From an archaeon (GTDB taxonomy: Archaea > Nanobdellota > Nanobdellia > Woesearchaeales > GW2011-AR9): DNA of 64,000 bases. This document shows, one piece after another, positions 1 through 64,000 of the stretch. Numbering within the stretch: the first letter of the stretch is position 1; each line of letters opens with the position of its first letter. The notes beneath the pieces were generated by a model. The model had not been told where the DNA came from and did not search any database. It was given only the letters and a program-made list of their open reading frames with translations. The stretch is from positions 682 through 64,681 of the forward strand of contig JABHRS010000036.1 of NCBI GenBank assembly GCA_018670085.1, in the 5' to 3' direction. Position numbers and translations under genes: made by a program.

Positions 1-3000
1 TACTTTGATCAAAATGTTTTAGGTTACGCTGTTAACGAGCCTTTAATTAAATTTAATCATAACATTCATTTAAGAGTCCCGGTTGGTGATTGGCCAGACA
101 TTGAAACAATTGAAATCCAATCTCATAATTCAGAAAACCCAATTGAAGTATTAAGTATGTATCTAACAAAAGAGGATGATATCATTAATGATGAAGTTCT
201 AATCTGTAGTGGCGAAGATGATACTGACGAGAGTAGTTGGTTAACTGATTTAGATAAAAGTGATAACACTGATATTGGTGGTCAATCAATTTGTCAAAAA
301 CGTTATGGCGATAATGCTTGGTTAGGTGAAGATTATACTGACGAAGTTGCAAATGAAGGAGCACCTTGTTGTGGTGATGATGCTAATGAATTTTATGATG
401 AGTATAGTCTTAACGATCATGCTTGTTTTAATGCCAGGCCTTTAGAAAATGGTGAGACTGCTATGCAAGTTGAGTTTTCAGTAACTTATTCTGAAACACC
501 GTCTGAATTTAATGAAGAGAGTAGTCTTCTTGATCAAGAGTTTAGTCTAGATATCGATGGTATTGGAGCGATTCCAATAGTTGGATTCGAGTGGGATTGC
601 GACGAACAAACTTATACTGGTATGACTGATTTTTTAACAGACGCTTGCCCTGATGGCGGCCCAGAATTAACAGGGGATTGCAGTGATGATGATCTTAATG
701 CTGGCGAATCTTCACTTGCATGTACAAGTGGAAATGAAGGCGCAGGTTATCAAGTTGAAAACTGTGAGTACACTGATAGTGATGGGGCAGACCAGAGTGA
801 TAATTGTTTATTATACGATGAAAATTATGAAATTGATTGTGAATCAACTACTAATCCAACTCAAGTTTGTAATGAGCAATACAATGTGGGTGATTGTGGC
901 GCTTATACAAGTTGGAATTATAATTTAGAAGTTACTTGTGATCAAAACTCAGACTATGGTCATCTTCCATATAGAACAGCAGTTGATCTAGATGATATCT
1001 CTGAGGGAGAATTAGTTTACAACGAAGAAGATAGCTCTTACTACATTAGCTCCGGTGGAACAGCAGAGCTTCAAGGAACACTAACTGTCAATTACGACGA
1101 GTCTCCAAAAATACTTTCAGTTCAAGAAGTTAATTTAGATGAAGTCTTGAGTTATCCAGATAACACTGAGTTAGAATTGTCCGTTATCCAAAACGCACCA
1201 ACACATAATTCAAATGTAGATGTTTATATCTTCACGCCACACGACCAAAGAAAGTACAGTAGTGGAGAGATCACTTTATCTTATGATTCAGGTTTGCCAA
1301 CAGAATTTATTTATTATGTTGTAGCTGAAACTTCCCTCATCGAAACAACCATCGCTGAAGACATCACAGTTACTCCAACTGAACCTTTCTCATACACTTG
1401 TCTTTCCGAAGAATGTATTTACGCACTCCCTGGAAACGCACCATACAAAATCACTAATGAACACCAAGAACTTTATGATATGTATTTTGTTCACGAAAAT
1501 GGAATTGATGAAACTCTAATCACTACAACTAATCAAGCATTCGACGAAATTGGTGTCCTAAGAGTCAAATCAATTGCTCAGCAAATTTTATTCGACTACG
1601 ATCAAGATGATGAAGAAGGCGGATTTTATGGTTGTCAGGCAGCAGACTTAGTTGACACTGAACTACTTCAACAAAATTTTGATCACTGCACTGTTCAAGG
1701 TGATTACTACTGCGCTCACCAAGACAGTAAACGATTAGTTAATTCTTGGAGTCAAGATACCATCACTCAAATTGGTTATGAACCAGTTGACGAGTTTGAT
1801 GAAGACACTGAACTAACTTTGCAAGCAGCATCCTATTCTGCAACTGAGAGAAACCATAGCACAGCTTCGGTTCCTCAAAGAAACATTATTCCAAATGCGG
1901 ACTTTTCACACAATAGTGGAAACGATGTTTTGTTTTGGCAACTTTTAAACAGTGCAAGTACTACTTACGATAACGAGCAAGGCCAAGTTGAAGATACTGG
2001 GTTTGAAATTTCAACTTCCTACACCTTAAAATCCGATAAAATTGCGATAAAAAAATATGAAACTTATTCATACAGTGATTCTTCCGAAGAATGTACAACT
2101 TCACTTTATTTAGTTAACAAAGATGGTGATAGTGAATATGTAACTGTACCAGAATATTTTGAATCATTAGACAATTCCTATTTAATCATAGAAGTTTCTG
2201 GTAGTTGCGACTACTTCGAACCAATGCTTCAACGTGTTGATGACTTAGGGCCAAATGATTTCGAATACAACCTTGACTTCCCAGAAAGACAAGGGGCTGC
2301 TTGTTGTCCTGAAGGCATGTGTCACAACGGTTACGTTTGTGTTAACAACATGGCTGAGTATACTTATATGACTGAAGAGCCTCAAGAAAATATGACTTAC
2401 CGTTGTATTGATGGGGCATGGAGCTACCTCGAACCACAATATGATTGGAATGGCGAGGAGTTTGGTTTTTGTGAAGCAGAGGAACAATGTTTTGTAACTT
2501 CCACTTTGAGTGAGGGTGCAGAGTATGGAGCAACAACAGAAGACTTTTACAATGGAGTTTATCCTTATTGTATTAATGATGGCGAGTACCTTTTAGATCA
2601 TTACTGTGAATCTGGTGAGTGGTCTTCTAGAACCAAATTTTTAGCAACTAAATTGTTAGAATTCGCTGAGACTGACGAATTTGTATTATACTGTGCTCCT
2701 TTTGATCAAGCGTTACCTGATTATGATGTTGATGGTTACAACTATCAAAATTATTTAGGTGGGGAAGTTTCTACAACTGAAACCACAACTGACAGCTTAG
2801 GCGCTGAGTTATCGGGAGAATCCTCTAGTGGATCAACTATTGAAGTTTGTTATGATGCTTTAGAAAATTCTGAAACTGGAAGACGTTTAGTTGCCCAAGA
2901 AGAAAACACTTGTGTAAATGCAGTTTGTGTTTTGCAATATAAATCTGGTGACGGATTCTCAGCAGCTTTCGCAACAAGTATGAATCATAATATAACAAGT

Positions 3001-3552
3001 GATGAATCATTTTTAATCCCGTTAGGTGTCTCTCAAGGGGAACTTGACACTTACTGTACTAGTGAAACTGAAACCGATGATTATATTCAATGTGACGATG
3101 CACTTTGGTATTCAGAAGGAATTAACTCTGTCATCTATGCAAAAGATGGAATTAGTTTTGATCCAAGTGTAATTGATACTATTGTTGATTGGTTCCTTGG
3201 TATTTTTGGTACTGATGTAATTGAAGACAGTGAGAATTTTATTCAAGAAGCTCAGAATTTTAACACATTGTATCTATTAAGTAAAGAAGGTGTGACTATT
3301 AGAGCAGTTCAAGAAGTTGAACCAGAAAGAGAAACACTCGTTGCTGAGTTTGAAGGATTTTCAACTCCAGTTTGTGATTATATTAATAATGTTGATGAAG
3401 AGTTTGTGAGAGTTGATCAGTGGCCAGCTGAGCCAGAGTATTTAGTAGACTGTGAACTTACTGAAGCTGGAGTGTACAGAGTAATGACTGCCACCAATAC
3501 TGACTATTGGTGGCCACAGTTAACTAGTAAGATCAGGGTAACTGACCAATAA
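1..3552 (+). CDS. Giant acidic cysteine-rich extracellular protein; 5' end lies outside the window
   Basis: Frame 1 is open from base 1 (YFDQNVLGYAVNEP...) into the listed ORF 157..3552, so the listed Met is probably internal. D/E/T/S-rich with many Cys, including CC pairs (APCCGDDANEF, AACCPEGMCHNGYVC). No TM segment. TAA stop at 3550-3552. Confidence 0.7.
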   Translation, partial: YFDQNVLGYAVNEPLIKFNHNIHLRVPVGDWPDIETIEIQSHNSENPIEVLSMYLTKEDDIINDEVLICSGEDDTDESSWLTDLDKSDNTDIGGQSICQKRYGDNAWLGEDYTDEVANEGAPCCGDDANEFYDEYSLNDHACFNARPLENGETAMQVEFSVTYSETPSEFNEESSLLDQEFSLDIDGIGAIPIVGFEWDCDEQTYTGMTDFLTDACPDGGPELTGDCSDDDLNAGESSLACTSGNEGAGYQVENCEYTDSDGADQSDNCLLYDENYEIDCESTTNPTQVCNEQYNVGDCGAYTSWNYNLEVTCDQNSDYGHLPYRTAVDLDDISEGELVYNEEDSSYYISSGGTAELQGTLTVNYDESPKILSVQEVNLDEVLSYPDNTELELSVIQNAPTHNSNVDVYIFTPHDQRKYSSGEITLSYDSGLPTEFIYYVVAETSLIETTIAEDITVTPTEPFSYTCLSEECIYALPGNAPYKITNEHQELYDMYFVHENGIDETLITTTNQAFDEIGVLRVKSIAQQILFDYDQDDEEGGFYGCQAADLVDTELLQQNFDHCTVQGDYYCAHQDSKRLVNSWSQDTITQIGYEPVDEFDEDTELTLQAASYSATERNHSTASVPQRNIIPNADFSHNSGNDVLFWQLLNSASTTYDNEQGQVEDTGFEISTSYTLKSDKIAIKKYETYSYSDSSEECTTSLYLVNKDGDSEYVTVPEYFESLDNSYLIIEVSGSCDYFEPMLQRVDDLGPNDFEYNLDFPERQGAACCPEGMCHNGYVCVNNMAEYTYMTEEPQENMTYRCIDGAWSYLEPQYDWNGEEFGFCEAEEQCFVTSTLSEGAEYGATTEDFYNGVYPYCINDGEYLLDHYCESGEWSSRTKFLATKLLEFAETDEFVLYCAPFDQALPDYDVDGYNYQNYLGGEVSTTETTTDSLGAELSGESSSGSTIEVCYDALENSETGRRLVAQEENTCVNAVCVLQYKSGDGFSAAFATSMNHNITSDESFLIPLGVSQGELDTYCTSETETDDYIQCDDALWYSEGINSVIYAKDGISFDPSVIDTIVDWFLGIFGTDVIEDSENFIQEAQNFNTLYLLSKEGVTIRAVQEVEPERETLVAEFEGFSTPVCDYINNVDEEFVRVDQWPAEPEYLVDCELTEAGVYRVMTATNTDYWWPQLTSKIRVTDQ

Positions 3553-3610
3553 ACAGCTTATTTTTAAACAACATATAAAAACAATAATTTCTTTCTTTAC
3601 TTTGAGATAG

Positions 3611-6106
3611 ATGGTAACTTCAAAAAAAGCTCAAATCACAATTTTCATTTTATTAGGGATGGTAATGCTCTCAGCTGCTGCTTTCCTTTTTTTTCTAGTC
3701 TCATCAACAACCGTTCAACAGTTAGAAACAGAGCAAGAAACTAGTATTGCAGGTATCTTTCAAAAGGAAGGACTTAGGCTTTTTGTTGAAGACTGTCTTA
3801 AAGATTCTTTAGAAGAAGGATTAGTCAAAGTTGGTGAAGGTGGTAGAATTTGGCATGACACAACTGAGCTTGAAGGAGCTTTGGCATTTTCAGAAGATTA
3901 TAATGGAATTAACTATGAAAACAATCTATACTATCTTGGATTAACCAACGATCTTAATTTTGAATTCCAAGAAGCTTACCCTTGTGAAGAGTATCTTGAC
4001 GAACCATATGTTTATTGTAAGTATATTCATGAAGATTCAGCAGACTTTGGGCATAAAGAAGGTTTAACAAAAACTAGTATAGCTTCAGATTTAGAAAAAT
4101 TTGTGAAAAACAACACCTTAGATTGTGTTCAAGAATTTTTATCCAGTGAACTTTCTTATAGTGGTGATTTAGGTGAGGGCGAACTTACTTTAAATTTAGA
4201 TATTCAAACAGATGGGATTAATATCGATGCCAAGTATCCGTTAGAACTTACAGTTGAAGGTGAAACTTATTTTCATCTAACCGAGTTTGATTATTTTTAC
4301 CCAAGTTCATTTCAAACATTTTTACTAAAAGCAGTTACAACACCTCTAACAAAAGAACAAGGAGATGTAAATTTTAATTGGACCGAAGAGGAGTTAATTG
4401 GAAATGGAAGAAATAGTTATTCATTATTATCTCCAACTTTAACAGTTACTGAAGTTGAAGAAACAACTGAGGGTTTAGGTCATAGAGTAATCAACTATCA
4501 GTTAGATGCTGGCCACATTTTAGAAAACGACCCATACAGCTTCTCATTTGCTATTCAAAATCGTCCACCTTCATTAGATTATATTCAAAGAGAGGCCTGT
4601 ACAGATTATGATTTTACAATTATTCCAGATAGTAATCGAGAGTTTGAGTCAATTAATATTTCAGCCATTGCTTATGATCCTGATCAAGACGAAATCACTT
4701 TTGAATATTATCCTGAAGATGCAATAGATGAATCAAGTTTTTTTGAGTGGATTCAAATAAATGATGATGTGGAATATGTTTCAAACATTTCAGCAAACAT
4801 CCCTGAGGAATTTGTTGATAATGATTTGTTTGGAATTTATGAGGTTCGAATAAACGCAACAGACACACATGGTTTATCTGATTGGCAAGACGTCAGGGTC
4901 TTAATTGACAGGCCATTAGAAATCAAGCTTGATATTGTAAACGCATATACTCAAATTAGTCCAAACCCTGTGAACTCCATTTATGCTTATCCAACAATCT
5001 CAACTGAAGATCCGTTTTACATCTCTGTTGTAACACCAGAAGATTCAGCAGCTGGTGATGTAACTCAAGAAGTCAAATTAATTTATACTGATCCAGAACA
5101 CATTGGTGATTTTGAGTATGTGCTTCCAGGTGGTTTAGATTTAGAAAACTGTTTTAGTTTTCCTTGGAAAGCAGAGTCTGGTGCTGCTTGTTCATTAGAT
5201 TCATATTCAGAAGCAGAATTATTAGCTTGGAAAGAATTAATTGAAACACCACTCCCATACTCGCATATGAGTTATTCTGGTGACGCTGATGCAGCCTTGG
5301 GTTTAATTGGAACTATGGAGGTTGTTGTTAGCGCAAACTATTGTTCAACATTTACTCAAAAAGATTCTGTAACTCAAAATGTGAATGTAGTTGAATGTAT
5401 CTCTTATGATAATCCAGAACACAAATGGGCTTACCCTTATCACAAATCAACTTATGACGAAGCAACTGGAGAGTACATTCACGAAGATGAAGATGTCAAT
5501 CCTTTTGAAGCAAGTCATAGTTGTTGTGAAAATTTTGTACATAAAGAAGCAGGGGAAATTTGTTATGAAAGTCCAGATGGTTGTTATGGTCAAATCCCTG
5601 GAAAAACTGAAGGTAAGAAAGGTTACGTTTTAGAAAATATTTTTGACAAATGTTCTGGAGAACGTGGAAACATTTGTGGAACTTTAGATGAGGATGGTCA
5701 AAGTTTAACTCAAGACCATCAGTTAGCAACATTGATTATGACTTGTGGGTTTAATGGCCAAAATGATTGTACCAATATCGAACCAGAGTGCCAAGGTGTA
5801 AATTCTTGGGATACAGTTGATGGGGAGATTTGGTGCCATGGAACAATGGGTTGTGAAAATGTTTGTCGAAAGTCAGAAAACAATTTTCCAATCTATATTG
5901 GTAATGATCCAAACTTTGTTGGAACTATTTCTAGTAATCCTAATGGGTTTGCAAGTATTGCATATATTAATGGTTTCCAAGAAGACAGTGACTTAATAGT
6001 TGAGTGTGGAACTTGTAGTGGAAGAGACAGTAATGAACCTTGTGACTTAAATTACAATGGGCAATTTGATGGTGTTTGTAGTAATGGTGCTTGCGTAAGC
6101 AACTAA
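3611..6106 (+). CDS. Large Cys-rich extracellular protein with a pilin-like (class III) signal peptide
   Basis: N-terminus MVTSKKAQITIFILLGMVMLSAAAFLFFLV has basic residues, Ala, Gln, then a roughly 22-aa hydrophobic stretch. The C-terminal third is Cys-dense (SHSCCENFVHKEAGEICY, CGTCSGRDSNEPC). It starts 59 nt after the upstream giant ORF on the same strand. Confidence 0.7.
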   Translation: MVTSKKAQITIFILLGMVMLSAAAFLFFLVSSTTVQQLETEQETSIAGIFQKEGLRLFVEDCLKDSLEEGLVKVGEGGRIWHDTTELEGALAFSEDYNGINYENNLYYLGLTNDLNFEFQEAYPCEEYLDEPYVYCKYIHEDSADFGHKEGLTKTSIASDLEKFVKNNTLDCVQEFLSSELSYSGDLGEGELTLNLDIQTDGINIDAKYPLELTVEGETYFHLTEFDYFYPSSFQTFLLKAVTTPLTKEQGDVNFNWTEEELIGNGRNSYSLLSPTLTVTEVEETTEGLGHRVINYQLDAGHILENDPYSFSFAIQNRPPSLDYIQREACTDYDFTIIPDSNREFESINISAIAYDPDQDEITFEYYPEDAIDESSFFEWIQINDDVEYVSNISANIPEEFVDNDLFGIYEVRINATDTHGLSDWQDVRVLIDRPLEIKLDIVNAYTQISPNPVNSIYAYPTISTEDPFYISVVTPEDSAAGDVTQEVKLIYTDPEHIGDFEYVLPGGLDLENCFSFPWKAESGAACSLDSYSEAELLAWKELIETPLPYSHMSYSGDADAALGLIGTMEVVVSANYCSTFTQKDSVTQNVNVVECISYDNPEHKWAYPYHKSTYDEATGEYIHEDEDVNPFEASHSCCENFVHKEAGEICYESPDGCYGQIPGKTEGKKGYVLENIFDKCSGERGNICGTLDEDGQSLTQDHQLATLIMTCGFNGQNDCTNIEPECQGVNSWDTVDGEIWCHGTMGCENVCRKSENNFPIYIGNDPNFVGTISSNPNGFASIAYINGFQEDSDLIVECGTCSGRDSNEPCDLNYNGQFDGVCSNGACVSN

Positions 6107-6112
6107 GAATTT

Positions 6113-7534
6113 CTAAAACCTATCAACACTGAAATAATTAAAATCTGGTCCGTCATTATAGGCATTATTAATTTCAATTGTCAACAGATCCAAATCTCCA
6201 GCATTAATTGGAAAATCTTCAAAACAATTATCTTGGCTAAATAATAATGTGCTTTCATTAATGTACACACTTATGTGTCCTTGGGAGTCCACAATTTCTA
6301 ATTGATAATTTTCTCCAGGATTTAATGTTCTTTCATCGCCTTCTACATATCTGTTGTTCACAAAATCATAACATTCAGCCCAAATTTTCCCTTCGTGGTT
6401 CCAAATTTGTACATAGCCATCGTAAAATTCAACTCCTCCACTTTCTGCGACTCTCGCTTCGGCCTTTATCTGTATATCATAGCCAGTCCCACTAACGATC
6501 TCACTTAGCATCCGAAAACTATGTTCGTGTTCACCAGTCACATCGATATATAACCCATGCGTTGCTTTGGCAGCTTCTTCGAATTTCATTTTCCCACCAG
6601 AAAGAGTAGGGTATCCACTTTCAAAATTCCAGTCAGAAGACAGATCTCCATCATTAAAATCATCACAAAAAAATTCATCTCCGGAACATTCAAAATCTGA
6701 TCCTCCACCAGACCCAGATCCTGAACTACTTCCTCCTTCATCAATTTCACCATCACAATCATCATCAATTTTATTGTCTGTATAAGTTTCAGTTGACGCA
6801 GGAGTATAACAATAATTTAGCACCATCCCTCCACTTGGAGATACCCATCCATCTAAGTTTGGAATGAATCCAAATCTTTGAAATGCAACACATTCTTCAG
6901 CTTCCTTTAGTTCCAAATCATTAACAAAGATCCCAAGAATAGTTTGAATTGTTTCTGATACTGTATTGATCGCTGCAACTGGTGAAGTTTTTGAAGCTCC
7001 CGCATAAAGCATTGATGGCAACTTTCTTTCGTCTTTGATATCTTCAAAAAGACTACAACCAAAATATCCCCATCCATTATTCTTCTCATGCAAGACCCAA
7101 TCAACAAACTGGCGCGAAGACTTCTGCAACGACTCATTTTTCTTACGAGTCACACTCCATCCTTGCCAAGTGTTTGAAGTTAAAGTTAAAGTATGCGAAG
7201 AGTTATGTTCATAAATTTGAAAGTCTGTTGTGTTGTAATCAGGATGCTCAGAGTAAAATGCTTCTGAACCATCTCCATCAAAGAATACTACAAGTGCGCC
7301 AGCAACGCCAGGCCCAGAACTAGTTTCACTTTTCACATAGATAGTTACATCTTCTCCACTTTGATCATCTACAAATTTGGCAATTCCAGAAGAATCAGTT
7401 AGTTTCTGTGTAACCTCAAAATGAGGCACAGATTTTATCTCCTCAATGGCAGGTTTCTGGCAACTAATGAATGGTAGTGTGAGTAATAGTGGTAACATTG
7501 ATTTATTTCTACTTACAATTTTTTCTAAACTCAT
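6113..7534 (-). CDS. Putative secreted lipoprotein with a MopE-like metal-binding motif and a concanavalin/LamG-like C-terminal domain
   Basis: Signal peptide ends in the lipobox-like LPFISC. DDDCDGEIDEGG motif, a Gly/Ser linker, then FCDDFNDGDLSSDWNF, typical of concanavalin-like lectin folds. Confidence 0.6.
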   Translation of the reverse strand: MSLEKIVSRNKSMLPLLLTLPFISCQKPAIEEIKSVPHFEVTQKLTDSSGIAKFVDDQSGEDVTIYVKSETSSGPGVAGALVVFFDGDGSEAFYSEHPDYNTTDFQIYEHNSSHTLTLTSNTWQGWSVTRKKNESLQKSSRQFVDWVLHEKNNGWGYFGCSLFEDIKDERKLPSMLYAGASKTSPVAAINTVSETIQTILGIFVNDLELKEAEECVAFQRFGFIPNLDGWVSPSGGMVLNYCYTPASTETYTDNKIDDDCDGEIDEGGSSSGSGSGGGSDFECSGDEFFCDDFNDGDLSSDWNFESGYPTLSGGKMKFEEAAKATHGLYIDVTGEHEHSFRMLSEIVSGTGYDIQIKAEARVAESGGVEFYDGYVQIWNHEGKIWAECYDFVNNRYVEGDERTLNPGENYQLEIVDSQGHISVYINESTLLFSQDNCFEDFPINAGDLDLLTIEINNAYNDGPDFNYFSVDRF

Positions 7535-7613
7535 CTTTATTCATAAAACACTTCATATTTAATTATCTTAGCATAGAAAAAGTTTAAGTGCCCATCTTTC
7601 TTTCTTAATCATC

Positions 7614-8690
7614 ATGAAGCTAATCACAAACATAACCTTGTATTTTTTTGTAACAATTCTTCTAGTTTCAACAGCATTAGCAACTTCTGGTTGCTTTTTA
7701 GAACCACAAAGCGATTATTATTGCCAAGAGATAGAACAAACTGAAGCAGACTTTGAATGTTCATTGTTCGATGACTGTTCTTTAGAATCAAGCTTCATTG
7801 AGGATGAAAGCTGCAAGTATTTCACTGAATGTGAACAAATTCTTTGTCAAAGTAATTGTCAAACAATGCCAGCTGGTCTTTGTGAAAGTGGGGAAGTTCC
7901 AGCTGGAGAAGAAGATTTGTGGTGCCAATCTGTTGGTTGTTGTCAATATTACATTGAAGGAGCTGAAGCTGGCTGTCAAATTGAAGAGAATAAATGGTAT
8001 TGTCATATTGCAGCGAGTAATGCTGGTGCAGAAACTTTAAACTGGGACCAAAGTCTCACTCAAACATCTTGCGAGGATACTTGTATTGCAGAAAGTTATC
8101 CTTATCAAACAGAATTATCTAATCCAGATATAGATTATTACTCCGATAACGTCATTGAAGAATCATCAATAGAATCAAAGCAAGAAGTGCTAGGGAGTGA
8201 AACTAACATCTCTAAGGATCAAGGTATTACTCAGAAAATAATTAAAATTTTGGGACCAATTTTTTTGTTATTTATTATCTCATTATTATCAATCTTCTTT
8301 TATGAACACCGTTTTACTATCATTAAGGATTACAAAATGATAGAAAAGAGAATCACCAAAAATAAAAGATCAAAAAAATCAAGTAAAAATTCCAATAAAC
8401 AAGAAGATCAAAACTCATTCAATTCAGATCACCAAATGCCAAAATCAAAATCACAACAGCTTTTGGATCAAGTTGAGCTTATTGCAAAGATCAAACCACA
8501 CCGCAGTCATCATGCACATGTCAGTAAAAGAATACATGCAAAATTGGAATTAACAGAATCCTTTTCAGGATATCAAGAGTCTAAGTTAGAAACAAAGTCT
8601 AGTATTAGTAAGTTAGCTCATCTCGCAAAGAAGTATCAACGTAAATTAAAACGAAAAGAGAAGTATCGGAAGAGATTAAATGACAAATAA
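7614..8690 (+). CDS. Cys-rich surface protein with a lipobox-like signal peptide, one TM anchor and a Lys/Ser-rich cytoplasmic tail
   Basis: MKLITNITLYFFVTILLVSTALATSGC, a Cys-rich ectodomain (SVGCCQYY), TM segment ILGPIFLLFIISLLSIFFY, and a basic tail. Confidence 0.6.
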   Translation: MKLITNITLYFFVTILLVSTALATSGCFLEPQSDYYCQEIEQTEADFECSLFDDCSLESSFIEDESCKYFTECEQILCQSNCQTMPAGLCESGEVPAGEEDLWCQSVGCCQYYIEGAEAGCQIEENKWYCHIAASNAGAETLNWDQSLTQTSCEDTCIAESYPYQTELSNPDIDYYSDNVIEESSIESKQEVLGSETNISKDQGITQKIIKILGPIFLLFIISLLSIFFYEHRFTIIKDYKMIEKRITKNKRSKKSSKNSNKQEDQNSFNSDHQMPKSKSQQLLDQVELIAKIKPHRSHHAHVSKRIHAKLELTESFSGYQESKLETKSSISKLAHLAKKYQRKLKRKEKYRKRLNDK

Positions 8691-8809
8691 AAGAACTAAT
8701 CAAATTTTACTTATAGATGGTAATTAATCAATTCCAAACATTTAAATATCCTAAAATGATTATTCATTATCTAGCTTACAGTAAACAAAACAATCAAGAG
8801 GTGGATTAG

Positions 8810-9055
8810 ATGTCAGCATTATCAATGTCAGAAGTAATTTTAGCAGTTATTATCGGAACTCTAGCAGCAATTGTATATTCATTAAGAGTATTAATTTTAT
8901 TAGAGCGTCGTGTGGCTAATATGGAGATGCATATTCAAGGAATGGCAAGACACGTATTAAGTGACGAGAAGAAGATTCTTAACGCAGTTTCCAGGAAGAG
9001 ATCTCCTGCTAAAAGAAAACCTGCTAAAAGAGCTACAAAACGTAGAAAAAGATAA
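8810..9055 (+). CDS. Small single-TM protein with an Arg/Lys-rich tail
   Basis: SD GAGGTGGA lies 5-6 nt before the ATG. TM segment VILAVIIGTLAAIVYSLRVLILL; tail KRSPAKRKPAKRATKRRKR. Confidence 0.55.
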   Translation: MSALSMSEVILAVIIGTLAAIVYSLRVLILLERRVANMEMHIQGMARHVLSDEKKILNAVSRKRSPAKRKPAKRATKRRKR

Positions 9056-9081
9056 TTTTTTTTTCTTTTTTCTCTTTTTTT
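9056..9081 (+). terminator. Oligo-T tract directly after the stop codon
   Basis: The 26 nt after the TAA are almost pure T (tttttttttcttttttctcttttttt), which is the archaeal oligo-T terminator type. Confidence 0.35.
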
Positions 9082-9187
9082 AAAAATTAAATCAAACATT
9101 TCTGTTCTTTTAATTTATCAATTCAAGGAAAGTTATTAAAAATCAAATTAGAAAATTTATTCTGATCAGCTGTCAATTACTACTAGC

Positions 9188-10123
9188 TTATTTTTTAGAA
9201 ACTGTTTTCTTTTTCTTAGTAATTGCTGTTTTCTTTTTAGAACTAGCCTTTTTTACTGGCTTCTTTGCTTTTTTCACGACTGCTTTCTTTTTCTTAACTA
9301 CTTTTTTCTCGGTTGCTGGTTTTTTTACTTTTTTGACAGCAGTTTTTTTCTTTGAAGACACTGGTTTAGAGCTTTTCTTTTTAGCGGCTTTTTTCTTAGC
9401 CATCTTTTCCTTTTTCTTCAACTCAGCAGCTTTCTTTTTAGCAGCCTTTTTCTCAGCAGATTTTTTCTTTTTCTCATCTGCCTTTTTCTTTTTCAAGTCT
9501 TCTTTCGCTTTTTTCTCATCAGCAACTCTTTTTTTCTCATCAGCTTCTTCTTTTTTACGCTCTTCTTCAACTCGTTTTGCAGCAGCTCTCATTCGCTCTC
9601 GCTCAGATTTTTCCCAATCTAGAATTTCTTTACTTGTATTTTTAATCCTAGCTTGCAAACTTATGATTCTTTGAGTATTATCATCTTGTTGCATTAATTC
9701 CCCTGTTTCTGGACAGTGAAAGTCATATTCCATTGCATCATCAAAATTTAATCGAACTCCACCATCAGGTGAGACAAAAAACAATTCTTTCTGTTCTTTT
9801 TCTAAAATTCCCTGCATTCGAAGAAGTAATTCCTTTTTATCTTTAATATAATTGAACTTAACTTGGGCAACATCAATTGTCCAATAATAAACATACCAAC
9901 CCTTTTGTTTGTCCTTTTTACGGGTAAATGTCACTAAATTATTATTATAAAGTAAATATAACATTCGACGAACAACTTTGATATCACGCTTCATCTTTTT
10001 TGCGATATCAAATTCAGAGACGTTTTCCTTACCTTTTAGAACTTTAAGCAGATCTAGTCCATCATCATGTAGAATGCGAGTGATAACTTCTTCAACTTTT
10101 TTACTGGTAAATCTCATGGCCAC
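9188..10123 (-). CDS. tfe: Transcription factor E (TFIIE-alpha homologue) fused to a roughly 140-aa Lys/Ala-rich tail
   Basis: N-terminal winged-helix pattern (VSEFDIAKKMKRDIKVVRRMLYLLYNNNLV, WYVYYWTID) and a zinc-ribbon remnant (FHCPETGE). C-terminus is KKAAKKKAAELKKKEK...AKKPVKK repeats. Confidence 0.8.
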   Translation of the reverse strand: MAMRFTSKKVEEVITRILHDDGLDLLKVLKGKENVSEFDIAKKMKRDIKVVRRMLYLLYNNNLVTFTRKKDKQKGWYVYYWTIDVAQVKFNYIKDKKELLLRMQGILEKEQKELFFVSPDGGVRLNFDDAMEYDFHCPETGELMQQDDNTQRIISLQARIKNTSKEILDWEKSERERMRAAAKRVEEERKKEEADEKKRVADEKKAKEDLKKKKADEKKKKSAEKKAAKKKAAELKKKEKMAKKKAAKKKSSKPVSSKKKTAVKKVKKPATEKKVVKKKKAVVKKAKKPVKKASSKKKTAITKKKKTVSKK

Positions 10124-10232
10124 TTATATTCCCCAGTATCCACTTCAGGTGATGACACTTTTAAATCTTTCTATGGCAGGGTCTCTATGGGCAAAAAATC
10201 CCACTCTTAAGAAACAATTTGCATGAAAAACC

Positions 10233-10366
10233 TCACTACCTACTAACAATTCATTCTGAATTCTTATCAGTTGTGGAGCGCTTGGAGACCCACAACCCAC
10301 TAACAATTTCTTTGAAATTCTTACAGGTATTGGCTTCTACTGCGTAAGCCACTACCCACTGGTCAC
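10233..10366 (+). repeat. Tandem units of about 55 bp, each with conserved flanks around a hairpin of different sequence
   Basis: Unit A is GAATTCTTATCAG plus stem GTTGTGG/CCACAAC (10258-10296). Unit B is GAAATTCTTACAG plus stem TGGCTT/AAGCCA plus GCCACTACCCACTGGTCAC (10314-10366). A CACTACCYACT block flanks each unit. A third copy lies at 53359-53408 on the minus strand. Confidence 0.7.
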
Positions 10367-10378
10367 CCACAGAAACAG

Positions 10379-10386
10379 TTTAAATA
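10379..10386 (+). promoter_or_regulatory. TATA box of hjc
   Basis: tttaaata lies 31 nt before the ATG at 10410. The same spacing of about 30 nt is seen at several other genes here. Confidence 0.45.
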
Positions 10387-10409
10387 CGATTTTAAATATA
10401 TATCTGTAT

Positions 10410-10928
10410 ATGGCAAAACCGAAGAAGTGGATGAATCGTAAGGCTAAAGGAACTAATGCTGAGCGTGAGTTGATTCATATTTTCCACAAATTCGCTTGGA
10501 GTGCAGTTAGAATCGCGGGATCAGGGTCTACTAGGTATCCAGCACCTGACGTATTAGCTGGCAATGGATTCCGTAGAATTGCAATTGAAGCTAAGTTAAT
10601 TGCAGCCACTCGTAAATATTTCTCTTATCAAGATGTTGAACAGTTACAGGCATTTTCCAAAACATTTGGTTGTGAGAGTTGGCTTGCTGTCAAATTCCCA
10701 AATAAAGAGTGGGCATTTTTTAATCCAGAAGATTTGATAGAAACTAAAACTGCGTTTGTAGCAACTGTTGATTTAGCGGACAGGTGCGGCCTATCAATCG
10801 AAGAGCTTTTAGAAGTTGTATCGTTGGGTCAAGACACTGTAAATCAAGAAACAATCGAAGAATCAAATCCATTGGATCAATTTGATGGATTGGAATCAGA
10901 TGAGAATTTTATTATATCTTCAGAATAA
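10410..10928 (+). CDS. hjc: Holliday junction resolvase Hjc with an acidic C-terminal extension
   Basis: KGTNAERELIHIF, RIAGSG, PDVLAGNG and IAIEAKL match the Hjc E...D...EXK nuclease core. Confidence 0.85.
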   Translation: MAKPKKWMNRKAKGTNAERELIHIFHKFAWSAVRIAGSGSTRYPAPDVLAGNGFRRIAIEAKLIAATRKYFSYQDVEQLQAFSKTFGCESWLAVKFPNKEWAFFNPEDLIETKTAFVATVDLADRCGLSIEELLEVVSLGQDTVNQETIEESNPLDQFDGLESDENFIISSE

Positions 10929-10944
10929 ATAACATCTAATAAAT

Positions 10945-11847
10945 CTAAACTTCAAAACTCATAAAGTCTTCTGCAAACTTTACTTTTTTATGATACTTCT
11001 TCGCTTCCTTCAAAAGTACAGAAACATCACGATACCTAATACTTGGGTGTGTGAGATAAACTTGTAAGGCCCCTGCTTTAGTAGCTAGCTCCGCACTTTC
11101 TTTTGCGGTCATGTGATCATACTTAACGGCCAATTTTTTATCCTCAAATAGAAATGTGGATTCAATTATGAGTGCATCGCAATTCTTAGCTAAACTGCGA
11201 GCACCGGCGCAAGGACGAGTGTCAGGAACGTATGCAAATTTACGTCCAACAACTAAGGAAGTCACATTTTTGCTTTTCACAAGTTTGCCACTGGCGCGCA
11301 CATTTTTTCCAGCTTGAATTTCAGCTAGCATCGGACCTTGCACTAATCCAGCTTTTTTCGCTTTTTTCATATCAATTTTCAGTCGATCTTTTTCTTTAAG
11401 TGAAAATCCAACACAATCAACGCTGTGCGAAAGTGGCTCAGCTGTTACAATAAAATCCTTTCCTTCAAGAATCACGCCACCAGCACTGACTTCGTGCAAC
11501 TTGTGAGGTAACCCATTCATACTAGGAAACGCTTTTTTGAAATGATTAAATTTTTTACGACTTCCCTTTGGCCCATAAATATCTAGCGTATGTCCAACTT
11601 GGTCTGCTGCCATCGTAGAGATTAAACCCGCAAGTCCAAGTGCGTGGTCCCCATGCCAGTGGCTAATGAAGATTCGTGTAATTTTGCTTCTCTTCAATCC
11701 AGCAATTTTCATTTGCCGTTGAATCCCTTCACCGCAATCAAACAACAAGTTCTCACTACCAAACGAGACATGAATCCCAGAGTGATTCCTTTCTTTAGTT
11801 GGTTGCATGCAAGTGGTTCCAAGGAATGTAACTTTCATTGTTGACAT
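10945..11847 (-). CDS. rnz: Ribonuclease Z (tRNA 3' endonuclease, metallo-beta-lactamase fold)
   Basis: MKVTFLGT start, the HWHGDH motif, and about 300 aa in length. Confidence 0.85.
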   Translation of the reverse strand: MSTMKVTFLGTTCMQPTKERNHSGIHVSFGSENLLFDCGEGIQRQMKIAGLKRSKITRIFISHWHGDHALGLAGLISTMAADQVGHTLDIYGPKGSRKKFNHFKKAFPSMNGLPHKLHEVSAGGVILEGKDFIVTAEPLSHSVDCVGFSLKEKDRLKIDMKKAKKAGLVQGPMLAEIQAGKNVRASGKLVKSKNVTSLVVGRKFAYVPDTRPCAGARSLAKNCDALIIESTFLFEDKKLAVKYDHMTAKESAELATKAGALQVYLTHPSIRYRDVSVLLKEAKKYHKKVKFAEDFMSFEV

Positions 11848-11893
11848 AGAGTAAAGAAAACATATAGCGCTACTTAAAATCTTCGAATAAAAT

Positions 11894-12048
11894 TGCAGTG
11901 TTGAAAATATTATGAGGGCGCTATGCAGGGGCCAAATAATTTTCGATAGAGCTAACCATTGCGACCTGAGTCTTCAAAGAAGGCGAAGTTGAGAAGTGGA
12001 ACCCGTTGCCCCGCCCCATATGAGCGCAGCGAAATGTTCAACACTGCA
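11894..12048. ncRNA. Unclassified GC-rich structured RNA candidate (strand undetermined)
   Basis: 12-bp closing helix TGCAGTGTTGAA (11894-11905) / TTCAACACTGCA (12037-12048). Nested 9-bp helix 11911-11920 / 12012-12020. The interior is much more GC-rich than its surroundings and has no ORF. Confidence 0.5.
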
Positions 12049-12081
12049 GAATATAATTAAGAAAAATAAACTAAAAAACAA

Positions 12082-12732
12082 TTACTCTAAATTATCAATG
12101 ATCTTACCAAGTTCTTCAATTCTGCGAATCTTCAAACCAAACTCTTGACGGTCACGTCGATCAATTAAGATCCCTTTCATTCCAGCAGCTAAAGCTGGGA
12201 TCATATCTGAATTAACTCCATCTCCTAAAAAGACACATTCGGATGCTGTTGTATCGAGTGATTCCATAACTTTCTTCAAAAATTCAGGATCTGTTTTTAT
12301 CAATCCCATATCACATGAGTAGAATACTTCAGAAAATAAGTCAGTCCATCCAAATTTTTCTAAACAGTTACTAACTGATTTAGCATCTGTGTTTGCAACT
12401 AATACAAATTTATAATCACTAGACAATTTACTTAAATTTTCTTTAATAAAAGGTAGTGGACGTGCCATTAACCATGACTTATTCCACATTCCAACTAGTT
12501 CATCTAATTGCGCATCTGAAACTTCAACTTCGAATTCAGCAGCTACAGCTTCAAATCCTTCACGCATACTAGGATAATTTTTTGTGAGCAGTACAGTTTG
12601 CATTCTGTTCACATACTCTGAAAAATCAATATCATTTAAACCGAGAATCTGTTTAATCTTTTTAACTGGACTGTATACTCCAATTTGAGCAACTGTGCCC
12701 CAAAAATCACATAATATATATTGAATTGTCAT
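12082..12732 (-). CDS. HAD-superfamily hydrolase
   Basis: N-terminal ILCDFWGT (DxxGT-type motif I), VANTD, and GDGVNSD (motif IV). Confidence 0.7.
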   Translation of the reverse strand: MTIQYILCDFWGTVAQIGVYSPVKKIKQILGLNDIDFSEYVNRMQTVLLTKNYPSMREGFEAVAAEFEVEVSDAQLDELVGMWNKSWLMARPLPFIKENLSKLSSDYKFVLVANTDAKSVSNCLEKFGWTDLFSEVFYSCDMGLIKTDPEFLKKVMESLDTTASECVFLGDGVNSDMIPALAAGMKGILIDRRDRQEFGLKIRRIEELGKIIDNLE

Positions 12733-12759
12733 TTTAATCCTCAGTTTTTTTAAATTTTT

Positions 12760-13014
12760 TTAACTAGCAGTCATTGATTCTAATAAACTGATCAAATCCC
12801 ACATTTGACTTCGCAAATAAGTTGAAATCCCTTGGAGGTCCAGTTCTTCAACTGAATGAATTGCTTTTTGAACTTTAAGTTCTTCTTCTCCTTCTAGAAT
12901 TTTTTTAACTTCCATTAAATGTTCTTTTAGTCGTTTACTGCAATCACTATCTTCACAGATCATTTCAATTAATTCTCCAGCTTCGTGTAGATCTTCTTGC
13001 ATTTTATTCACCAA
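12760..13014 (-). CDS. UPF0147-family small helical protein
   Basis: 84 aa. The pattern I.ED...., KAIH..EEL, and R.Q.WDL.S.LE resembles archaeal UPF0147 proteins. Confidence 0.5.
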   Translation of the reverse strand: MVNKMQEDLHEAGELIEMICEDSDCSKRLKEHLMEVKKILEGEEELKVQKAIHSVEELDLQGISTYLRSQMWDLISLLESMTAS

Positions 13015-13350
13015 TTATTTGTTAGTATTAATTGCAACTAACTCTTTTTGCAGCATTCCCATTTTTTCTTGGATTGCTTTTTCTTGAATTTCAATTTCAC
13101 TCATTTTTAATTCTAAACTCTCCTTTTCGGTTGCTAGTTCTTTTTCTAGTACTGCAACGTCTTTTGAGATTAATAATTTTCCAACTATTTTGTAGCTTTG
13201 TATTGAACCTGGCAGACTTTTAATTGCGGAGTTCATCTCAAAAATTTGCTCAGAAATTACTCTCTTCTGGTCTACTAGTGATTCAACATTTTGTTGAAGA
13301 AGTTGAAGTTGATGAACTATTTCTTCTGACATATTAAAAAAATCCTCCAT
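13015..13350 (-). CDS. pfdB: Prefoldin beta subunit
   Basis: 111-aa coiled coil: QLQLLQQNVESL, a central YKIVGKLLISKD hairpin, and LEIQEKAIQEKMGMLQKEL. Confidence 0.75.
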   Translation of the reverse strand: MEDFFNMSEEIVHQLQLLQQNVESLVDQKRVISEQIFEMNSAIKSLPGSIQSYKIVGKLLISKDVAVLEKELATEKESLELKMSEIEIQEKAIQEKMGMLQKELVAINTNK

Positions 13351-13427
13351 GATTTTCTGAATGCTGAAAATTATTAACTTTCATCATTTTTTTTATCTCT
13401 CCAATAACTTAGTTTCTAGAGTTATTG

Positions 13428-13562
13428 TTAGCGAGCTTTGATGGTTACAGCAACACTTCGGCTTTTGTACAGAACTTTGTGGCCACAGTAAGGGCAACGC
13501 ACTCTAGAAGTGGTATAACTATCATCAACATCTTTCGCGCAATTAAAACATGTGTATCCCAT
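13428..13562 (-). CDS. rpoP: DNA-directed RNA polymerase subunit P (Rpb12 homologue)
   Basis: Hand translation gives [44 protein letters not shown], 44 aa with a CxxC...CxxC zinc ribbon. It is below the ORF-track size cutoff. Confidence 0.8.
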
Positions 13563-13621
13563 TTTATTTCCTTCGTATTTTTCAATAATTGATCAAATAA
13601 TAAAAATAACTACTATTACAA

Positions 13622-13819
13622 TTATGCAATTGAGTAAGCTCTTCCTGCAAATTTAGCTGAACAGCTTCGGCAATTCCAAATTCCCATAGCTAAACGCTTA
13701 ACGTTTACTTTATTACAGTAAGGGCACTTTTGTTTGTTAAAATATTGTGCTTCTAGCTTAGCTACGTTATGTTTGGTTTTTCGACCATATCGTGCTCCAA
13801 ATCGTTTTGTACTTGACAT
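13622..13819 (-). CDS. rpl37ae: Ribosomal protein eL43 (L37Ae)
   Basis: TKRFGARYGRK, CPYC...CRSC zinc ribbon, AGRAY. Confidence 0.9.
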   Translation of the reverse strand: MSSTKRFGARYGRKTKHNVAKLEAQYFNKQKCPYCNKVNVKRLAMGIWNCRSCSAKFAGRAYSIA

Positions 13820-13865
13820 ATTTTTTCCTCTAAAATGTAATTTTTTGATTTTTTTTGATAAAGAG

Positions 13866-13940
13866 TGGGGCCGCCCGGATTTGAACCGGGGTTCAAGCGT
13901 CCCAAACGCTTAGTGATAGACCAAGCTACACTACGGCTCC
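13866..13940 (-). tRNA. tRNA-Pro (UGG)
   Basis: Hand-folded 75-nt cloverleaf. Anticodon stem AAGCG/CGCTT, loop TTTGGGA, T arm CCCGG-TTCAAAT-CCGGG. No encoded CCA. TATA box TTTATAAG lies about 20 nt upstream. Confidence 0.85.
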
Positions 13941-14179
13941 GCAAGATTCAACTTATAAATGTTTCCCTCATAAAGTGAATAAATTAAAAATTGCTCAATT
14001 CCTTTAAAAGGTTTACTGTTTCAATTGAGTAATCTAGCAATTCACCAAAGGGATCTCTCTCATGTAGGGCTTTAATAAGATTCCATCAAATCCAATATCA
14101 CAAGGTGCAATTGTTGCAGGGTATGGTGTTTGTTATGCAGCCCAGAGAATATTTAGTTTATTTTTCTTTCTTTCTAATT

Positions 14180-15064
14180 CTATTTTTTCAGCTTCTTAAG
14201 CATTTTCAAACTACCTTCATCAAACTTCGAAAAAGCAAACCACTTTTCCCCCAGATCTTTCAAAGATGCACCTATATGATAAACTTCTTTACCATCAATT
14301 ATCAAAAAACGGTCATGGGAATCCTTAAACTCCTTAACGATAATAGAAGAATACTGAGAATTATACTTATCTAAATCAAGTTCCAGTTGTTTAGAAATAT
14401 TGTTTGTATAAATCACAACTTCTACATTACTTTTTCTTTTTGAAAACAATATCAACACAGTATCATCAATGTAATTATCAATCAAAACTATTGACTTTTT
14501 GGCACTACGAATCAAATCAGAAATAAACTTGTAAGCATCAAAGACTTGTCCGTTGTAGAAAATTCCTTGTTTCTTAATCAGACTTGTATCTTCAATTGCT
14601 TCAAACACTTGCTCTAATCTCTGGTCTGTTATAATTTGATACTCAAGTTGTTTTTGTTCCATTGCACCTAGTCTCCCAAACAACTCTGTATTTTTAGAAA
14701 TGAACTTCCTCATTGCAACAAAAGTCCGTATGATATGAATATTCACTTCAACGGCTATCTTACTCTTTAATATTCCAGATAGTGCTGCAATGCCATGTTC
14801 TGTGAAAACATGAGGTAAACTCGGAGAATACTTTAGTTTTAGGAGGTGGTCACAATTTGTGACCAGTTCAATTTTCTCAAGCTCAGTTATGCGGAACATG
14901 AAATCTGAAGGAAAACGTTTGCTATTTCTCTTTACAGCCTGATTCAATGCTTTCGTAGGAACTTGATACAAAATAGCTAAATCTCTATCAAGCATTACTT
15001 GATAACCCCTTACACTGTGGATTTTGTTATTAATATTATTTGGAACTATTTTTTTATTTAGCAC
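14180..15064 (-). CDS. ORF6N (KilA-N-related) DNA-binding domain protein with a degenerate PLD-like C-terminal domain
   Basis: IHSVRGYQVMLDRDLAILYQVPTKALNQAVKRNSKRFPSDFMF is the ORF6N signature. The C-terminus has HDRFLIID...YHIGASLKDLG. Confidence 0.7.
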   Translation of the reverse strand: MLNKKIVPNNINNKIHSVRGYQVMLDRDLAILYQVPTKALNQAVKRNSKRFPSDFMFRITELEKIELVTNCDHLLKLKYSPSLPHVFTEHGIAALSGILKSKIAVEVNIHIIRTFVAMRKFISKNTELFGRLGAMEQKQLEYQIITDQRLEQVFEAIEDTSLIKKQGIFYNGQVFDAYKFISDLIRSAKKSIVLIDNYIDDTVLILFSKRKSNVEVVIYTNNISKQLELDLDKYNSQYSSIIVKEFKDSHDRFLIIDGKEVYHIGASLKDLGEKWFAFSKFDEGSLKMLKKLKK

Positions 15065-15218
15065 AAGTTCTATTAGGTTTTTAACTTATTTAAGAAATCC
15101 ACATATGCAGAATATATAGGAATATTCATTCAATAACAAAAATTATGTTGTGAAAATTAGCAAGAAAGAGAAAAAATTTAGTATATCAAAAAAAAAATCA
15201 AAATAAAGAAGAAGAAGT

Positions 15219-15596
15219 TTACTCTTTTCTTACCAATGAAGCATATCCAAGAATATCATCAAGCGGCAATCTTGCGGCTTGAGAGATTTTTTCGCCATTA
15301 TCCTCAGAAAAATCAGCAACAATTAAGTGATTCTCATTTTCAACAGCACCGACGAAGAACATTCTTTGATATGTCTCTGCGCCTTCATGTGGGCCGTCAG
15401 GTGAATTAACTCCTTTTTGTAATGTTAACATAGCAAGGTCTGCAACTGGCATACCAACTGTACTATCACCATAAGACATTTGTCCAAGACCAGTATTATA
15501 ATGACCAAGGCCAGTGAGTTCTTCGGTAAACGGGAGGCCTCCTTCTTTCAATACTTCAAGTAATCTCTCTACATTTGATTTATTAACATATTCCAT
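15219..15596 (-). CDS. Hypothetical protein (start moved to the MEYVNK Met)
   Basis: TATA box TTTATAAA at 15619-15626 lies inside the ORF-track extension, 30 nt upstream of the ATG at 15596. No recognisable motifs. Confidence 0.5.
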   Translation of the reverse strand: MEYVNKSNVERLLEVLKEGGLPFTEELTGLGHYNTGLGQMSYGDSTVGMPVADLAMLTLQKGVNSPDGPHEGAETYQRMFFVGAVENENHLIVADFSEDNGEKISQAARLPLDDILGYASLVRKE

Positions 15597-15713
15597 ATAA
15601 ACTCCAAAATAACACTCATTTATAAACCTTTCCAAAAATTAACTACTCTAGTGTAACAAAAAAGAAAATTCCTCCCAAGCAAACTCTTTTATACCCAAAA
15701 ACTTTCATTTATT

Positions 15714-16973
15714 GTGATGGATGTTGTAATATTAGCTCTTCTAGCTGCGGGTTTTATTCTTTTTTTCGGGTCATTCGCAGAATTCATCTTCAAAAAATTC
15801 CAAATTCCAGACGTCCTATTCTTAATTTTGTTAGGATTCATTATAGGCCCAAGTGCCTTTGGTATTGTAAGTCCACTAGATTTAGCTGCAGTTGCTCCAA
15901 TTTTTACAACTTTCACTTTATTATTCCTATTATTCGATGGGGCATTTAATATCAACCTCTCATCACTACTTAGCGAGTTCTCAGAGAGTATGTTACTAAC
16001 TGGGTGGAATTTTTTCGTTTCATCATTAGTTGGTTTTTTAACATTATTATTATTCGGGTTCACTGTAACTCAATCTTTGTTTGTTGGATTCGCACTTGGA
16101 GGTGTTTCATCATCATTTGTAATTCCAATTTTAAAGCAATTAAAAATTTCTGAAAGGTTAATGTCTCTTCTAACATTAGAGTCTGCTTTAACTGACGTTT
16201 TTTGTATTGTTTTTTCATTAGCTGTCCTCGAATTTGTACAGCTTGGAACTTCTAGTGTCCAAGGTACTTTTGCTCAAATCATTGCTCTTTTTGCTGTTGG
16301 CGCAGCAGTTGGTTTAGCTGCCGGAGTTTTTTGGTTTACACTTCAAATCAAAGTTTTCAAAGAACACAATTACATGTTAACTGTTGCATATTTGTTAATC
16401 ATTTATGTCTTAACTGAATTTTTGCAAGGTAGTGGTGCTATTGCAGCTTTATTTTTCGGACTGGTTTTAGCTAACTCAAAGAAAATTTCAAGTATCTTTA
16501 AGGGAATTACCAGTGATAAAGCAAAGGATAAAAAGAAAGCGCTAAGAGGGGATTTGGGAATTTCCATCATCACTAGAAGCGAGGAATATTTTTATGATCA
16601 AATTTCATTTTTTCTGAAGACATTTTTCTTTGTGTACGTGGGAATTTTAATTGATATTTCAAACACCAGGGCTTTACTTATTGGGGGTATCCTCTCAGTT
16701 GCAATCCTTTTATCAAGGCGCGCAACCAACTTACTCAAAACAATTGTAAACAATGCTAACAAGGGATTAATTGATAGTATGTTCGCAAGAGGATTAGCTG
16801 CAGCAGCTATTGCACAAATTGCAATTTCTAGTGGTTTTCCAGGAGCAACCGAATTGTCTGGGATCATCTATGTAACAATTGCCGGAACTATTATTCTAAG
16901 TTCATTTTCCATCCTTCTAGAAGAATATAAAAAGAAACACACAAAAAATTCAAAGGTCAATGGGAATTCTTGA
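15714..16973 (+). CDS. Monovalent cation:proton antiporter (CPA family, Na+/H+ exchanger type)
   Basis: About 11-12 TM segments. N-terminus FIFKKFQIPDVLFLILLGFIIGPSAFG is typical of Kef/NapA-type exchangers. Confidence 0.8.
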   Translation: MMDVVILALLAAGFILFFGSFAEFIFKKFQIPDVLFLILLGFIIGPSAFGIVSPLDLAAVAPIFTTFTLLFLLFDGAFNINLSSLLSEFSESMLLTGWNFFVSSLVGFLTLLLFGFTVTQSLFVGFALGGVSSSFVIPILKQLKISERLMSLLTLESALTDVFCIVFSLAVLEFVQLGTSSVQGTFAQIIALFAVGAAVGLAAGVFWFTLQIKVFKEHNYMLTVAYLLIIYVLTEFLQGSGAIAALFFGLVLANSKKISSIFKGITSDKAKDKKKALRGDLGISIITRSEEYFYDQISFFLKTFFFVYVGILIDISNTRALLIGGILSVAILLSRRATNLLKTIVNNANKGLIDSMFARGLAAAAIAQIAISSGFPGATELSGIIYVTIAGTIILSSFSILLEEYKKKHTKNSKVNGNS

Positions 16974-17466
16974 ACAGATTGGGTTTGTAACAACCAGAGC
17001 ATTACTCGCATTCATAGTTTTTACTTTTGGAACATTAGCTGCAAGTGCTGTAAAAAGAATTGTTAAAATATCTCTTAAAAGAATCAATGCAAATCAAGCA
17101 ATTGCTCTTCTAAAATATCCTTATGATATTGAACACATAGCAGGGGCACTGTCTTTTTATTTAGTTTACATTATTACAGCGTTAATCACTTTTTGGCTTT
17201 TAGGCATCGCATCAATTGTTGCAGGATTAATCCTTTTACTCTTAGCAATTTTATCGGTCTTAACTGCAGCTTCATTCAGTAAGGATTTACTTCCAAATTT
17301 ATATGGTTGGTACCAATTAAAAACAAAGAAGAAGATTAAAGTCGGCAGCAAAATTTCTTTTACTAAAGTTGAAGGTACAGTCAAAAAGATCAAGTTCACT
17401 AAAACACTGGTTCAAAACAAACAAGGGGACTTGTTACATGTACCAAATGCATTGTTTAAAGATTGA
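16960..17466 (+). CDS. Small membrane protein with an MscS-like beta-domain motif
   Basis: Three TM segments, then VGSKISFTKVEGTVKKIKFTKTLVQNKQGDLLHVPNALF. Overlaps the upstream gene by 14 nt. Confidence 0.45.
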   Translation: MGILEQIGFVTTRALLAFIVFTFGTLAASAVKRIVKISLKRINANQAIALLKYPYDIEHIAGALSFYLVYIITALITFWLLGIASIVAGLILLLLAILSVLTAASFSKDLLPNLYGWYQLKTKKKIKVGSKISFTKVEGTVKKIKFTKTLVQNKQGDLLHVPNALFKD

Positions 17467-17485
17467 CTGAGAAAGAGATATAATC

Positions 17486-18697
17486 TTATTTACCTTTTCC
17501 AACTAATTCTATTGTAGCAGGATAAGCAAAATATTTTTTAACTACTCGTTTAATATCAGCAGCACTAACTGCTTTAATATTTCTGATATATTTCTTAAAC
17601 AATTTTTCATCTCCAATATCGTACCAAAATAATAACTGTTCTGCTTGTTTTTGAACATCTTCTACATCCATGAGGTAGTCTCCTTCTAAGAATGTTTTAG
17701 CATCTTTTATTTCAGTTAGAGAACATGTTTCTAATTTTTTAAGTTCTAAAGAAACAACTTTTCTCACTTCAGCTGCGTGTTTTTTACTGCAACTAGCATA
17801 AACTACGAAGTATCCAAAATCCAAGTCAGACCCATATTCAACTGCCACATCGTAGACTAGTCCTCGTTTGCCACGTAATTCATGAAACAAATTACCGCTT
17901 TGCCCTTTACCTAAAATTGCTTGAATCACATCCAATGCGTAACTATCCTTTGACCCTCTTTTTGCTGCAACGAATCCAATTAACATGTAATTATTTTCAT
18001 ATGGCTTGGTCATTTTCTTTTTCAAAGTCCGTTTTTTAAGAGGTTCATTCACCATTGGGCGTTTGGTTGGCTTTCTAGCTTTCCAATTACCAAATTCTTC
18101 TTTAATCAATTTTTTCCACTGCGGCAAATTTCCTACAATTACAATCACTACATTTTTGGGATGATAGTTCTCTTTGTAGAATTTATAGACATCATCACGT
18201 GAAAGTTTCATCAACTCTTTTTTGATTCCACAGCTAGGATATTTAGCTGCATTTTTAACGAACAGCATTTTTTCTAAGTGTAACCATTGAAAACTTTTAG
18301 GATCATCTTGAAACATATCAATCTCCTTACAAACAACCTCTCTTTCTCGGATGAAGTCTTTTTGTAGCATCAGAGCATTTTGTAGAATATCTCCAATCAC
18401 ATTAATTGCCAGTTTCCCATGTTTTCCAAGCAGTTTGATGTAATAGTTAGTTCTATGATTGCTTGTGTATGCGTTAAACTCTCCTCCTACTCGCTCAATT
18501 GCACGAGCTACATCGTTTCCATTGGGTCTTTTTGGGGTTCCTTCAAACACTAAATGTTCCACCATGTGCGCAATTCCGCGTTGACCATTCTTTTCAGTGT
18601 TACTGCCAACTTTCACCATCGCTTGAATCGCAAGTGCATTGCTAGATGACTGTTTGTAAATTACAGTAAGTCCGTTAGGTAGAACAAGTTTATTCAT
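17486..18697 (-). CDS. M16-family zinc peptidase (pitrilysin-like)
   Basis: The HMVEHLVFEG inverted zinc motif (HxxEH). Start set at MNKLVLPNG because the TATA box TATATAAA (18720-18727) lies 30 nt upstream, inside the ORF-track extension. Confidence 0.85.
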   Translation of the reverse strand: MNKLVLPNGLTVIYKQSSSNALAIQAMVKVGSNTEKNGQRGIAHMVEHLVFEGTPKRPNGNDVARAIERVGGEFNAYTSNHRTNYYIKLLGKHGKLAINVIGDILQNALMLQKDFIREREVVCKEIDMFQDDPKSFQWLHLEKMLFVKNAAKYPSCGIKKELMKLSRDDVYKFYKENYHPKNVVIVIVGNLPQWKKLIKEEFGNWKARKPTKRPMVNEPLKKRTLKKKMTKPYENNYMLIGFVAAKRGSKDSYALDVIQAILGKGQSGNLFHELRGKRGLVYDVAVEYGSDLDFGYFVVYASCSKKHAAEVRKVVSLELKKLETCSLTEIKDAKTFLEGDYLMDVEDVQKQAEQLLFWYDIGDEKLFKKYIRNIKAVSAADIKRVVKKYFAYPATIELVGKGK

Positions 18698-18882
18698 AAT
18701 GTAAATGATTATTTTTGCCTTTATATAGCTGTTGGTGGGCATGTTCTAGAACACAAATTACACTATTTCAAAGTAAAAAATAATCACAGAAAGAGAAATT
18801 ACTTGCGCTCTCGTCTTTGCCTTAGCCCGGCCTTGACCAGCTCCAAAGTATTTTCCCAGAAAATGATAAAGGTAAAAGAAAA

Positions 18883-19902
18883 TCAATGTTCAAAGTTCTC
18901 AGCCATCTTCTCTAATTTTTCTCTATCCTTATCAAACTCAGACAACAACTTAGAAATTGCAGCAGCACATCCATTCTTCAAATCAAGCGGATGTAACTCT
19001 TTCTTTGCAAATGCAGATTCAACTTCCACATAAGTTCCAAAAGATAAATCTCCACCATATTTCTCAGGACGCTCGATCACAAATTTTTCTCCGGCATCTT
19101 CAAGCACAGTAAACACTACATGTTTCAAAAATGCTAAAACTCCATTCCCTTCAACTACTCCTTCAACACAATCTGCTTTACGTAATTTTTTAAGAACCTT
19201 TTTTGATCCATCAAGTAAATCAATCTTGGAGTTAGGGTCTGATGCTGACATTTTCTCTCCAATTAGTCCAGGTAGTAGTGGTGTCATAACTTCAATGCGC
19301 GATTTATACCCAATCTTTGGCAAATATTCACGAGCGTACATGAGTATTTTACGTTGGTCAACTCCACCATATTGGATATCAACATCTAAATATTCTTCAT
19401 CAAGTGCTTGCATTAGTGGGTATACTAAACCTGAAAGTTTTGGGTTATCTCCAAATTTCACAACTTCGGATCCTGCACGTTTAGCATCATGAATTGATGT
19501 CTTAGTACTTAACTTCAACAAGTCTAAGAAGTATTTTGGATCATTTTGGTAACTTGATCCTTTCACAATTTCCAAATTAGAAATATCTGCACCAACAGCT
19601 TTGAACATCATCGGAATAACTTTGTTGTAATATTCATATCTTTTTTCTAAAACATCCCATGGACAATTATCTAGTGCCCCATGTAAGTCAGCGAGCAATA
19701 ATTTAACTTTGAATCCAGCTTTAAGAAAGTCCGCGAGTTTTAAAACCCAAACGAAGTATCCAATGTGTGGCCTGCCAGTAACTGCGGTTCCAAGATATAC
19801 TGATGGTTTTTTTTTATCAGTCAATAATTTTAATAATTCTGCTTCAGTTACAATCTCTTGACAATTTCGTTTGATTAGTGCCAATCTTTCTTTTGGATCC
19901 AT
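18883..19902 (-). CDS. tyrS: Tyrosyl-tRNA synthetase, archaeal type
   Basis: HIGH-type motif (PHIGY), the KMSAS loop, LLADLHGALDN, and about 340 aa. Confidence 0.8.
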   Translation of the reverse strand: MDPKERLALIKRNCQEIVTEAELLKLLTDKKKPSVYLGTAVTGRPHIGYFVWVLKLADFLKAGFKVKLLLADLHGALDNCPWDVLEKRYEYYNKVIPMMFKAVGADISNLEIVKGSSYQNDPKYFLDLLKLSTKTSIHDAKRAGSEVVKFGDNPKLSGLVYPLMQALDEEYLDVDIQYGGVDQRKILMYAREYLPKIGYKSRIEVMTPLLPGLIGEKMSASDPNSKIDLLDGSKKVLKKLRKADCVEGVVEGNGVLAFLKHVVFTVLEDAGEKFVIERPEKYGGDLSFGTYVEVESAFAKKELHPLDLKNGCAAAISKLLSEFDKDREKLEKMAENFEH

Positions 19903-20040
19903 TTTAATCTAATTGAAGCTTCTAATATAAAAAAGTTAACTATCATTTCATATAAAAATCGAAAACATTAATAAACTCAAAACATTTAATTTCTATCACA
20001 AAATAATATTTACAACAAAGAATAAAATATAGGTGATAAT

Positions 20041-20484
20041 ATGGTATTTAGTATGAAAGAATTTTCTTTGATTGCAGTTGCAGTCTTTTTAGTACTTGGT
20101 TTTTCAGGTGCTGGCTCATTTTTAGGAGATGATGACAGTGCAATTGCAGGAGAAGCATTTAGATTTTCTAAAACCAAAACTGCAAAGTTAAATTTGGATG
20201 CTGATGGTGATGGCTTCAATACCTTAAAAGATTGTAACGATAATGATGCATCAATTAACCCAGATACAGAATGGTATGAAGATCAAGATGCTGATGGTTA
20301 CGGAGCTTATGCAACCGTTGTAACTTCTTGTGAACAACCAACTGGTTATGTCCAAGACAGGTGGGATTGTAATGATGACTTATCTTCAGTTAACCCAGGC
20401 TCAGAAGAAGTTTGTGATGGGTATGATACTGATTGTGATGGATATGTAGACGGAGACGCAACTACATTTGAATCTGTTTGTTAA
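20041..20484 (+). CDS. Small secreted protein built from MopE-like putative metal-binding repeats
   Basis: Signal anchor, then DADGDGFNTLKDCNDNDASINP, DQDADGYG, DCNDDLSSVNPGSEEVCDGYDTDCDG. Confidence 0.6.
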   Translation: MVFSMKEFSLIAVAVFLVLGFSGAGSFLGDDDSAIAGEAFRFSKTKTAKLNLDADGDGFNTLKDCNDNDASINPDTEWYEDQDADGYGAYATVVTSCEQPTGYVQDRWDCNDDLSSVNPGSEEVCDGYDTDCDGYVDGDATTFESVC

Positions 20485-20581
20485 CTAACTTAATTTTTTT
20501 TCTTTTTCTTTCTCCAAAATCATCATCATATTGAATTCTACCATACAAAGTTTCTTAAAATACTAACATACAACAAGTTCT

Positions 20582-21655
20582 ATGAAATTAAATCTCTTAC
20601 AATCAAGAATCAAAGAAAAAGAAATTGATTTGCTGTTACTTCTGCATCCAGACCCAAATATAGCTTACTTCTCTCAGGTCGAACCAAGCCATTCTGTTTT
20701 ACAAATTACCAAAGACTCAGCAACTATTCTACTTAGCAAATTAGATGACCTTACACCAAGCCAAGGAATCACGGCCATCCCATACACAAAAAGTTACAAA
20801 GATGATATCAAAGAGCAACTAACAAGTATAGAAGCGCCAAAGATCGCAATCAACTTCTCACAACTAACTGTCAAACAATTCAATACACTAAAAAATGATT
20901 TTCCAACTGCAACTTTCATCGATTTCTCTGAACAACTAAACAATCTTCGGCTCACAAAAACAGAAGCAGAACTTAAAATTATGTTTCAAGCAGCCAACAT
21001 CGCAGATAATGCCTTAAACAATTTCACCAAAGCTTACAAGCAATCTAACGGCCAAGATTTCCCTACCGAACTTTCAGTAGCTTTATTCTTAGAAAAAAAG
21101 ATCAGAGAACAAGGCGCAACACTTTCGTTTCCAACAATTGTTGCCACCAGCCCAAACAGCGCTATTCCTCACCACATAACCAGCACCGACAAATTAGAAC
21201 CAGGCCTGCTCTTAATTGATATGGGTGCAAAAATTAACAATTACTGCTCAGACATGACTAGAATGTTTTCTATCGCAAATCCAACTGAAGAGATGCAAGC
21301 AGACTTTGATTTATTAGACTCAGTGCAACGAAAATGCATTAAGAAAGCAGAGGAACTTATCAAATCAGATCAATCACTAGGGGCGCTAGATGCATTCGCA
21401 AGGGCAGAACTTGGAGAAGAAAAATCCAAATCTTTCATCCATTCTTTGGGTCATGGTATTGGTGTTGAGGTGCATGAAGCGCCAAGAGTATCAAAAGGTT
21501 GCAAGCAAAAAATTCAGAAAAACATGCCATTCACAATTGAACCTGGAATTTACTTCAAAGGCAAGTGGGGCCTCAGAATCGAAGACACTGTAGTTTTTGA
21601 TGGAGAAAAAATCATTAGAATCACCAAGAGTCCAAAGGAACTAATCATCCTGTGA
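20582..21655 (+). CDS. M24B Xaa-Pro peptidase
   Basis: Pita-bread metal ligands are present: DMGAK, HSLGHGIGVEVHE, EPGIY, RIEDTV. Confidence 0.85.
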   Translation: MKLNLLQSRIKEKEIDLLLLLHPDPNIAYFSQVEPSHSVLQITKDSATILLSKLDDLTPSQGITAIPYTKSYKDDIKEQLTSIEAPKIAINFSQLTVKQFNTLKNDFPTATFIDFSEQLNNLRLTKTEAELKIMFQAANIADNALNNFTKAYKQSNGQDFPTELSVALFLEKKIREQGATLSFPTIVATSPNSAIPHHITSTDKLEPGLLLIDMGAKINNYCSDMTRMFSIANPTEEMQADFDLLDSVQRKCIKKAEELIKSDQSLGALDAFARAELGEEKSKSFIHSLGHGIGVEVHEAPRVSKGCKQKIQKNMPFTIEPGIYFKGKWGLRIEDTVVFDGEKIIRITKSPKELIIL

Positions 21656-21689
21656 TCTTCTCATAACCAAATTTTCCAATCAAAAATCA

Positions 21690-22304
21690 TTACATTCCAT
21701 AAGGATACTTCTCATAATCTATTACTTCGCTTTTACGAATCTTAACAAAAGCATCAGCATAAACTCCTAACATTTTCAAGGAATACTCAATTCTTTGTTT
21801 GATATAAAAGTCGCCTTTATTTTCTTCATCAAGTTTGTCATCATTTAACACATCTTTAACACCTGAAACAACTACATGGTCCGGAACGTAACAAATGTGA
21901 TTATTTTTATAAGAACTCATTCTTAGTTCTGCATTTGGATAATGTCCACCTCTACCTGATGAAACTGTTACAATCATTGCTGGTTTATGTCCAACTTCGG
22001 TGTTTCCACAATATAAAAAGAAATTTTTTAATCCCGCTGGTACCATTCCAGCCCACTCTGGTGAGATAACTACAAATGCGTCACAAGATTTTAGTTTAGT
22101 TGAATACGGTTTCCAAAGTTTTGTCAGGTTTCCTTTTGGATCCCATTTTGATTCATCCCAAAGTGGGAGGGGGTTGTCTCGCAAATCAATGATTGTGCTA
22201 GAACTCTTTGAATCTAATTTCTTCAATTCTGCTGCAATATATTTTCCAACCTTTGTAGATTCTGATGCACTTCTGTGAGATCCAATGATTATTCCATATT
22301 TCAT
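21690..22304 (-). CDS. NAD(P)H-dependent FMN reductase (flavodoxin-like fold)
   Basis: MKYGIIIGSHRSASES..., SPEWAGMVPAGLKNF. Confidence 0.7.
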   Translation of the reverse strand: MKYGIIIGSHRSASESTKVGKYIAAELKKLDSKSSSTIIDLRDNPLPLWDESKWDPKGNLTKLWKPYSTKLKSCDAFVVISPEWAGMVPAGLKNFFLYCGNTEVGHKPAMIVTVSSGRGGHYPNAELRMSSYKNNHICYVPDHVVVSGVKDVLNDDKLDEENKGDFYIKQRIEYSLKMLGVYADAFVKIRKSEVIDYEKYPYGM

Positions 22305-22361
22305 AACATAGCTAATATTATCTATGTTTAAATAATTTCTTGAAAATCACCAACAAGCTTT

Positions 22362-22378
22362 AAGAGGGGGCCCCTCTT
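22362..22378. promoter_or_regulatory. Perfect 17-bp GC-rich palindrome abutting the DRG start codon
   Basis: AAGAGGGG-G-CCCCTCTT lies between the TATA box tttaaata (22327-22334) and the TTG start at 22380, in the divergent intergenic region. Confidence 0.4.
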
Positions 22379-22379
22379 T

Positions 22380-23489
22380 TTGCAATTATTAGTGGCAAAC
22401 AACAAAGAGCGAATCAAAGAACTTGAAGCTGAGTTGAAGAAAACCAAATACAACAAAGCAACTCAAGGCCATATTGGTCTAGTGAAAGCTAAGATTGCTG
22501 TATTAAAAGAAAAAGATGCTCAAAGGTCCAGTAAAAAAACTGGTCAGTCAGATCATGGTTATTCGGTGAGAAAATCAGGAGATGCAAGTGTGATTCTTCT
22601 AGGATTTCCAAGTGCAGGTAAGTCCACTCTATTGAACAAATTAACTGGCGCAGAGTCAGAAGTTGGGGCCTATGCTTTTACAACCCTGTCTGTAGTTCCT
22701 GGTGTGATGGAATACAAACAAGCAAAAATTCAAATTTTAGATGTTCCTGGAATTGTAAGTGGTGCTGCAACTGGTAAAGGGCGTGGTAAAGAGGTACTTG
22801 CAGTAATTCGAAACGCAGACTTAGTTCTTCTGGTAGTTGATGTAACTCAGCCAGGTCAATATCATGCGATTCTAAAAGAAGTAAAAGAAACTGGTGTGCG
22901 ATTAAACAAGGAAAAGCCTCAAGTTTGGATTAAAAAAACAGGATATGGTGGAATCAATATTGGAAAGACTGTTGCATTAGATATGGATGACGATACTATG
23001 AAGAAGATTCTAAGGCAGTTTAGAATTAACAATGCTGATGTTCTTATCAGATCTAAAATTGATGTAGATGATTTTATTGATTGTATTGAAGGGCATAAAA
23101 AATATTTGCCAGCAATTCATTGTGTTACTAAATCAGATCTTGCAAGTGCAACAGACCTTAGAAAAATCATGAAAAAGGTGGATGCCCATATTGCAATCTC
23201 CGCACATACTGGAAAGAATATTACTAAACTTCAGGATTTAATTTTCTCCTCTTTAAGATTTATTAGAATTTATATGAAAGAGCCAAGAAAGGAAGCTGAT
23301 ATGGTTGAACCAATGATCATTCAAGCAGGTTCAACTATTGGTGGCGTTTGTATAAAAACTCATAAAGAATTTGTGAAGAAGTTTAAGTTCGCAAGAGTTT
23401 GGGGTCCAAGTGCTAAATTCCCTGGGCAAAAGTTGCATTTGAAACACAAGCTCCTTGATGGAGACATTCTAGAGTTGCATTTAAGATAA
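22380..23489 (+). CDS. DRG/Obg-family GTPase with a TGS domain
   Basis: GFPSAGKSTLLNKLTG (G1), DVPGIV (G3), TKSDL (G4), and a C-terminal TGS-like DGDILELH. It has a non-ATG start: TTG at 22380, or alternatively GTG at 22392. Confidence 0.85.
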   Translation: MQLLVANNKERIKELEAELKKTKYNKATQGHIGLVKAKIAVLKEKDAQRSSKKTGQSDHGYSVRKSGDASVILLGFPSAGKSTLLNKLTGAESEVGAYAFTTLSVVPGVMEYKQAKIQILDVPGIVSGAATGKGRGKEVLAVIRNADLVLLVVDVTQPGQYHAILKEVKETGVRLNKEKPQVWIKKTGYGGINIGKTVALDMDDDTMKKILRQFRINNADVLIRSKIDVDDFIDCIEGHKKYLPAIHCVTKSDLASATDLRKIMKKVDAHIAISAHTGKNITKLQDLIFSSLRFIRIYMKEPRKEADMVEPMIIQAGSTIGGVCIKTHKEFVKKFKFARVWGPSAKFPGQKLHLKHKLLDGDILELHLR

Positions 23490-23650
23490 TATCTGCAGTA
23501 TTCTCATTTTCTAATCAGGCCACCAATCAATTATTCACCTCTTAGTGACAAAAGAACCAAAAGTATTATAAAGTAGAACCCTGAAAATACTAATGAAGTT
23601 GTCTTTTAAACAACATCACAAACATAACTAACAATTAATGGAGATATACA

Positions 23651-24097
23651 ATGATGACTGATGAACAAATTGAAGAACTTCGTCAAAGACGATTACAAAA
23701 GAGAGATCTTGCAACTAGAGTATTAGCGGCAGCTAAACCAGCTGATTTCACAACTGATGGTGATTTTCCAAACTTAATTTATCATCAAGCAGAGGTTCAA
23801 TTAGGTGGAGATACTTATCGAGTAGATATGGGTTGTAGTTCTGGTAATAGTACTCAAGCAAGAGTTTATCACCGGAGCCTTGGTACTGAACATATTGCTG
23901 ATTTCACAGGTAGCAAAAATGTAGCTGATCTTCTTTGGGGTATCCGAATGAGTTCTGAAGATAAACCAGAAGCTTGTGGATTAATTCGCAACAGAGCACA
24001 TATTGGTTTTGATACTATCATCTGGCGAGACACTAGTGTTTATCAAGGTGAAAACGCTCCTTCATTGAAAGAATATCTTGCAAATCATCAGGATTAA
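23651..24097 (+). CDS. Hypothetical protein
   Basis: SD GGAG lies 8 nt upstream. Arg-using, Lys-poor composition unlike its neighbours. No recognisable motif. Confidence 0.5.
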   Translation: MMTDEQIEELRQRRLQKRDLATRVLAAAKPADFTTDGDFPNLIYHQAEVQLGGDTYRVDMGCSSGNSTQARVYHRSLGTEHIADFTGSKNVADLLWGIRMSSEDKPEACGLIRNRAHIGFDTIIWRDTSVYQGENAPSLKEYLANHQD

Positions 24098-24199
24098 TCT
24101 TTCTAATATTTTTTTAATTTTACTTTTTTATTCTCATCACATGTTTATTTTAAATAACTACACAAACCATTAAAAAAACGCCCCCTAACTACAAGTTCT

Positions 24200-26347
24200 A
24201 TGTGTGGAATCACTGCAATCTTCAACTTCAAAGAACCAACAGCAAAGGCTGCGCAAGCTCTCAAAGTTATGCAAAATCGTGGGCAAGATTATTATGGAAT
24301 CTACAATGGAACAACTCTTCAAACCACCAAGGACCTCTCGCAACTTGATACTAAAGACTCAACTAACTTCGCCTTAGGCCACTGCTTGCACGCAATCGTT
24401 GGCACAGTGCCACAGCCACTCATCAACAAAGAACAAAACTCTCAATTAATTGCTAACTGCGAAATTTATAATTGGCAAGAACTGAATAAAAAACATGGAT
24501 TCAACGCAGCCAATGACGCAGAGCTTCTACACTCTTTTCTAGACAAATTCAAAACAAAAAACTTAAATGAACTTGACGGAGTATTCGCTTTCGTTTACAA
24601 ACAAAACAATCAAATCACCATCGCAAGAGACATCTTAGGTATCAAACCAATTCACTACGCAATAAACAGTGAAGGACTCGCAGTCGCATCAGAACAAAAA
24701 GCACTCAAAGAATTAAACTTCATCGACATCCATGAACTTAATCCTAGGATCATTCTAACTTACAACCAAGAAACAAATACGCTCAAAGAAACAAAAAGAC
24801 CATTTTTCAAAATAGAACCTGAACATCAAGAATCAAAAGAAGAGATCCAAACCCAAACTCAATTTCTCCTAGACAATGCCATCAAAAAACGCACAACCAA
24901 CAAAAAAATAGCACTTTTATTTAGCGGTGGAATCGATTCAACTTACATTGCACACGAATTAAAAAGACAAGGTATTGATTTTACTTGTTACACAGCAGCA
25001 ATCAATGATCCTAACTCACCAGTTGAACCTGAAGACTTAGTTTGGGCAAAACGTGTAGCAAAAGAACTTGACTTAAAATTAGTAATCAAACAAATCAACA
25101 TCAACAAGATTCCAGAAATCCTAAACCATTTAGTCCCATTAATCGAAGACAGTAACGTTGTAAAGGTTAGCGTTGCGCTCACATTCTACTTAGCGAGCCA
25201 AGCAGCAAAGGAAGACAACTGTCGAGTAATTTTCAGTGGCCTCGGTTCCGAAGAAATATTCGCAGGATACCAACGTCACAAAGATTCACAAAACATCAAC
25301 AAAGAATGCCTTGCAGGCCTTAGAAAGATTTACGAGCGTGACCTTTACCGTGATGACGTGCTTACAATGGATAACTTGTTGGAACTTAGAATTCCCTTCC
25401 TCGACCACAAACTAGTAAATTATGCGCTCAAAATTCCAGAATTAATGAAGTTAGTAGCTACAGAATCAGAAGAGATTAGAACTAAAGATATTCTAAGACA
25501 AATCGCACTCAAAAAAGGAATTCCAACTGACATTTCCATGCGTAAAAAACGTGCAGCCCAGTACGGCTCCCGTACACAACAAGCGCTAAAGAAACTCAGT
25601 AAAAAGGACAATCACAAATCAATCTCCAATTTCCTTCATCAATTCTACAAAGAAGCCAACCTAAAATTAGGAGTTTTATTCAGTGGCGGAAAAGACAGTA
25701 CAAGGGCAGCAGAAATTATGCACAATCAAAACTACCAACTATCTTGTCTAATTTATCTAAAAAGCAAAAATGATTATAGTTATATGTTTCAAAGCGCAGG
25801 TTCAGAAATCATCGACCTGCAATCAGAAGCGATGCAAATTCCTTTAATCACACAATTAACTGAAGGGAAAAAAGAAACAGAACTTGAAGACCTCAAGGTA
25901 GCGATTCAAACAGCAAAAGATCAACACCAAATCGAAGGTATTGTTTGCGGCGCTTTATTTTCTAACTACCAACGTGACAGAATCGAAAAAATCTGCGAAG
26001 AATTAAACCTTAAAATGTTTGCACCACTTTGGCATAAATCTCAGTTGCAACATATGAATGAAGTCATCAACAGTGGTACTGAAGCAATTATTACAGCAGT
26101 TGCAGCAGATGGATTGAACCAATCTTTTTTAGGCAGAACAATCAACCAGAATCTCTTAACTGAACTTCAACAACTCAATAAAAAAGTAGGGCTTAACATC
26201 GCAGGCGAAGGAGGAGAATTTGAATCTCTAGTTCTAAACTCGCCTCTGTTCCATCAAAGAATCATACTTCAAGAAACCACTAACGAAATGGATTCAGAAT
26301 ATTCAGGCAAACTTCTAATTAAAAAAGCAAAATTAAAAGAAAAGTAA
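24200..26347 (+). CDS. Fusion protein: class II glutamine amidotransferase, asparagine-synthase-type PP-loop domain, and Dph6/MJ0570-type ATP pyrophosphatase (diphthine-ammonia ligase-like)
   Basis: Ntn start MCGI. First PP-loop is LLFSGGIDST; second is VLFSGGKDST. The second domain also has GALFSNYQRDRIEKICEELNLKMFAPLW and GEGGEFESLV, the hallmarks of the Dph6 family. The reading frame is uninterrupted. Confidence 0.8.
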   Translation: MCGITAIFNFKEPTAKAAQALKVMQNRGQDYYGIYNGTTLQTTKDLSQLDTKDSTNFALGHCLHAIVGTVPQPLINKEQNSQLIANCEIYNWQELNKKHGFNAANDAELLHSFLDKFKTKNLNELDGVFAFVYKQNNQITIARDILGIKPIHYAINSEGLAVASEQKALKELNFIDIHELNPRIILTYNQETNTLKETKRPFFKIEPEHQESKEEIQTQTQFLLDNAIKKRTTNKKIALLFSGGIDSTYIAHELKRQGIDFTCYTAAINDPNSPVEPEDLVWAKRVAKELDLKLVIKQININKIPEILNHLVPLIEDSNVVKVSVALTFYLASQAAKEDNCRVIFSGLGSEEIFAGYQRHKDSQNINKECLAGLRKIYERDLYRDDVLTMDNLLELRIPFLDHKLVNYALKIPELMKLVATESEEIRTKDILRQIALKKGIPTDISMRKKRAAQYGSRTQQALKKLSKKDNHKSISNFLHQFYKEANLKLGVLFSGGKDSTRAAEIMHNQNYQLSCLIYLKSKNDYSYMFQSAGSEIIDLQSEAMQIPLITQLTEGKKETELEDLKVAIQTAKDQHQIEGIVCGALFSNYQRDRIEKICEELNLKMFAPLWHKSQLQHMNEVINSGTEAIITAVAADGLNQSFLGRTINQNLLTELQQLNKKVGLNIAGEGGEFESLVLNSPLFHQRIILQETTNEMDSEYSGKLLIKKAKLKEK

Positions 26348-26352
26348 AAAAA

Positions 26353-27759
26353 TTATTGTTGTTCAGCTACTTGTTCTGGTTTCCACTGGTCAAATTTCAC
26401 TCGTAAATTTTCTCCATCGATCTCAGTTTTCAAGTTCATCCCAGCAATCTGTTCATATCTTGAACCCTTTAGTGGCAGATGCACATCTACTCTTCCAAAA
26501 GTACGTCCTGGTTGCAAAGCCCATTGAATACGTTGTTCTCTTTTTGCCGCAACATAATCTGCTGGGGTAATCAAACGGTTATCATCAGCACTAAGCAAAT
26601 CATGTAAGTGCCAAGTCTTTCTAGAATCTTCTTGACCTTCTGCAGCTTCCAGAACTTTTGGTAAAATTTTTACTACCATAGCATATTTATCTTCTAAACT
26701 TTCTCGCACTCTCTCATTATCAGCTAACTTGGCACTTTTACTCAAATCTCCGAACACATGTCTAAACCCTCTCTCAAGGTTAACTGAATGTTTCTCATGT
26801 TCAACTAACTCTTTATTATCATTCAAAAATAACTCCAACATCCTGTCATAACTTTCACGAAGTTCACCTTCAATTCCAGCTGCATTATCTTTCAACCTAT
26901 CAAATGCCTTATTTCTCCAATCTCCTAATACATGTAATTTTTGCCCAAGGTCAGTATAACTTTTCCTAAAATCCACTCCTGTTTCCAGCTTTGTTTTTGT
27001 TTCTTTGTAAGCTGCAATCATTTGCGCCACTCGAAGTGCTTCAGAAGTCCCTTCTGGTTTTATTTGTTGTTTGTTAATTCTACTCAAAGCACCAATTAAT
27101 TCTGGTGTTGCCAATTTGTCGGTACAATAATCAACCCATGCTCCAAAAGTAACACAGTTTCTATTGAATCCTATTCCGGGATATTGGTCGTCTTTTGAAA
27201 TTTCTTCTAAAGTTGCCAAATCTTGGGCTGCTGATTCATATTTATATCGAGTTGTAGTCATAACTCCGCCCGGGATCCCAGCAAAAGAAGTAGAACTACT
27301 CATTCCTCCTTTGTAATGATCAATAGTAGTTGATGGTGCTGATCTCAATTTATTATTAATTTCTGTTTTATTCTGATCTAAAAATCCAACTAACTTCTCT
27401 TTAATCTCTTTTTGATCACCAAGTCCAAAAACAAAGCTCAATTGGTCATTAATTTCTTTTTCCCACACACTTCTTTCAAAATCAATTTCAAACATTATTT
27501 TGTAGGTATGCTCACTACGTACTAATCCGCGTGCGCTAACAGCTTGCAATTTATCAAATGATTTCTGAACATCTGCTCTATACTCAGACAAATATCTCAC
27601 TCTAGCATCTCTATTTACAATCGCATCTTGTGTCTCCAAAACACCTTGATAAAAGCCAGCTAAATCATCAAGGATTCCAGTCAATCCAACTGCATCAGAA
27701 GATCCAATTGCACTCATAATCTCCGCTGTCGGAGTAGAAAATTCATCATATAATACCAT
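26353..27759 (-). CDS. Hypothetical 468-aa soluble protein
   Basis: Long ORF with no TM segment and no recognisable motif. Arg/Asp/Glu-rich. Confidence 0.55.
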   Translation of the reverse strand: MVLYDEFSTPTAEIMSAIGSSDAVGLTGILDDLAGFYQGVLETQDAIVNRDARVRYLSEYRADVQKSFDKLQAVSARGLVRSEHTYKIMFEIDFERSVWEKEINDQLSFVFGLGDQKEIKEKLVGFLDQNKTEINNKLRSAPSTTIDHYKGGMSSSTSFAGIPGGVMTTTRYKYESAAQDLATLEEISKDDQYPGIGFNRNCVTFGAWVDYCTDKLATPELIGALSRINKQQIKPEGTSEALRVAQMIAAYKETKTKLETGVDFRKSYTDLGQKLHVLGDWRNKAFDRLKDNAAGIEGELRESYDRMLELFLNDNKELVEHEKHSVNLERGFRHVFGDLSKSAKLADNERVRESLEDKYAMVVKILPKVLEAAEGQEDSRKTWHLHDLLSADDNRLITPADYVAAKREQRIQWALQPGRTFGRVDVHLPLKGSRYEQIAGMNLKTEIDGENLRVKFDQWKPEQVAEQQ

Positions 27760-27949
27760 AAGTGTTAATAATCAACACTTATTTATAAAACTTTACCTCT
27801 CTTATTCACTTAAAGGTAGTAATAAAGAAATCAACTTTAGTTTTAACTGCTTCTTGCTCTCAAGTACTTATCCAATCAACTAATAATTTTAAATTTTTTC
27901 CATCCATATTCCTCAAAACCTTGTTTATTCTCGGTAAAAACCCAAAGTC

Positions 27950-27958
27950 TTTTAAATA
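27950..27958 (+). promoter_or_regulatory. TATA box of the ATP synthase operon
   Basis: ttttaaata lies about 30 nt upstream of the atpH ATG at 27984. Confidence 0.4.
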
Positions 27959-27983
27959 GTTTAATAGAATTCTAAATTCACCA

Positions 27984-28307
27984 ATGCTTGAAAAAGAGAT
28001 TATTGAAATTCTAGAACTAGAACAGAGGCTTGAAGATAAATATACTAAGGCTAAAAAGCGAGCTGAGACTATTCATATCAATACAATGAAAGAAGCTCAA
28101 AAGAAGGCTGAATCTATTAAATTAGCAGCAGAAGAGAACTTTCTACTAATGCAAGATCGGTTCAATCATAAAACAAAAATCGCATCAAAACAGATGCAAG
28201 ACAAAACCTCACAAACAATTAAAATTATAACTGGTTGCCATCAAGATTTAAGCTCACTTGCCAAAAAAACTTGTCAGGAATTATTGGGCGAGTTGAAAAC
28301 AAAATGA
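27984..28307 (+). CDS. atpH: A-type ATP synthase subunit H
   Basis: 107-aa coiled-coil protein. It is the first gene of the canonical H-I-K-E-C-F-A-B-D order, and its stop overlaps the atpI start (ATGA). Confidence 0.7.
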   Translation: MLEKEIIEILELEQRLEDKYTKAKKRAETIHINTMKEAQKKAESIKLAAEENFLLMQDRFNHKTKIASKQMQDKTSQTIKIITGCHQDLSSLAKKTCQELLGELKTK

Positions 28308-30103
28308 AAACTGAAGACCTATCAAAATTACTTGTTTTCGGAAGTATCCAAGACAAGAAGGAGATCATCTCTAGGTTGCAGCATCTTGGAGTAATGCATA
28401 TCAGTAAAGCAGATCCATCTAATCAATTAGTACAGGACTCTCCAATGCAAGGCGTTGATGTTATGAGTCACCTCCTATTAAATTTACAATATATTGCAAA
28501 ACAAACCAATCTTGACACTTCATTTACTCTTGAGGGGCTACCTCCTGTGGAGAAGGTAATCGAACAAGCAAATGAATTTGTAGAAAAACATCTAGGTAAG
28601 GTTGAAGATTTAAGTAATGAAAAAAAATCTTTACTCAGAAAACATGCTAGAATTTTGGCTCAGCGTTCAGAGATTGAAAAACTTCCATTCGCATTAAACC
28701 ATAGAGTTCCGTCTGCACATCAAAGAATTGTTTTACTTTCTGAGAACAGTGTTGCTGGGTATCCTTTCCCTGTGAAATTAAAGATTCAACAAGAAATGAA
28801 GAACCAAGGTCAATTTTTTACTGAAGTGTTTGTTTTAAATAAAGATCTTAACCAGCTTCATAATTCTCTTAGAAAAAGTCAAAGCAAACAGATCAATCTT
28901 CCAGAGATGCCATTGGGCTCAGTTCAATTTCTTCATACTCTTCAAAGGGAAGAGAAAGATATTAATGAAAAACTCGATGAGATAGAAAAAGATTTTTTCC
29001 GTAAAATAAATGGTAAACAATCCAAGATCAAATTTTTAATCACTTCATTGGAAAACTATCGTGAGCAAGCAAATATCACTCAAAAGTTTTTACAAAGTAA
29101 GAATTTTTTTGCTGTCCAAGGTTATGTTGTAAAAAAAGATGTTCAGAGAATCAAGAATAGTTTCCCTGAGACTACCATCATTTCTATGCCAGCTGATACT
29201 AAAGCTCCAAGTAAGTTAAAAAACAAAGGTTTCGCAAAATTTTTCGAACCAATCACAACTATGTTTGGAATCCCAACTTATTCTTTAATTGACCCAACTC
29301 CTCTGGTTAGTTTATTCTTTCCTTTCTTTTTTGGATTTATGCTAAGTGACGTAGGTTACGGATTATTACTCTTAATATCAATTTTCGCAATTTATTTTCA
29401 AGTAGGAGAAAAGTTCAAGACACCATTAATTATTTTTGGAACTTCGGCAGTTTCATCTATCATTTTTGGAATGGTCTTTGGTTCATTTTTTGGAAATCTT
29501 GTCCCAATCACTCCTTTGTATCAAGATTCATTTTCAGCGTCGTTCATCATTTTGCAAGTGAGTCTTTTAATTGGGTTAGTTCATATTAACTTAGGTGTAT
29601 TGCTTCAAATTTATCAACAATTTTTGAAGAAAACTCCACTTGCAAAAGCACTTCAGGTGACTCTACCAATTCCTTTAATTGAAGGGGCAGTAGTCCTATT
29701 ATTATTCAAACAATACTTAGCTGCAATTATTGTTGCAATTATCTTATTGATCTTGTTGTATCGTGAGAAGGGATTTTTTGGAATCATGGATATCACTGGA
29801 TTTTTCGGAACTTGGTTTTCCTACGCAAGACTTCTTGCCCTCTCGCTTGCAACTGCAGGTGTTGCGCTTGCTGTGAACATTGTAGCACAAAAAGCTTTGA
29901 GTCTTGGTAAGATTGGATTTGTATTATGGTTATTTGTGATTGCCTTTGGACATTTATTCAATTTTGTATTAAACATTATTGGTTGTACAATCCATTCAGT
30001 TAGGCTTCATTATGTAGAATTTTTTAGTCTTTTTTATGAAGGAGAGGGTCATCCTTTTAAGGAGTTCAAAATTCAGCGTAAGATGAATGGTTCAGAAGAT
30101 TGA
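28304..30103 (+). CDS. atpI: A-type ATP synthase subunit I (stator a-subunit)
   Basis: Soluble N-terminal half followed by about 7 TM segments, with RLLALSLA containing the conserved Arg. Start set at the ATG at 28304 (ATGA overlap with atpH), not the 28235 extension. Confidence 0.85.
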   Translation: MKTEDLSKLLVFGSIQDKKEIISRLQHLGVMHISKADPSNQLVQDSPMQGVDVMSHLLLNLQYIAKQTNLDTSFTLEGLPPVEKVIEQANEFVEKHLGKVEDLSNEKKSLLRKHARILAQRSEIEKLPFALNHRVPSAHQRIVLLSENSVAGYPFPVKLKIQQEMKNQGQFFTEVFVLNKDLNQLHNSLRKSQSKQINLPEMPLGSVQFLHTLQREEKDINEKLDEIEKDFFRKINGKQSKIKFLITSLENYREQANITQKFLQSKNFFAVQGYVVKKDVQRIKNSFPETTIISMPADTKAPSKLKNKGFAKFFEPITTMFGIPTYSLIDPTPLVSLFFPFFFGFMLSDVGYGLLLLISIFAIYFQVGEKFKTPLIIFGTSAVSSIIFGMVFGSFFGNLVPITPLYQDSFSASFIILQVSLLIGLVHINLGVLLQIYQQFLKKTPLAKALQVTLPIPLIEGAVVLLLFKQYLAAIIVAIILLILLYREKGFFGIMDITGFFGTWFSYARLLALSLATAGVALAVNIVAQKALSLGKIGFVLWLFVIAFGHLFNFVLNIIGCTIHSVRLHYVEFFSLFYEGEGHPFKEFKIQRKMNGSED

Positions 30104-30120
30104 TCATTTAATTATCACAG

Positions 30121-30190
30121 TATCAAAAAAAACAATAAAAAACAAAAAAAACAAAATTATAAAAAATAATAATAAAAATAAAACAACAAT
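30121..30190 (+). repeat. G-free, A-rich low-complexity spacer between atpI and atpK
   Basis: 70 nt without a single G, followed by SD GGAG and the atpK ATG. Confidence 0.6.
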
Positions 30191-30202
30191 GGAGAAAATA
30201 AA

Positions 30203-30433
30203 ATGGTAGATATGACAACCGGATTAATTGCAATTGGTGCAGGAATCGCTATTGGATTTGCAGCACTAGGTTCAGGTATTGGACAGGGAATTGCTTCAAG
30301 TGCAGCTGCAGGCGCAACTGCTGAGAATGAAAAACTGTTAGCAAAGATGCTTGTATTCGCAGCGCTTCCAGAAACACAAGCGATTTATGGTTTCGTTATT
30401 GCAATCTTACTACTATTTGTCTTTGGACAATAA
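30203..30433 (+). CDS. atpK: A-type ATP synthase proteolipid subunit K (single hairpin)
   Basis: 76 aa with two TM helices and the conserved carboxylate in ALPETQAIYGF. Confidence 0.9.
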   Translation: MVDMTTGLIAIGAGIAIGFAALGSGIGQGIASSAAAGATAENEKLLAKMLVFAALPETQAIYGFVIAILLLFVFGQ

Positions 30434-30500
30434 AGTAGTTTAGCATAACTTAACAACTAAATAAAGTAACATCGCATAGTTAGAGAACCAATTTGCAAAA

Positions 30501-31088
30501 ATGACTAAACATCAAGGAAAAATTGTCCAAAACAGAGGATTAGAACTATCAGAAGATCTTAAAGATAGGTATTCTGAACTGATTTCCAGGTTAATTAACA
30601 CAGCCCAGGAATCAGCAGATAGAGATGCAAATAGTTTTCTCTCTGTAGTTCAAGACCAAGTTTTGGATCATGAGACTAAGATAAACAATGAACTAGAGCG
30701 AGAATATTATCAAAGTATCGCAGCTTTTCGTTTGGATAATACTCTTGAAATTTCCAAAGCTAAATCTGATTTAGTTGATGCTATGGTTCAAGAGTTAAAA
30801 TTGCAATTAGGTAAATTAACTAATAAGGAGAAACAGGAATTCAGCAAACAGATGTTTAAACGGATCATCAAGAAGATTAAAAGTCAAGGTTTCAAGGTTA
30901 ATAATTTTACAATCCATGTTTGTCATGGCGTAAAAATACCTGGCTGCAAGTCTACTCTTGCTAATCTTTCAGTTAAAGCAGAATCATCTGAAGTGATTAT
31001 TGAAGATTCAATTGATGAATTGTTATTAGATCATCGAAATGACATCATTCGAATAGTTTCTCGCCATGTCGATGAGAACTTGAACTAA
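30501..31088 (+). CDS. atpE: A-type ATP synthase subunit E
   Basis: Called from operon position, its 195-aa size, and a long N-terminal helix. Confidence 0.7.
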   Translation: MTKHQGKIVQNRGLELSEDLKDRYSELISRLINTAQESADRDANSFLSVVQDQVLDHETKINNELEREYYQSIAAFRLDNTLEISKAKSDLVDAMVQELKLQLGKLTNKEKQEFSKQMFKRIIKKIKSQGFKVNNFTIHVCHGVKIPGCKSTLANLSVKAESSEVIIEDSIDELLLDHRNDIIRIVSRHVDENLN

Positions 31089-31134
31089 AAGAATAAAAAC
31101 TAACTATAACTAAAAAGATAACAGAATAGTAAAA

Positions 31135-32178
31135 ATGGAATACGAAATACTAGCTATCATCTCTACGATATTACTACTTGGTATTGTTGCCCTAGTTGCA
31201 GTGTTCAAGGTTGTAGCCAAGATTTATCCTTATGCTTATGTAAATGCTAGAATTCGTGCTATGCACTCTAGAGTCTTAAAGAAAGAAGATTTTCAAGATT
31301 TATTAGAAAAACCTTACAATGAGATAGTTTACACTCTGGACAAAAGGTATTTTCCTCATCTAGCTTCTTTTTTGGGGTCAGATTTTTCTTATTCTTCTGT
31401 TGATTCAGCACTCAGGGCTAGTCTCATTAAGGATTTGGCAAAAATTTATCGAACTGTCCCTCAGGAATCAAAAGGATTTTTATCAACTATTCTTTCAAAG
31501 TACGATATTTTAGTGATTCAAAGTATTGTTAGGTCTTCTCATGCGAAACTATTGAACACCGACTCAATTAAAGATATTATCTCTGTAACTGAAGTCTTTC
31601 ATAAAGAGTTTTTGGATCAAGGTAATTTTGATTTAACTACTTTGTATAACGAATTGAAGGGTACTGCTTATCACAATTTAATGGAGAAACATCTTGAAGA
31701 ATTAAAAGATGGTAAATTTTTAAAATTCGAATTGGAGTTGGACTTATTATATTTTAGAAGACTTTTACATGAAGCTAAGAGCCGTCCAGCCAAACAATAT
31801 GCTAGGAGAATTATTGATATGCATAATGTTAGTTTAGTGTTAAAGGGTTTAGAACCGATCATCCCTGGTGGTAGAATAGATATTGGCAAGCTAATTCCTT
31901 TTAGTAAGAGTTTGTCATTGACTCAATTATCTGACTTATTAAAAGTTCATAGTTACAATGTTGATAATCATGAGACTCCTGCTCAGTTTGAGCGTAGCAT
32001 GTATCAAGAATTTGCTCAGTTTGGAAAAGGCCTTTTGAGCGGTGAACCTCTCAGTGAAAATTCCATGATTGGTTTTATTATAATTGTGAGGACTATGGTA
32101 AGGAATATTAATATTTTATTGAAAATGAAGTCTCATGAATTTACGGAAGAAGAAATCTCTGGGGTGCTTGCAATATGA
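31135..32178 (+). CDS. atpC: A-type ATP synthase subunit C
   Basis: Called from operon position and its 347-aa size. ARIRAMHSRVL is typical of subunit C/d. Confidence 0.75.
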   Translation: MEYEILAIISTILLLGIVALVAVFKVVAKIYPYAYVNARIRAMHSRVLKKEDFQDLLEKPYNEIVYTLDKRYFPHLASFLGSDFSYSSVDSALRASLIKDLAKIYRTVPQESKGFLSTILSKYDILVIQSIVRSSHAKLLNTDSIKDIISVTEVFHKEFLDQGNFDLTTLYNELKGTAYHNLMEKHLEELKDGKFLKFELELDLLYFRRLLHEAKSRPAKQYARRIIDMHNVSLVLKGLEPIIPGGRIDIGKLIPFSKSLSLTQLSDLLKVHSYNVDNHETPAQFERSMYQEFAQFGKGLLSGEPLSENSMIGFIIIVRTMVRNINILLKMKSHEFTEEEISGVLAI

Positions 32179-32465
32179 TTGGAGTGATTGGTTTTCAAGA
32201 TGAGATTATTGGTTTAGGTTTATCTGGTGTTTCTAGATTAGTTGAAGTGGAGTCTTCAATCACAAAACCTGAGTTATTAAAGATTTTATCTCAATTAAAG
32301 GGTCTTCAAACAATTTTCATGAGTGAGAGATTGCTTGAAATGATCAACCAAGAGAAATCTGATTATGATATTTTTTTTATTGAGATCCCCGAAAATTTTA
32401 GCACTAAGGGATTAGAAAAAATTGATCAATTAGCAAGAGAAACATTGGGTATCAGTTTACATTAA
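32175..32465 (+). CDS. atpF: A-type ATP synthase subunit F
   Basis: 96 aa. A 4-nt overlap with atpC, and the expected operon position. Confidence 0.75.
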   Translation: MIGVIGFQDEIIGLGLSGVSRLVEVESSITKPELLKILSQLKGLQTIFMSERLLEMINQEKSDYDIFFIEIPENFSTKGLEKIDQLARETLGISLH

Positions 32466-32481
32466 TAACTACTAAATTAAC

Positions 32482-32550
32482 AAAACAAACAACCAAACAA
32501 ACAACAAAACAAACAACAAAACAAACAACAAAACAAACAACAAAATAAAC
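32482..32550 (+). repeat. 12-nt tandem repeat (AAAACAAACAAC), 5 full copies plus a partial, in the atpF-atpA spacer
   Basis: Copies at 32482, 32494 (one substitution), 32506, 32518 and 32530, plus a partial copy at 32542-32550. The tract contains only A and C. Confidence 0.9.
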
Positions 32551-32607
32551 CTAAAATAAAATAATCAAGAAAAAATACAAATCAAATACGCAAGGTGAAA
32601 ACAAATT

Positions 32608-34404
32608 ATGGCAAAAAAATCCACATCAAAAAAAACTATCAGAAAAAACACTAGTAACAAGAAGCAATCATCTGGGAAGATTACTCGAGTAGCAGGTCCT
32701 GTAGTTGAAGCAAAGTTAGCAGCTGCAATCAATGATCTTGTAAGGGTTGGAAACAGCAAACTTCTAGGTGAAGTAATCCAAATTGAAGGCGACATTGCAA
32801 CAATTCAAGTTTATGAAGATACAACTGGAATCTCTCCTGGAGAACCAATTATTAACACAAAGCAAGCTCTTTCAGTGACTTTAGGCCCAGGTTTATTGGG
32901 TGGTGTTTTTGATGGAACTCAAAGGCCATTAAATGTTATCGCAGAAAACCATGATATTTTCATCCCAAGGGGAATAGATATTCCTTCTTTAGATGAAAAG
33001 AAACGTTGGAAATTTAATGCAACAGTAAGTAAGGGTGACAAAGTAACTGAAGGTCAAATTCTAGGGACTGTGAAAGAGAACCCAGTTATTACTCATAAAA
33101 TTTTGGTTCCAATCGGTGTTTCTGGTAAAGTAACCAAAATTGAATCTGGTGAATTCAACATCACTGAGACAATTGCGACCATTACTGGAGATAAAACAAC
33201 TCAAGTAAAGATGGCACAGACTTGGCCAGTAAGAGTTCCAAGACCTTACAAGGAGAGAATTGGAGTTCAAAAGCCATTAGTTTCCGGTCAAAGAGTTATC
33301 GATTTTACATCTCCAATTGCAAAGGGTGGGGTTGCAGCAATTCCAGGTCCATTCGGTTCTGGAAAAACAGTAACTCAGCAGCAATTCGCAAAGTGGTGTG
33401 ATGCTGACATCATTATTTATGTTGGTTGTGGTGAGCGTGGAAATGAGATGACTGAAGTTCTAGAAGAATTTCCTCATTTAAAAGATCCAAAATCAGGTAA
33501 GGCTTTAATGAACCGTACCATTCTGATTGCAAACACTTCTAACATGCCAGTAGCTGCACGTGAATCATGTGTTTATACTGGAATTACAATCGCTGAATAT
33601 TTTCGGGATCAAGGTTACAGTGTAGCATTAATGGCAGATTCAACTAGTCGTTGGGCAGAAGCTATGCGTGAAATTTCAGGACGTTTAGAAGAGATGCCTG
33701 GTGAAGAAGGATATCCTGCTTACCTTGCAAAGAGGCTCGCTGAGTTTTATGAACGTGCAGGTGTTGTAAAATCATTTTCAGGTAAAGAAGGGAGCATCTC
33801 AGTTATTGGTGCTGTAAGTCCACCTGGTGGTGATTTTTCAGAGCCAGTTACACAGAACACACTTAGAATTAGTAAATGTTTTTGGGCACTCGACGCAAAG
33901 CTTGCGGATAAAAGACACTTTCCAGCTATCAATTGGTTGAGAAGTTATTCTTTGTATACTCCAATTACTGATATTTGGTATGATGCTAATATCGGAAAAG
34001 AGTGGAGTGATCTCAGAAAGAAAACTCAGAACATGCTTCAGCAAGAAAGTGAACTTCAAGAGATTGTTCAGTTGGTTGGAATTGATTCTCTCCCAATTGA
34101 GCAACAGCTGCTCTTATTCATTGCTAGGATGATTCGTGAAGATTTTCTTCAACAGAATGCTTTTCATGATGAAGATACTTTTTGCCCTCTAGCAAAACAG
34201 TTAGAGATGATTAGGGCAATCTTCAGATTTTATAATGTAGCTCTTGAACATGTTGCTAAATTAGATTTAGAAAAACTGAGGCAAAGTTCAGCTGCGGATT
34301 TTATTGCACAAATGAAGTATGAATCAAATGAAAATTTCACTGAAGCTAATCTTAAGAAAATGCAAGCAAAGATCAAAAGTGAGATTGCAAAAACTTTCAA
34401 ATAA
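32608..34404 (+). CDS. atpA: A-type ATP synthase catalytic subunit A with a Lys-rich N-terminal extension
   Basis: GPFGSGKTV Walker [37 protein letters not shown]-type block. About 25 extra N-terminal residues ([23 protein letters not shown]). Confidence 0.95.
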
Positions 34405-34409
34405 AAATA

Positions 34410-34464
34410 ATCGATAAAAAATCAATAAAAAATCAATAAAAAATCAATAAAAAATCAATAATAA
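34410..34464 (+). repeat. 11-nt tandem repeat (ATCAATAAAAA), 5 copies, in the atpA-atpB spacer
   Basis: Copies at 34410 (one G variant), 34421, 34432, 34443 and 34454 (degenerate), followed by ATAACA-type repeats and SD AAGGAG. Confidence 0.9.
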
Positions 34465-34505
34465 CATAATAACAATATAATAACAATAACTAAGGAGATA
34501 ACAAA

Positions 34506-35873
34506 ATGACATCCAGATTAGAACCATGGTATAAAAAAGCAAGTTCCTTGAAGGGACCTTTGCTAGTAGTTGAAAATGTAAAGCGAGTTTCTTATGGTGA
34601 AATTTGTAAAATTAAATGTAAAGACCGTGAGCTTTTAGGTCAAGTACTTGAAGCAAGCAGCGATAAGGCTGTTGTGCAACTTTTTGAATCGTCAAGGAGT
34701 CTTGATTTGAACAGTCAAGTCCAGTTTACAACTAAACCAGCTGAAATCGCGCTATCCAAGAAAATGCTTGGTAAGGCTTTTGATGGAATGGGTCGTCCAA
34801 AAGACGGTTCAAGTTATGCTGCTAAAGTGTTCCGTGATGTGAATGGTTCTGCGATCAATCCTGCAGCTAGGCGTAAACCAAGTGATTTTATTCAAACTGG
34901 GATCTCAACTATTGATTGTATGAACACTCTTGTACGTGGGCAAAAACTTCCTATCTTTTCAGCAAGTGGTCTTCCTCACAATGAACTGGCTGCACAAATT
35001 GTAAGGCAAGCAAGTGCTGGTGGTGAAGATTTCGTTGTAGTATTTGCAGCAATGGGGATCACTTACGAAGAAGCTAAATTTTTTATGGATGATTTTAAGA
35101 AAACTGGCGCACTAGAAAACGCTGTGGTGTTTCTAAACTTAGCAAGTGACCCAAGTGTTGAGCGAATTATTACTCCGAGGGTTGCATTAACTACTGCTGA
35201 ATATTTTGCATTCGATTTAGGAATGCATGTTCTTGTTGTTTTAACTGACTTTACTAATTATTGTGAAGCACTAAGAGAGATTAGTGCAGCGCGTAGTGAA
35301 GTTCCAGGACGTCGTGGTTACCCAGGTTACATGTATACTGATTTGGCAAGTAATTATGAACGTGCAGGAATGGTTGCTGGTAGTAAAGGTAGTGTGACTC
35401 AAATCCCTATTTTATCGATGCCAGCAGGTGACATCACACATCCAGTACCGGACCTTACAGGTTATATCACTGAAGGTCAAATAGTTCTTGATGGTTCTCT
35501 TCACAAGCGTGGGTTCGCGCCACCGATTAATCCTCTTCCTTCTCTTTCAAGGTTGATGAATGCCGGGATTGGTAAGGGTAACACTCGTGAAGATCATAGT
35601 AGTGTGAGTGATAGTTTGTATGCAGCTTACGCAAGAGCTTTGGAACTTAGACAACTTGTCTCTGTTGTTGGTGAATCATCTTTATCTGACACTGACAAAT
35701 TATTCATGCGTTTTGGAGAATCCTTTGAAGAGAAGTTTATTAGTCAAGGTTTTAGTGAGAACAGATCAATTAAGGACACATTAGATCTTGGCTGGAAATT
35801 ACTCTCAACTTTACCAAAGAGCGAACTTAAGAAAGCTAAGAAGGCTTTTATTGAGAAGTATATGAAGAAGTAA
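34506..35873 (+). CDS. atpB: A-type ATP synthase subunit B
   Basis: [51 protein letters not shown]. Confidence 0.95.
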
Positions 35874-35893
35874 CATCACACACAAAACCAAAA

Positions 35894-36541
35894 ATGACTG
35901 AATACACATCACCTACAAGAAGCGAACTATTAAAGGTCAAAGCTCAGCGTAAGCTAGCTCAAAAAGGTCACGATCTTCTGAAGAGAAAACGTGATGCCTT
36001 GATTAGAATTTTCTTTGAAAAGATCAAGGAGTATAAACGCCTAAAACAATCAACACTTGAGGGTCTAAAAATCGCTTTTGAAACTCTGCAGATCGCGCAA
36101 GGTGTTAGTGGTGTTAATCGTGTAAAGGGACTTGCCTTCTCATCTAACCCTAGTTTTGATATAATTGCCTCTGAGAAAAATTTAATGGGAGTGAGAGTCC
36201 CTAAATTCGATATTAAGGAGAAAGCAGTAGAACTTAATGCTTCAATGATCGGAACCAGTTTTCAAGTTGAAGAATCCAGAGAACGTTTTATCAAATTAGT
36301 TCCTGATCTAGTAAGGCTTGCTGAAGTTGAACAAGTTATTTTTACTTTAGCCGAAGAGATTAAGAAAACTAAACGCAGGGTTAATGCGCTTGAGTACATT
36401 AAGATTCCAGAGTTGGCAGCAACTGAGAAGAAGATTAAAGATCAGTTAGCTGAGATTGAAAGGGAAGCTTTTGTTAGGTTGAAGAATGTTAAACAGAAGA
36501 TGGAACGAGCAGCAGCAGAGGAAGCAAAATCTGCTATGTAA
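35894..36541 (+). CDS. atpD: A-type ATP synthase subunit D
   Basis: PTRSELLKVKAQRKLAQKGHDLLKRKRDAL and RRVNALEYIKIPEL are the central-stalk D signature. Confidence 0.9.
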   Translation: MTEYTSPTRSELLKVKAQRKLAQKGHDLLKRKRDALIRIFFEKIKEYKRLKQSTLEGLKIAFETLQIAQGVSGVNRVKGLAFSSNPSFDIIASEKNLMGVRVPKFDIKEKAVELNASMIGTSFQVEESRERFIKLVPDLVRLAEVEQVIFTLAEEIKKTKRRVNALEYIKIPELAATEKKIKDQLAEIEREAFVRLKNVKQKMERAAAEEAKSAM

Positions 36542-36560
36542 TTAAATAATTAATAAAAAA

Positions 36561-36707
36561 ATGACACTAAATGAATTTTTCTCAAAAGTTTATGGTTGGT
36601 CCAAAGTTCCAAAACATCGTGTTTGGCTTATTAGGGTCGCAATCTTCGGATCACAATTCCTTCTAGTTTTTGGTGTCGCGATCTTTTTATGGTTGCAGTT
36701 AAATTAG
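36561..36707 (+). CDS. Possible 48-aa single-TM micro-protein after atpD
   Basis: Hand-translated as MTLNEFFSKVYGWSKVPKHRVWLIRVAIFGSQFLLVFGVAIFLWLQLN. There is no SD site. It is below the ORF-track cutoff. Confidence 0.3.
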   Translation: MTLNEFFSKVYGWSKVPKHRVWLIRVAIFGSQFLLVFGVAIFLWLQLN

Positions 36708-36722
36708 AAAAATTTAATCGTT

Positions 36723-37247
36723 TCATTTTATCCTGCACCTAGGCGCTACAATTTCTCGACTCACATACATCAAAGATCCAAGTAATACAAAGATTGCTAT
36801 AAATCCAATCTCTCTACCACCAAATGGCAAGAGTGCACCTAAACCTCCAAAACCCATTAAGCTAAGTGCTCCAATCCCACAGCTTGGGCATGCAGGTGCA
36901 AGTAATCCTAAAACAATTCCACCTGATCCAGCTCCCCCAGTTAATGATTGATTTTTTTTATATCCAACATATACAAATACCATCAGCATTGCGGACAAAA
37001 TTGAAATTATTACCATCAAAAATTTCGCAAAAATTGGCATTGTCATCCAAGCATACCACACTCCATCTATAAATCCAATCCATGTTTGGAAGAGTAATCC
37101 TCTGATTAAAAGATATTCTCGAAATATTAAATTAAATAGAATAAAAAACCCTGATAGACCAATAATTGCTAATACTGCATTTTTGTTTGCAAATACTTCC
37201 TTAGATGCTTCTTTGCAATAATTAGAATATTCCTTTAAAAGTTTCAT
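36723..37247 (-). CDS. Polytopic membrane protein with an intramembrane CPSC motif (unclassified)
   Basis: Start set at MKLLKEY, because the ORF-track start at 37355 would overlap the upstream gene. About 5 TM segments and a Gly-rich segment GGAGSGGIVLGLLAPACPSCGIGALSLMGFGGLG. There are four Cys in total. Confidence 0.6.
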   Translation of the reverse strand: MKLLKEYSNYCKEASKEVFANKNAVLAIIGLSGFFILFNLIFREYLLIRGLLFQTWIGFIDGVWYAWMTMPIFAKFLMVIISILSAMLMVFVYVGYKKNQSLTGGAGSGGIVLGLLAPACPSCGIGALSLMGFGGLGALLPFGGREIGFIAIFVLLGSLMYVSREIVAPRCRIK

Positions 37248-37250
37248 TAT

Positions 37251-37296
37251 AAAAAAAGAAAAGAAAAAAGAGAATAAAAACCTTACGGAAGTAAGG
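37251..37296 (-). terminator. Hairpin plus oligo-T tract downstream of the DsbA-like gene
   Basis: On the minus strand, CCTTAC-ttcc-GTAAGG (37281-37296) is followed by TTTTTATTCTCTTTTTTCTTTTCTTTTTTT. Confidence 0.35.
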
Positions 37297-37314
37297 CTCA
37301 AAAATTCCCCAGAT

Positions 37315-38133
37315 TTATTTAGCCAGCTCAGCTTCGATTGCTGATGCAAACACACTATAAGGTTGTGCTCCTGTAACTAGTTGTCCGTTTACAAAGAATC
37401 CAGGAGTTCCTGTAATCCCTAAACGTCCACCATCATTATAGTCTGCTGCAACTTCACTTTTATATTTTTGTGAATCTACACAGTCGCTAAATTGATCCAT
37501 ATCAAGTCCAATTTGTTCTGCCCATTCTAAATAAGAGGATGCGCTTAAACTGCCTTGGTTTTCAAAGATCAAATCATGGAATGCCCAAAATTCTCCTTGT
37601 TCATTAGCACATTCTGCTGCAATTGCAGAAGGTTCAGCTTCCGGATGAAAGCTTAAAGGAAAATCACGAAATACCACATTCACTTTTCCAGTGTCTACAT
37701 AATCTTCTTTCAAAGCCAAGTATGTTTGACTATAAAATCTTGAACAAAACGGACATTGAAAGTCACTAAATTCAACTATTGTAACTGGTGCATCAGGGTC
37801 ACCAATCATTGGATCATCAGCGTCGTAATAATCACTTGCTTCATATGCAACCGCTGCTGCGCTTCCACCAGTATCATCTGCTGCTGCAATGGTTCCAGAT
37901 CCGCTTGCTTTAGTAATGTCTAAACTAACATCGTATGACCAAACTAACGTGATCAAAAGTAATGCTGCAAGGCCAAAGCTTAGGTATTGCCAAAATGTTT
38001 TGGTAAGTTCAGCAGATTTTGCTTTGCTGTTTTCATGAGATTTTTTTTCATGATGTTTATGACTTGCATGGACCTTTTTCGGTTCATCATGCACTACAGT
38101 CACTTTTTCTGTATTTGTAGAATTTTCATCCAT
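37315..38133 (-). CDS. Membrane-anchored DsbA-family thioredoxin-fold oxidoreductase with a His-rich cytoplasmic N-terminus
   Basis: VEFSDFQCPFCSRF (CPFC active site) and GTPGFFVNG (cis-Pro loop region). TM segment FWQYLSFGLAALLLITLVWSY; N-terminal HASHKHHEKKSHE. Confidence 0.8.
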   Translation of the reverse strand: MDENSTNTEKVTVVHDEPKKVHASHKHHEKKSHENSKAKSAELTKTFWQYLSFGLAALLLITLVWSYDVSLDITKASGSGTIAAADDTGGSAAAVAYEASDYYDADDPMIGDPDAPVTIVEFSDFQCPFCSRFYSQTYLALKEDYVDTGKVNVVFRDFPLSFHPEAEPSAIAAECANEQGEFWAFHDLIFENQGSLSASSYLEWAEQIGLDMDQFSDCVDSQKYKSEVAADYNDGGRLGITGTPGFFVNGQLVTGAQPYSVFASAIEAELAK

Positions 38134-38235
38134 AGTTAACCACCTGTATATTTGTTAGACTATTCTGAATAAAGTTTCTTTATATGTTTTGTGATCGTAA
38201 AGCGTGTATAAGGGATAAATTTTAACAGATTATGC

Positions 38236-38318
38236 TTCTCTATTATCAATAACAACGGAGCGCATGAGAATAGAGAACTCATGAAAAATTTGAAAGATAG
38301 TTCTCTATTATCAATAAC
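38236..38318 (+). promoter_or_regulatory. Repeated motif in the PCNA upstream region
   Basis: The 18-bp perfect direct repeat TTCTCTATTATCAATAAC occurs at 38236-38253 and 38301-38318. An inverted core AATAGAGAA lies between them, inside the palindrome ATGAGAATAGAGAACTCAT. Confidence 0.5.
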
Positions 38319-38363
38319 CTTATAAACAAAATTTATCATAAAAACTATAACTTAGGTGAAAAC

Positions 38364-39113
38364 ATGAAAGTAGTATTAGCTGATTCCAAATATTTTAAAG
38401 ACAGTATTGCAATTTGTTCAGAACTTGTAAGTGAAGTAACATTCAAAGCAAGTAAAGACGGTTTAGAATTAGTTGCAATGGATCCAGCAAATGTTGCAAT
38501 GGTTCAGTTAAAAATTCTAGCTAGTAGTTTTGTTGAGTATAATGTCAAAGACGATGGAGAGCAATTTTCAATTAGTCTTTCAAGCCTAAAACAAATCTTA
38601 CGAAGAGGAAAAGCTGAAGACGTTTTAACCTTAGAAACTTCTGAAGAAAATCAACTTAAAATTCTATTAAAAAGTAAAACTAGTCGGTCATTTTCAATTG
38701 CGCTTTTAGATCTTGATGAAAGGGATCAAAAGGTTCCAGATTTGCAATTTCCTGTAAAAATTGAAATGCCAGCATCTGAACTTTCCGGTGCTGTTGAAGA
38801 TGTAAGTGTTGTAGCTGAATCAGTTACTTTTTTAGCGGATGCGAATCAATTACTTGTTAAAGCTAAAGGTGATTTATCTCAAGCACTTATTGAGATTAAA
38901 GCAGCAGATGACATTAAGATCGCTGTTGATGGCGAAGACAAACATAAAGCAAAATATTCTTTAGAATATCTAAAAAAGATGATCTCAGGTAGTAAACTTG
39001 CAGACAAAGTATCTTTGCAATTTAATACTGATTATCCACTTAAGATTCAATACACTGTTCTTGATAAGTTATCAATGAGTTTTATTCTAGCACCTCGTGT
39101 TGATAATGATTAG
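38364..39113 (+). CDS. pcn: DNA polymerase sliding clamp PCNA
   Basis: 249 aa. LVAMDPANVAMV, and a two-domain repeat architecture typical of PCNA. Confidence 0.9.
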   Translation: MKVVLADSKYFKDSIAICSELVSEVTFKASKDGLELVAMDPANVAMVQLKILASSFVEYNVKDDGEQFSISLSSLKQILRRGKAEDVLTLETSEENQLKILLKSKTSRSFSIALLDLDERDQKVPDLQFPVKIEMPASELSGAVEDVSVVAESVTFLADANQLLVKAKGDLSQALIEIKAADDIKIAVDGEDKHKAKYSLEYLKKMISGSKLADKVSLQFNTDYPLKIQYTVLDKLSMSFILAPRVDND

Positions 39114-39198
39114 GTTTTTTCAGTTTCAGTCAAAACACGCTGCAATTGATTCAGTGCAAAAGTAACCTTTAAATACCCAATCCAATTCATAGTTTCTG

Positions 39199-39414
39199 AT
39201 GGAATGGTTTGAACCAGTATTATTTTACTTTTTAGTTGTTGATTGTATTGTCTACGCTGTTCTAACTTTCACTCATGGTGAAGCGCACAAAAAGGCAGAG
39301 AAGGCTTTATTCCTTGGAAAGACAATCCCTTTCAGTCCACTAATGTCTATTGGTTATTTTGTTCTAGTATGTTGGTTAGGTTCCACTTTATGGAGACTTG
39401 GTTTATTATTTTAG
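39199..39414 (+). CDS. Small two-TM membrane protein
   Basis: TATA box tttaaata lies about 30 nt upstream. There are two hydrophobic helices. Confidence 0.5.
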   Translation: MEWFEPVLFYFLVVDCIVYAVLTFTHGEAHKKAEKALFLGKTIPFSPLMSIGYFVLVCWLGSTLWRLGLLF

Positions 39415-39433
39415 AAATAAAAATTATTTTTTC

Positions 39434-39706
39434 TTACTTTTTCTTACTTTTCTTCTCTAACTTAGAAATTCTTTTCCTCAAATTTTTAATCTCATTATGA
39501 TTTTCTAAATCAAAAATCCACTCAAGGAGTAGCATTAATACAAAAACTACAATGAATGTGAGAATAAATCCACCAAGTGACAGCCTTTTAATCTGTGAAA
39601 AATCTAAATCAAAGAATATTCCATGAATAATCCCAATAACTGATGCAAACACCGAAAAGAGTAATGTTGCAACTAGTTTTCTTTTTACAGGACTCAATTT
39701 TTTCAT
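39434..39706 (-). CDS. Small two-TM membrane protein with a basic tail
   Basis: Two hydrophobic helices, then KNLRKRISKLEKKSKKK. Confidence 0.5.
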   Translation of the reverse strand: MKKLSPVKRKLVATLLFSVFASVIGIIHGIFFDLDFSQIKRLSLGGFILTFIVVFVLMLLLEWIFDLENHNEIKNLRKRISKLEKKSKKK

Positions 39707-39817
39707 AATAAAACAATTGTTTCAAGATTCTTAAAACTTTTCATTTGTGTAATTCGCAAACAATCATCAAACCGCACCATATAAAAATTATTAAAGCCCA
39801 AACAACAAAAAATACAT

Positions 39818-41701
39818 ATGATCCTCGGGCGCATAATAGGTAAGGCAACAACTAGCAAATTTCAACTAAACGTAACTAGTGCTAAAGCCCGTAAATACCA
39901 ATTCGTACAAGTGCATCACAGCGACTATGGTTTTGTACTCTGTCAGATTTTAGAACTAATTAGAACAACTGATGGTATGACAGCAACTTGCACAATTCTT
40001 GGTTACAAGGCTGATGACAACAGGCTTACAGGAATCAGAACTCCTTTTCAAATAGGTTCAGAAATATTAGAAGCTGAAGATGAATTCATCAAAAAAATTA
40101 TTGAACTAAACTCTGACAGTGCCTATATTGGTAACTTAGAAGGTAAGGATCTCAAAGTACATATCGATCTTCAAAAACTTCTTACAAGGCACTTAGCGGT
40201 TCTTGCAAAGTCAGGGGCTGGAAAAAGTTACACAGTTGGAGTATTACTTGAAGAAATTATTGAACAAGGTGTTCCACTTCTAATTATTGATCCACATGGT
40301 GAATATTCTACAATGAAATATCCAAATGAGGACAAACCAGAAGACCTAATGAGATGGGGTATTGAGGCCAAAGGTTACAGGGCTGTGATTCAAGAATTTG
40401 GAGACCCAGAGATCAATCCAGAGTTCAAACCAATCAAACTAAGTGAAAAAATGTCTAGCTTTGAATTACTAAAAATGCTTCCACTAACTCTAAGTAATAC
40501 TCAAGAGTCGATGCTTTTTTCAGTTGTTAAAGATATTCCTGAGCATGAATTAAATTTTGATAACATTCTTATTGGTTTAGCTGATATCCAAAACGCTAAC
40601 ATCTGGCCAGTTATTGATACCATTAAACATCTTAAGGAATTAAACATATTTTCAGCAGCACCAACTCCTTTGAACGAAATTGTCAAAGCAGGTAAGGCCA
40701 CTATTCTAAACCTTAAGGGTATGGATCCTAGTGTTCAAAAAATGATCACTGCAAAAATTTTAAAGGATCTTTTTCAGGCCAGAAAACGTGGACAAATCCC
40801 TCCATTTTTTTGCGTCATTGAAGAAGCGCATAACTTCGTACCAGAGAAAGGATTTGGTAAAGCACAAAGTTCTGAAGTTATCAGATTAATTAGTAGTGAA
40901 GGGCGTAAATTTGGTTTGGGACTTTGTGTTGTGTCACAAAGGCCAGCTTTGCTACAAAAAACTGTGCTCTCACAATGTTCAACTCAAATAATTCTTAAAG
41001 TTACTAATCCTAATGACTTAAGGTCAATCACAGCTAGTGCGGAAGGCATTGGTTCTGAAACTGCTGATGAAATTCAAAACTTGCCAATTGGGTCAGCGCT
41101 TGTTTGCGGGGTTGTAGATAGGCCACTTGTAGTTCGAGTTAGGCGTAGAAGATCCAAACATGGTGGTGAAGCTGTTAATGTATTAGCTGCATCTGAGTAT
41201 CAAGTAGGTTCAAGTGCAAGTGAATCAGAATCAATCAATCAATCAGAATCAAAGAGTTTGAACCAGGAGATGCAAGCAAGTTTCAAAGCGCAGTTAAATG
41301 ATCATCAAGCAAAACAACTAACTTCAATTATCCCTTCCAAACTTTCCATTAAAGATATCAAACTTATCGCAGATGAAGAAATCAAAAAAATCACAACCTA
41401 TCTAATCCCTTCTTACTTTGTCAAGATAATCCAAAACGATAGAGAGTTCCATATTTTAATCGATGCTATCAAAGGAAAAATTTTGATCGACCCTGATACT
41501 GATACTAAAATCGAAGTTCATCAATTAAATGAGCAAGCTGCCTTCTTCCGTAAACCAGAATATAAACAAGTGCAATTCGATGTCCAAATACCAGAACAAC
41601 TTTCAGAAGTTCAAATCAGAGAACTTCTAAATCAGTATTGTATGGTCCAAGAGATCTTTGCAACCAATGTTGTCTTTCATAAAGTTGAATATAGTCAATA
41701 A
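39818..41701 (+). CDS. HerA-like (DUF87/FtsK-HerA superfamily) ATPase with an extra C-terminal domain of about 170 aa
   Basis: N-terminal HAS-barrel-like region. Walker A is AVLAKSGAGKSYTVG and Walker B is FFCVIEEAHNF. VSQRPALL. Confidence 0.8.
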   Translation: MILGRIIGKATTSKFQLNVTSAKARKYQFVQVHHSDYGFVLCQILELIRTTDGMTATCTILGYKADDNRLTGIRTPFQIGSEILEAEDEFIKKIIELNSDSAYIGNLEGKDLKVHIDLQKLLTRHLAVLAKSGAGKSYTVGVLLEEIIEQGVPLLIIDPHGEYSTMKYPNEDKPEDLMRWGIEAKGYRAVIQEFGDPEINPEFKPIKLSEKMSSFELLKMLPLTLSNTQESMLFSVVKDIPEHELNFDNILIGLADIQNANIWPVIDTIKHLKELNIFSAAPTPLNEIVKAGKATILNLKGMDPSVQKMITAKILKDLFQARKRGQIPPFFCVIEEAHNFVPEKGFGKAQSSEVIRLISSEGRKFGLGLCVVSQRPALLQKTVLSQCSTQIILKVTNPNDLRSITASAEGIGSETADEIQNLPIGSALVCGVVDRPLVVRVRRRRSKHGGEAVNVLAASEYQVGSSASESESINQSESKSLNQEMQASFKAQLNDHQAKQLTSIIPSKLSIKDIKLIADEEIKKITTYLIPSYFVKIIQNDREFHILIDAIKGKILIDPDTDTKIEVHQLNEQAAFFRKPEYKQVQFDVQIPEQLSEVQIRELLNQYCMVQEIFATNVVFHKVEYSQ

Positions 41702-41734
41702 GCTTAAAAAACACACTCACAAAAAGAACCTTCT

Positions 41735-42817
41735 ATGAACAACGAAGAGTATCTAGAATTCATCAAAGTACGCAACAAGAATCGTACAGTTACAGATTCA
41801 GAGCTTCAGGATGCCATATCAAAGGCAAAACTAATCTTTGAAGCCAACCACAAGCCCACAGTTCATTTTGAGCGTTCTATCTTCATCAATTGGACTTGCG
41901 CCATCGCTGATTGTAAATACTGTTACCTTTCAACTAAACCAAAACACAAGGCAGGAACCCAAAGTACTGCTTTAAGATCGCATGAATCAATTTTAGCTGA
42001 AGCACTTATCTGTAAATTGATGGGTTGGAAAATTGGTTACATCACAGGTGGTCTGAGAGTTGAATCTGTGGATCAAATCATCGAACTACTAAAAAAACTA
42101 AATCAAGTAAACCAAAAGAAAAATCTAATGAACTTCGGACCTTACGCTCATTCTGAAATTAAAAAGTTAAAACCGTTCACCGGTGGAATGGGTAGCGCAA
42201 TAGAATCTTTTGACGAAGAACTTCATGATTTTATTTGCCCAAGTAAACCACTAGTCACTCTTAGAAAATTTCTCACACATCTACAAACTGAGGAAATGCA
42301 CAAATTAATCACAATCATTTTGGGGCTTGGAGAAAATAGAGATGACATCAACCTTGTCTCAGAAAATATCACTAAGTACGACATCAACACAGTTCAATTA
42401 TGTTTTTTAAAGCCACAAGCAGACACAGTATTCGAAACTGTCCCAGCTCCAGACATGAACTACATGGCGTATTGGGTAGCACAGCTTAGAATTAAACATC
42501 CAAAACTTAAAATCAAAGTCGCTTTAGTTAAAGAACGAATGGACGATCTCCACTTACTCTTAGAAGCTGGCGCCAACGGATTCTCAAGATTCCTCTGTTT
42601 CAAAGAATTCGCACAAGAGCAAGCCTGCACACTAGAAATAGAATGTGAAAAAGCTAACAGACAACTCGTAGGTAATTTCACATCTCTGCCAAACTTCGAT
42701 ATTGAAGCAGAAGTCGCAAAGCTTCCATTCGATGCCGAGCTAAAAGCCAAAATTCTACCAAAAGCTGAGCAGTATTATCTGAAGTTGAAGAAGTTAGCAA
42801 AGAAGGCAAGTTCATAA
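41735..42817 (+). CDS. Radical SAM-like protein (BioB/HmdB-like) with Cx4Cx2C spacing
   Basis: NWTCAIADCKYCYLS gives the Cys triad at non-canonical spacing. There is a TIM-barrel-like alternation and a GG motif (YITGGLRVE). Confidence 0.6.
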   Translation: MNNEEYLEFIKVRNKNRTVTDSELQDAISKAKLIFEANHKPTVHFERSIFINWTCAIADCKYCYLSTKPKHKAGTQSTALRSHESILAEALICKLMGWKIGYITGGLRVESVDQIIELLKKLNQVNQKKNLMNFGPYAHSEIKKLKPFTGGMGSAIESFDEELHDFICPSKPLVTLRKFLTHLQTEEMHKLITIILGLGENRDDINLVSENITKYDINTVQLCFLKPQADTVFETVPAPDMNYMAYWVAQLRIKHPKLKIKVALVKERMDDLHLLLEAGANGFSRFLCFKEFAQEQACTLEIECEKANRQLVGNFTSLPNFDIEAEVAKLPFDAELKAKILPKAEQYYLKLKKLAKKASS

Positions 42818-42852
42818 CACATTTAAACGAAAAGCCCCTCAAACAGTTTCTG

Positions 42853-44301
42853 ATGGACCAAGCAACAACAGATTCAATAACAAGATCAGCAGAATCAACA
42901 GAATCAATAATTTCTAAAAAACTAAATTTCAACCCGCTCATATTCAGAGACTACGATATTCGTGGAATCCCAGGCAAAGACTTCGATAACAGCTTTGCAA
43001 ATGAATTAGCATTTGCTATCCATCAGTTCTTCCCCGCAGGAAAAATTGTTCTCAGCCGAGATCTTAGGCAATCAGGTATCCCACTTCTAAAAAACATGCA
43101 AGATACTCTAACTAAACTTGGAAGATTAGTAATCAACGCCGGGCACAACCCCACGCCAATTCTCTATTATGCAATCTGTAAAGAAAATGCAGTTGCTGGA
43201 ATTCAGATCACAGCAAGTCATAAAGGTAAGGAGTGGAATGGTTTCAAAGTCAACGCAGCGGGCGCAGCACCAGTTGATGCTGAAACTGGTATCTACAAAA
43301 TCAGAGATTTAATTGCATCAAATGAATCACCAAAACCTTCAAATCAAGGAACAACAGAGCACAAAAACTACACCAACTCTTACATCAAAGAAATCACAGA
43401 GAAGATCACAATCAACCCTAAACACAACAAACCACTCAAAGTTATTATTGATACTGGTAATGGTAGCGTTGGAATTATTTTAGAAAAAATTCTCTTAAGA
43501 CTTGGTGTTCATGCAATCACAATCAACAAGGAATTGGATGACAGTTTTCCAAACCATCAGGCGGATCCATTAAAGGATGAAAACCTAATTCAACTTCAAG
43601 CAGCAGTCATTGATCAGAGTGCAGATTTAGGAATTGCACTTGATGGCGATGGTGATCGTTGCGGAATTGTCGACGAGAAAGGTCAAATTGTGCAACGAGA
43701 TAAAACGCTAATGCTCCTAACAAAAGACGCTTTAGATAAAGGATCTGGTAACATCGTAACAGAAGTCAGAGCGAGTATGGCCTATCTTGATTACATCAAA
43801 GAAAATCAAGGAACTCCAATTATCACAAAAGCTGGGCATAGTTTTGTTTTGCGAAAAGTTATCGAAACTAACGCAGTCTTTGGGGGAGAACTAACTGGGC
43901 ACATGTATTTTCCGAAGGAATTTTACAATTTTGATGATGGGATATTTACTGCAGTCAAACTTACTCAGATTTTATCAAACTTAACAAAAACACTTTCAGA
44001 ACAGCTCAAGACATTACCAGAATACCTAGCATCAAAAGAATACCATATCAAGGCAGACGACTCTACCAAGTTCCAAAAGATTCAAACAATTCAAGAACTT
44101 GCAAAACAAGAAAACAAAGATTTCTTAGGTATCGATGGCGTCAGAATTACTTATCCAGATATCGGCTGGCTTTTAATCAGAGCAAGCAACACCGGGCCAA
44201 CTATCAAGTGCCGCTTTGAAGCAAAGACTGAAGAGAATTTCAACTTTCTGAAGCAAGAACTTCAAAGATTTCTACTCAGTGTGGATTTACAAATAAATTA
44301 A
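42853..44301 (+). CDS. Phosphohexomutase (phosphoglucomutase/phosphomannomutase family)
   Basis: ITASHKGKEWNGFK (catalytic Ser loop), DGDGDR (Mg loop), GGELTGH, RASNTGP. Confidence 0.85.
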   Translation: MDQATTDSITRSAESTESIISKKLNFNPLIFRDYDIRGIPGKDFDNSFANELAFAIHQFFPAGKIVLSRDLRQSGIPLLKNMQDTLTKLGRLVINAGHNPTPILYYAICKENAVAGIQITASHKGKEWNGFKVNAAGAAPVDAETGIYKIRDLIASNESPKPSNQGTTEHKNYTNSYIKEITEKITINPKHNKPLKVIIDTGNGSVGIILEKILLRLGVHAITINKELDDSFPNHQADPLKDENLIQLQAAVIDQSADLGIALDGDGDRCGIVDEKGQIVQRDKTLMLLTKDALDKGSGNIVTEVRASMAYLDYIKENQGTPIITKAGHSFVLRKVIETNAVFGGELTGHMYFPKEFYNFDDGIFTAVKLTQILSNLTKTLSEQLKTLPEYLASKEYHIKADDSTKFQKIQTIQELAKQENKDFLGIDGVRITYPDIGWLLIRASNTGPTIKCRFEAKTEENFNFLKQELQRFLLSVDLQIN

Positions 44302-44332
44302 ACTTCCTTCTACAACACCAATAAGAAAAATA

Positions 44333-44405
44333 AGCCCCTGCCGAGAGTTGAACTCGGGATCTGCGCTTTACGAGAGCGCTGCTATAGCCACTAAGCCACA
44401 GGGGC
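44333..44405 (-). tRNA. tRNA-Thr (CGU)
   Basis: Hand-folded 73-nt cloverleaf. Acceptor GCCCCTG/CAGGGGC, anticodon stem GCGCT/AGCGC, loop CTCGTAA, T arm CCGAG-TTCAACT-CTCGG. Confidence 0.9.
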
Positions 44406-44505
44406 ACATGATTCTTAAAACCAACCTTCTTTCTATTTAATCTTTCTCTGCATATATGGGTATATCGCCAAACTAGTTAAGATTAAATTATTAAAACAAT
44501 AACTC

Positions 44506-44697
44506 ATGTTTCATGTCATCAAGGTTCCTGGATTCGAAAAGAAAATTAAAAAATTACTCAGCAACCTTGAACATCAAGAGTTAAATAAATTCATCCAGAA
44601 TTTAAAAATTGGTAACATTTATGGCAAACCACTTTCTTACAAATTTTTCCGGGAGAAAAAAATAGGAAATAAAAGTGTTATTTCCAAAATACCATGA
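44506..44697 (+). CDS. Short ORF with weak resemblance to truncated RelE/ParE-type toxins
   Basis: FEKKIKKLLSN...GKPLSYKFFREKKIGNK, then a premature end. The similarity is weak. Confidence 0.25.
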   Translation: MFHVIKVPGFEKKIKKLLSNLEHQELNKFIQNLKIGNIYGKPLSYKFFREKKIGNKSVISKIP

Positions 44698-44741
44698 GTT
44701 TGCTAAAGAAATCTACAAAAGAAAAAACAAATAACAATAAC

Positions 44742-44879
44742 CTAACACTCAATAAATTTTCCTTTCTTCAAATCTTCAAGTCCTTGTTTAAACTCTCCTA
44801 CAATTTCCCATTCGACTTTTTTGAGGTGCTGGTATTCCTCATATTCTGCTTTAGAAATTTTAACTGACTTTGAATCCAT
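44742..44879 (-). CDS. Possible 45-aa ORF
   Basis: Hand-translated as MDSKSVKISKAEYEEYQHLKKVEWEIVGEFKQGLEDLKKGKFIEC. It is below the ORF-track cutoff and has no clear signals. Confidence 0.25.
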   Translation of the reverse strand: MDSKSVKISKAEYEEYQHLKKVEWEIVGEFKQGLEDLKKGKFIEC

Positions 44880-44968
44880 ATTTTCTTGAAGAGACTTTCT
44901 TTTTTAATTATTTGGGTATAGAAAAGCCCGAAACACATATAAAAGCCCAAACACAAACCAAAACTAAG

Positions 44969-46762
44969 ATGAAAAAACGTATCGCAGTTATTGACAAGAA
45001 CAAATGTAATCCCCAAGGCTGTGGTAACTACCTTTGCGCAAAGCTTTGCCCAGTGAATCGTGCTGGTGAGGATTGTATTCAAGAAGGCGATGATAGCACA
45101 ACTAAAGCAATTATCGATGAAGTATTATGTACTGGGTGTGGGATCTGTCCAAAAAGATGCCCTTATGGCGCAATCGAAATTATCAATTTGCCAACTTCTC
45201 TTAATCAACCACCAATTCACAGATTTGGAGAGAATAGTTTCGCATTATTCTCATTACCTATCCCTCTTTTCGGAAAAGTCACTGGAATTTTAGGAAAAAA
45301 CGGAATTGGAAAATCAACTGCAATGAAAATTTTGGCAGGTATCACTAAAGCAAATCTTGGAAACTATGATCAAGAAGCAACTGAAAGAGATATGATCAAT
45401 TACTTCAAAGGCAGCCAAATGCAAAAATATCTGGAACAACTTTACAAAGGAAAAATATCTTTATCATACAAACCACAGCAAGTTGAAATTGTACCAAAAA
45501 CTTTCAAAGGAACAATGAACGAACTTCTAAACAAAGTATCCCAAGATCAAATTGAGATAACTAAGGTAACTAAGGCTCTTGACATTAACCATCTACTCCA
45601 AAGAAACTTAGACCAACTCAGTGGTGGGGAATTGCAGCGTGCAGTTATTGCAGCAACCGTCCTAAAAGATGCAACTTTACTATTATTTGATGAGCCATCT
45701 TCATACCTTGATATCAAACAAAGAATTAAAGTTTCTAAATATATTCAATCCTTAGCAACTGATGATAAAGCAGTTATTGCAATTGAGCACGATCTTATAA
45801 TCTTGGATTACATGACAGACAACCTTTCAATAATGTACGGTTATGACTCAGTTTATGGAATCGTCTCTGGTCTTAAGAATACCAGAGAAGGTGTTAACTC
45901 ATTTTTAGAAGGATTTCTAAAAGAAGAAAATGTTAGGTTCAGGTCTCACCCACTTAATTTTCAAGATGCAGTTGAGGAGCAAAGGTTAGATCAAGTTGAA
46001 GTTGTGAACTGGGACAATTTAACAGCTGAGCTTGGTGAATTCAAATTACATGCAAAAGTTGGTTCCCTTCAAACAAATGAAATAATTGGTGTACTTGGAG
46101 AGAATGGAATTGGTAAAACTAGTTTTGTAAAGATTCTAGCAAAACAAATTAAAGAAGGTGACATCAAAATAGCTGGGAAAATTAAAACTAGCGACGAAGT
46201 AACTGTTGCCTACAAACCGCAATATTTAGATTATTCAACTGACGAAACTTTGGTGCAAATATTTTTAGATAAAGCAATTCAAAAATATAGCAATCAATTA
46301 ATCAAACCATTAGATTTGGAAAAATTATTCACTAAAAAAGTCAAAGAACTTTCTGGTGGAGAATTGCAAAGAACAGTAATTGCAAAAACACTCGCAGAAG
46401 ACGCTCAAGTATTCCTTCTAGATGAGCCATCAGCTTATTTGGATGTAGAACAACGTTTAATTGTCAGTAAAGTTATCAAAAGAATTGCAAATGAGCAGGA
46501 GTTCACTGTTTTAGTAGTGGATCACGATTTAATGTTTATTGATAATATTGCAGACAAACTTTTGGTATTCACAGGTAAGCCTGGTATTGAAGGAAATGTT
46601 CAAGGTCCTTTCAAAAAACCAAAAGGTATGAATCTTTTCCTAGAAGAACTTGACATCACTTTAAGGCGCGATCCTACATCAGGACGTCCAAGAATTAACA
46701 ACCACAATAGTGTTAAAGATCGCGAGCAACGTGTTAATAATCAGTGGTATTATGCTAAGTAA
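44969..46762 (+). CDS. ABCE1 (RNase L inhibitor homologue, ribosome recycling factor)
   Basis: Start set at MKKRIAVIDKNKC. Two 4Fe-4S ferredoxin Cys clusters (CNPQGCGNYLCAKLCP, CTGCGICPKRCP). Two ABC cassettes (GKNGIGKST, GENGIGKTS; LSGGELQR twice). Confidence 0.9.
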   Translation: MKKRIAVIDKNKCNPQGCGNYLCAKLCPVNRAGEDCIQEGDDSTTKAIIDEVLCTGCGICPKRCPYGAIEIINLPTSLNQPPIHRFGENSFALFSLPIPLFGKVTGILGKNGIGKSTAMKILAGITKANLGNYDQEATERDMINYFKGSQMQKYLEQLYKGKISLSYKPQQVEIVPKTFKGTMNELLNKVSQDQIEITKVTKALDINHLLQRNLDQLSGGELQRAVIAATVLKDATLLLFDEPSSYLDIKQRIKVSKYIQSLATDDKAVIAIEHDLIILDYMTDNLSIMYGYDSVYGIVSGLKNTREGVNSFLEGFLKEENVRFRSHPLNFQDAVEEQRLDQVEVVNWDNLTAELGEFKLHAKVGSLQTNEIIGVLGENGIGKTSFVKILAKQIKEGDIKIAGKIKTSDEVTVAYKPQYLDYSTDETLVQIFLDKAIQKYSNQLIKPLDLEKLFTKKVKELSGGELQRTVIAKTLAEDAQVFLLDEPSAYLDVEQRLIVSKVIKRIANEQEFTVLVVDHDLMFIDNIADKLLVFTGKPGIEGNVQGPFKKPKGMNLFLEELDITLRRDPTSGRPRINNHNSVKDREQRVNNQWYYAK

Positions 46763-46774
46763 ATAATTCTAGTA

Positions 46775-47899
46775 TCAAGCAACATACCTTTTATCAGCAA
46801 GTCCGCCCCAATCAACCAGTAGCATTGATCCAGCTCTCTCAAAAGAAACTCGATCAATTTCTGAAATAAAATCTCCTGCAACTTGAAGTGCTTCCAAATT
46901 AGAATATTCAACAACAACTTTCCCACCTTCTCCAACTAAATATTCATCAAAATATTCTCCAGTGTTGTATTTGTTCATTAAAAGAGCTGGTGTTTTGTTC
47001 ATCAAATGTCCTATTACCTTTAATTTTGGTCCAGACAGAATTCTAATTTGCATTGGATTTTTTGGCCTTCCTTGAGATTTAATATCTAAATGAGGAAACG
47101 CATCAATATCAAACCCTACTTTTTTCACAGTTCCGGCTAAAACAGTGTGTAAATTTGATTGTGGTCCTTGGTAAAGAATTTCATTTGCTCTAAGAAGTTT
47201 TTCTACTCCTTCGTGCTGAGTTATAACTTGACGAATATCTCCATACCCACTAATTTTAACTCCACCCATTGGTGGATTAATTATTGTGCCAAGTTCACGC
47301 CAAACTGTGGTTCCAAAAACACTTCGCAAATATCCAACCAGTCCTCTTGCAAGGGGACTATACTTTCCTCTACAAACTTTTTCAAAGTCTTGCAAAATTC
47401 CTGCATCCATTCCAACGCCAGCAGTTGTGTAAAACATTAATTTTTCTTCTTTGCTAATTTTTTCGCGATATTCAGCACGTACCAGGGTGAATGGTTTAAC
47501 TGGCAGGGCATCAATTCCTTCGAGTTTGTAAGCTGCGAGTAATGTTTCCAGCGGATTTTCTAATTTTTCAATTCCAATTGAACTTTTAAGAAGGTTACCT
47601 GTTCCATTTGTGAGTATTGCAATTTTTGGCACTTCAATTCCTGAACTTTCTGAATAAGTGGTCGCTTCGTTTACAATCCCTGCTGTGGTTCCATCTCCAC
47701 CAACTGCAACAATTACCTTTGCTCCACCATCCATACAACGTCTAACTCTTTGTTTCATCCCAATTAGTGAGTGAGTTGCGTATACTTGGGCTGGGTGGTT
47801 TGCACAAAGTTCTTCAGCCTCAGCTGCCACTTTTTGATTCCCAGATCCTGCAAATGGATTCACAATCACTGAGATTGTATTTTCTAAATTATAATTCAT
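46775..47899 (-). CDS. DAGK-catalytic-domain lipid kinase family protein
   Basis: VIVAVGGDGTTAGIVNE (GGDGT motif) and an N-terminal IVNPFAGSG. Confidence 0.7.
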   Translation of the reverse strand: MNYNLENTISVIVNPFAGSGNQKVAAEAEELCANHPAQVYATHSLIGMKQRVRRCMDGGAKVIVAVGGDGTTAGIVNEATTYSESSGIEVPKIAILTNGTGNLLKSSIGIEKLENPLETLLAAYKLEGIDALPVKPFTLVRAEYREKISKEEKLMFYTTAGVGMDAGILQDFEKVCRGKYSPLARGLVGYLRSVFGTTVWRELGTIINPPMGGVKISGYGDIRQVITQHEGVEKLLRANEILYQGPQSNLHTVLAGTVKKVGFDIDAFPHLDIKSQGRPKNPMQIRILSGPKLKVIGHLMNKTPALLMNKYNTGEYFDEYLVGEGGKVVVEYSNLEALQVAGDFISEIDRVSFERAGSMLLVDWGGLADKRYVA

Positions 47900-48022
47900 A
47901 ACTTATCTTCAGATTCGCGTATTCTTAAGTATTTAGCAACTAAAATGCCAGAAACTAATGATCATAAAAAGAAAATAGAAAGAAATAACAAAAGAAAAAA
48001 TCAATCAAAAAAGCAAGTAAAT

Positions 48023-48430
48023 TTACTCAACAAGTACACTTCCTTGCATACTTGGATGAATGCTACAGAAGTATCTAGCTTCTCCTAATTCTTCAAAAGT
48101 ATAGACAACAGATGCTCCAGCTGGAACTACTACATCAAAACGAGCATCTTCAAAAGTTACAGTATGGCTAACTGAATCTAAATTCACCCATTCAACTGTG
48201 TCTCCAATCAAAATTGAGATATCACTTGGGTTGAATTGCATGTTCTCAATCACAATTTCTCGACTAGTACTTCTCTCGACATTAGAAGATTCAGTGTTAA
48301 GTTCAATCTCTTCAACTTCAGCGATTGCCTCAGCTTCAACAGATCCAGTAGAATCGGTTTCTCCAAAGCATCCTGTGATCATAACAGATACTAAGAAAAT
48401 AAAAAAAATAAAAAATAATTTATTGTTCAT
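48023..48430 (-). CDS. Cupredoxin (plastocyanin/amicyanin-like type 1 copper protein) with a lipobox signal peptide
   Basis: Signal peptide ends in MITGC. Copper ligands are SHTV...CSIHPSM (His, Cys-x2-His-x2-Met). Confidence 0.75.
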   Translation of the reverse strand: MNNKLFFIFFIFLVSVMITGCFGETDSTGSVEAEAIAEVEEIELNTESSNVERSTSREIVIENMQFNPSDISILIGDTVEWVNLDSVSHTVTFEDARFDVVVPAGASVVYTFEELGEARYFCSIHPSMQGSVLVE

Positions 48431-48439
48431 TGTTTCACC

Positions 48440-48766
48440 TCAAAACTTTAAGTTTTTAGCAAATGATCCAATTAGTGGTAATTCTTTTTTTGCTCCTTGT
48501 GCAGCTTTCACGATTCCCATGATCCAAAGAACAAAGATTCCAATACGTAGGACTGCAAGTGCGATCCACCCAATTACTGGGATAAATACTAGGATCCATC
48601 CAGCAACTGAAACTGCAATTGATGCGATAATTAACACTAATGATTGTTTAACATGAAATTTAACAAATGCATTTTTCTTAACTTTTTCATCTAATAACCA
48701 CCATAGAATTCCTACTAAAAAGTAAGATAGTACTGCTGGTGCTTTTCCATTATTTACTTCTGACAT
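48440..48766 (-). CDS. DUF4870-type small membrane protein
   Basis: VKFHVKQSLVL motif and three TM helices. Confidence 0.6.
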   Translation of the reverse strand: MSEVNNGKAPAVLSYFLVGILWWLLDEKVKKNAFVKFHVKQSLVLIIASIAVSVAGWILVFIPVIGWIALAVLRIGIFVLWIMGIVKAAQGAKKELPLIGSFAKNLKF

Positions 48767-48881
48767 TTTATTTATCCCCCAAAATTGAGCTTTTTTAATA
48801 TTTGATTTTATGTTGAATTAAATCTGATATTTGTCTATGTCTATTAATTAGTTTATAACTATTACTCTTTTTTTCACAAAT

Positions 48882-49667
48882 TCAAGCAAAAATCTTCTTC
48901 CAATCATCTTTGTACTGACGAAACAAGAAGTATCCAGCAACTAATACCATAATCAAACTCATCCACTGACCAAGTGATAAAGCAAAGTACAATTCATCAT
49001 ATCGCCAAAAATCAACAATAAATCTTCCAAGCCCTTCAAAAAACATAAAATTCCAAAATATAAACCCTGCACTAAATCCTGATGTCACTTGCCGCATACT
49101 CAGAACGTACAACCATCCTGCAACCAAAAATCTTTTACCGGCTGCGTACAAAGTACTAGGGTGCCTACACTCCGATGCATCATAACCTGGAAATACCACG
49201 CACCAACTTCCATCAAATAATCTGCCTGCGAGTTCTCCATTCATAAAGTTTGCAACCCGACCAAGTCCCAGTGCCAGTAAACTTGGAAAACTCATCAAAT
49301 CAGCAATCTGTAAGAAACTAACTTTCTTTCGACGACAAAACAACCATCCTCCAATCATTATTCCTACAAATCCACCATGAAAGCTCATTCCACCTTTCCA
49401 AACATAAAGTAATTCCAGCGGGTGTAATAGATAAATTCCTGGTTGCCAGATGATCATGAATAATCTTGCTCCAACTAAAACTCCAACTAATGCATAGAAT
49501 ACAAAATCCCATACATCATCATTACTTAATTCTAAGAATCCATTTTTTTGCCAGTAAAGCAGCCACCATAAAGAAAATAATGCTCCAAACACGTATGCCA
49601 GGCCATACCAACGTATTTCAAATGGTCCAAGTGATAATAAAACTGGGTTTAAGTTGTGTATCCACAT
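48882..49667 (-). CDS. lgt: Prolipoprotein diacylglyceryl transferase homologue
   Basis: LGPFEIRWYGLAYVFG, GGMSFHGGFVG, LGRVANFMNGELAGR and CRHPSTLY match the conserved Lgt blocks (Y-G, HGG, GR..NF.NGEL.G, HP..LYE). Confidence 0.8.
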   Translation of the reverse strand: MWIHNLNPVLLSLGPFEIRWYGLAYVFGALFSLWWLLYWQKNGFLELSNDDVWDFVFYALVGVLVGARLFMIIWQPGIYLLHPLELLYVWKGGMSFHGGFVGIMIGGWLFCRRKKVSFLQIADLMSFPSLLALGLGRVANFMNGELAGRLFDGSWCVVFPGYDASECRHPSTLYAAGKRFLVAGWLYVLSMRQVTSGFSAGFIFWNFMFFEGLGRFIVDFWRYDELYFALSLGQWMSLIMVLVAGYFLFRQYKDDWKKIFA

Positions 49668-49752
49668 AAAATTACTAAATAAAGTTGACTTGTTAAAGTT
49701 TACGGCAACTCTACTAGAAAACTAATTAAAGCAACCCCAATATTCAAGGGAC

Positions 49753-50490
49753 ATGGCATCATTTTGGGTACATGTAAACGACGTAATAGAAAAGGCAGAT
49801 ATTGTAATTGAAGTACTTGATGCTAGGATGATCAAGGAAACTCGGAACATTGAAGTTGAGCATAAGGTTCGTGAAGCAAAAAAAATTCTACTTTATTGTA
49901 TTAACAAAAGTGATTTAGTTGGTAAAGAAAAAACTCAAAAGTTATCTCACTTCCTAAAACCTGGTGTCTTTATTTCTAGTAGAGATAAATTAGGTACTAC
50001 TATTCTAAAAAAGAAAATTTTGGAACTTTCTCATGGAAAACCTTGTGTTGTGGGTGTTTTGGGTTACCCTAATGTTGGTAAATCAAGTGTTATTAATGCA
50101 CTTTCAGGTAGGGGTGCTGCAAGAACTAGTAGTCAAAGTGGTTTTACTAAAGGTTTGCAAAAAGTAAAAGTCGACAACAAAATCATGTTAATTGATACTC
50201 CTGGTGTTTTCCCATATGGGGAGAAAGATGCCTTCAAACACACTTTAACTGGATCAATTGATGCTGCACAATTACGAGACCCCGAACAAATGGCGCTTAG
50301 GTTCATTGAACAAAAAATGGATATTGTCAAAGCGCATTATGATCTTCCAGATGAAATGGATGACCTTGACGATATTTTAGAAGAAATTGCAATTAAACTC
50401 AAACTTTTTAACACTGGTAAGACTCCAGATATTGTTCGAGCATCCCGTAGACTTCTGCAAGATTGGCAAATGGGTAAACTAAGAGAATAA
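49753..50490 (+). CDS. Circularly permuted GTPase (YlqF/YawG family, ribosome biogenesis type)
   Basis: The G4 motif NKSDL precedes G1 (GYPNVGKSS) and G3 (DTPG). Confidence 0.8.
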   Translation: MASFWVHVNDVIEKADIVIEVLDARMIKETRNIEVEHKVREAKKILLYCINKSDLVGKEKTQKLSHFLKPGVFISSRDKLGTTILKKKILELSHGKPCVVGVLGYPNVGKSSVINALSGRGAARTSSQSGFTKGLQKVKVDNKIMLIDTPGVFPYGEKDAFKHTLTGSIDAAQLRDPEQMALRFIEQKMDIVKAHYDLPDEMDDLDDILEEIAIKLKLFNTGKTPDIVRASRRLLQDWQMGKLRE

Positions 50491-50710
50491 TTCTATCTAT
50501 TATAAGCATGATTATCTTTTTCTCTGTGTCCAAACAACGCCTGCAATCCTCTTGAAAACCATCCAGGAGCCCCAGCTCCATGTTTTCTCTGATTTTGAAC
50601 TGCAGCTAGTGCATTGTTAATTTTAGTCTGCTACTCCGCAGATAGGTAATATGAAATATTCGGATTCAATACTCTGTTTTGAGAGCTTCTTTGACTGTGT
50701 CCTTCGGAGA

Positions 50711-50944
50711 TCAAAGTTGCAATTGCCACTTTAGAGGCATTTGTGATCTTTCATAATCTGAACCTAGGATAAAATAACTAGTTGGGACTAATTCTTCTTT
50801 GAGCGCTTTAATTATGTCTTTAACCAACGGCAACAAATAAATTGATTTTCTGTCTTTACTAGTTATCAAATAAAAATCTGGGTTAGAATAAACATCTCCA
50901 TCTAATTTACTATTGTTGTGAATATGAAAATCATGTACCATCAA
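50711..50944 (-). pseudogene. Possible remnant of a PHP-domain protein
   Basis: The N-terminus VHDFHIHNNSKLDG resembles PHP motif I (D-x-H-x-H...S-x-DG), but the ORF stops after 77 aa. The 200 nt downstream carry only broken frames. Confidence 0.3.
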
Positions 50945-50974
50945 TAATAACCTTCTCTTCCACTCTTTTAAACT

Positions 50975-53317
50975 TTACTTTTTCTTCTCATACTTAGCAG
51001 CAAGCACTTCACGAATCCGACTAACAATTGTTTTTCCAACTCCTGAAACTTCTAATAACTCTTTCTCACTTGCCTGTACAATTTTCTCAACTGATCCAAA
51101 ATGCAGTAGTAATTTCTGTGCAACCGATGGGCCAACAGATGGAAAACTATTAACAATAAATTCCTGCTGATTTCGAACACCTTGTGGTTTACTTGAATGT
51201 AAACTAGCAACCCTCCCACTTGATTGTTGTTCTCTTTTTGCCATCACAGCTAAGAGTGCAGCAGTATCGTTGGCATCTTTGGTATAAAGCACTGGTACGC
51301 CAAATCCAAGTACAATTGATGCCAGTGCCCCGCGAATTGCGTTTGGGTGTACTCGCCGAACAGAATATATATCTTCTTCACCTTCAACAATTAATACTGA
51401 TTTTTCAAATTTAGAACGCAGCTCCTTAACTTGTCCAAGTAATCGGCCATCAAGCATACTTGAAACAAAGTCATCTACTTTTTTAAGTTCGACAGCCACT
51501 TTTCCAGCCACCACATAATCTGCAGATTCCAATTGTGCAAGTCTAACTTTTATTCCCATCTCAATCAATTCTTTCACAATTGTATTTCCTTTCTCACGAT
51601 GGTCACAAACTATCGTAACTACTTCCTTTGCTGGATCAACAAACTGTGATAATTTAGAATTATGGCGTACATCGCTAATTTGTTTTCCAGCTACAACTCG
51701 CCTGCTGCTGCTTTTAATCTCATTTAACGCATTTCCTGTGGAACTACTAGTATTTGACCCCTTCATTTCCGATGGAGATTTAACCTTTTTATCCTCTAAA
51801 GACACAACTAATTTTCCTTTCATTCGCTTAAGTTCGTCCAAATGTCTGTACATTCGTTTTTCTTTGTGAAATGCAGCCCACTTGTATGCTTCATCGCGAG
51901 TTCCTTTGGTAACAAGAACTGTCACTTCTCCTTTTTCACTACGGCCAGTTCTACCTCTCCTTTGAATTGATGCAATTGCACTTGGAGTTGGTTCATAAAA
52001 TATTACTTTATTCACTCTTGGGATATCTAGTCCTTCTTCTGCAACTGAAGTTGCAACTAGCACATTGAACTCGCCATTTCGAAATCTGTCCAGTACTTGT
52101 TTCTGGATTTTTTGGGTCATCCCGATCCCTTTTTTCTTTGTTTGTCCAACAAAAATTTGGGCGTTGACTTTTTGTTTTTCAAGTGCCTGTACAATTTGTG
52201 CTGCAGTATCTCGAAATTGACTGAACACCAATATCTTACGATTAGAATCTAATGAAATCTCCTTTTGAACCATTTCAATTAATCTTGGTAGTTTTGGATG
52301 TACAATCCCTTCTTCAACTAATTGTTCAGAGCTGTATAATGCTGATTTAAAATTTTCATCTCGAACTAAGTTTTTTACTGCTTTTACTTTTGATTTTCCA
52401 GAACTACTTTGCAACTCTTGTAAATAATCATTACAAACCTTCACTCCTTGGCATTCTAATAATCCTACTGCATGTTCTATTTTCATAGCTTCTGCAAGTA
52501 GGGATAGGGATTTCATAACTTCAAAATTTCCTCTGTCCTTCCCAAGTTCTCTTTGTAACTCACGTTGCAATTTCAGTAATTGTGACTTGGTCAAGTTTTC
52601 TTTATTCAAGTACCCAAGTAAACAAATAGCTTTTAGTTTTGATTTGTAACAATTTTTCATCATTGAATGCAGTGCCTTAAACTGCTCTGGAAATTCTAAA
52701 TAGATCCATTCATGGTCAGTATCTTGGATGTAGTGTTTTACATCGTGATCATTATCAGTCCTAACTTCTATCTCTTCAATGGATAAATTCTGGCAGACTT
52801 CTTGGATTTTCTCCATTTCTGAGCCAGGTGATGCTGTTAACGCTAAAACGTGTGAGCTATTTGCAAGTTTTGCATATTGTTTTGCCAGCCAGACATAGCT
52901 GTATTCTCCTGTTGCGTGGTGTGCTTCATCAAAAACAACCAAGCTCACATCTTTAAAGCAGATTCTTTCATTGATTAAATCATTCTCTAACCCTTGCGGC
53001 GTACTTATCACAATCTTTGCATTTTTCCACATCTCTTCACGTTTACTTGGTTTAACTGATCCTGTAAACAATACTATTTTCTCGTCTTTAATATCTAAAT
53101 GTGTTTGAAAACTGCGTTGATGTTGCTCGCAAAGAGGTTTAGTTGGTGCTAGGAGCAGTATTTTTGATTCTGGGTGTTTATTTAGCCTAACTACACTCAT
53201 CATTATTGCAAGAGCCGTTTTTCCAAGTCCGGTTGGCAATACTACTAGGGTATTTTTTGTAGCGCAAGTTGCCAGAATTGTTTGTTGGTAAATCCTTGGT
53301 GTTAGATTTTTTAGCAT
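50975..53317 (-). CDS. hef: Hef: DEAH-type helicase fused to an ERCC4/XPF nuclease and an HhH2 domain
   Basis: LPTGLGKT (motif I), DEAHH (motif II), LTASP, QRRGRTGR (motif VI). ERCC4 block CDHRE...ADYVV...VELKKVDD. C-terminal HhH (FGSVEKIVQASEKELLEVSGVGKTI). Confidence 0.85.
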   Translation of the reverse strand: MLKNLTPRIYQQTILATCATKNTLVVLPTGLGKTALAIMMSVVRLNKHPESKILLLAPTKPLCEQHQRSFQTHLDIKDEKIVLFTGSVKPSKREEMWKNAKIVISTPQGLENDLINERICFKDVSLVVFDEAHHATGEYSYVWLAKQYAKLANSSHVLALTASPGSEMEKIQEVCQNLSIEEIEVRTDNDHDVKHYIQDTDHEWIYLEFPEQFKALHSMMKNCYKSKLKAICLLGYLNKENLTKSQLLKLQRELQRELGKDRGNFEVMKSLSLLAEAMKIEHAVGLLECQGVKVCNDYLQELQSSSGKSKVKAVKNLVRDENFKSALYSSEQLVEEGIVHPKLPRLIEMVQKEISLDSNRKILVFSQFRDTAAQIVQALEKQKVNAQIFVGQTKKKGIGMTQKIQKQVLDRFRNGEFNVLVATSVAEEGLDIPRVNKVIFYEPTPSAIASIQRRGRTGRSEKGEVTVLVTKGTRDEAYKWAAFHKEKRMYRHLDELKRMKGKLVVSLEDKKVKSPSEMKGSNTSSSTGNALNEIKSSSRRVVAGKQISDVRHNSKLSQFVDPAKEVVTIVCDHREKGNTIVKELIEMGIKVRLAQLESADYVVAGKVAVELKKVDDFVSSMLDGRLLGQVKELRSKFEKSVLIVEGEEDIYSVRRVHPNAIRGALASIVLGFGVPVLYTKDANDTAALLAVMAKREQQSSGRVASLHSSKPQGVRNQQEFIVNSFPSVGPSVAQKLLLHFGSVEKIVQASEKELLEVSGVGKTIVSRIREVLAAKYEKKK

Positions 53318-53333
53318 GTGTTTATGTTCGAAT

Positions 53334-53346
53334 CTTTAATTAAAAA
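53334..53346 (-). promoter_or_regulatory. TATA-like box of hef
   Basis: On the minus strand, TTTTTAATTAAAG starts 29 nt upstream of the ATG at 53317. Confidence 0.4.
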
Positions 53347-53358
53347 CCTTTAGTGCGT

Positions 53359-53408
53359 GTGACCAGTGGGTAGTGGCCTATGTAATAGGCCAATACTGAT
53401 AAGAATTC
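53359..53408 (-). repeat. Third copy of the hairpin element seen upstream of hjc
   Basis: The minus strand reads GAATTCTTATCAGTATTGGCCTATtacATAGGCCACTACCCACTGGTCAC. The last 19 nt are identical to 10348-10366, and the stem sequence differs from the hjc copies. Confidence 0.75.
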
Positions 53409-53657
53409 CTCTTTCATAATTAATCTGTTCTACTCAACCAGACCTAATCTAACATACACTTTCTATCGAATGAAAGGTTAAAAACCTCACATCTTGGACA
53501 TCTCTATAAAAATAATCTGTTTGGTTTTTTGACATCTCAGTACTAGTTTGTCACTACTATAAACTAACAATAGTTCGAAAGATTTAAATAAGGGTGTCTA
53601 CTTGAGCGTAGTAATCTAGTAAAATCGCTAGATATTATTATCAAAAATAAACTATAC

Positions 53658-55400
53658 ATGGGGAACTTTATAATGAAAAGATATTTATCCAGAGAGGAAA
53701 AAGCTACTGAATTTGATTCAAGTGAACCTAGGTTTATTGATCAAACTAGAACCCAACATAATGCGAATCCTGGAAATGGAATTGACCTTTCAAATTATGA
53801 AATTTCTGATCTTTTAGGTTCTAGCCATATTGGTGCTAGTAATCCTACATTAGAGTTAGCTAACTTATCTACCCATGCAGACAACGCAATTTTAATGCAG
53901 AGATTATTGAATGATTTTGGAAATTATAAAGGAGATTTATCTGCAGAGCAGGTTTTAGACTCCATGGTTGCACATCGAATTACAAGAGATGGAGACATGT
54001 TTAAACTAGGTGCTTCAACTTATTCTCCAATCGGATTAGCTGATATTCTAAGTGAACAATTTGATAGACGTGTTTCAGATAAAGTTCCATCAAACTTAGC
54101 AAATCATGTTAACCAAGTATTTCAAGCTATTACTTCACCAACTGATCTGCCAACAGCAGATGGCCCTATGACTGCTGGTAAAGTTTACCACGAATTAAAG
54201 AAAGTAGGAGTTAGCTTAAACGAAGAAGGCGAATGGCATCTTCATCGTGATATTAATGTTTTAAAAAGTGATGATCCAAGTGATTTAGCTTGTTATCGTG
54301 CAATTAAAGTTGATGATAAACTTTTTGCAGGTAAATTATCTACTAGAGTTGTTTCAGATTTAGCTAAATTATTAATCACTCCTAGTCCTAGTGGTGGTTC
54401 AAGAGTTGAATTTCTTGGCGAACAAGTTTACGGAATAAATCCATCTCCTGTTGTTGCAGAAGAGCTTCCTGCAAAACTTGGTTTTTTTAGTCAGGCTAGG
54501 GCAGACTTTGGAAGTGGTTTTAGATTAGCTAGAGCATATGTTGGAGAAAGTGTAGCAAATTCCAGATTAGCATATCTAGCTCCAAGTTCAATTGTAGAAG
54601 GTTATGGATTACTTATTGATCGTGCTAGCAAAAGAGTAGCAAATTCCAGATTAGCAAATTTCTCTCCTAAAAAACTTGCAGATGCTTTTGGAAACAGAAT
54701 AATTGAAAGCACTGAAGATTTATCTGGTAAGAAAGTTGCAGCAGCTTTAGTAGGTGTTTGTGCGTTATCTTTCGGATTAGAATATGCTAGAACTCATGAT
54801 CTAGGTGCTGAATTATCAGGCGCTGTCGCAACTGCAGGAGATGGTGTAGTTGATGTTGTCTCATTTTTAGGTACTGAAGCAATTAGTGGTGCTTCATATG
54901 TATTTGGCGAGGCAACTGAACTTTATGGTAAGGGAGTAGAACTTTACGATACTCAATTTGGCGATGAAGATACAACTCCAGTTGTTATGACACCAATTGA
55001 GATTCCTGAACCAGCTGCAAATTATGAACCAGCTGTTGTAACCATTGAACCAGTTGACTTAAGTCCAGATTACGGTGCAAACTTTATTGCAGCAACAACT
55101 GTGGCTGATGTAAAATCAAACATTGATTCTTTTGTAATTAATGAAGGATACAGTACTATCAGAGATAATGGTGTTAGAACTAACCGTGCAGACCAAGGAT
55201 TTACTCATTGTATTAAAAATCCACATGAAAATGCTGAAGGATTACTAAATATGATGACTATCACTGGAACCGGTTTAAACGGAAATCAATGGAGTTCAAC
55301 TCTAAATCGAATGGAAGGTGTAACCTACGTTGGCGCAGCACCAATTGGTGGAGAATCATATTGGGGCGGAGATCAAGTCTGCGTTACTAAATTAGAATAA
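53658..55400 (+). CDS. Bitopic membrane protein of unknown function
   Basis: No signal peptide. A single TM segment (VAAALVGVCALSFGL) lies about 365 aa in. Internal duplication: VANSRLAYLAPSSIVEGYG and VANSRLANFSPKKLADAFG. Confidence 0.6.
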   Translation: MGNFIMKRYLSREEKATEFDSSEPRFIDQTRTQHNANPGNGIDLSNYEISDLLGSSHIGASNPTLELANLSTHADNAILMQRLLNDFGNYKGDLSAEQVLDSMVAHRITRDGDMFKLGASTYSPIGLADILSEQFDRRVSDKVPSNLANHVNQVFQAITSPTDLPTADGPMTAGKVYHELKKVGVSLNEEGEWHLHRDINVLKSDDPSDLACYRAIKVDDKLFAGKLSTRVVSDLAKLLITPSPSGGSRVEFLGEQVYGINPSPVVAEELPAKLGFFSQARADFGSGFRLARAYVGESVANSRLAYLAPSSIVEGYGLLIDRASKRVANSRLANFSPKKLADAFGNRIIESTEDLSGKKVAAALVGVCALSFGLEYARTHDLGAELSGAVATAGDGVVDVVSFLGTEAISGASYVFGEATELYGKGVELYDTQFGDEDTTPVVMTPIEIPEPAANYEPAVVTIEPVDLSPDYGANFIAATTVADVKSNIDSFVINEGYSTIRDNGVRTNRADQGFTHCIKNPHENAEGLLNMMTITGTGLNGNQWSSTLNRMEGVTYVGAAPIGGESYWGGDQVCVTKLE

Positions 55401-55436
55401 TAATAACTGAAAATATACAATAAGGAGATACAAACA

Positions 55437-56984
55437 ATGAAACGAACTACACTAACACTTGCAACTTTAATGGGACTTGGAACTATTCAACCTGCTTATG
55501 CTGGATTAAATGAATCTGATGTGCATGACATTGTTCCTGCTCAAATTCCTGCTGATGTTTTAACTCTAGAGTGTGAAACTTGGATGGATAATAATACAAC
55601 TTACATTGATAATACTTTTTGTAACGAAGACGATGTAGCAATAATTGCAAAATCAGAATGTGGAACTGAAAGTATGGACTGGATTTTAAATAAAATTCCA
55701 GGAGATAACAATCTTCGTAGTGATTACAACAATTGGGCTTGTCAAACAATTGATTTAGCAACCTTTGGTAGTGCAGAAGATACCTTAACTAGTGGCCTTG
55801 CAAGAAAATTTCTTTGTAATGGCGATGAGACTAATGTTTGTGTATACACAGCACCAGTTGCAGAAGTAAATCACGCACCTGTTGTTACATTAAACGCAGG
55901 CGGACGAACTGTAGAACAAGCACCAGGAAATGTAGATTATGTTTTTAGCGTTATCGATGAAGACGCAGGCGACACTTGGGAAGTAGCTGCAACTATAACT
56001 AAAGATGGATCAACTGATGAATTAACCAAAATTGTAGCTAATGCTGATGGAGTAATTGTTTCTCTTGATTCAAACTTAGCTGCTGGTGAATATCAAATTA
56101 CATTAAAAGCAACTGATAACCATGGATTAGCTTCAGAACCAAACACTTCATCTTACAAAATCACCAAAACAGCACCTGCGGCAGCACCTGCACCTCCTGC
56201 AGTAGCAGCTAAGGTTCAAACAGCTGATTTTAGATTAGGTTACACTGCAATGTTTCAACCTGGATTCGATCAACGAAGTCACGGTTTACAAGCAAGCGCT
56301 GCATTTCCTCTAGCTGAAACTAGTTTTAAATTAGTGCCAGGATTAAGATGGGGAAGATTAAGTGGCGGAGATACTCGTGACGCTTACACTGAAGATATGG
56401 ATCCAACTCATAGAGAAGGTAGCGAATACATCGAAAGTATGCCTGATATGAATAATCCAAATGAAACTCTTGATATTGAAATGCGTTACGTTGAAACTTC
56501 AGAAGGATCAACTACTCACGATTTCAAAGCGCCAACTAGAGGGCATGATTTACAGGCACAATTATATTTAGAATTTCCTTCAGCAAGCAAAACATTTGCA
56601 CACGGAAGTCTAGCAGCTGCTATTCAAGCAGGATTTTCTGTTGGTAAAACTTGGGGCCAAGATTCTAATGGGACTTGGAACTCAACACGTGATTACACAA
56701 CTGAAGCTTCTCTTTGGACTGTTGATAATGCTGGAAACGAAGAATTATTCCAGGACTTAGATCCTGTTTTTGATACTCAAAGCAGAAGTGGATCAACAAG
56801 CAAAGACATCAAAGGTTACGGTTATGCTGGAATTGGTGCAAGAGTAATGCTTGATGCTACATTGAACAATGGACTTGGAGTTTATGCAAACGGTGACTTT
56901 GGACTCAGAATGGGCGGCGACGGAGTATCTTTAGATGCAGGAGCTGGCGCAGGACTTGTTTACAAAAGACCACTGAAGGAATAA
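55437..56984 (+). CDS. Secreted protein: Sec signal peptide, Ig/cadherin-like domain, Pro/Ala linker, and a beta-barrel-like C-terminal half
   Basis: SD AAGGAGAT precedes the ATG. Signal peptide is MKRTTLTLATLMGLGTIQPAYA; the Ig-like domain has VIDEDAGDTWEV and ATDNHGL; the linker is APAAAPAPPAVAA. Nine to ten amphipathic strands follow (FRLGYTAMF, LQASAAF, YAGIGARVML, LGVYANGDFGLRM, AGAGAGLVYK). Confidence 0.65.
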   Translation: MKRTTLTLATLMGLGTIQPAYAGLNESDVHDIVPAQIPADVLTLECETWMDNNTTYIDNTFCNEDDVAIIAKSECGTESMDWILNKIPGDNNLRSDYNNWACQTIDLATFGSAEDTLTSGLARKFLCNGDETNVCVYTAPVAEVNHAPVVTLNAGGRTVEQAPGNVDYVFSVIDEDAGDTWEVAATITKDGSTDELTKIVANADGVIVSLDSNLAAGEYQITLKATDNHGLASEPNTSSYKITKTAPAAAPAPPAVAAKVQTADFRLGYTAMFQPGFDQRSHGLQASAAFPLAETSFKLVPGLRWGRLSGGDTRDAYTEDMDPTHREGSEYIESMPDMNNPNETLDIEMRYVETSEGSTTHDFKAPTRGHDLQAQLYLEFPSASKTFAHGSLAAAIQAGFSVGKTWGQDSNGTWNSTRDYTTEASLWTVDNAGNEELFQDLDPVFDTQSRSGSTSKDIKGYGYAGIGARVMLDATLNNGLGVYANGDFGLRMGGDGVSLDAGAGAGLVYKRPLKE

Positions 56985-57045
56985 TTACAATAATAAAATA
57001 ATAATACAAAATAACGAAAAAAAACTCCTTGGAGGATATAATACT

Positions 57046-59724
57046 ATGAAAACAAAATCATTTATGGCATTCGCACTTGTTATGTTAATTGCAGTAGCTA
57101 TGCTACCAGCAGCTTTCGCATCAAGCGCAGTAACTGCATATTGGACATCTGGTTCCAGTGCAGAGAGCATCGACATTCTTCAAGGAGAAGAAGTAACTTA
57201 CTCATTTTTAGTTTACGGATATGATGGTTACAGTATTTACGCAGAACTTCAAGATAGTACTGGTGCAAGAGTAGGCGCAGTTATTATTGATGAAGAAAGT
57301 GAATCTATTGAACATGTGGTGATCTCAGCTTCTGGCTACGGTTACACATTGTACGAAAAATCATTCAACTCATTCAAAACAAATTCCTTAGATGGGGATT
57401 ACACTGTTTATGTTTTAACTGAAGACACTGATGGAACATCTGATGAATATAGTATTTCATTAACAGTTGACGCTGATTCAGATGACGACGGTATTGGAGA
57501 CGATACTGACAACTGTCCTGATGTAGCAAACGAAGATCAAGATGATACTGATGGCGATGGTGTAGGAGACGCATGCGATACTCCAACTATTCAAACAGAT
57601 ATTGCTGATCAAACTGCAACTGAAGGTGAACTTTTATCTTTTGATTTTGATGCAGTTGATCCAAACGACGAAGGAGTAATTATTGAAGCTGAGATCTCAT
57701 CTGGTGCTGGAGAAAATCTTGTATATATTAGTGGTGACTCAGTTTACATTACTGATAACGGCGATGGAACTGCAACTGCTTATTTGCAACCAATGTTCTC
57801 TTTTGTTGAACATACTGCAACTTCAGGCTCTTTTGATATGATTATTACAATCGATGACGGTGACGAAGAAGCATCTTCAAATGCTTTCACAGTTACTGTA
57901 GTTGACGAAAACCAAGTTCCAAGTATTACCTCAACTCCAGCTGCAACTGCAACTGAAGATTTTGAGTACCAATACCAAATTGAAGTTGAAGATTTGGACG
58001 CAGAAGATGCAGGACTTGGCTTTGAATATAGAATGACTGGTGGTTCATCTGACATGTCTTTTGATGAAAGTTCTGGTCTATTAACTTGGACTCCTGACTT
58101 CGATGAAGAAGGAAACGTTTACACTGTAACTCTTTCAACTGAAGATGTTATGGGTGGAGTTGATACCCAAACTTACACTTTAACTGTGGATAACTCAAAC
58201 CGAGCTCCAGTATTAACTTTAGTAGATGATACTGTAGCAGCAGGAGAAACATCCTCAACTGAAATTTCAGCAACCGATGCTGATGGTGATTCATTAACCA
58301 TCTCTTCACCTGATTTGCCAACTGGCGCATTCATAAGAGACAATGGTGACGGAACTGCTGATTTTGCATGGGTAACAACTACTGATGATATTACAACTGT
58401 CATCACTGTTGAAGTTACTGATGGAATTGAGACTACAACTGGAACTTTCACTGTAACAATTGAAGGAACCACTGCAAACTCAGCTCCAGTATTAACTCTT
58501 CCAGCTGATCTAACCATCACTGAAGGAGCTGAAGTAACTAGTGTTGAATCAACTTTTTCAGCAACCGATGCTGAAGGTGATGATTTAACTTACACTGAAC
58601 CATCCGACTTACCTGATGGAGCAGCTTTCACTGATAATGGTGACGGAACTGCTTTCGTTGAGTGGACAACTGACAGCAGCGATGCTGGTGTTTACACAAT
58701 TACTATCGAAGTAACTGATGGAACTGATTTCACTTCAGAAGAATGGACTATTGTTGTTGATGATGATGGTACTGGTGGAAACAATGATCCAGTATTAACA
58801 ATGCCTGCTGATTTAAGAATCACAGCTGGCGAATCAATCGATGCAACTGAATCAACTTTCACTGCAACTGATGCTGACGCAACTGATGTATTAACTTACT
58901 CTGAAACAATTGCCCTACCTGATGGAGCAAGCTTCACCGATAACGGTGACGGAACTGCATTCATTGAGTGGACAACTAGTGAAGACGATATTGGAACATA
59001 TGCTATCGTTGTTGATTTAACTGATGGAACAACTACTGTTTCAGGTACTTGGACTATTACTGTTGAAGAAGATTCCACTAGTGGAACTGGCAACAACGCA
59101 GCAACTCTTTCAGCTGATCCAGAATCAGTTGATGCAGTTGAAGGTGATGATATTCAAATTACTGTTACAGGTTACGACCTTGATGGTGATGATTTAGAAT
59201 TTAGCGTTTCAGATTTACCAGAAGCTGCTTCCTTTAGAATCAGAAGTGACGGTGTTACCGGAACTTTTTGGTGGGAAACAACTACTGGCGATGCTGGGGA
59301 ATATGAAGTAACTATCAGTGTCTTTGACGGTACTGTAACTACTGACTTAGTAATTTCAATTAATATTACTGTTGATGAATCAGCAAGTGATGATGTAATT
59401 ACTGTAACCAGCGAAGGTCTTGCTTTAAAGAGCGTTCACGTTTCAGACGAGACCGTTCGAGCAGGTGACTATATTTACGTATCTGTAGGTATGGAAAACC
59501 AAGCTCAAGAAGACCTTGAAGATTTGAAAGTAGCTGTAGTCTTTTACGATTTCGCAACTAAAGTAACAAGTAGTGAATTCGATTTAGACGAAGGCGATGA
59601 AATGGATAAATCTCTTTCAGTTTCTATACCAAGAAACGTAAGGGAAGGACTCTATTACATGAAAGTCACTGTAAGTAACGACGAAATAGATGCCGTTGCT
59701 TATAGAACCGTTCGTGTTATTTAA
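57046..59724 (+). CDS. Modular adhesin-like surface protein: thrombospondin type 3 repeat, tandem He_PIG/cadherin-like modules, and a CARDB-like C-terminal beta-sandwich
   Basis: SD GGAGGAT and signal peptide ...LPAAFA. TSP3 repeat is DSDDDGIGDDTDNCPDVANEDQDDTDGDGVGDACD. There are at least 4 modules of about 95-100 aa with ATDA.GD.LTY....LPDGA.FTDNGDGTA..EWTT. Confidence 0.75.
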   Translation: MKTKSFMAFALVMLIAVAMLPAAFASSAVTAYWTSGSSAESIDILQGEEVTYSFLVYGYDGYSIYAELQDSTGARVGAVIIDEESESIEHVVISASGYGYTLYEKSFNSFKTNSLDGDYTVYVLTEDTDGTSDEYSISLTVDADSDDDGIGDDTDNCPDVANEDQDDTDGDGVGDACDTPTIQTDIADQTATEGELLSFDFDAVDPNDEGVIIEAEISSGAGENLVYISGDSVYITDNGDGTATAYLQPMFSFVEHTATSGSFDMIITIDDGDEEASSNAFTVTVVDENQVPSITSTPAATATEDFEYQYQIEVEDLDAEDAGLGFEYRMTGGSSDMSFDESSGLLTWTPDFDEEGNVYTVTLSTEDVMGGVDTQTYTLTVDNSNRAPVLTLVDDTVAAGETSSTEISATDADGDSLTISSPDLPTGAFIRDNGDGTADFAWVTTTDDITTVITVEVTDGIETTTGTFTVTIEGTTANSAPVLTLPADLTITEGAEVTSVESTFSATDAEGDDLTYTEPSDLPDGAAFTDNGDGTAFVEWTTDSSDAGVYTITIEVTDGTDFTSEEWTIVVDDDGTGGNNDPVLTMPADLRITAGESIDATESTFTATDADATDVLTYSETIALPDGASFTDNGDGTAFIEWTTSEDDIGTYAIVVDLTDGTTTVSGTWTITVEEDSTSGTGNNAATLSADPESVDAVEGDDIQITVTGYDLDGDDLEFSVSDLPEAASFRIRSDGVTGTFWWETTTGDAGEYEVTISVFDGTVTTDLVISINITVDESASDDVITVTSEGLALKSVHVSDETVRAGDYIYVSVGMENQAQEDLEDLKVAVVFYDFATKVTSSEFDLDEGDEMDKSLSVSIPRNVREGLYYMKVTVSNDEIDAVAYRTVRVI

Positions 59725-59873
59725 TGGGGGACTAAGGGATAATTCCTAGTGTCACCCACAAAACACAAATGTGTGACTACTTTAAAGTAACACTCAAAAC
59801 AAAACCTTTATAAAAAGGTCTTGTTATCATGAGAAAATACACTACGTATCAAACAATTGGAGGAAGATACAAA

Positions 59874-61157
59874 ATGAAAAAATTGCTACAAATGATCGCT
59901 CTTTTAGCAGTTGTTTTTGCTATTGCTGCATCCGCAGCTTTCGCAGACACAGCAGATTTAGAGTGGACAACAATAGAAGTAAATGGGCATGACATTTCAT
60001 ACAGTGCTGACGGTACTGCTGATGAAATGATTGCTGTTGAAGAAGGGGAAACTCTTGAAGTAGAAATTGGTCTAGAAGCTTTTGCTGACGTCGAAGACGT
60101 TCAAGTAGAAATCGAGATTAGTGGATACGAATATGATGATTATAACGACTTAGAAGATGAGTCTCATGCTTTCGATATGGAAGAAGGAACTACTAAATAT
60201 GTAGATCTTGAGATTGACTTACCTGTTCAGTTAGATGATGACGAATATTATTTGAGAATTAGAGTTTCAGATAAGAACTCTTTAACTCTTGAACAAATCG
60301 TACGTCTTTACGTTGAACCATCACGTCATGGAATTGAGATCGCAGATCTTGTATTATCCCCTGGAAGTACTGTAGAAGCTGGCCGAAGTCTTTTGGCTAC
60401 AGTTGAGTTACAGAACTTTGGTGACGGAGATGAAGAAGATGTTAAAGTAACTATTGCAGTTGAAGAACTTGGAATTTCAGCATCAGATTATATTGATAAT
60501 CTTGAAGCAAACGAAAACTCCGCAAGTGTTAGCTACGAAACAACCGAGGAACTTTTCTTAAGTATCCCAGATTGTGCAGCAGCTGGTACCTACGCATTAA
60601 AAGTTACTGCTGAATACGATGAGTATGAAACTACAACTGCTTCCTACAGTTTAACTGTAACCGAAGGAAACTACTGTGATAACGATGACGACTCAGAGCG
60701 TCTTGTAATTGCTGTTGGTCCTGAAAGTCAAAACGTTAACGCTGGTTCAGAAGCTGTTTATGCTATTGCTCTAAGTAACGAAGGAACATCCTCAGAAAGT
60801 TACACTCTTAGTGTTTCAGTTGGATCAAGTGACTTATCAACCTCTCTTTCAGAGAGTCTTGTAGTTCTTGAATCAAGTGAATCCGCTGTTGTATACGCTT
60901 ATGTATCAGCAGATAGTGAAGCTAGTGAAGGTGATTACCCTGTTACCATCCTTGTTGAAAACGATGGGAAAACCATTGAAACATTATCTTTAACTCTTGA
61001 AGTTGAAGGTGATAGTGATGCAAGTGAAGGAGTAAGCTTAAGAAATGGTCTTGAAATTGCTTTAATTGTACTAGTAGTACTTTTAGTAATTGTAGGACTA
61101 ATTATTGGGTTTAGCAGACTTCGTGGAAACGAAGACGAAGAACAAACTTACTACTAG
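59874..61157 (+). CDS. S-layer/CARDB-like surface protein with a C-terminal TM anchor
   Basis: Start set at MKKLLQM, preceded by SD GGAGGAAG. Signal peptide is ...ASAAFA. Repeated beta-sandwich modules, then C-terminal TM LEIALIVLVVLLVIVGLIIGF followed by SRLRG. Confidence 0.7.
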   Translation: MKKLLQMIALLAVVFAIAASAAFADTADLEWTTIEVNGHDISYSADGTADEMIAVEEGETLEVEIGLEAFADVEDVQVEIEISGYEYDDYNDLEDESHAFDMEEGTTKYVDLEIDLPVQLDDDEYYLRIRVSDKNSLTLEQIVRLYVEPSRHGIEIADLVLSPGSTVEAGRSLLATVELQNFGDGDEEDVKVTIAVEELGISASDYIDNLEANENSASVSYETTEELFLSIPDCAAAGTYALKVTAEYDEYETTTASYSLTVTEGNYCDNDDDSERLVIAVGPESQNVNAGSEAVYAIALSNEGTSSESYTLSVSVGSSDLSTSLSESLVVLESSESAVVYAYVSADSEASEGDYPVTILVENDGKTIETLSLTLEVEGDSDASEGVSLRNGLEIALIVLVVLLVIVGLIIGFSRLRGNEDEEQTYY

Positions 61158-61188
61158 TCCTTTAATTAGGAATAAGTAGAGGTTGTAT

Positions 61189-61226
61189 CTTCCTCCTTTT
61201 TTTTTTCTTTTCTTTTTTTGAGGAAG
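61189..61226 (+). terminator. Hairpin with a T-rich loop after the surface-protein gene
   Basis: CTTCCTC (61189-61195) and GAGGAAG (61220-61226) flank a 24-nt tract that is almost pure T. Confidence 0.4.
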
Positions 61227-61268
61227 CATTCACACTTCAAATTCGCATCCACATCATACTAATTATAA

Positions 61269-61307
61269 CATCTTTTATTTTTTTATTTTTTTCTTATAAC
61301 TCAATTT
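61269..61307 (+). repeat. Left copy of a perfect 39-bp direct repeat
   Basis: CATCTTTTATTTTTTTATTTTTTTCTTATAACTCAATTT, identical to 62340-62378. Confidence 0.95.
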
Positions 61308-61346
61308 TATCTTAATCTACTGACTAAAACATTAATGGAGAATTAA

Positions 61347-62318
61347 ATGGCAGAACAAAGTTATCAAAAACTGTATCACCAATTAGTTGGTCGGGATGCA
61401 ACAGAAGCAGAATCAGTTCGCCTTCAAGAAAAATTAATTGAGCATGTACAACAAGCCCAAAAAGTTAAGGAAGGAAAGCCAGCAGGGTCTGGTAATCTTG
61501 ATGAAGGTATTAACGCCATTCGAGAAACGTATCACATTGGTGAGTCTGCAATTGAGCAAGTTCTAAGATCTTTTTCAGCTGAAGTAACTGCTCAAGAAGA
61601 TGCAGAATTACAAAGATCAAATAAACGCAGAGCTAATTTGAGAAGTATTGGTAAAAAGTTTCTGGTAGGCACTCTTGCAAGCACAGTTTTGGCAGCTACA
61701 GTTGGTGCTGGACTTGCAGCTTATCAATTAGGTGACGATGCTGAGATGGTCAGAAGAGGAATAATGCTTGACTCAAGGGAAGCTAGTTTAGAAAGTAATT
61801 ACCAAAAACTAAATCAAGATTTACTCACAAGGGAGCAAGCCTTAGCTGCAAAAGAAGAAGCGATTCTCACAGAATTCTATGGTCCTTTGGATGCTTTAAC
61901 TATCAGGTCAGAAGCTAGTAACCTAACTGAGATGGAAAAAGAGTTATTTCTTACCAAGCAATTGCAAGAGTCATGGTTAGCTGCGAAATCCAGTGGAAGT
62001 ATTACTTATTCAGGGGAAGTTGCAGAAGGAATTGAAATAATGGTTTTTGAAATCCCTGAATCTTATACTAGTTTAGTTAAACTTCAAGATGGAGATATAA
62101 CTTCAGTCTATATTAGAAATAAAAAAGAAGAATTACGTTATTCTGTTATTTTTGATGGGGACTCATCTTTGGTTGTAAAACATCATGCAGAAACAGTTAA
62201 AAAATATCAAGGTGATACTTTAGTTTTTGTTGGGGAAAGTTCTAAGCGTCATGATCAAATTGCAGCAGATGTTTGGGCTGACTATTCAGCACTAAAATCT
62301 AGAGGCCCTAGCAACTGA
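61347..62318 (+). CDS. Bitopic membrane protein of unknown function
   Basis: SD GGAG lies upstream. One central TM segment (FLVGTLASTVLAATVGAGLAAY), with coiled-coil-like flanks. Confidence 0.6.
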   Translation: MAEQSYQKLYHQLVGRDATEAESVRLQEKLIEHVQQAQKVKEGKPAGSGNLDEGINAIRETYHIGESAIEQVLRSFSAEVTAQEDAELQRSNKRRANLRSIGKKFLVGTLASTVLAATVGAGLAAYQLGDDAEMVRRGIMLDSREASLESNYQKLNQDLLTREQALAAKEEAILTEFYGPLDALTIRSEASNLTEMEKELFLTKQLQESWLAAKSSGSITYSGEVAEGIEIMVFEIPESYTSLVKLQDGDITSVYIRNKKEELRYSVIFDGDSSLVVKHHAETVKKYQGDTLVFVGESSKRHDQIAADVWADYSALKSRGPSN

Positions 62319-62339
62319 GCAACTAGTTTCATTTTTCAT

Positions 62340-62378
62340 CATCTTTTATTTTTTTATTTTTTTCTTATAACTCAATTT
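62340..62378 (+). repeat. Right copy of the perfect 39-bp direct repeat
   Basis: Identical to 61269-61307. It lies 55 nt upstream of the geranylgeranyl reductase ATG. Confidence 0.95.
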
Positions 62379-62433
62379 CAATCATTCTTACACAACTTTT
62401 TTAACAACACCTCTACCTAAACCAAACGATACA

Positions 62434-63582
62434 ATGGATCAACTAACTTCCAAGGAACAAGCAGCATTACGAGCCAAATCGATTGCCATCATCGGCGCAG
62501 GACCAATTGGCTGCTACACAGCACATCTATTAGCAAAGGCTGGACATAACGTCGAAGTATTCGAAGAACACCAGCAGATCGGAAATCCCATTCAATGCAC
62601 TGGATTACTCACAGCTGACTTCGACAAATTTTTCCCAGATTTAAAAGATCAAAAACACAATTTTCTAGTATCAACGTTCAAATCAGTTACTGTTAAAACA
62701 AAAAACAAATCTATTAAAATTCCACAAAAGGAATATTTGGTTTGCCGGACTAAATTCGATCAATTCTTTGGAAAACTAGCAACAAAAAGTGGCGCAAAGA
62801 TTCATTTGAATCACTCATTCCGAAGAAAAGAAGGCAACTCTTTAATCATTAAAGACAGCATAAACAAAGAAGAAAAATTTTTCACTCCAGACATTGTAAT
62901 CGCAGCTGACGGCCCATTAAGTAAAACTGCTAAAGCCTTTAACATCTTTCACAAACTTAGAACTAATTATTATGGGATTCAAGCAGTTGTGGAAGGAAAA
63001 TTCAACGAAGATAATTTCGATGTATTCTTTGGAGAACAATTCTGCAAAGACTTTTTTGTTTGGGTAGTTCCTGAATCGCAAACCACAGCCAGAGTTGGTC
63101 TTTGTAGCAAAAAAAATTCCAAAGCCATCTTCGACCAGTTCATGAAAAAACACAAAGAATGGACTATTAAAGAAATGCAAGCTGGAGTAATTCCTATCTT
63201 TCACAACGACCAAATTCTACAATCAAAAAACTGTTTTGTGGTTGGCGATGCTGCAGGGCAAGTAAAAGCTACAACTTTAGGTGGTTTAATCCCAGGCCTT
63301 CGAGCAGCTGAAAAACTTGCAACTGCAATCAATAATAATAATTACAGAAGCTACCAAAGTAAATCTTTAAAGATTAGGATTGAATTACAACTGCACAAGC
63401 AGATTCGAAAAGTAATGGATAACTTTAGTGATCAAGATTGGGATTCACTTTTAACTTTAACCAACCAGCAAAAAGTAAAAGATATTATGAGTCAGTATTC
63501 AAGAGACAATCCAATTCCTCTTATTACCAAACTTCTAATCAAGGAACCACGTTACTTGAAGTTCTTGAAACATTTATTTTAA
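62434..63582 (+). CDS. Geranylgeranyl reductase family flavoprotein (archaeal lipid saturation)
   Basis: IAIIGAGPIGCYTAHLLAKAGHNVEVFEE (FAD Rossmann fold), VIAADGPLS, VVGDAAGQVKATTLGG. Confidence 0.85.
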   Translation: MDQLTSKEQAALRAKSIAIIGAGPIGCYTAHLLAKAGHNVEVFEEHQQIGNPIQCTGLLTADFDKFFPDLKDQKHNFLVSTFKSVTVKTKNKSIKIPQKEYLVCRTKFDQFFGKLATKSGAKIHLNHSFRRKEGNSLIIKDSINKEEKFFTPDIVIAADGPLSKTAKAFNIFHKLRTNYYGIQAVVEGKFNEDNFDVFFGEQFCKDFFVWVVPESQTTARVGLCSKKNSKAIFDQFMKKHKEWTIKEMQAGVIPIFHNDQILQSKNCFVVGDAAGQVKATTLGGLIPGLRAAEKLATAINNNNYRSYQSKSLKIRIELQLHKQIRKVMDNFSDQDWDSLLTLTNQQKVKDIMSQYSRDNPIPLITKLLIKEPRYLKFLKHLF

Positions 63583-63707
63583 TTTATTAAGAATTAAATA
63601 TGTTCAAGAAGGAGCAACAGTGAGTTGTTGGTACATTTATTTTAATTTATTAAGAATTAAATATGTTCAAGAAGGAGCAACAGTGAGTTGTTGGTACATT
63701 TATTTTA
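63571..63707 (+). repeat. 63-bp tandem duplication (2 copies plus an 11-nt partial) spanning the reductase stop codon
   Basis: Unit CATTTATTTTAATTTATTAAGAATTAAATATGTTCAAGAAGGAGCAACAGTGAGTTGTTGGTA occurs at 63571-63633 and 63634-63696. The partial copy is at 63697-63707. Confidence 0.9.
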
Positions 63708-63891
63708 ATGTTAACAATAATAAACATACTAATTGATTAACAATGCTGAGTTACTGAGACATACATTCCAACATTGTGGCCACAATCACTCTGTTGAAAA
63801 ACAGATTCCCCAAAAAACAAGCTACAACATACAAATCCAAACATTTAAATAGCAAAAAAATGTTTCTAATATAGTTAATGAGGTGATGTTT

Positions 63892-64000
63892 AATGGCAGC
63901 AAGAAAAAAGAGTACGCGTAAGCGTGCAAAAAAAACTAGTGCTAAAAAAAGATCAACTGCTCGAAGGGCTCCAGCTCCAGCAATGGTAATGGCTCCTGCT
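63892..64000 (+). CDS. Highly basic protein, 3' end outside the window
   Basis: TATA box tttaaata and SD GAGGTGAT lie upstream. The sequence MAARKKSTRKRAKKTSAKKRSTARRAPAPA... runs off the window. Confidence 0.5.

Follow-up and report, generated by a model that had tools for sequence, protein, structure and literature searches.

A 17-bp promoter box as a putative operator of DNA-processing genes in Woesearchaeota-like DPANN archaea

What is the repeated element that lies upstream of both hjc and hef, two genes for enzymes of branched DNA, in the 64,000-nucleotide stretch of archaeal DNA analysed here (hereafter the window), and which part of it is likely to matter? The original prediction had drawn attention to hairpins with differing stems at a fixed distance from the two promoters, and had suggested either a shared operator or a cruciform-forming site. 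As judged by comparison of sequences at related loci, the conserved, functional-looking part is the 3' ('right') arm of the element, CCACWASCCACTGGWCA, which consists of two CCACTNN heptads plus a tail; the minimal form of this box is CCACTGG(A/T)CA.

The hjc gene (10410-10928, plus strand) encodes a Holliday junction resolvase of 172 aa (PF01870, E=2e-23) and is preceded, between positions 10233 and 10386 of the same strand, by three diverged tandem units. Farthest from the gene is unit 0, represented by a degenerate box, TCACTACCTACTAACAA (10233-10249), that aligns with other distal boxes. Unit 1 comprises a first copy of a left arm, GAATTCTTATCAG (10258-10270), an inverted repeat, GTTGTGG/CCACAAC, with a 13-nt spacer (10270-10276 and 10290-10296), and a middle variant box, CCACAACCCACTAACAA (10290-10306), whose first heptad doubles as the 3' arm of the inverted repeat. 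Unit 2 opens with the second copy of the left arm, or linker, GAAATTCTTACAG (10314-10326), which aligns with GGTTCTCATAAG/GATTCTCATAGG in four related loci (L015, L107, L134 and L136). It continues with the inverted repeat GTATTGGCTT-N9-AAGCCACTAC (10327-10336 and 10346-10355), which has one T.C mismatch and whose 3' arm overlaps heptad 1 of the proximal box. This last, CCACTACCCACTGGTCA (10349-10365), is made up of two CCACTNN heptads and TCA, and is the putative conserved operator core. A 13-nt spacer, CCCACAGAAACAG (10366-10378), spans the BRE position and leads to the TATA box TTTAAATA (10379-10386). The ATG at 10410 lies 31 nt past the start of the TATA box, a position from which the hjc mRNA is predicted to be leaderless.

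A near-identical copy is found on the minus strand upstream of hef (50975-53317), which encodes a 780-aa protein with helicase, ERCC4 nuclease and HhH2 domains (Pfam DEAD, Helicase_C, ERCC4 and HHH_2). Here the left arm GAATTCTTATCAG (53408-53396) is followed by the palindrome GTATTGGCCTAT-tac-ATAGGCCACTAC (53396-53370), by a proximal box identical to that of hjc, CCACTACCCACTGGTCA (53376-53360), by a 13-nt spacer (53359-53347) and by the TATA box TTTTTAAT (53346-53339), with the ATG at 53317, 29 nt past the start of the TATA box. The element had been described as locked to its promoters, and so it is: at both loci it ends 12-13 nt before the TATA box, itself some 30 nt before the ATG. The intergenic regions involved measure 286 nt and ~340 nt, long for a compact genome, and both neighbouring genes are divergent from hjc and hef.

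The statements originally made on the sequence of the tandem hairpin units at hjc, and of the further copy at hef, hold good. The 64-kb window contains exactly two copies of the 18-mer CCACTACCCACTGGTCAC, where 0.02 would be expected, and the similarity of hjc unit 2 to the hef copy, like that of unit A to unit B, exceeded that obtained with all of 2000 shuffles. TRF detected no tandem array in the hjc upstream region, since the units are too diverged for it. Taken alone as a 13-mer with two mismatches allowed, the left arm gave 5 matches against 3.7 expected, which is not significant.

In each hairpin, heptad 1 of the box serves as the 3' arm, and a copy of that heptad in inverted orientation provides the 5' arm. 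Folded as single-stranded DNA, the proximal hairpin of hjc (10327-10355) reaches -7.2 kcal/mol (z -3.5, equalled by 0/200 shuffles) and the hef palindrome -8.1 kcal/mol (z -4.2, again 0/200), while the unit-1 hairpin (z -1.9) and the others are marginal. The hef copy alone combines a long, nearly perfect palindrome with a short spacer at its centre (a 12-bp stem with one mismatch and a 3-nt loop); the other hairpins have stems of 6-10 bp and loops of 9-13 nt. The stems had been called covarying. Seven modules were aligned with the structure as guide and their base pairs counted by hand, because MAFFT had placed the two stem types out of register, and the count yields a sole compensatory change, T-A to A-T at heptad position 5, carried by the two window copies, which also share a new T.C mismatch. 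That one pair can stand as covariation; the rest of what had been so described consists of palindrome extensions specific to the window, CTT/AAG and CCTAT/ATAGG, with a 3' arm that is simply heptad 1 of the box. Nor does the hairpin hold up as the defining feature of the element: it is absent from the hjc promoters of two relatives (L016 and L017, see below) and, in the 112 instances listed, heptad 1 is paired in 10 stems of 6 bp or longer, where shuffles predict 6.4, which is no enrichment. On these alignments the hairpin is a local addition in the window's close relatives.

The window comes from a marine DPANN archaeon, whose Hjc has homologues at 60-75% identity, the nearest named homologues of both Hjc and Hef belonging to Woesearchaeota or Nanoarchaeota MAGs. 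Ten contigs of the window's own organism, 99.97-100% identical, are uninformative on conservation, all ten strains being identical. Four relatives (L014-L017) were fetched via Hjc homologues at 69-75% identity. Their gene order is RNase Z(+) hjc(+) TFE(+), from which the window differs in that hjc alone is flipped. All four retain CCAC[AT]A[CG]CCACTGGTCA, 13-14 nt from the TATA box of hjc, the latter again being TTTAAATA in L015-L017. In L016 and L017 the box begins immediately past the RNase Z stop codon, with neither left arm nor hairpin and no room for one, from which it follows that the conserved element is the right arm. The box of hef is likewise kept in nine relatives. Three are clade loci (L134, L135 and L136; 70-73% Hef identity), in which it occupies the equivalent position and the spacer GCGCTAAA... 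is conserved, and six are metagenomic hef loci at 52-68% Hef identity. Conservation upstream of hjc and hef in related genomes, on which the original prediction depended, is thus borne out. Variants like CCACTGGTCACTGGTCA, and the run of tandem CCACTAC heptads directly 5' of the box in L080, fit the heptad-repeat structure.

Around the box, the window's clade has a composite module in which a distal variant box (...ACTGACAAC) is followed after ~5 nt by GGTTCTCATAAG, A, TTGTGG, N13 and the proximal box. It recurs before hef in the three closest species, before hjc in L015 and at a single additional promoter, in L107. The TTGTGG-N13-CCACAA arrangement of L015, L107, L134 and L136 is homologous to that of the window, and the same four loci have the distal variant box (...ACTGACAAC) placed 56-59 nt 5' of the proximal one. 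A profile of the whole module matched in full only at its own source sequences, all from the window's clade, and loci outside that clade matched at the box-to-TATA part only; the extended module is therefore limited to hjc, hef and one other promoter within the clade. A scan of genome contigs for the left arm, a gap and CCACWACCCACT, with the window's species lying outside the GTDB representatives, produced no related match; its three matches, to Flavobacterium, a Methanobacteriaceae MAG and an alphaproteobacterial MAG, are unrelated and were read as chance. Elsewhere, a distal core on the same strand was present 41-85 nt upstream in 11 of 98 promoters, with a single case on the opposite strand. 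These extra upstream cores, together with those beside cdc6 in L137 and L138 (described below), indicate that a multi-site architecture is a recurring option. Cooperative binding by the same putative protein is the probable role of the left arm, the inverted heptad and the degenerate boxes farther upstream, all of which would be accessory half-sites.

The distribution of the box was assessed by scanning metagenome contigs with a pattern composed of the full 17-mer, N12-15 and TTWAWW. At least 114 further stretches were found in marine, groundwater, sediment and other metagenomes, a count to be read as a biased lower bound since both a TATA-like hexamer and the full 17-mer were demanded. The same pattern of box and TATA gave 0 matches in 2.9 M viral contigs. 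Among the matches listed, 110 non-identical instances were aligned, and the proximal box of hjc in the window agrees with their consensus: the 60 nt 5' of the box carry ~0 information, and the spacer, 13 nt long in almost all instances, is semi-conserved as a-s-y-n-C-G-S-r-T-A-r-r-r, leading to a TTTATAAA-like TATA box. A 17-mer that scarcely varies between flanks that are not conserved argues for selection on the box itself. Since the pattern had itself imposed the TATA-like hexamer, a control for bias was made on box-like copies (up to 2 mismatches) that it had missed in 866 kb of related DNA. All seven such copies have a TATA box at 13 nt, followed by an ATG, so that of the random REP/MITE-like dispersal looked for there was no sign. 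Half-box promoters of the form CCACTGGACA-N13-TATA also exist, for example at the Bro-N gene of L015, which means that the strict 17-mer under-counts the set.

Open reading frames of at least 60 aa start 40-49 nt past the box in 46% of the 111 unique instances listed, compared with 6% at random positions of the same loci, a distance that suggests leaderless mRNAs. A second group of reading frames starts 55-70 nt past the box, in some cases preceded by a ribosome-binding site of GGAGGTG type. The region between box and TATA box is also unusual in composition. This was measured against 164 other promoters from the same loci, matched for TATA type and for TATA-to-ATG distance. C occupies position -9 at a frequency of 0.81 in box promoters versus 0.16 in the ordinary ones, and G occupies position -1 at 0.48 versus 0.09. 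The box promoters further have G at -8 and -7 and T at -5, where the ordinary promoters have the usual A-rich BRE. The hjc spacer of the window follows the box-promoter pattern, with C at -9, G at -7, A at -4 and G at -1.

Proteins encoded downstream of the box were clustered and then annotated, giving 92 reading frames among the matches listed. About 70 of these, or some three quarters, are nucleases, repair proteins, restriction-modification (R-M) proteins, DNA-binding proteins or proteins of mobile elements. LAGLIDADG_3 nucleases are the most frequent box-bearing family among the matches listed (19 downstream genes), followed by Bro-N (11), Hef (7), N4/N6 and N6 methylases (6), Hjc and C5 DNA methylase (5 each), NgoPII/HaeIII restriction enzymes (4) and an RNase_H_2-type exonuclease (3). 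The radical-SAM DNA repair protein TIGR03916, integrase, KilA-N, TnpB and HNH account for two genes each, and NreA, ORF6N and a MazE-like protein for one each. Among the 92 listed, of which about a quarter are unannotated, no housekeeping gene (ribosomal or translation, metabolic, transport) was identified; genes of that type dominate the neighbouring gene tables of the same loci. The pattern scan and the tally of downstream genes thus show a strong bias towards DNA processing. As regards the DNA-repair regulon originally proposed, the conservation at hjc and hef and this bias agree with it, but the gene set proves broader than repair. Rigid placement and orientation with respect to the TATA box, conservation in orthologous promoters with diverged flanks and a coherent set of genes are together what an operator would display.

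Not every gene of repair or replication belongs to the set, since scans for the core in the window and in three cdc6 loci (L137-L139) returned no further copy: neither HerA in the window nor the ligase, AP endonuclease or PolB of L137-L139 has a box. Searches of PHROGs and NCBIfam with the unannotated box-driven families (a 130-aa family with 'KKFRAGAISATVW', a 55-aa family with 'KKWEVSIIEL' and others) gave no match, and Rfam and tRNA scans of the window and of the 16 loci with no obvious reading frame behind the box revealed nothing relevant. The LAGLIDADG proteins were considered as a possible WhiA-like regulator and rejected in this role. Their catalytic Asp motifs, GDG and DTDG, are intact and the family is very diverse, so that they look like active nucleases. 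With many members of the set being mobile-element genes, the box could in part spread as a portable promoter.

Taken together, we think it likely that the 17-bp box is an operator, probably an activating one, through which DPANN archaea of Woesearchaeota-like type control a regulon of DNA transactions. A DNA-binding protein with sequence specificity would recognise the box, which, with transcription starting where the promoter geometry predicts, would sit at roughly -60 to -44, just 5' of the non-canonical, G/C-rich BRE region. The box would mark a dedicated class of promoters for genes whose products cut, repair, modify or move DNA, hjc and hef among them. The most likely mechanism is that an activator on the box helps TFB/TBP onto an intrinsically weak BRE/TATA, and that the whole gene set may be switched on jointly, for instance by DNA damage or by the invasion of foreign DNA. 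Neither the accessory left arm nor the inverted heptad nor the distal boxes would call for a hairpin in DNA or RNA. The combination of a non-canonical BRE with a conserved site upstream resembles that in Sulfolobus UV-inducible promoters, and on this analogy an activator site is favoured; the position of the box upstream of the BRE also favours activation, though repression is compatible with it.

Other explanations were weighed against this one, and each falls short in at least one direct test. The hairpin, or a cruciform, might itself be the functional unit, recognised by branched-DNA enzymes, possibly Hjc and Hef, in a structure-based autoregulation. The two proximal palindromes of the window are indeed more stable than shuffles, the inverted heptad TTGTGG-N13-CCACAA is conserved at hjc and hef of the clade, and the one compensatory change preserves pairing, to which the window adds its two palindrome extensions. 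Yet hjc of L016 and L017, like most of the 112 instances listed, has the box but no inverted repeat, and no sequence 5' of the box is conserved across the family. Stems of 6-10 bp with loops of 9-13 nt are poor cruciform formers, which would make extrusion of such hairpins unlikely. The same box, moreover, precedes many genes unrelated to branched DNA; its presence before methylases, restriction enzymes, LAGLIDADG nucleases and Bro-N makes the originally suggested cruciform role for branched-DNA enzymes unlikely, and we consider this reading improbable. A small mobile or selfish repeat without a dedicated regulator (a MITE, a REP or a portable promoter cassette) would account for the tandem duplications at hjc, the near-identical copies in the window and the expanded heptad of L080, as well as for the many box genes of mobile or defence type (integrase, TnpB, R-M systems, LAGLIDADG nucleases). 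No terminal inverted repeats or target duplications were seen by eye in the copies read, however, and the window contains two copies per 64 kb, none away from a promoter. The position is also conserved in orthologous promoters at 52-75% protein identity, around a near-invariant 17-mer with unconserved flanks, and an explanation by dispersal is accordingly rated quite improbable.

That the element is a structured non-coding RNA, or a signal acting in RNA such as a terminator or leader, might be supposed from the hairpins predicted on both strands and from the long intergenic regions. Rfam, however, has no match in the window, the RNA-fold z values are only -0.85 to -2.1, and outside the clade the hairpin is not conserved, with one compensatory pair in seven sequences. 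The element lies 5' of the TATA box and hence outside the hjc and hef mRNAs, and with neighbouring genes divergent no terminator is needed; a role in RNA is very improbable. The flipping of hjc alone with respect to four relatives, and the presence of the box at integrase genes, could suggest instead that the repeats are the scar or the target of a site-specific inversion of hjc. Against this, the other junction (10929-10944) contains neither box nor repeat, L015 combines this tandem module with the ancestral gene order, and the box occurs without rearrangement at hef and at over 100 other promoters, so that a recombination site is highly unlikely.

For the protein that would read the proposed operator, one lead points to the Orc1/Cdc6 family. 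The eight central bases of the box, CCACTGGA, are the centre of the Pyrococcus mini-ORB TTCCACTGGAA, including its CCA-N-TGG dyad, and this mini-ORB is a binding site of Orc1/Cdc6 (PMC1904270). Three DPANN cdc6 loci (L137-L139) were picked by Cdc6 homology alone. In two of the three, L137 and L138, a pair of direct CACTGGACA cores lies 3' of cdc6, no more than 250 nt away, L139 having none, and one core near cdc6 is a perfect palindrome, TGTCCACTGGACA. The proximal core in both L137 and L138 forms the box promoter of a small conserved reading frame with the motif LFxQQxRxLT, a family that is also box-driven in L058, L125, L075 and L118. ORB and mini-ORB differ from the box, however, in their invariants TTCC and GAA, which the box lacks: relative to the ORB core TTCCA-N-TGGAA, the flanking TT and AA are replaced by CC..CA. 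ORBs also form inverted repeats around an AT-rich unwinding region, whereas the boxes sit at promoters. No ORB cluster of inverted copies around an AT-rich region was found beside cdc6 in L137-L139, where there are box-type promoters only, and a screen of the window by sequence patterns showed no ORB cluster, cdc6 gene or origin. The cores near cdc6 are compatible with an Orc1/Cdc6-type reader. We hold it doubtful that the box is an ORB-derived operator through which a protein of the Orc1/Cdc6 family controls a response to damage or foreign DNA in DPANN archaea, in the manner of Orc1-2 in the Sulfolobales, and treat this as a speculative lead. If this were true, an Orc1/Cdc6-driven damage regulon would be an ancient and widespread archaeal feature, extending to restriction-modification, homing endonucleases and mobile elements.

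Searches of the accessible literature by string and by keyword gave no description of the motif or of any DPANN promoter regulon, the only matches being unrelated primers. To our knowledge almost nothing has been charted of how genes are regulated in DPANN archaea, a group either uncultivated or grown in co-culture only. The proposed regulon, with hef, hjc, NreA, nucleases, R-M and mobile genes, would be among the first predicted for the group, and would be the second archaeal regulon of DNA-damage type with a defined cis element, after that of the Sulfolobales. The box could serve as bait for its regulator, would help to annotate small proteins of unknown function as DNA-related, and offers a handle on how repair, defence and mobile DNA are coordinated in tiny symbiotic archaea.

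Sites just 5' of the BRE that recruit TBP/TFB are familiar from archaeal upstream activating sequences (Ptr2/Lrp-type, TFB-RF1 and the TrmBL1 TGM). These sometimes come in pairs several helical turns apart; most are palindromic or only loosely conserved, and they tend to be genus-specific. The DPANN box differs from them in being a direct repeat of heptads, near-invariant across many DPANN lineages. Short operators that govern repair, nuclease and prophage or mobile genes are represented in bacteria by the LexA SOS box, the RDRM/DdrO system of Deinococcus and the mycobacterial RecA-NDp/PafBC promoters. The likeness to the box extends to radical-SAM repair genes of TIGR03916 type, which occur in both sets, but transcription machinery, sequence and regulator all differ and the analogy is functional only.

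The UV-inducible promoters of Sulfolobus combine a weak BRE with an essential upstream motif at -44 to -39, their regulator being proposed to recruit TFB (PMC5817253); this regulator was subsequently shown to be the DNA-damage protein Orc1-2, which binds the upstream motif of the Sulfolobales (PMC6061795). Like the A(N)TTTC motif of that order (PMC5817253), the box is a non-palindromic motif placed right upstream of the BRE/TATA of genes for DNA repair or transfer, in company with a weak BRE. The two are nevertheless unlike in sequence and range. The one is a 6-mer, found in Crenarchaeota at ups, ced and tfb3; the other is a 10-17-mer, found in DPANN archaea at hef, hjc, nuclease and R-M genes, and ANTTTC is absent from the consensus of box plus spacer in the 110 aligned instances listed. 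The DPANN box is set apart, too, by its rigid 13-nt spacing to the TATA box and by its near-invariance over a very wide range of organisms. In kind, an operator that serves a regulon from a site 5' of an archaeal core promoter is already known; the box itself, its breadth among DPANN archaea, its geometry and its set of genes appear to be new.

Genes lying downstream of a box promoter, that is, of the 17-base box (two CCACTNN heptads plus a tail) followed by a 13-nt spacer and a TATA box, include those of GGCC-specific restriction enzymes and C5 methylases. The restriction enzymes are of NgoPII type (loci L114, L126 and L128) and of HaeIII type (L096), while a C5 methylase is box-driven at L041 and others. 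Separately, it may be observed that the hef palindrome (53396-53370, minus strand), an inverted repeat overlapping the box, is extended in the window only, and this extension gives rise to two GGCC sites (TGGCC...GGCCA).

Small proteins are also found under promoters of this type. One family of ORFs, of about 35-42 amino acids, is defined by the motif LFxQQxRxLT (L137 6215-6340; L138 6129-6230; L058 4650; L125; L075; L118) and, in several genomes, lies directly 3' of a 351-residue Orc1/Cdc6 gene; at L137, a cdc6 locus, the box core is a perfect palindrome, TGTCCACTGGACA. Two more box-driven families, neither with a match in Pfam, PHROGs or NCBIfam, comprise proteins of around 55 residues ('KKWEVSIIEL...YKVTR...EEWL'; L025, L062, L088, L123) and of about 130-145 residues ('KKFRAGAISATVW'; L030, L068, L069, L089, L109), several loci of the latter having a promoter to which a half-box at a distal position is added, together with the motif RGCYCTGAAAC upstream.

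Downstream of several box promoters (L021, L023, L092, L119 and L127) there is no ORF; in its place stand tRNA-like fragments, in which sequence resembling a D-arm or anticodon arm is present without an acceptor stem. An Rfam search on these fragments gave no match; they could be left over from integration events in tRNA genes, or be small RNAs that have escaped recognition. At L080 (positions 1-59), directly 5' of a box promoter that is normal in other respects, the box's opening heptad has grown into a tandem array, (CCACTAC)n, of six or more copies, a pattern suggestive of slippage at the heptad repeat. A perfect tandem repeat in the window (63570-63709; 2.2 copies of a 63-nt unit, 100% identical) bears no relation to the box.

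In the region 5' of hef, around 70 nt of noncoding sequence form a block, GATTACTACGCnnAAGTAGnC...TATTTAAATCTTTC...TAATTGTTAGTTTnnAGTAGTGACA, that is kept in all four species compared (the window and the hef loci L134, L135 and L136). In the window it lies within about 53540-53640 on the minus strand; it contains an inverted repeat, CTAC-N6-GTAG, immediately 5' of a TATA box. The block is probably either the promoter and 5' leader of a divergent 580-residue gene or a small RNA.

The second junction of hjc in the window (10929-10944) carries no repeat, and the window Hjc is extended at its C terminus by an additional acidic tail of some 20-30 residues. Within 9188-11847, hjc is flipped relative to both flanking genes, giving the order TFE(-) hjc(+) RNase Z(-), to be compared with RNase Z(+) hjc(+) TFE(+) in four relatives. 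The neighbouring TFE (TFIIE-alpha) homologue (9188-10123, minus strand) ends in a lysine-rich C-terminal tail of around 150 residues, and its homologues in relatives are similarly long (286-315 residues).

Follow-up and report, generated by a model that had tools for sequence, protein, structure and literature searches.

Insertion sequences of the IS903-like type carry inverted repeats of ~18 bp, encode a transposase of ~307 aa and leave a 9-bp target duplication. Several bacterial groups have repeats of 100-200 nt that lie between genes and are bounded by inverted repeats, among them the Correia/NEMIS elements of Neisseria, the ERIC/IRU elements of enterobacteria and bcr1 of Bacillus; these form long hairpins once transcribed and can affect neighbouring genes. 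A fixed insertion distance from the transcription-initiation complex is known for Ty3 of yeast and TRE of Dictyostelium, which are retroelements guided by Pol III factors. Among archaea, a survey placed a Woesearchaea genome with the most MITE-dense (PMC11602168). The non-coding RNA repertoire of this host group is almost unknown, and literature searches on DPANN structured RNAs, on promoter-targeted archaeal MITEs and on the core motif described below found nothing specific.

Locus and fold of the element

The element studied here lies in a window of 64 kb (64,000 nt, the whole stretch of DNA that was analysed) from an archaeal genome of 1.48 Mb in 37 contigs. It comprises 155 nt (11894-12048) inside the 234-nt spacer between an RNase Z gene (rnz) and a HAD hydrolase gene. 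Its GC content is 48.4%, compared to 26% and 12% in the two flanks of the spacer. When 155-nt windows were taken across the 64 kb, mean GC was 35.6 ± 4.8% and 0.05% of them were as GC-rich as the element. Both the intergenic placement and the GC-rich island in AT-rich surroundings, as given in a preliminary description of the sequence, were therefore confirmed. The locus is identical in NCBI assembly GCA_018656565.1 and in many other assemblies, and a search for strain-level polymorphism found 0 differences across 11 near-identical contigs from different samples.

An Rfam scan of positions 11780-12160 returned nothing at the gathering threshold and merely two chance matches at E ≤ 10, while the scan of the whole window returned two tRNAs and nothing else. 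In the preliminary description it could not be fitted by eye to tRNA, 5S, C/D box, H/ACA box, RNase P or SRP patterns. It belongs to none of these classes, nor to any other Rfam family, even at the permissive threshold. A 50-aa open reading frame with a GTG start (11996-12148, plus strand) shares sequence with the 3' third of the element and with the end of the HAD gene, itself encoded on the minus strand; nothing supports its being a gene. The features of the locus are as follows.

10945-11847, minus strand: RNase Z-type metallo-beta-lactamase gene (rnz), with its ATG at 11847
11873-11880, minus strand: rnz TATA box ATTTTAAG, 26-33 nt before the rnz ATG at 11847
11885-11893, no strand: left 9-bp target-site duplication GAATAAAAT, abutting the inverted repeat; 8/9 match to 12049-12057
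11894-11905, plus strand: 5' arm of helix P1, the left terminal inverted repeat, TGCAGTGTTGAA, perfect complement of 12037-12048
11911-11920, plus strand: 5' strand of helix P2, UAUGaGGGCG, paired with 12012-12020 with one bulge
11925-11931, plus strand: 5' strand of helix P3, GCAgGGG, paired with 12002-12009
11962-11995, plus strand: near-invariant core, consisting of CGAC, a bulged C, U-A, tandem G.A-A.G, a hairpin (11970-11984) and GUUG, then AGAAG
12002-12009, plus strand: 3' strand of helix P3, CCCguUGC, paired with 11925-11931
12012-12020, plus strand: 3' strand of helix P2, CGCCCCAUA, paired with 11911-11920
12022-12032, plus strand: hairpin P5, a second hairpin of the form GA-(GC loop GC)-GA, repeating the motif of the core
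12037-12048, plus strand: 3' arm of helix P1, the right terminal inverted repeat, paired with 11894-11905
12049-12057, no strand: right 9-bp target-site duplication GAATATAAT; 8/9 match to 11885-11893
12082-12732, minus strand: HAD hydrolase gene

The overall shape is a rod, P1-P2-P3-P4, with P5 as a side hairpin. P5 was found in copies of subtypes A, B and B' (subtypes are introduced below), where its loop varies (GCA, GUA, AUA, GUUA or GAA). Three of the helices had been proposed from the window alone, and each finds support in compensating changes among relatives. The 12-bp closing helix P1 is complementary throughout; shuffling the 234-nt spacer 300 times never yielded a perfect inverted repeat of that length, the longest per shuffle being 6.6 bp on average and 11 bp at most. 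The nested, once-bulged helix P2 covaries among A-type copies, with AUG...CAU in some and UCG...CGA in others, and remains paired by way of G-U in the copy on metagenome contig L193, the probable ortholog of the window copy. The third pairing corresponds to P3 of the family, which carries a G-C to U-A double change in L193 and whose counterpart in B-type copies (helix 3) covaries in their alignment. Folding of the window copy as a single sequence gave a modest z = -2.3 versus shuffles on either strand. Therefore, support for the fold comes from the comparison with relatives and not from folding energy.

A dispersed family with a conserved core

We searched the window's own genome (G000) by BLAST with the element and recovered four further copies at 73-78% identity, or five with the window copy. 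A covariance model of the core (model R1) recovered 8 copies of 142-197 nt in the same genome, all of them intergenic. Copies within one genome are merely 60-78% alike, and there has thus been no recent burst. Among congeners, model R1 identified 7 copies in G002, 6 in G004 and 1 in G003, and no copy was found with it in G001. Within the same taxonomic family, 7 of 114 genomes matched, the window genome included; in an order-wide sample of 150 genomes, one matched besides the window's own. Pattern scans added copies in Woesearchaeota groundwater MAGs and in a Nanoarchaeota SAG, and scans of marine and other metagenome contigs yielded 100 stretches, with at least 68 distinct copies. A looser pattern scan of genome contigs returned mostly random bacterial coding matches lacking the hairpin, with no evidence of a module shared across phyla.

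The copies fall into subtypes A (to which the window copy belongs), B, B', C and D, which have the core and the nested helix plan in common but differ in their peripheral hairpins. A closing helix of 9-19 bp was present in all 26 copies with ends that could be placed; three others, truncated or atypical, were left out. The sequence of this helix varies from copy to copy. Neighbouring genes are unrelated, and orientation relative to them is near random (12 sense, 7 antisense). Some copies lie 3-20 nt before a start codon.

Several individual copies had additional features. An otherwise typical A-type copy elsewhere in the window's genome (L019:1416-1612, G000:C35) has an expansion segment: an insertion of ~45 nt, folded as two small hairpins, separates the 3' strand of P3 from that of P2. 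Two 5'-truncated C-type copies in one genome (L026:1520-1628 and L030, on contigs C183 and C159 of G105) are fused to an identical sequence of at least 60 nt at contig ends. This sequence recurs near the ends of other G105 contigs and is probably another repeat, or the end of an IS, that breaks the assembly. A D-type copy (L039:1435-1620, G026) is enclosed, beyond its own closing helix, by an additional inverted repeat of 16 bp, AATAAAATTTATTGTG / CACAATAAAATTTATT. At two syntenic loci, L013 in G004 and L036 in G002, the elements are 69% alike and of different subtypes, and a conserved palindrome, ATATACAAAAAAGTATAT, is shared ~25 nt downstream of the element.

The structure was assessed in an alignment of 11 B-type copies (made with MAFFT), on which P1, P2, P3, P4/P4b and the base of P5 were written by hand. 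Standard pairs occupied 94.8% of 461 cells, compared to 30-46% when partners were slid by 1-3 columns. Both sides had changed in 21 of the 45 pairs, and 0 of 500 shuffles matched any of five measures. Conservation and covariation in relatives, by which the preliminary description proposed that the candidate be judged, were thus both found. Among C-type copies, the internal helix P2 is formed by many different complementary sequences. The whole rod-like fold is kept through compensating substitutions.

Non-standard pairs in the B-type alignment were 36 G-U versus 9 A-C cells, or 15 versus 9 once two invariant wobble pairs were subtracted. G.A tandems and GNRA-like loops are confined to a single strand, the plus strand of the window, and the fold favours that strand.

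The most conserved part of the family is this internal core and not the termini. Its consensus is UCGAC-C-U-GA-(short GC-closed hairpin)-GA-A-GUUGAGA, followed by RGYGGRWC, and it varies little or not at all between subtypes A, B, B', C and D, in copies from both marine and groundwater genomes. The window core scored 65 bits (E 7e-13) under model R1. Across 35 distinct core sequences, 93% of cells were paired, compared to 31-49% with partners slid. Fold and core are unusually well kept, and the element may therefore be more than junk.

Known motifs were compared with the core and set aside. A K-turn or K-loop (L7Ae-binding) was judged by inspecting the aligned core (5' CGAC-C-U-GA-GC / GC-GA-A-GUUG); U-A and one bulged C border the tandem G.A there, and a 3-nt bulge is present in neither strand. 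For a hammerhead ribozyme, the GA-(stem)-GAA part alone was found; the upstream CUGA(N) half is missing and there is no Rfam match. A GGAAC/GUUCC pseudoknot of B-type copies competes with the covarying P2 and is lost in B' and in GAUC variants.

Target-site duplications, a partner IS and promoter proximity

C-type copies end in a conserved terminus, NN-GGTTGGTGCGAAA. When 25 of them were anchored on this terminal motif, the flanking 9-mers agreed at 6.1 of 9 positions on average in one exact register (four copies at 9/9 and five at 8/9), compared to 2.8-3.7 of 9 in the four neighbouring registers. In an unguided scan, flanks matched at 8/9 or better in 11.8% of copies versus 1.8% of mismatched flank pairs. 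Target-site duplications were also sought in B-type copies and were not found. Their termini are not conserved in sequence, and their outer stems differ at every site while the innermost 3-4 bp are constant. At L016, what looks like a 9/9 repeat is ambiguous, one side being 3 nt off register.

Loci encoding DDE_Tnp_1 were scanned for inverted repeats together with 9-bp direct repeats, and an intact IS of 1187 bp was located in a related genome of the same taxonomic family (L307:904-2090, G106:C185). It encodes a 306-aa DDE_Tnp_1 protein (1138-2058), has inverted repeats of ~17 bp, TGCTGTGTTGCATAA(A/T)T, and is bordered by a perfect 9-bp duplication, AATAATAAT; its tblastn matches are annotated 'IS5 family transposase'. 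Over its terminal 12 nt (L307:904-915), this IS agrees with the window arm at 10 of 12 positions. The comparison of IS and element found no internal similarity, so that the termini alone are shared. A resemblance of these ends to the IS903 end sequence ('IS903 group') is a lead only, the analysis having covered membership of the IS5 family. Perfect subterminal hairpins lie just inside both ends of the IS.

A search for DDE_Tnp_1 genes in the window's own genome found none. Other candidate partners were rejected: the DDE_Tnp_1 loci of G002 and G004 have no ends in common with the element, and a 1.3-kb candidate element at L231 carries no transposase. Models of the REP/RAYT or IS200/IS605-TnpB (omega RNA) type were likewise dismissed, for want of a Y1 or TnpB gene in the genomes that bear the element. 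Among five congeners, PF01797 was represented only by a broken gene in G003 and PF07282 was not found.

The same spacer was examined in relatives. It is empty, with 70-100 nt between the HAD gene and rnz, in G001, in G002 and in metagenome relatives L195-L198, in which rnz is 66-70% identical. In L193, where rnz is 79% identical, it is filled by the element of the window. In G003 and on contig L194, it holds unrelated closed, structured elements, and it looks like an insertion hot spot. The G003 element (L041:2462-2642, G003:C22:18721-18901) is ~175 nt long and closed, with an RNAfold z of -4.0 and no Rfam match; at least 41 copies of it, at 70-89% identity, occur in G003, and none in G000 or G001. 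The third, unrelated to the others, lies on the minus strand of L194 (1095-1262; GCA_041294365.1, JBGCVJ010725840.1; rnz 71% identical). It is ~150 nt long with a closing helix of 10-13 bp, a GC-rich second helix and z -3.9.

Proximity to promoters was evident at C-type ends. Reading outward, these have the 9-bp duplication, a purine-rich AAAAC-like run and a TTTAWATA box, and among 50 C-type ends there were 22 matches to TATA-like boxes at offsets of 14-16 nt, left and right about equally. The window copy follows the same order, with the duplication, then GAAG, then the rnz TATA box at an offset of 13, and the block around this box, CTACTTAAAAT, is kept in G002, L193 and L194. C-type copies and the window copy show this rule clearly; in B-type copies it is much weaker. 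Promoters that abut copies fire away from the element. As the rnz TATA box stands between rnz and the element, the element is outside the rnz 5' UTR. Adjacency to the gene for the tRNA 3' processing enzyme had been called suggestive though not evidence, and the suggestion did not survive: dispersed copies insert upstream of BRE/TATA elements, and the promoter here happens to be that of rnz. The position is thus attributable to promoter-proximal insertion and not to a link with tRNA 3' processing.

Origin and possible function

Taken together, the element is very probably a non-autonomous DNA transposon, old and fixed, from a MITE family that occurs in DPANN archaea of the Woesearchaeota/Nanoarchaeota type. 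The dispersed copies, terminal inverted repeats, 9-bp duplications, partner IS and filled and empty sites all argue for this reading. Against it stand the divergence of copies within a genome, the lack of a DDE_Tnp_1 gene in the window's genome and an IS that shares termini alone. B-type copies pose a further difficulty, as they have no duplications and their closing helices are wholly different in each copy, which is unexpected of ends recognised by a transposase. Conservation is also internal rather than terminal, the reverse of a classical MITE. The preliminary description had named a MITE with 12-bp terminal inverted repeats as the alternative to its RNA candidate. This alternative is essentially what the element appears to be, except that its copies are 60-78% alike and not identical. 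Of the candidate itself, the conserved covarying multi-helix fold outside Rfam stands, and the notion of a single-copy RNA gene gives way to 8 diverged copies of a dispersed family.

The mechanism that we propose is probable as a whole. An IS5-type DDE transposase, supplied in trans, would have recognised the inverted repeats that form helix P1. The element would have integrated ~4-5 nt upstream of the rnz TATA box, next to the BRE/TATA, with a 9-bp duplication. Insertion most likely took place in an ancestor shared with the lineage of contig L193, and the copy would have been immobile since then, in a genome that lacks the transposase. The cargo, with its rod-like fold and tandem-G.A core, does not derive from the known IS, that of G106.

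The copy in L193 is identical to that of the window at 135 of 154 positions (87.7%), about the level of second codon positions in rnz and the HAD gene (88-89%), while third positions in these genes are 49-55% identical and their synonymous sites are saturated between the window and L193. The differences include the double change in P3, several G-C/G-U changes and one repaired P1 mismatch. The same site, the same orientation and a similar duplication make orthology of the two copies likely but not certain; if they are orthologous, strong purifying selection would follow. High identity need not signify selection at the level of the host, however, and may reflect constraints on a mobile family, horizontal spread or concerted evolution: C-type copies from different genera also reach a likeness of 82-89% without being syntenic.

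This evidence bears on whether the copies could instead form a small ncRNA gene family, made up either of paralogous RNP scaffolds with two tandem-G.A protein-binding hairpins and an incidental dispersal, or of MITE derivatives domesticated long ago. We consider this possible but unlikely. Strong covariation in four helices, a core that is invariant across deeply diverged subtypes, the excess of G-U over A-C, the confinement of G.A tandems and GNRA-like loops to one strand, the GC-rich island in AT-rich DNA and the identity with L193 are all consistent with it. So are the copies that lie 3-20 nt before start codons, which must be transcribed with their neighbours. On the other hand, there is no conserved promoter upstream of the copies, their orientation is near random, and the duplications, IS partner and empty sites point to spread as DNA. 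In G002 and G004, syntenic copies resemble each other no more than they resemble paralogs within the same genome, and the similarity of C-type copies across genera again does not imply selection by the host. A riboswitch-like leader or 3'-UTR element of rnz or the HAD gene can be set aside as very improbable. Its place in the spacer between the two genes, and the family members found immediately before start codons, might have suggested such a role. However, the plus-strand fold is antisense to both genes, the TATA box separates rnz from the element, other copies adjoin unrelated genes in either orientation, and the syntenic spacers of G001, G002 and L195-L198 are without the element.

At the other extreme, the fold could be a functionless by-product of processes on DNA, whether the upkeep of arm complementarity through hairpin-templated repair or gene conversion between arms, or insertion of the core into pre-existing palindromes. 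The helices are symmetric and the minus strand folds almost as well as the plus strand; the site-specific outer stems of B-type copies, with their constant innermost pairs, fit this account, as does the closer likeness of copies within a genome than of syntenic copies between genomes, a pattern of concerted evolution. We nevertheless judge it improbable: the two invariant G-U pairs and the G-U excess favour one strand, gene conversion leaves the invariance of unpaired core nucleotides unexplained, and an unsystematic look found no empty site with a pre-existing palindrome. With the old MITE copy retained as the preferred reading, it can be advanced only tentatively that the plus-strand fold has a genuine function, whether as RNA or as folded DNA. 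Our best guess at its nature is that one strand may act as a folded single strand, RNA or DNA, and so aid persistence of the element or the host. About as tentative is the wider proposal that core and rod constitute a functional module (RNA or single-stranded DNA), carried as cargo by a BRE/TATA-homing IS5-type MITE, kept by the host through purifying selection and rewiring promoters in DPANN archaea.

As a MITE copy, the element is ordinary, and MITE-rich Woesearchaeota are on record (PMC11602168). Two features would go further. We found no paper describing promoter targeting at a fixed distance from BRE/TATA, in either orientation, for any archaeal DNA transposon; if true, the transposase would read promoter architecture or DNA bound by TBP/TFB. 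If the conserved cargo is real, what is kept is the internal folded core and not the ends bound by transposase. Were both to hold, the family would be a candidate mobile structured-RNA or regulatory module. For annotation, a warning follows that GC-rich covarying islands in the intergenic DNA of DPANN archaea often represent mobile repeats and not RNA genes in their own right.

Of the known systems, IS5-family MITEs are alike in most respects. The element is small, non-coding, intergenic and dispersed, has terminal inverted repeats and 9-bp duplications, and is matched in a related genome by an IS5-family IS with a 306-aa DDE_Tnp_1 protein, matching termini and a duplication of the same length. 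It departs from them in a core that is more conserved than the ends, in forming a covarying rod over its whole length, in the many B-type copies with site-specific closing stems and no visible duplication, and in the absence of a transposase from its genome. Correia/NEMIS, ERIC/IRU and bcr1 repeats are similarly intergenic, of similar size, folded and bounded by inverted repeats. However, they belong to another domain of life and have no sequence relation to the element, which is distinguished from them by its strict placement next to an archaeal BRE/TATA and by its tandem-G.A three-way core; a promoter or RNase III-type processing role, by analogy with these bacterial MITE-like repeats, is putative. 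Unlike the retroelements Ty3 and TRE, the element would be a DNA transposon, placed beside an archaeal TBP/TFB site to which its tethering is conjectural. What it has in common with them is a position at a fixed short distance from the site of transcription initiation.

Follow-up and report, generated by a model that had tools for sequence, protein, structure and literature searches.

The hairpin-forming sequence located just upstream of hef is probably the dyad-symmetric upstream extension of a promoter control element that acts at the DNA level on a repair regulon. The conserved part of this element is a box of short tandem heptads. Because this box is shared by hef, hjc, uvrB and the gene of a MutS-like ATPase, it most likely marks, as far as can be judged from the sequences, a regulon of DNA-repair and recombination genes in a small marine Woesearchaeota-like DPANN clade. 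The box, its fixed position, the set of genes that carry it and the covariation of the hairpin stems are direct observations, made on a contiguous stretch of 64,000 nucleotides (the window) and on related loci, which are designated by L numbers.

The hef promoter region

The 780-aa gene downstream of the element is identified as Hef by the presence of the Pfam DEAD, Helicase_C, ERCC4 and HhH domains. Inspection of the sequence upstream of this gene confirms the hairpin element that the first-pass annotation had reported: the minus strand from 53408 to 53359 reads GAATTCTTATCAG-ta-TGGCCTAT-tac-ATAGGCCA-CTACCCACTGGTCAC. The order given there for the region, i.e. the element, 12 nt, a T/A box (53346-53334) and the hef ATG (53317), is also correct, with the exception of the 29 nt attributed to the last interval. 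The real gap is 16 nt (53333-53318), and 29 nt is the value obtained when one counts to the ATG starting with the T/A box itself, at its first base. The T/A box behaves as the hef TATA box, in agreement with the position just 5' of it that had been assigned to the element. The coordinates of the features at the hef locus, and those of the companion array found 5' of hjc, are collected in Table 1. The hef region is identical in six further metagenome contigs of the same species, and the GC content is about 35%.

The hairpin of the hef copy, named H2, is formed by a perfect 8-bp stem, TGGCCTAT (53392-53385) and ATAGGCCA (53381-53374), closed by the 3-nt loop TAC and extended by three more pairs (GTA/TAC) past a T-C mismatch. 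Its 3' arm overlaps the first heptad of the box, which itself extends from about -61 to -42 relative to the hef ATG. The 5' flank GAATTCTTATCAG corresponds to the 3' arm of a second hairpin, H1, in the other copies, where it aligns with TTCTYATMRG in 10 other units, and it makes up the middle of a copy of the box that is degenerate and inverted. In the window hef copy, the pairing partner of this flank, present in the other copies, has decayed; H2 is intact, and both H1 and the distal box are degraded.

The first-pass annotation had further stated that the stem differs from those of the hjc copy and that the flanks are kept, which is supported; the 18-mer and 13-mer flanks are exact at both loci. 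The 18-mer occurs twice in the window (5' of hjc at 10349-10366 and 5' of hef) for 0.02 occurrences expected, and the exact 13-mer 5' flank is restricted to the hef and hjc loci of the window. When two mismatches are allowed, the 13-mer is not enriched in the window (5 found for 3.7 expected).

Table 1. Features of the hef-proximal element and of the companion array at hjc, in window coordinates.
Feature	Position	Strand	Remarks
5' conserved flank GAATTCTTATCAG	53396..53408	-	exact second copy at 10258-10270
Hairpin H2 (hef copy)	53370..53396	-	stem covariation at the same position over 11 units
3' flank 18-mer CCACTACCCACTGGTCAC	53376-53359	-	window hef copy
Repair box GGCCACTACCCACTGGTCAC	53359..53378	-	heptads CCACTAC / CCACTGG / TCAC
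Box-TATA spacer acgcactaaagg	53347..53358	-	12 nt; 3' end purine-rich, BRE-like
hef TATA box TTTTTAATTAAAG	53334..53346	-	16 nt (53333-53318) before the ATG, without Shine-Dalgarno sequence
hef, 780 aa, helicase-nuclease	50975..53317	-	ATG at 53317; Pfam DEAD, Helicase_C, ERCC4, HhH
Companion array 5' of hjc	10233..10367	+	two tandem units; includes a distal box-like sequence
H1a	10244-10252 / 10258-10266	+	hjc array
H2a	TTGTGG 10271-10276 / CCACAA 10290-10295	+	hjc array
Middle box	10290-10306	+	hjc array
H1b	10301-10310 / 10314-10323	+	hjc array
H2b	TGGCTT 10331-10336 / AAGCCA 10346-10351	+	hjc array
Promoter-proximal box	10349-10366	+	hjc array; 34.0 bits
hjc TATA box GTTTAAATACG	10376..10386	+	hjc promoter
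hjc coding sequence	10410-10928	+	Pfam match to the Hjc family

A box locked in position upstream of predicted leaderless core promoters

When the promoters are aligned on their start codons, the end of the box CCAC(W)A(S)CCACTGGTCA is seen to fall 43-45 nt ahead of the start codon in 14 promoters, which belong to five gene families and nine species (hef in seven species, hjc in four, the MutS-like gene, uvrB and one gene coding for a 197-aa protein); this set is small and its orthologous copies are not independent. A T/A box is found at -33 to -20 in 14/14 promoters, the spacer between the two boxes measures 9-12 nt at every locus, and neither the orientation of the box nor its register with respect to a TATA box changes from copy to copy. 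The sequence intervening between the box, the TATA box and the ATG differs from one gene to another and is conserved among the orthologues of each. The fixed register is accordingly one that is maintained, not merely inherited from a recent copy. In the case of hef, the context of the start codon is conserved in the orthologues and the TATA spacing is the same in six of them.

In archaea, the TATA box is centred about 26 nt upstream of the transcription start, and in leaderless genes it lies about 20-33 nt before the ATG with no Shine-Dalgarno sequence. Promoters of the common class in the window are devoid of a Shine-Dalgarno sequence and have their TATA-like box some 20-24 nt in front of the ATG, and a second class of genes displays GGAG or GGTG 6-9 nt before the ATG instead of the TATA-like box. 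Compared with the other genes of the window, hef and hjc are members of the TATA/leaderless class, and the element therefore lies upstream of the core promoter of a predicted leaderless mRNA. Their promoters have the features predicted for an archaeal leaderless core promoter (BRE/TATA).

The specificity of the box was assessed with a weight matrix made solely from the boxes of other species and then run on the 64-kb window. The promoter-proximal boxes of hjc and hef score 34.0 and 33.2 bits, respectively, and the distal hjc box 15.5 bits, while all other sites of the window remain at or below 10.6 bits and shuffled sequence reaches 4-17 bits under the same matrix. A heptad periodicity can be seen, for instance, in CCACTAG/CCACTGG/TCAGCTT and CCACAAG/TCACAGG/TCAACTG, and the CCACTGG core itself varies between copies (CCACAAG, CCACTAG, CCACAGG). 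The conserved, position-locked part of the element is its 3' flank and the box persists without any hairpin, contrary to the first-pass annotation, in which the hairpin was the core.

Genes preceded by the box

For comparison, hef loci whose protein is 67-73% identical to that of the window (L007, L009, L011, L052 and L053) or 58% identical (L060) were fetched, together with the hjc loci L057-L059 and the loci obtained by pattern scans of genomes and metagenomes (L012/L038, L013/L047 and L045). The identity of the Hef orthologues to the window protein thus ranges from 58 to 73%, and only six Hef clusters, defined at 90% identity, exceed 60%, so that the clade available for comparison is small. 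The Hef and Hjc homologues are labelled Woesearchaeota or Nanoarchaeota in public records. The window species is represented in NCBI by GCA_018656565.1 and, relative to its relatives, carries hjc in inverted orientation.

The search for extra copies of the box in about 150 kb (the window and about 86 kb of flanking DNA of the relatives) yielded none besides that of uvrB. The latter is shortened and keeps the same 10-nt spacing to its TATA box, and its gene is identified by the Pfam UvrB_inter, UvrB and UVR domains. The MutS-like gene that carries the box codes for a MutS2/KamC-like ATPase with an N-terminal helix-hairpin-helix, an assignment based on weak matches below the family cut-offs. At L052, the array is duplicated, two genes are inserted upstream of hef, and the gene of the 197-aa protein, which was inserted there together with the duplicated array, carries the box. 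At L012, the box points to a 14-codon ORF starting with TTG, followed by the gene of a 107-aa protein, and a gene for a DnaQ-type exonuclease is divergent; at L013, it precedes an RHH-ParE pair across 48 nt and a second TATA box.

Two observations count against the reading of these genes as a repair regulon: the box copies of L012 and L013 have no repair gene directly after them, and the HerA-like helicase gene of the window has no box. The 20 further genes that were annotated, taken from the larger of the 49 window ORFs of at least 90 codons, are mostly housekeeping genes or have no Pfam match. The window holds no homologue of the MutS-like gene or of the DnaQ-type exonuclease, and no informative Pfam, NCBIfam or PDB match was obtained for the box-driven 197-aa and 107-aa proteins.

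In the genome collection, the scan with the type-A hairpin pattern (see below) returned a single MAG contig, L012. A relaxed pattern gave 39 matches in metagenomes, five of which contain the element (L013, L022, L038, L045 and L047). L030, which displays CTACCYA heptads, looks cyanobacterial (GCGATCGC repeats) and was discarded as unrelated. The scan of viral contigs with the box gave chance matches only, none of them in a TATA context.

Covarying hairpins as inverted partial copies of the box

Eleven units were aligned, and the hairpins H1 and H2 were defined by RNAalifold and by explicit counting of the pairs. H1 has the structure T(G/A)ACAAYY(C) / (G)RRTTCT(C/T)A, in which one mismatch, C-C, never varies, and its loop-proximal pairs alternate between AATT/AATT, AACC/GGTT, AATC/GATT and AATTTC/GAAATT. 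The common form of H2, type A, is TTGTGG-AG-YAY-loop-RTR-A(C/G)-CCACAA, the inner three pairs of which alternate between TAC/GTA, CAT/ATG and CAC/GTG. The type B stems are unrelated: TGGCCTAT/ATAGGCCA for the window hef, TGGCTT/AAGCCA for hjc and TGGTT/AACCA for L053.

The covariation of the stems claimed by the first-pass annotation is clearly recovered. Indeed, 94% of the cells of the alignment are paired, compared with 35-39% once the partners have been shifted by 1-3 columns; double Watson-Crick changes account for 24 cells, and a single G-U is present among 186 cells; double changes affect 8 of the 17 pairs, and 0/500 shuffles reach the observed covariation score. Taken alone, a perfect 8-bp hairpin is not unusual, 14 being found in the window for about 22 in dinucleotide shuffles. 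In an anchored test, the first CCA of the box had to pair with an upstream TGG and the null was given by shuffled upstream sequence. The window hef copy, with 11 pairs (P=0.0005), is the strongest of all, and an anchored hairpin is detected at P<=0.05 in 15/21 boxes from nine species.

When the arrays are read as DNA, what separates two direct boxes is a further copy of the box, degenerate and in inverted orientation; for instance, GGTTCTCATAAGATTGTGG gives after reverse complementation CCACAATCTTATGAGAACC, to be compared with the box sequence CCACAAGCCACTGACAACC. This inverted copy pairs at either end with its direct neighbours, which produces H1 and H2, and the hairpins are clade-specific inverted partial copies of the box. 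Their number varies from 0 to 3 units between species, and the orthologous hef-proximal site is of type A or type B depending on the species. The hjc gene of L058 and L059 is preceded by a 60-nt intergenic region in which no more than about 20 nt separate the box from the upstream gene's stop codon, with little or no hairpin, and hef of L060 has the box and the TATA box and no hairpin. By these comparisons, the hairpin is an optional accessory to a position-locked promoter box.

Both arms, the C-C mismatch, the AG/AC loop and the linker YAGGA are conserved between species whose Hef proteins are 67-73% identical, while the neighbouring intergenic DNA is unalignable. Two features of the stems count against the regulator-site model favoured below. 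The spacing between the TGG and CCA cores varies (5, 13 or 15 bp), and one dimeric site would not usually show such a variation. The uncontacted inner positions of the stem remain complementary (TAC/GTA, CAT/ATG, CAC/GTG), a feature for which ordinary contacts of a dimer do not account.

Discussion

The conservation of the hairpins can be interpreted in several ways. An unlikely one is that H1, H2 and their linkers are transcribed into a structured RNA acting as a small RNA or as a cis-acting transcript, whose source would be either a short divergent transcript initiated on the opposite strand from the near-symmetric TATA box or a conserved T/A-rich block lying further upstream in the hef direction. 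The combination of two hairpins with compensatory changes and conserved unpaired linkers is the classic signature of such an RNA; however, the covariation signature is equally expected of a DNA palindrome and is therefore not diagnostic, and G-U pairs are almost absent among the varying pairs. Several A-C mismatches turn into G-U when the strand opposite to hef is considered, namely in the GGA/CCC extension and the AG/AC internal loop of the type-A H2 and in TTGTAGC/GCCACAA of L011, and the consensus fold is more stable on that strand (-11.0 vs -5.7 kcal/mol), but the single-sequence z-scores are modest and similar on both strands, and the folding energies do not separate them. Transcription starting on this opposite strand some 24-26 nt away from the TATA box would begin within the box, which would account for the fixed spacing as well. 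Against this, the box is kept without hairpin in L058 and L059, where the opposite-strand RNA would be merely antisense to the 3' end of a coding gene. Furthermore, the element sits upstream of the TATA box of a predicted leaderless gene and the number of units shifts from 0 to 3 between close species. Conserved T/A-rich blocks are present upstream in the hef intergenic region, and neither a consistent promoter nor a T-run terminator for a separate RNA was found across the loci on either strand. The Rfam 15 search of the whole window at the gathering thresholds returned two tRNAs only, and at E<=10 the hef and hjc regions gave chance matches only (10-25 bits for thresholds of 50-60). On reading the sequence, a C/D-box or H/ACA RNA was rejected: RUGAUGA is absent, the hjc copy does not conserve CUGA, and neither a K-turn nor a pseudouridylation pocket is present.

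It is similarly improbable that the hairpins are functionless, being either by-products of the turnover of repeats around a real promoter box or remnants of a small mobile repeat of modular build. Inverted and tandem partial duplications of the box would in this case be kept symmetrical by intrastrand template switching, thereby mimicking compensatory evolution. Template switching in replication is able to create and maintain perfect stems in single events (PMC8794818), and the double changes without one-sided intermediates fit this mechanism, which makes it a serious neutral explanation for the covariation. The rapid change in the number and type of the units (0 to 3 units, type A or B at orthologous sites), the duplicated array of L052 with its two inserted genes, the inversion of hjc in the window species relative to its relatives and the fact that the arms are recognisable as copies of the box all point in the same direction. 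On the other hand, the arms, their non-canonical features and the linker YAGGA are conserved in the middle of unalignable intergenic DNA, and the copies are few and each of them is tied to a promoter, unlike MITE or REP-type repeats. A dispersed intergenic repeat (MITE, REP/BIME or BOX-like), expected in many copies per genome whatever the gene or the promoter position, was itself discarded, the element being found at two loci in 64 kb and, uvrB apart, at no further one in about 86 kb of flanking DNA of the relatives, with a fixed orientation and register to the TATA box.

We find it quite doubtful that the palindromes are a structure-sensing DNA switch, an extension of the idea of the first-pass annotation, in which they would extrude into hairpins or cruciforms under negative supercoiling or replication stress and would be recognised through their structure itself, possibly by junction or fork proteins such as Hjc or Hef, thereby coupling topology or damage to the transcription of the repair genes. 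The strict Watson-Crick complementarity and the short loops are in line with such a switch, the hef copy (8+3 bp, 3-nt loop) being favourable to extrusion, but stems of 6-11 bp in AT-rich DNA are short for a stable extrusion and mismatches that are conserved (C-C in H1, AG/AC in H2) make the structures weaker. Also in line with the switch, covariation is seen in stems whose sequences are entirely different from copy to copy, the products of the genes controlled are enzymes acting on branched DNA, and, the 3' arm overlapping the first heptad, extrusion would alter what a factor binding the duplex sees; yet several promoters of the same genes have no palindrome at all (L058, L059 and L060). The composite of this switch with the regulon, in which palindromes laid over the regulator site of a repair-regulon array would extrude or melt under torsional or replication stress and be read by their structure, conceivably by Hjc and Hef, in a feedback loop linking branched DNA to the production of its resolving enzymes, is very unlikely.

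The model that we favour is that of a control element of a repair regulon operating at the DNA level. Its core, the box, repeats a heptad in tandem two to three times (CCAC(W)A(S)-CCACTGG-TCA) and lies 9-12 bp 5' of the TATA box. We infer that a putative sequence-specific DNA-binding regulator occupies this box, binding its heptads at about -61 to -44, and that, from its place just upstream of BRE/TATA, it would act on the recruitment of TBP and TFB, perhaps in response to DNA damage. The position of the box suggests an activation, and a repression would also be possible. H1 and H2 stem from the makeup of the region 5' of the box, where a degenerate copy of the box lies inverted, often together with a further direct copy, giving an array in which the box is successively forward, reverse and forward. 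In H2, the partner of the inverted copy is the first heptad of the box nearest to the promoter. The preservation of this pairing by compensatory Watson-Crick changes suggests that the DNA dyad matters. The dyad may supply extra sites for the regulator, or may form a hairpin or a cruciform hiding the first heptad; as judged from the promoters that have none, the hairpins would be dispensable for the basic function of the promoter. The TFE-alpha-like gene adjoining hjc was considered as the regulator and set aside, as its product looks like a general factor with a lysine-rich tail. This gene is unrelated to the TrmB-type gene present near L012.

By analogy, the closest functional counterpart in archaea would be the ANTTTC/Orc1-2 element of the Sulfolobales. 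In this lineage, the DNA-damage element 5'-ANTTTC-3' is located at -23 to -55 from the ATG and is bound by the activator Orc1-2, and the tests were made on the promoters of upsA, upsE, tfb3 and cedA1 (PMC6061795). The two systems have in common a short promoter-proximal motif shared by the genes of an archaeal repair or damage regulon, which in our case is a proposed one, and they differ in sequence, in lineage (DPANN here) and in gene set (repair nucleases and ATPases here). The box is not the Sulfolobales motif, its consensus CCACWASCCACTGGTCA containing no ANTTTC; AATTTC is confined to a single H1 stem upstream of hjc, and the other copies do not conserve it. The resemblance to the SOS box and LexA is one of logic only, i.e. 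a single operator at the promoters of uvrB and of recombination and repair genes. SOS boxes are palindromic, overlap the core promoter and repress, whereas the box described here is made of asymmetric tandem heptads at a fixed distance upstream of the BRE/TATA of an archaeal promoter.

As for the position of the box, Ptr2 of Methanocaldococcus and TFB-RF1 of Pyrococcus are regulators whose sites lie directly upstream of BRE/TATA and aid the recruitment of TBP and TFB. The box belongs to the same position class, but the sequences of these sites are unrelated to it, and we know of no covarying hairpin array or association with repair genes in their case.

Two further systems resemble the box in sequence. 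The operators of the RHH protein omega, a bacterial plasmid protein, are made of 5'-WATCACW-3' heptads in direct and inverted orientation, and their arrays of 7-10 repeats overlap the promoter regions of the target genes (PMC9499535). Both cases involve contiguous 7-bp repeats with a CAC core, in both orientations and at promoters, and an RHH gene follows one copy of the box (L013), which we regard as a lead only; in contrast to the omega arrays, no more than 2-3 heptads follow one another without a gap here, and 3-15 bp lie between the inverted copies. The ORB and mini-ORB sites of Orc1/Cdc6 are characterised by invariant TTCC and GAA motifs on either side of their centre (PMC1904270), and they cluster at an origin, beside cdc6. 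The CCAGTGG core of the Pyrococcus mini-ORB TTCCAGTGGAACT is the reverse complement of the box centre CCACTGG, and the damage regulator of the Sulfolobales is an Orc1 paralogue. However, there is here neither an origin context nor an adjacent cdc6 gene, and, because the reverse complement of the box, TGACCAGTGGG, lacks TTCC and GAA, its identity with ORB or mini-ORB was rejected.

In conclusion, the element has the appearance of a control site for an archaeal repair regulon that had so far gone undescribed, and our literature searches for a DPANN repair regulon or for a motif upstream of hef or hjc returned nothing relevant. To our knowledge, the Sulfolobales, with Orc1-2 and ANTTTC, are the only archaea in which the transcription of DNA-repair genes is known to be coordinated in a well-defined way, and we know of no cis-regulatory code for the repair genes of DPANN, whose members are uncultivated and have small genomes. 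Covarying DNA palindromes are unusual for an archaeal promoter and offer a clean test between DNA hairpins taking part in the control of archaeal transcription and template switching faking compensatory evolution. Furthermore, the position-locked box found on hef, hjc, uvrB and the MutS-like gene is a testable handle with which the regulon could be listed in metagenome-assembled genomes and its regulator fished for. With its help, the 197-aa and 107-aa proteins could also be given roles related to repair, and perhaps the conserved 580-aa neighbour of hef as well.

Box copies and hairpin arrays in related genomes

In one relative (L052), the box and the hairpin array lying 5' of hef are present in duplicate, and two genes, encoding a protein of 197 aa of unknown function and one of 68 aa, are inserted between the two copies. 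Each copy stands at the standard distance from a leaderless start, whose expression it would drive. A metagenome contig recovered by the pattern scan (L013) also carries two boxes: a full one with a hairpin, which precedes a gene pair encoding an RHH (CopG-like) protein and a ParE-like toxin, and a shortened one devoid of the first heptad, which precedes uvrB. The full box and the base that follows it are identical to the hjc copy of the window, so that the contig may come from the same species or from a very close one.

Features of the window and of the compared loci
Feature	Location	Remark
Conserved block	window 53540-53650	end of the hef/580-aa gene intergenic region nearest the 580-aa gene; kept in six species
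TTTTTATATTTTRAGTACATCTAATAGGTAG block	L007 2196-2230	hef locus of a relative
TTTTTATATTTTRAGTACATCTAATAGGTAG block	L009 2796-2830	hef locus of a relative
TTTTTATATTTTRAGTACATCTAATAGGTAG block	L011 1239-1272	hef locus of a relative
TTTTTATATTTTRAGTACATCTAATAGGTAG block	L053 1582-1616	hef locus of a relative
TTTTTATATTTTRAGTACATCTAATAGGTAG block, diverged version	window ~53500-53530	
Duplicated box and hairpin array	L052 1213-2366	
Two boxes	L013 1480-1660, 7060-7140	
hjc locus	window 9188-11847	compared with L057-L059
TFE-alpha-like gene	window 9188-10117 (-)	
Perfect hairpins	window 14847-14865, 3490-3514	within coding regions
Tandem repeat	window 63614-63695 (-)	near the window end
Large ORFs	window 157-8690, 53658-59724	
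Genes with Ig-like or cadherin-like domains	window 55437-59724	

Organization of the window

The orientation of hjc is inverted with respect to the loci of three relatives, in which lactamase_B, hjc and TFE follow one another on a single strand with a promoter region of 60-230 nt, whereas in the window a 292-nt region with two hairpin units separates hjc from the divergently oriented TFE gene. The hjc product has 172 aa versus 136-160 aa in these relatives. The TFE-alpha-like protein (~310 aa) is far above the typical archaeal length owing to a lysine-rich C-terminal tail of KKKAAE-type repeats.

Two further perfect hairpins, TGGTCACA-att-TGTGACCA, which includes the TGGTCAC of the box, and GCCACCAATA-ctgac-TATTGGTGGC, a 10-bp stem in the 1131-aa ORF close to its 3' end, are probably due to chance, given the shuffle expectation. 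A ~63-bp sequence (ACCAACAACTCACTGTTGC tccttcttgaacatatttaattcttaataaattaaaataaatg..) occurs as two tandem copies. Several large ORFs (1131, 831, 473, 358 and 580 aa) have no match in Pfam; the Ig-like or cadherin-like domains of neighbouring genes suggest surface proteins.

The intergenic region between hef and the 580-aa gene

Between the two promoters of this region lies a second conserved block, TTTTTATATTTTRAGTACATCTAATAGGTAG, which could be the promoter of a hef-ward transcript, the T-run of a terminator or an inverted box-like site.

The block nearest the 580-aa gene reads ..ACTACGC..AAGTAG..TTATTTAAATCTTT..ATTGTTAG..AGTAGTGACA. Towards this gene, TGTCACTAC-N6-CTAACAAT, whose sequence resembles a variant box, is followed after 10 nt by the TATA box ATTTAAATAAG and then by a conserved leader of ~45 nt with small hairpins (CTAC..GTAG and ATCTAG..CTAGAT). 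In view of this arrangement, the 580-aa neighbour of hef, whose function is unknown, might belong to the proposed hef/hjc box regulon.
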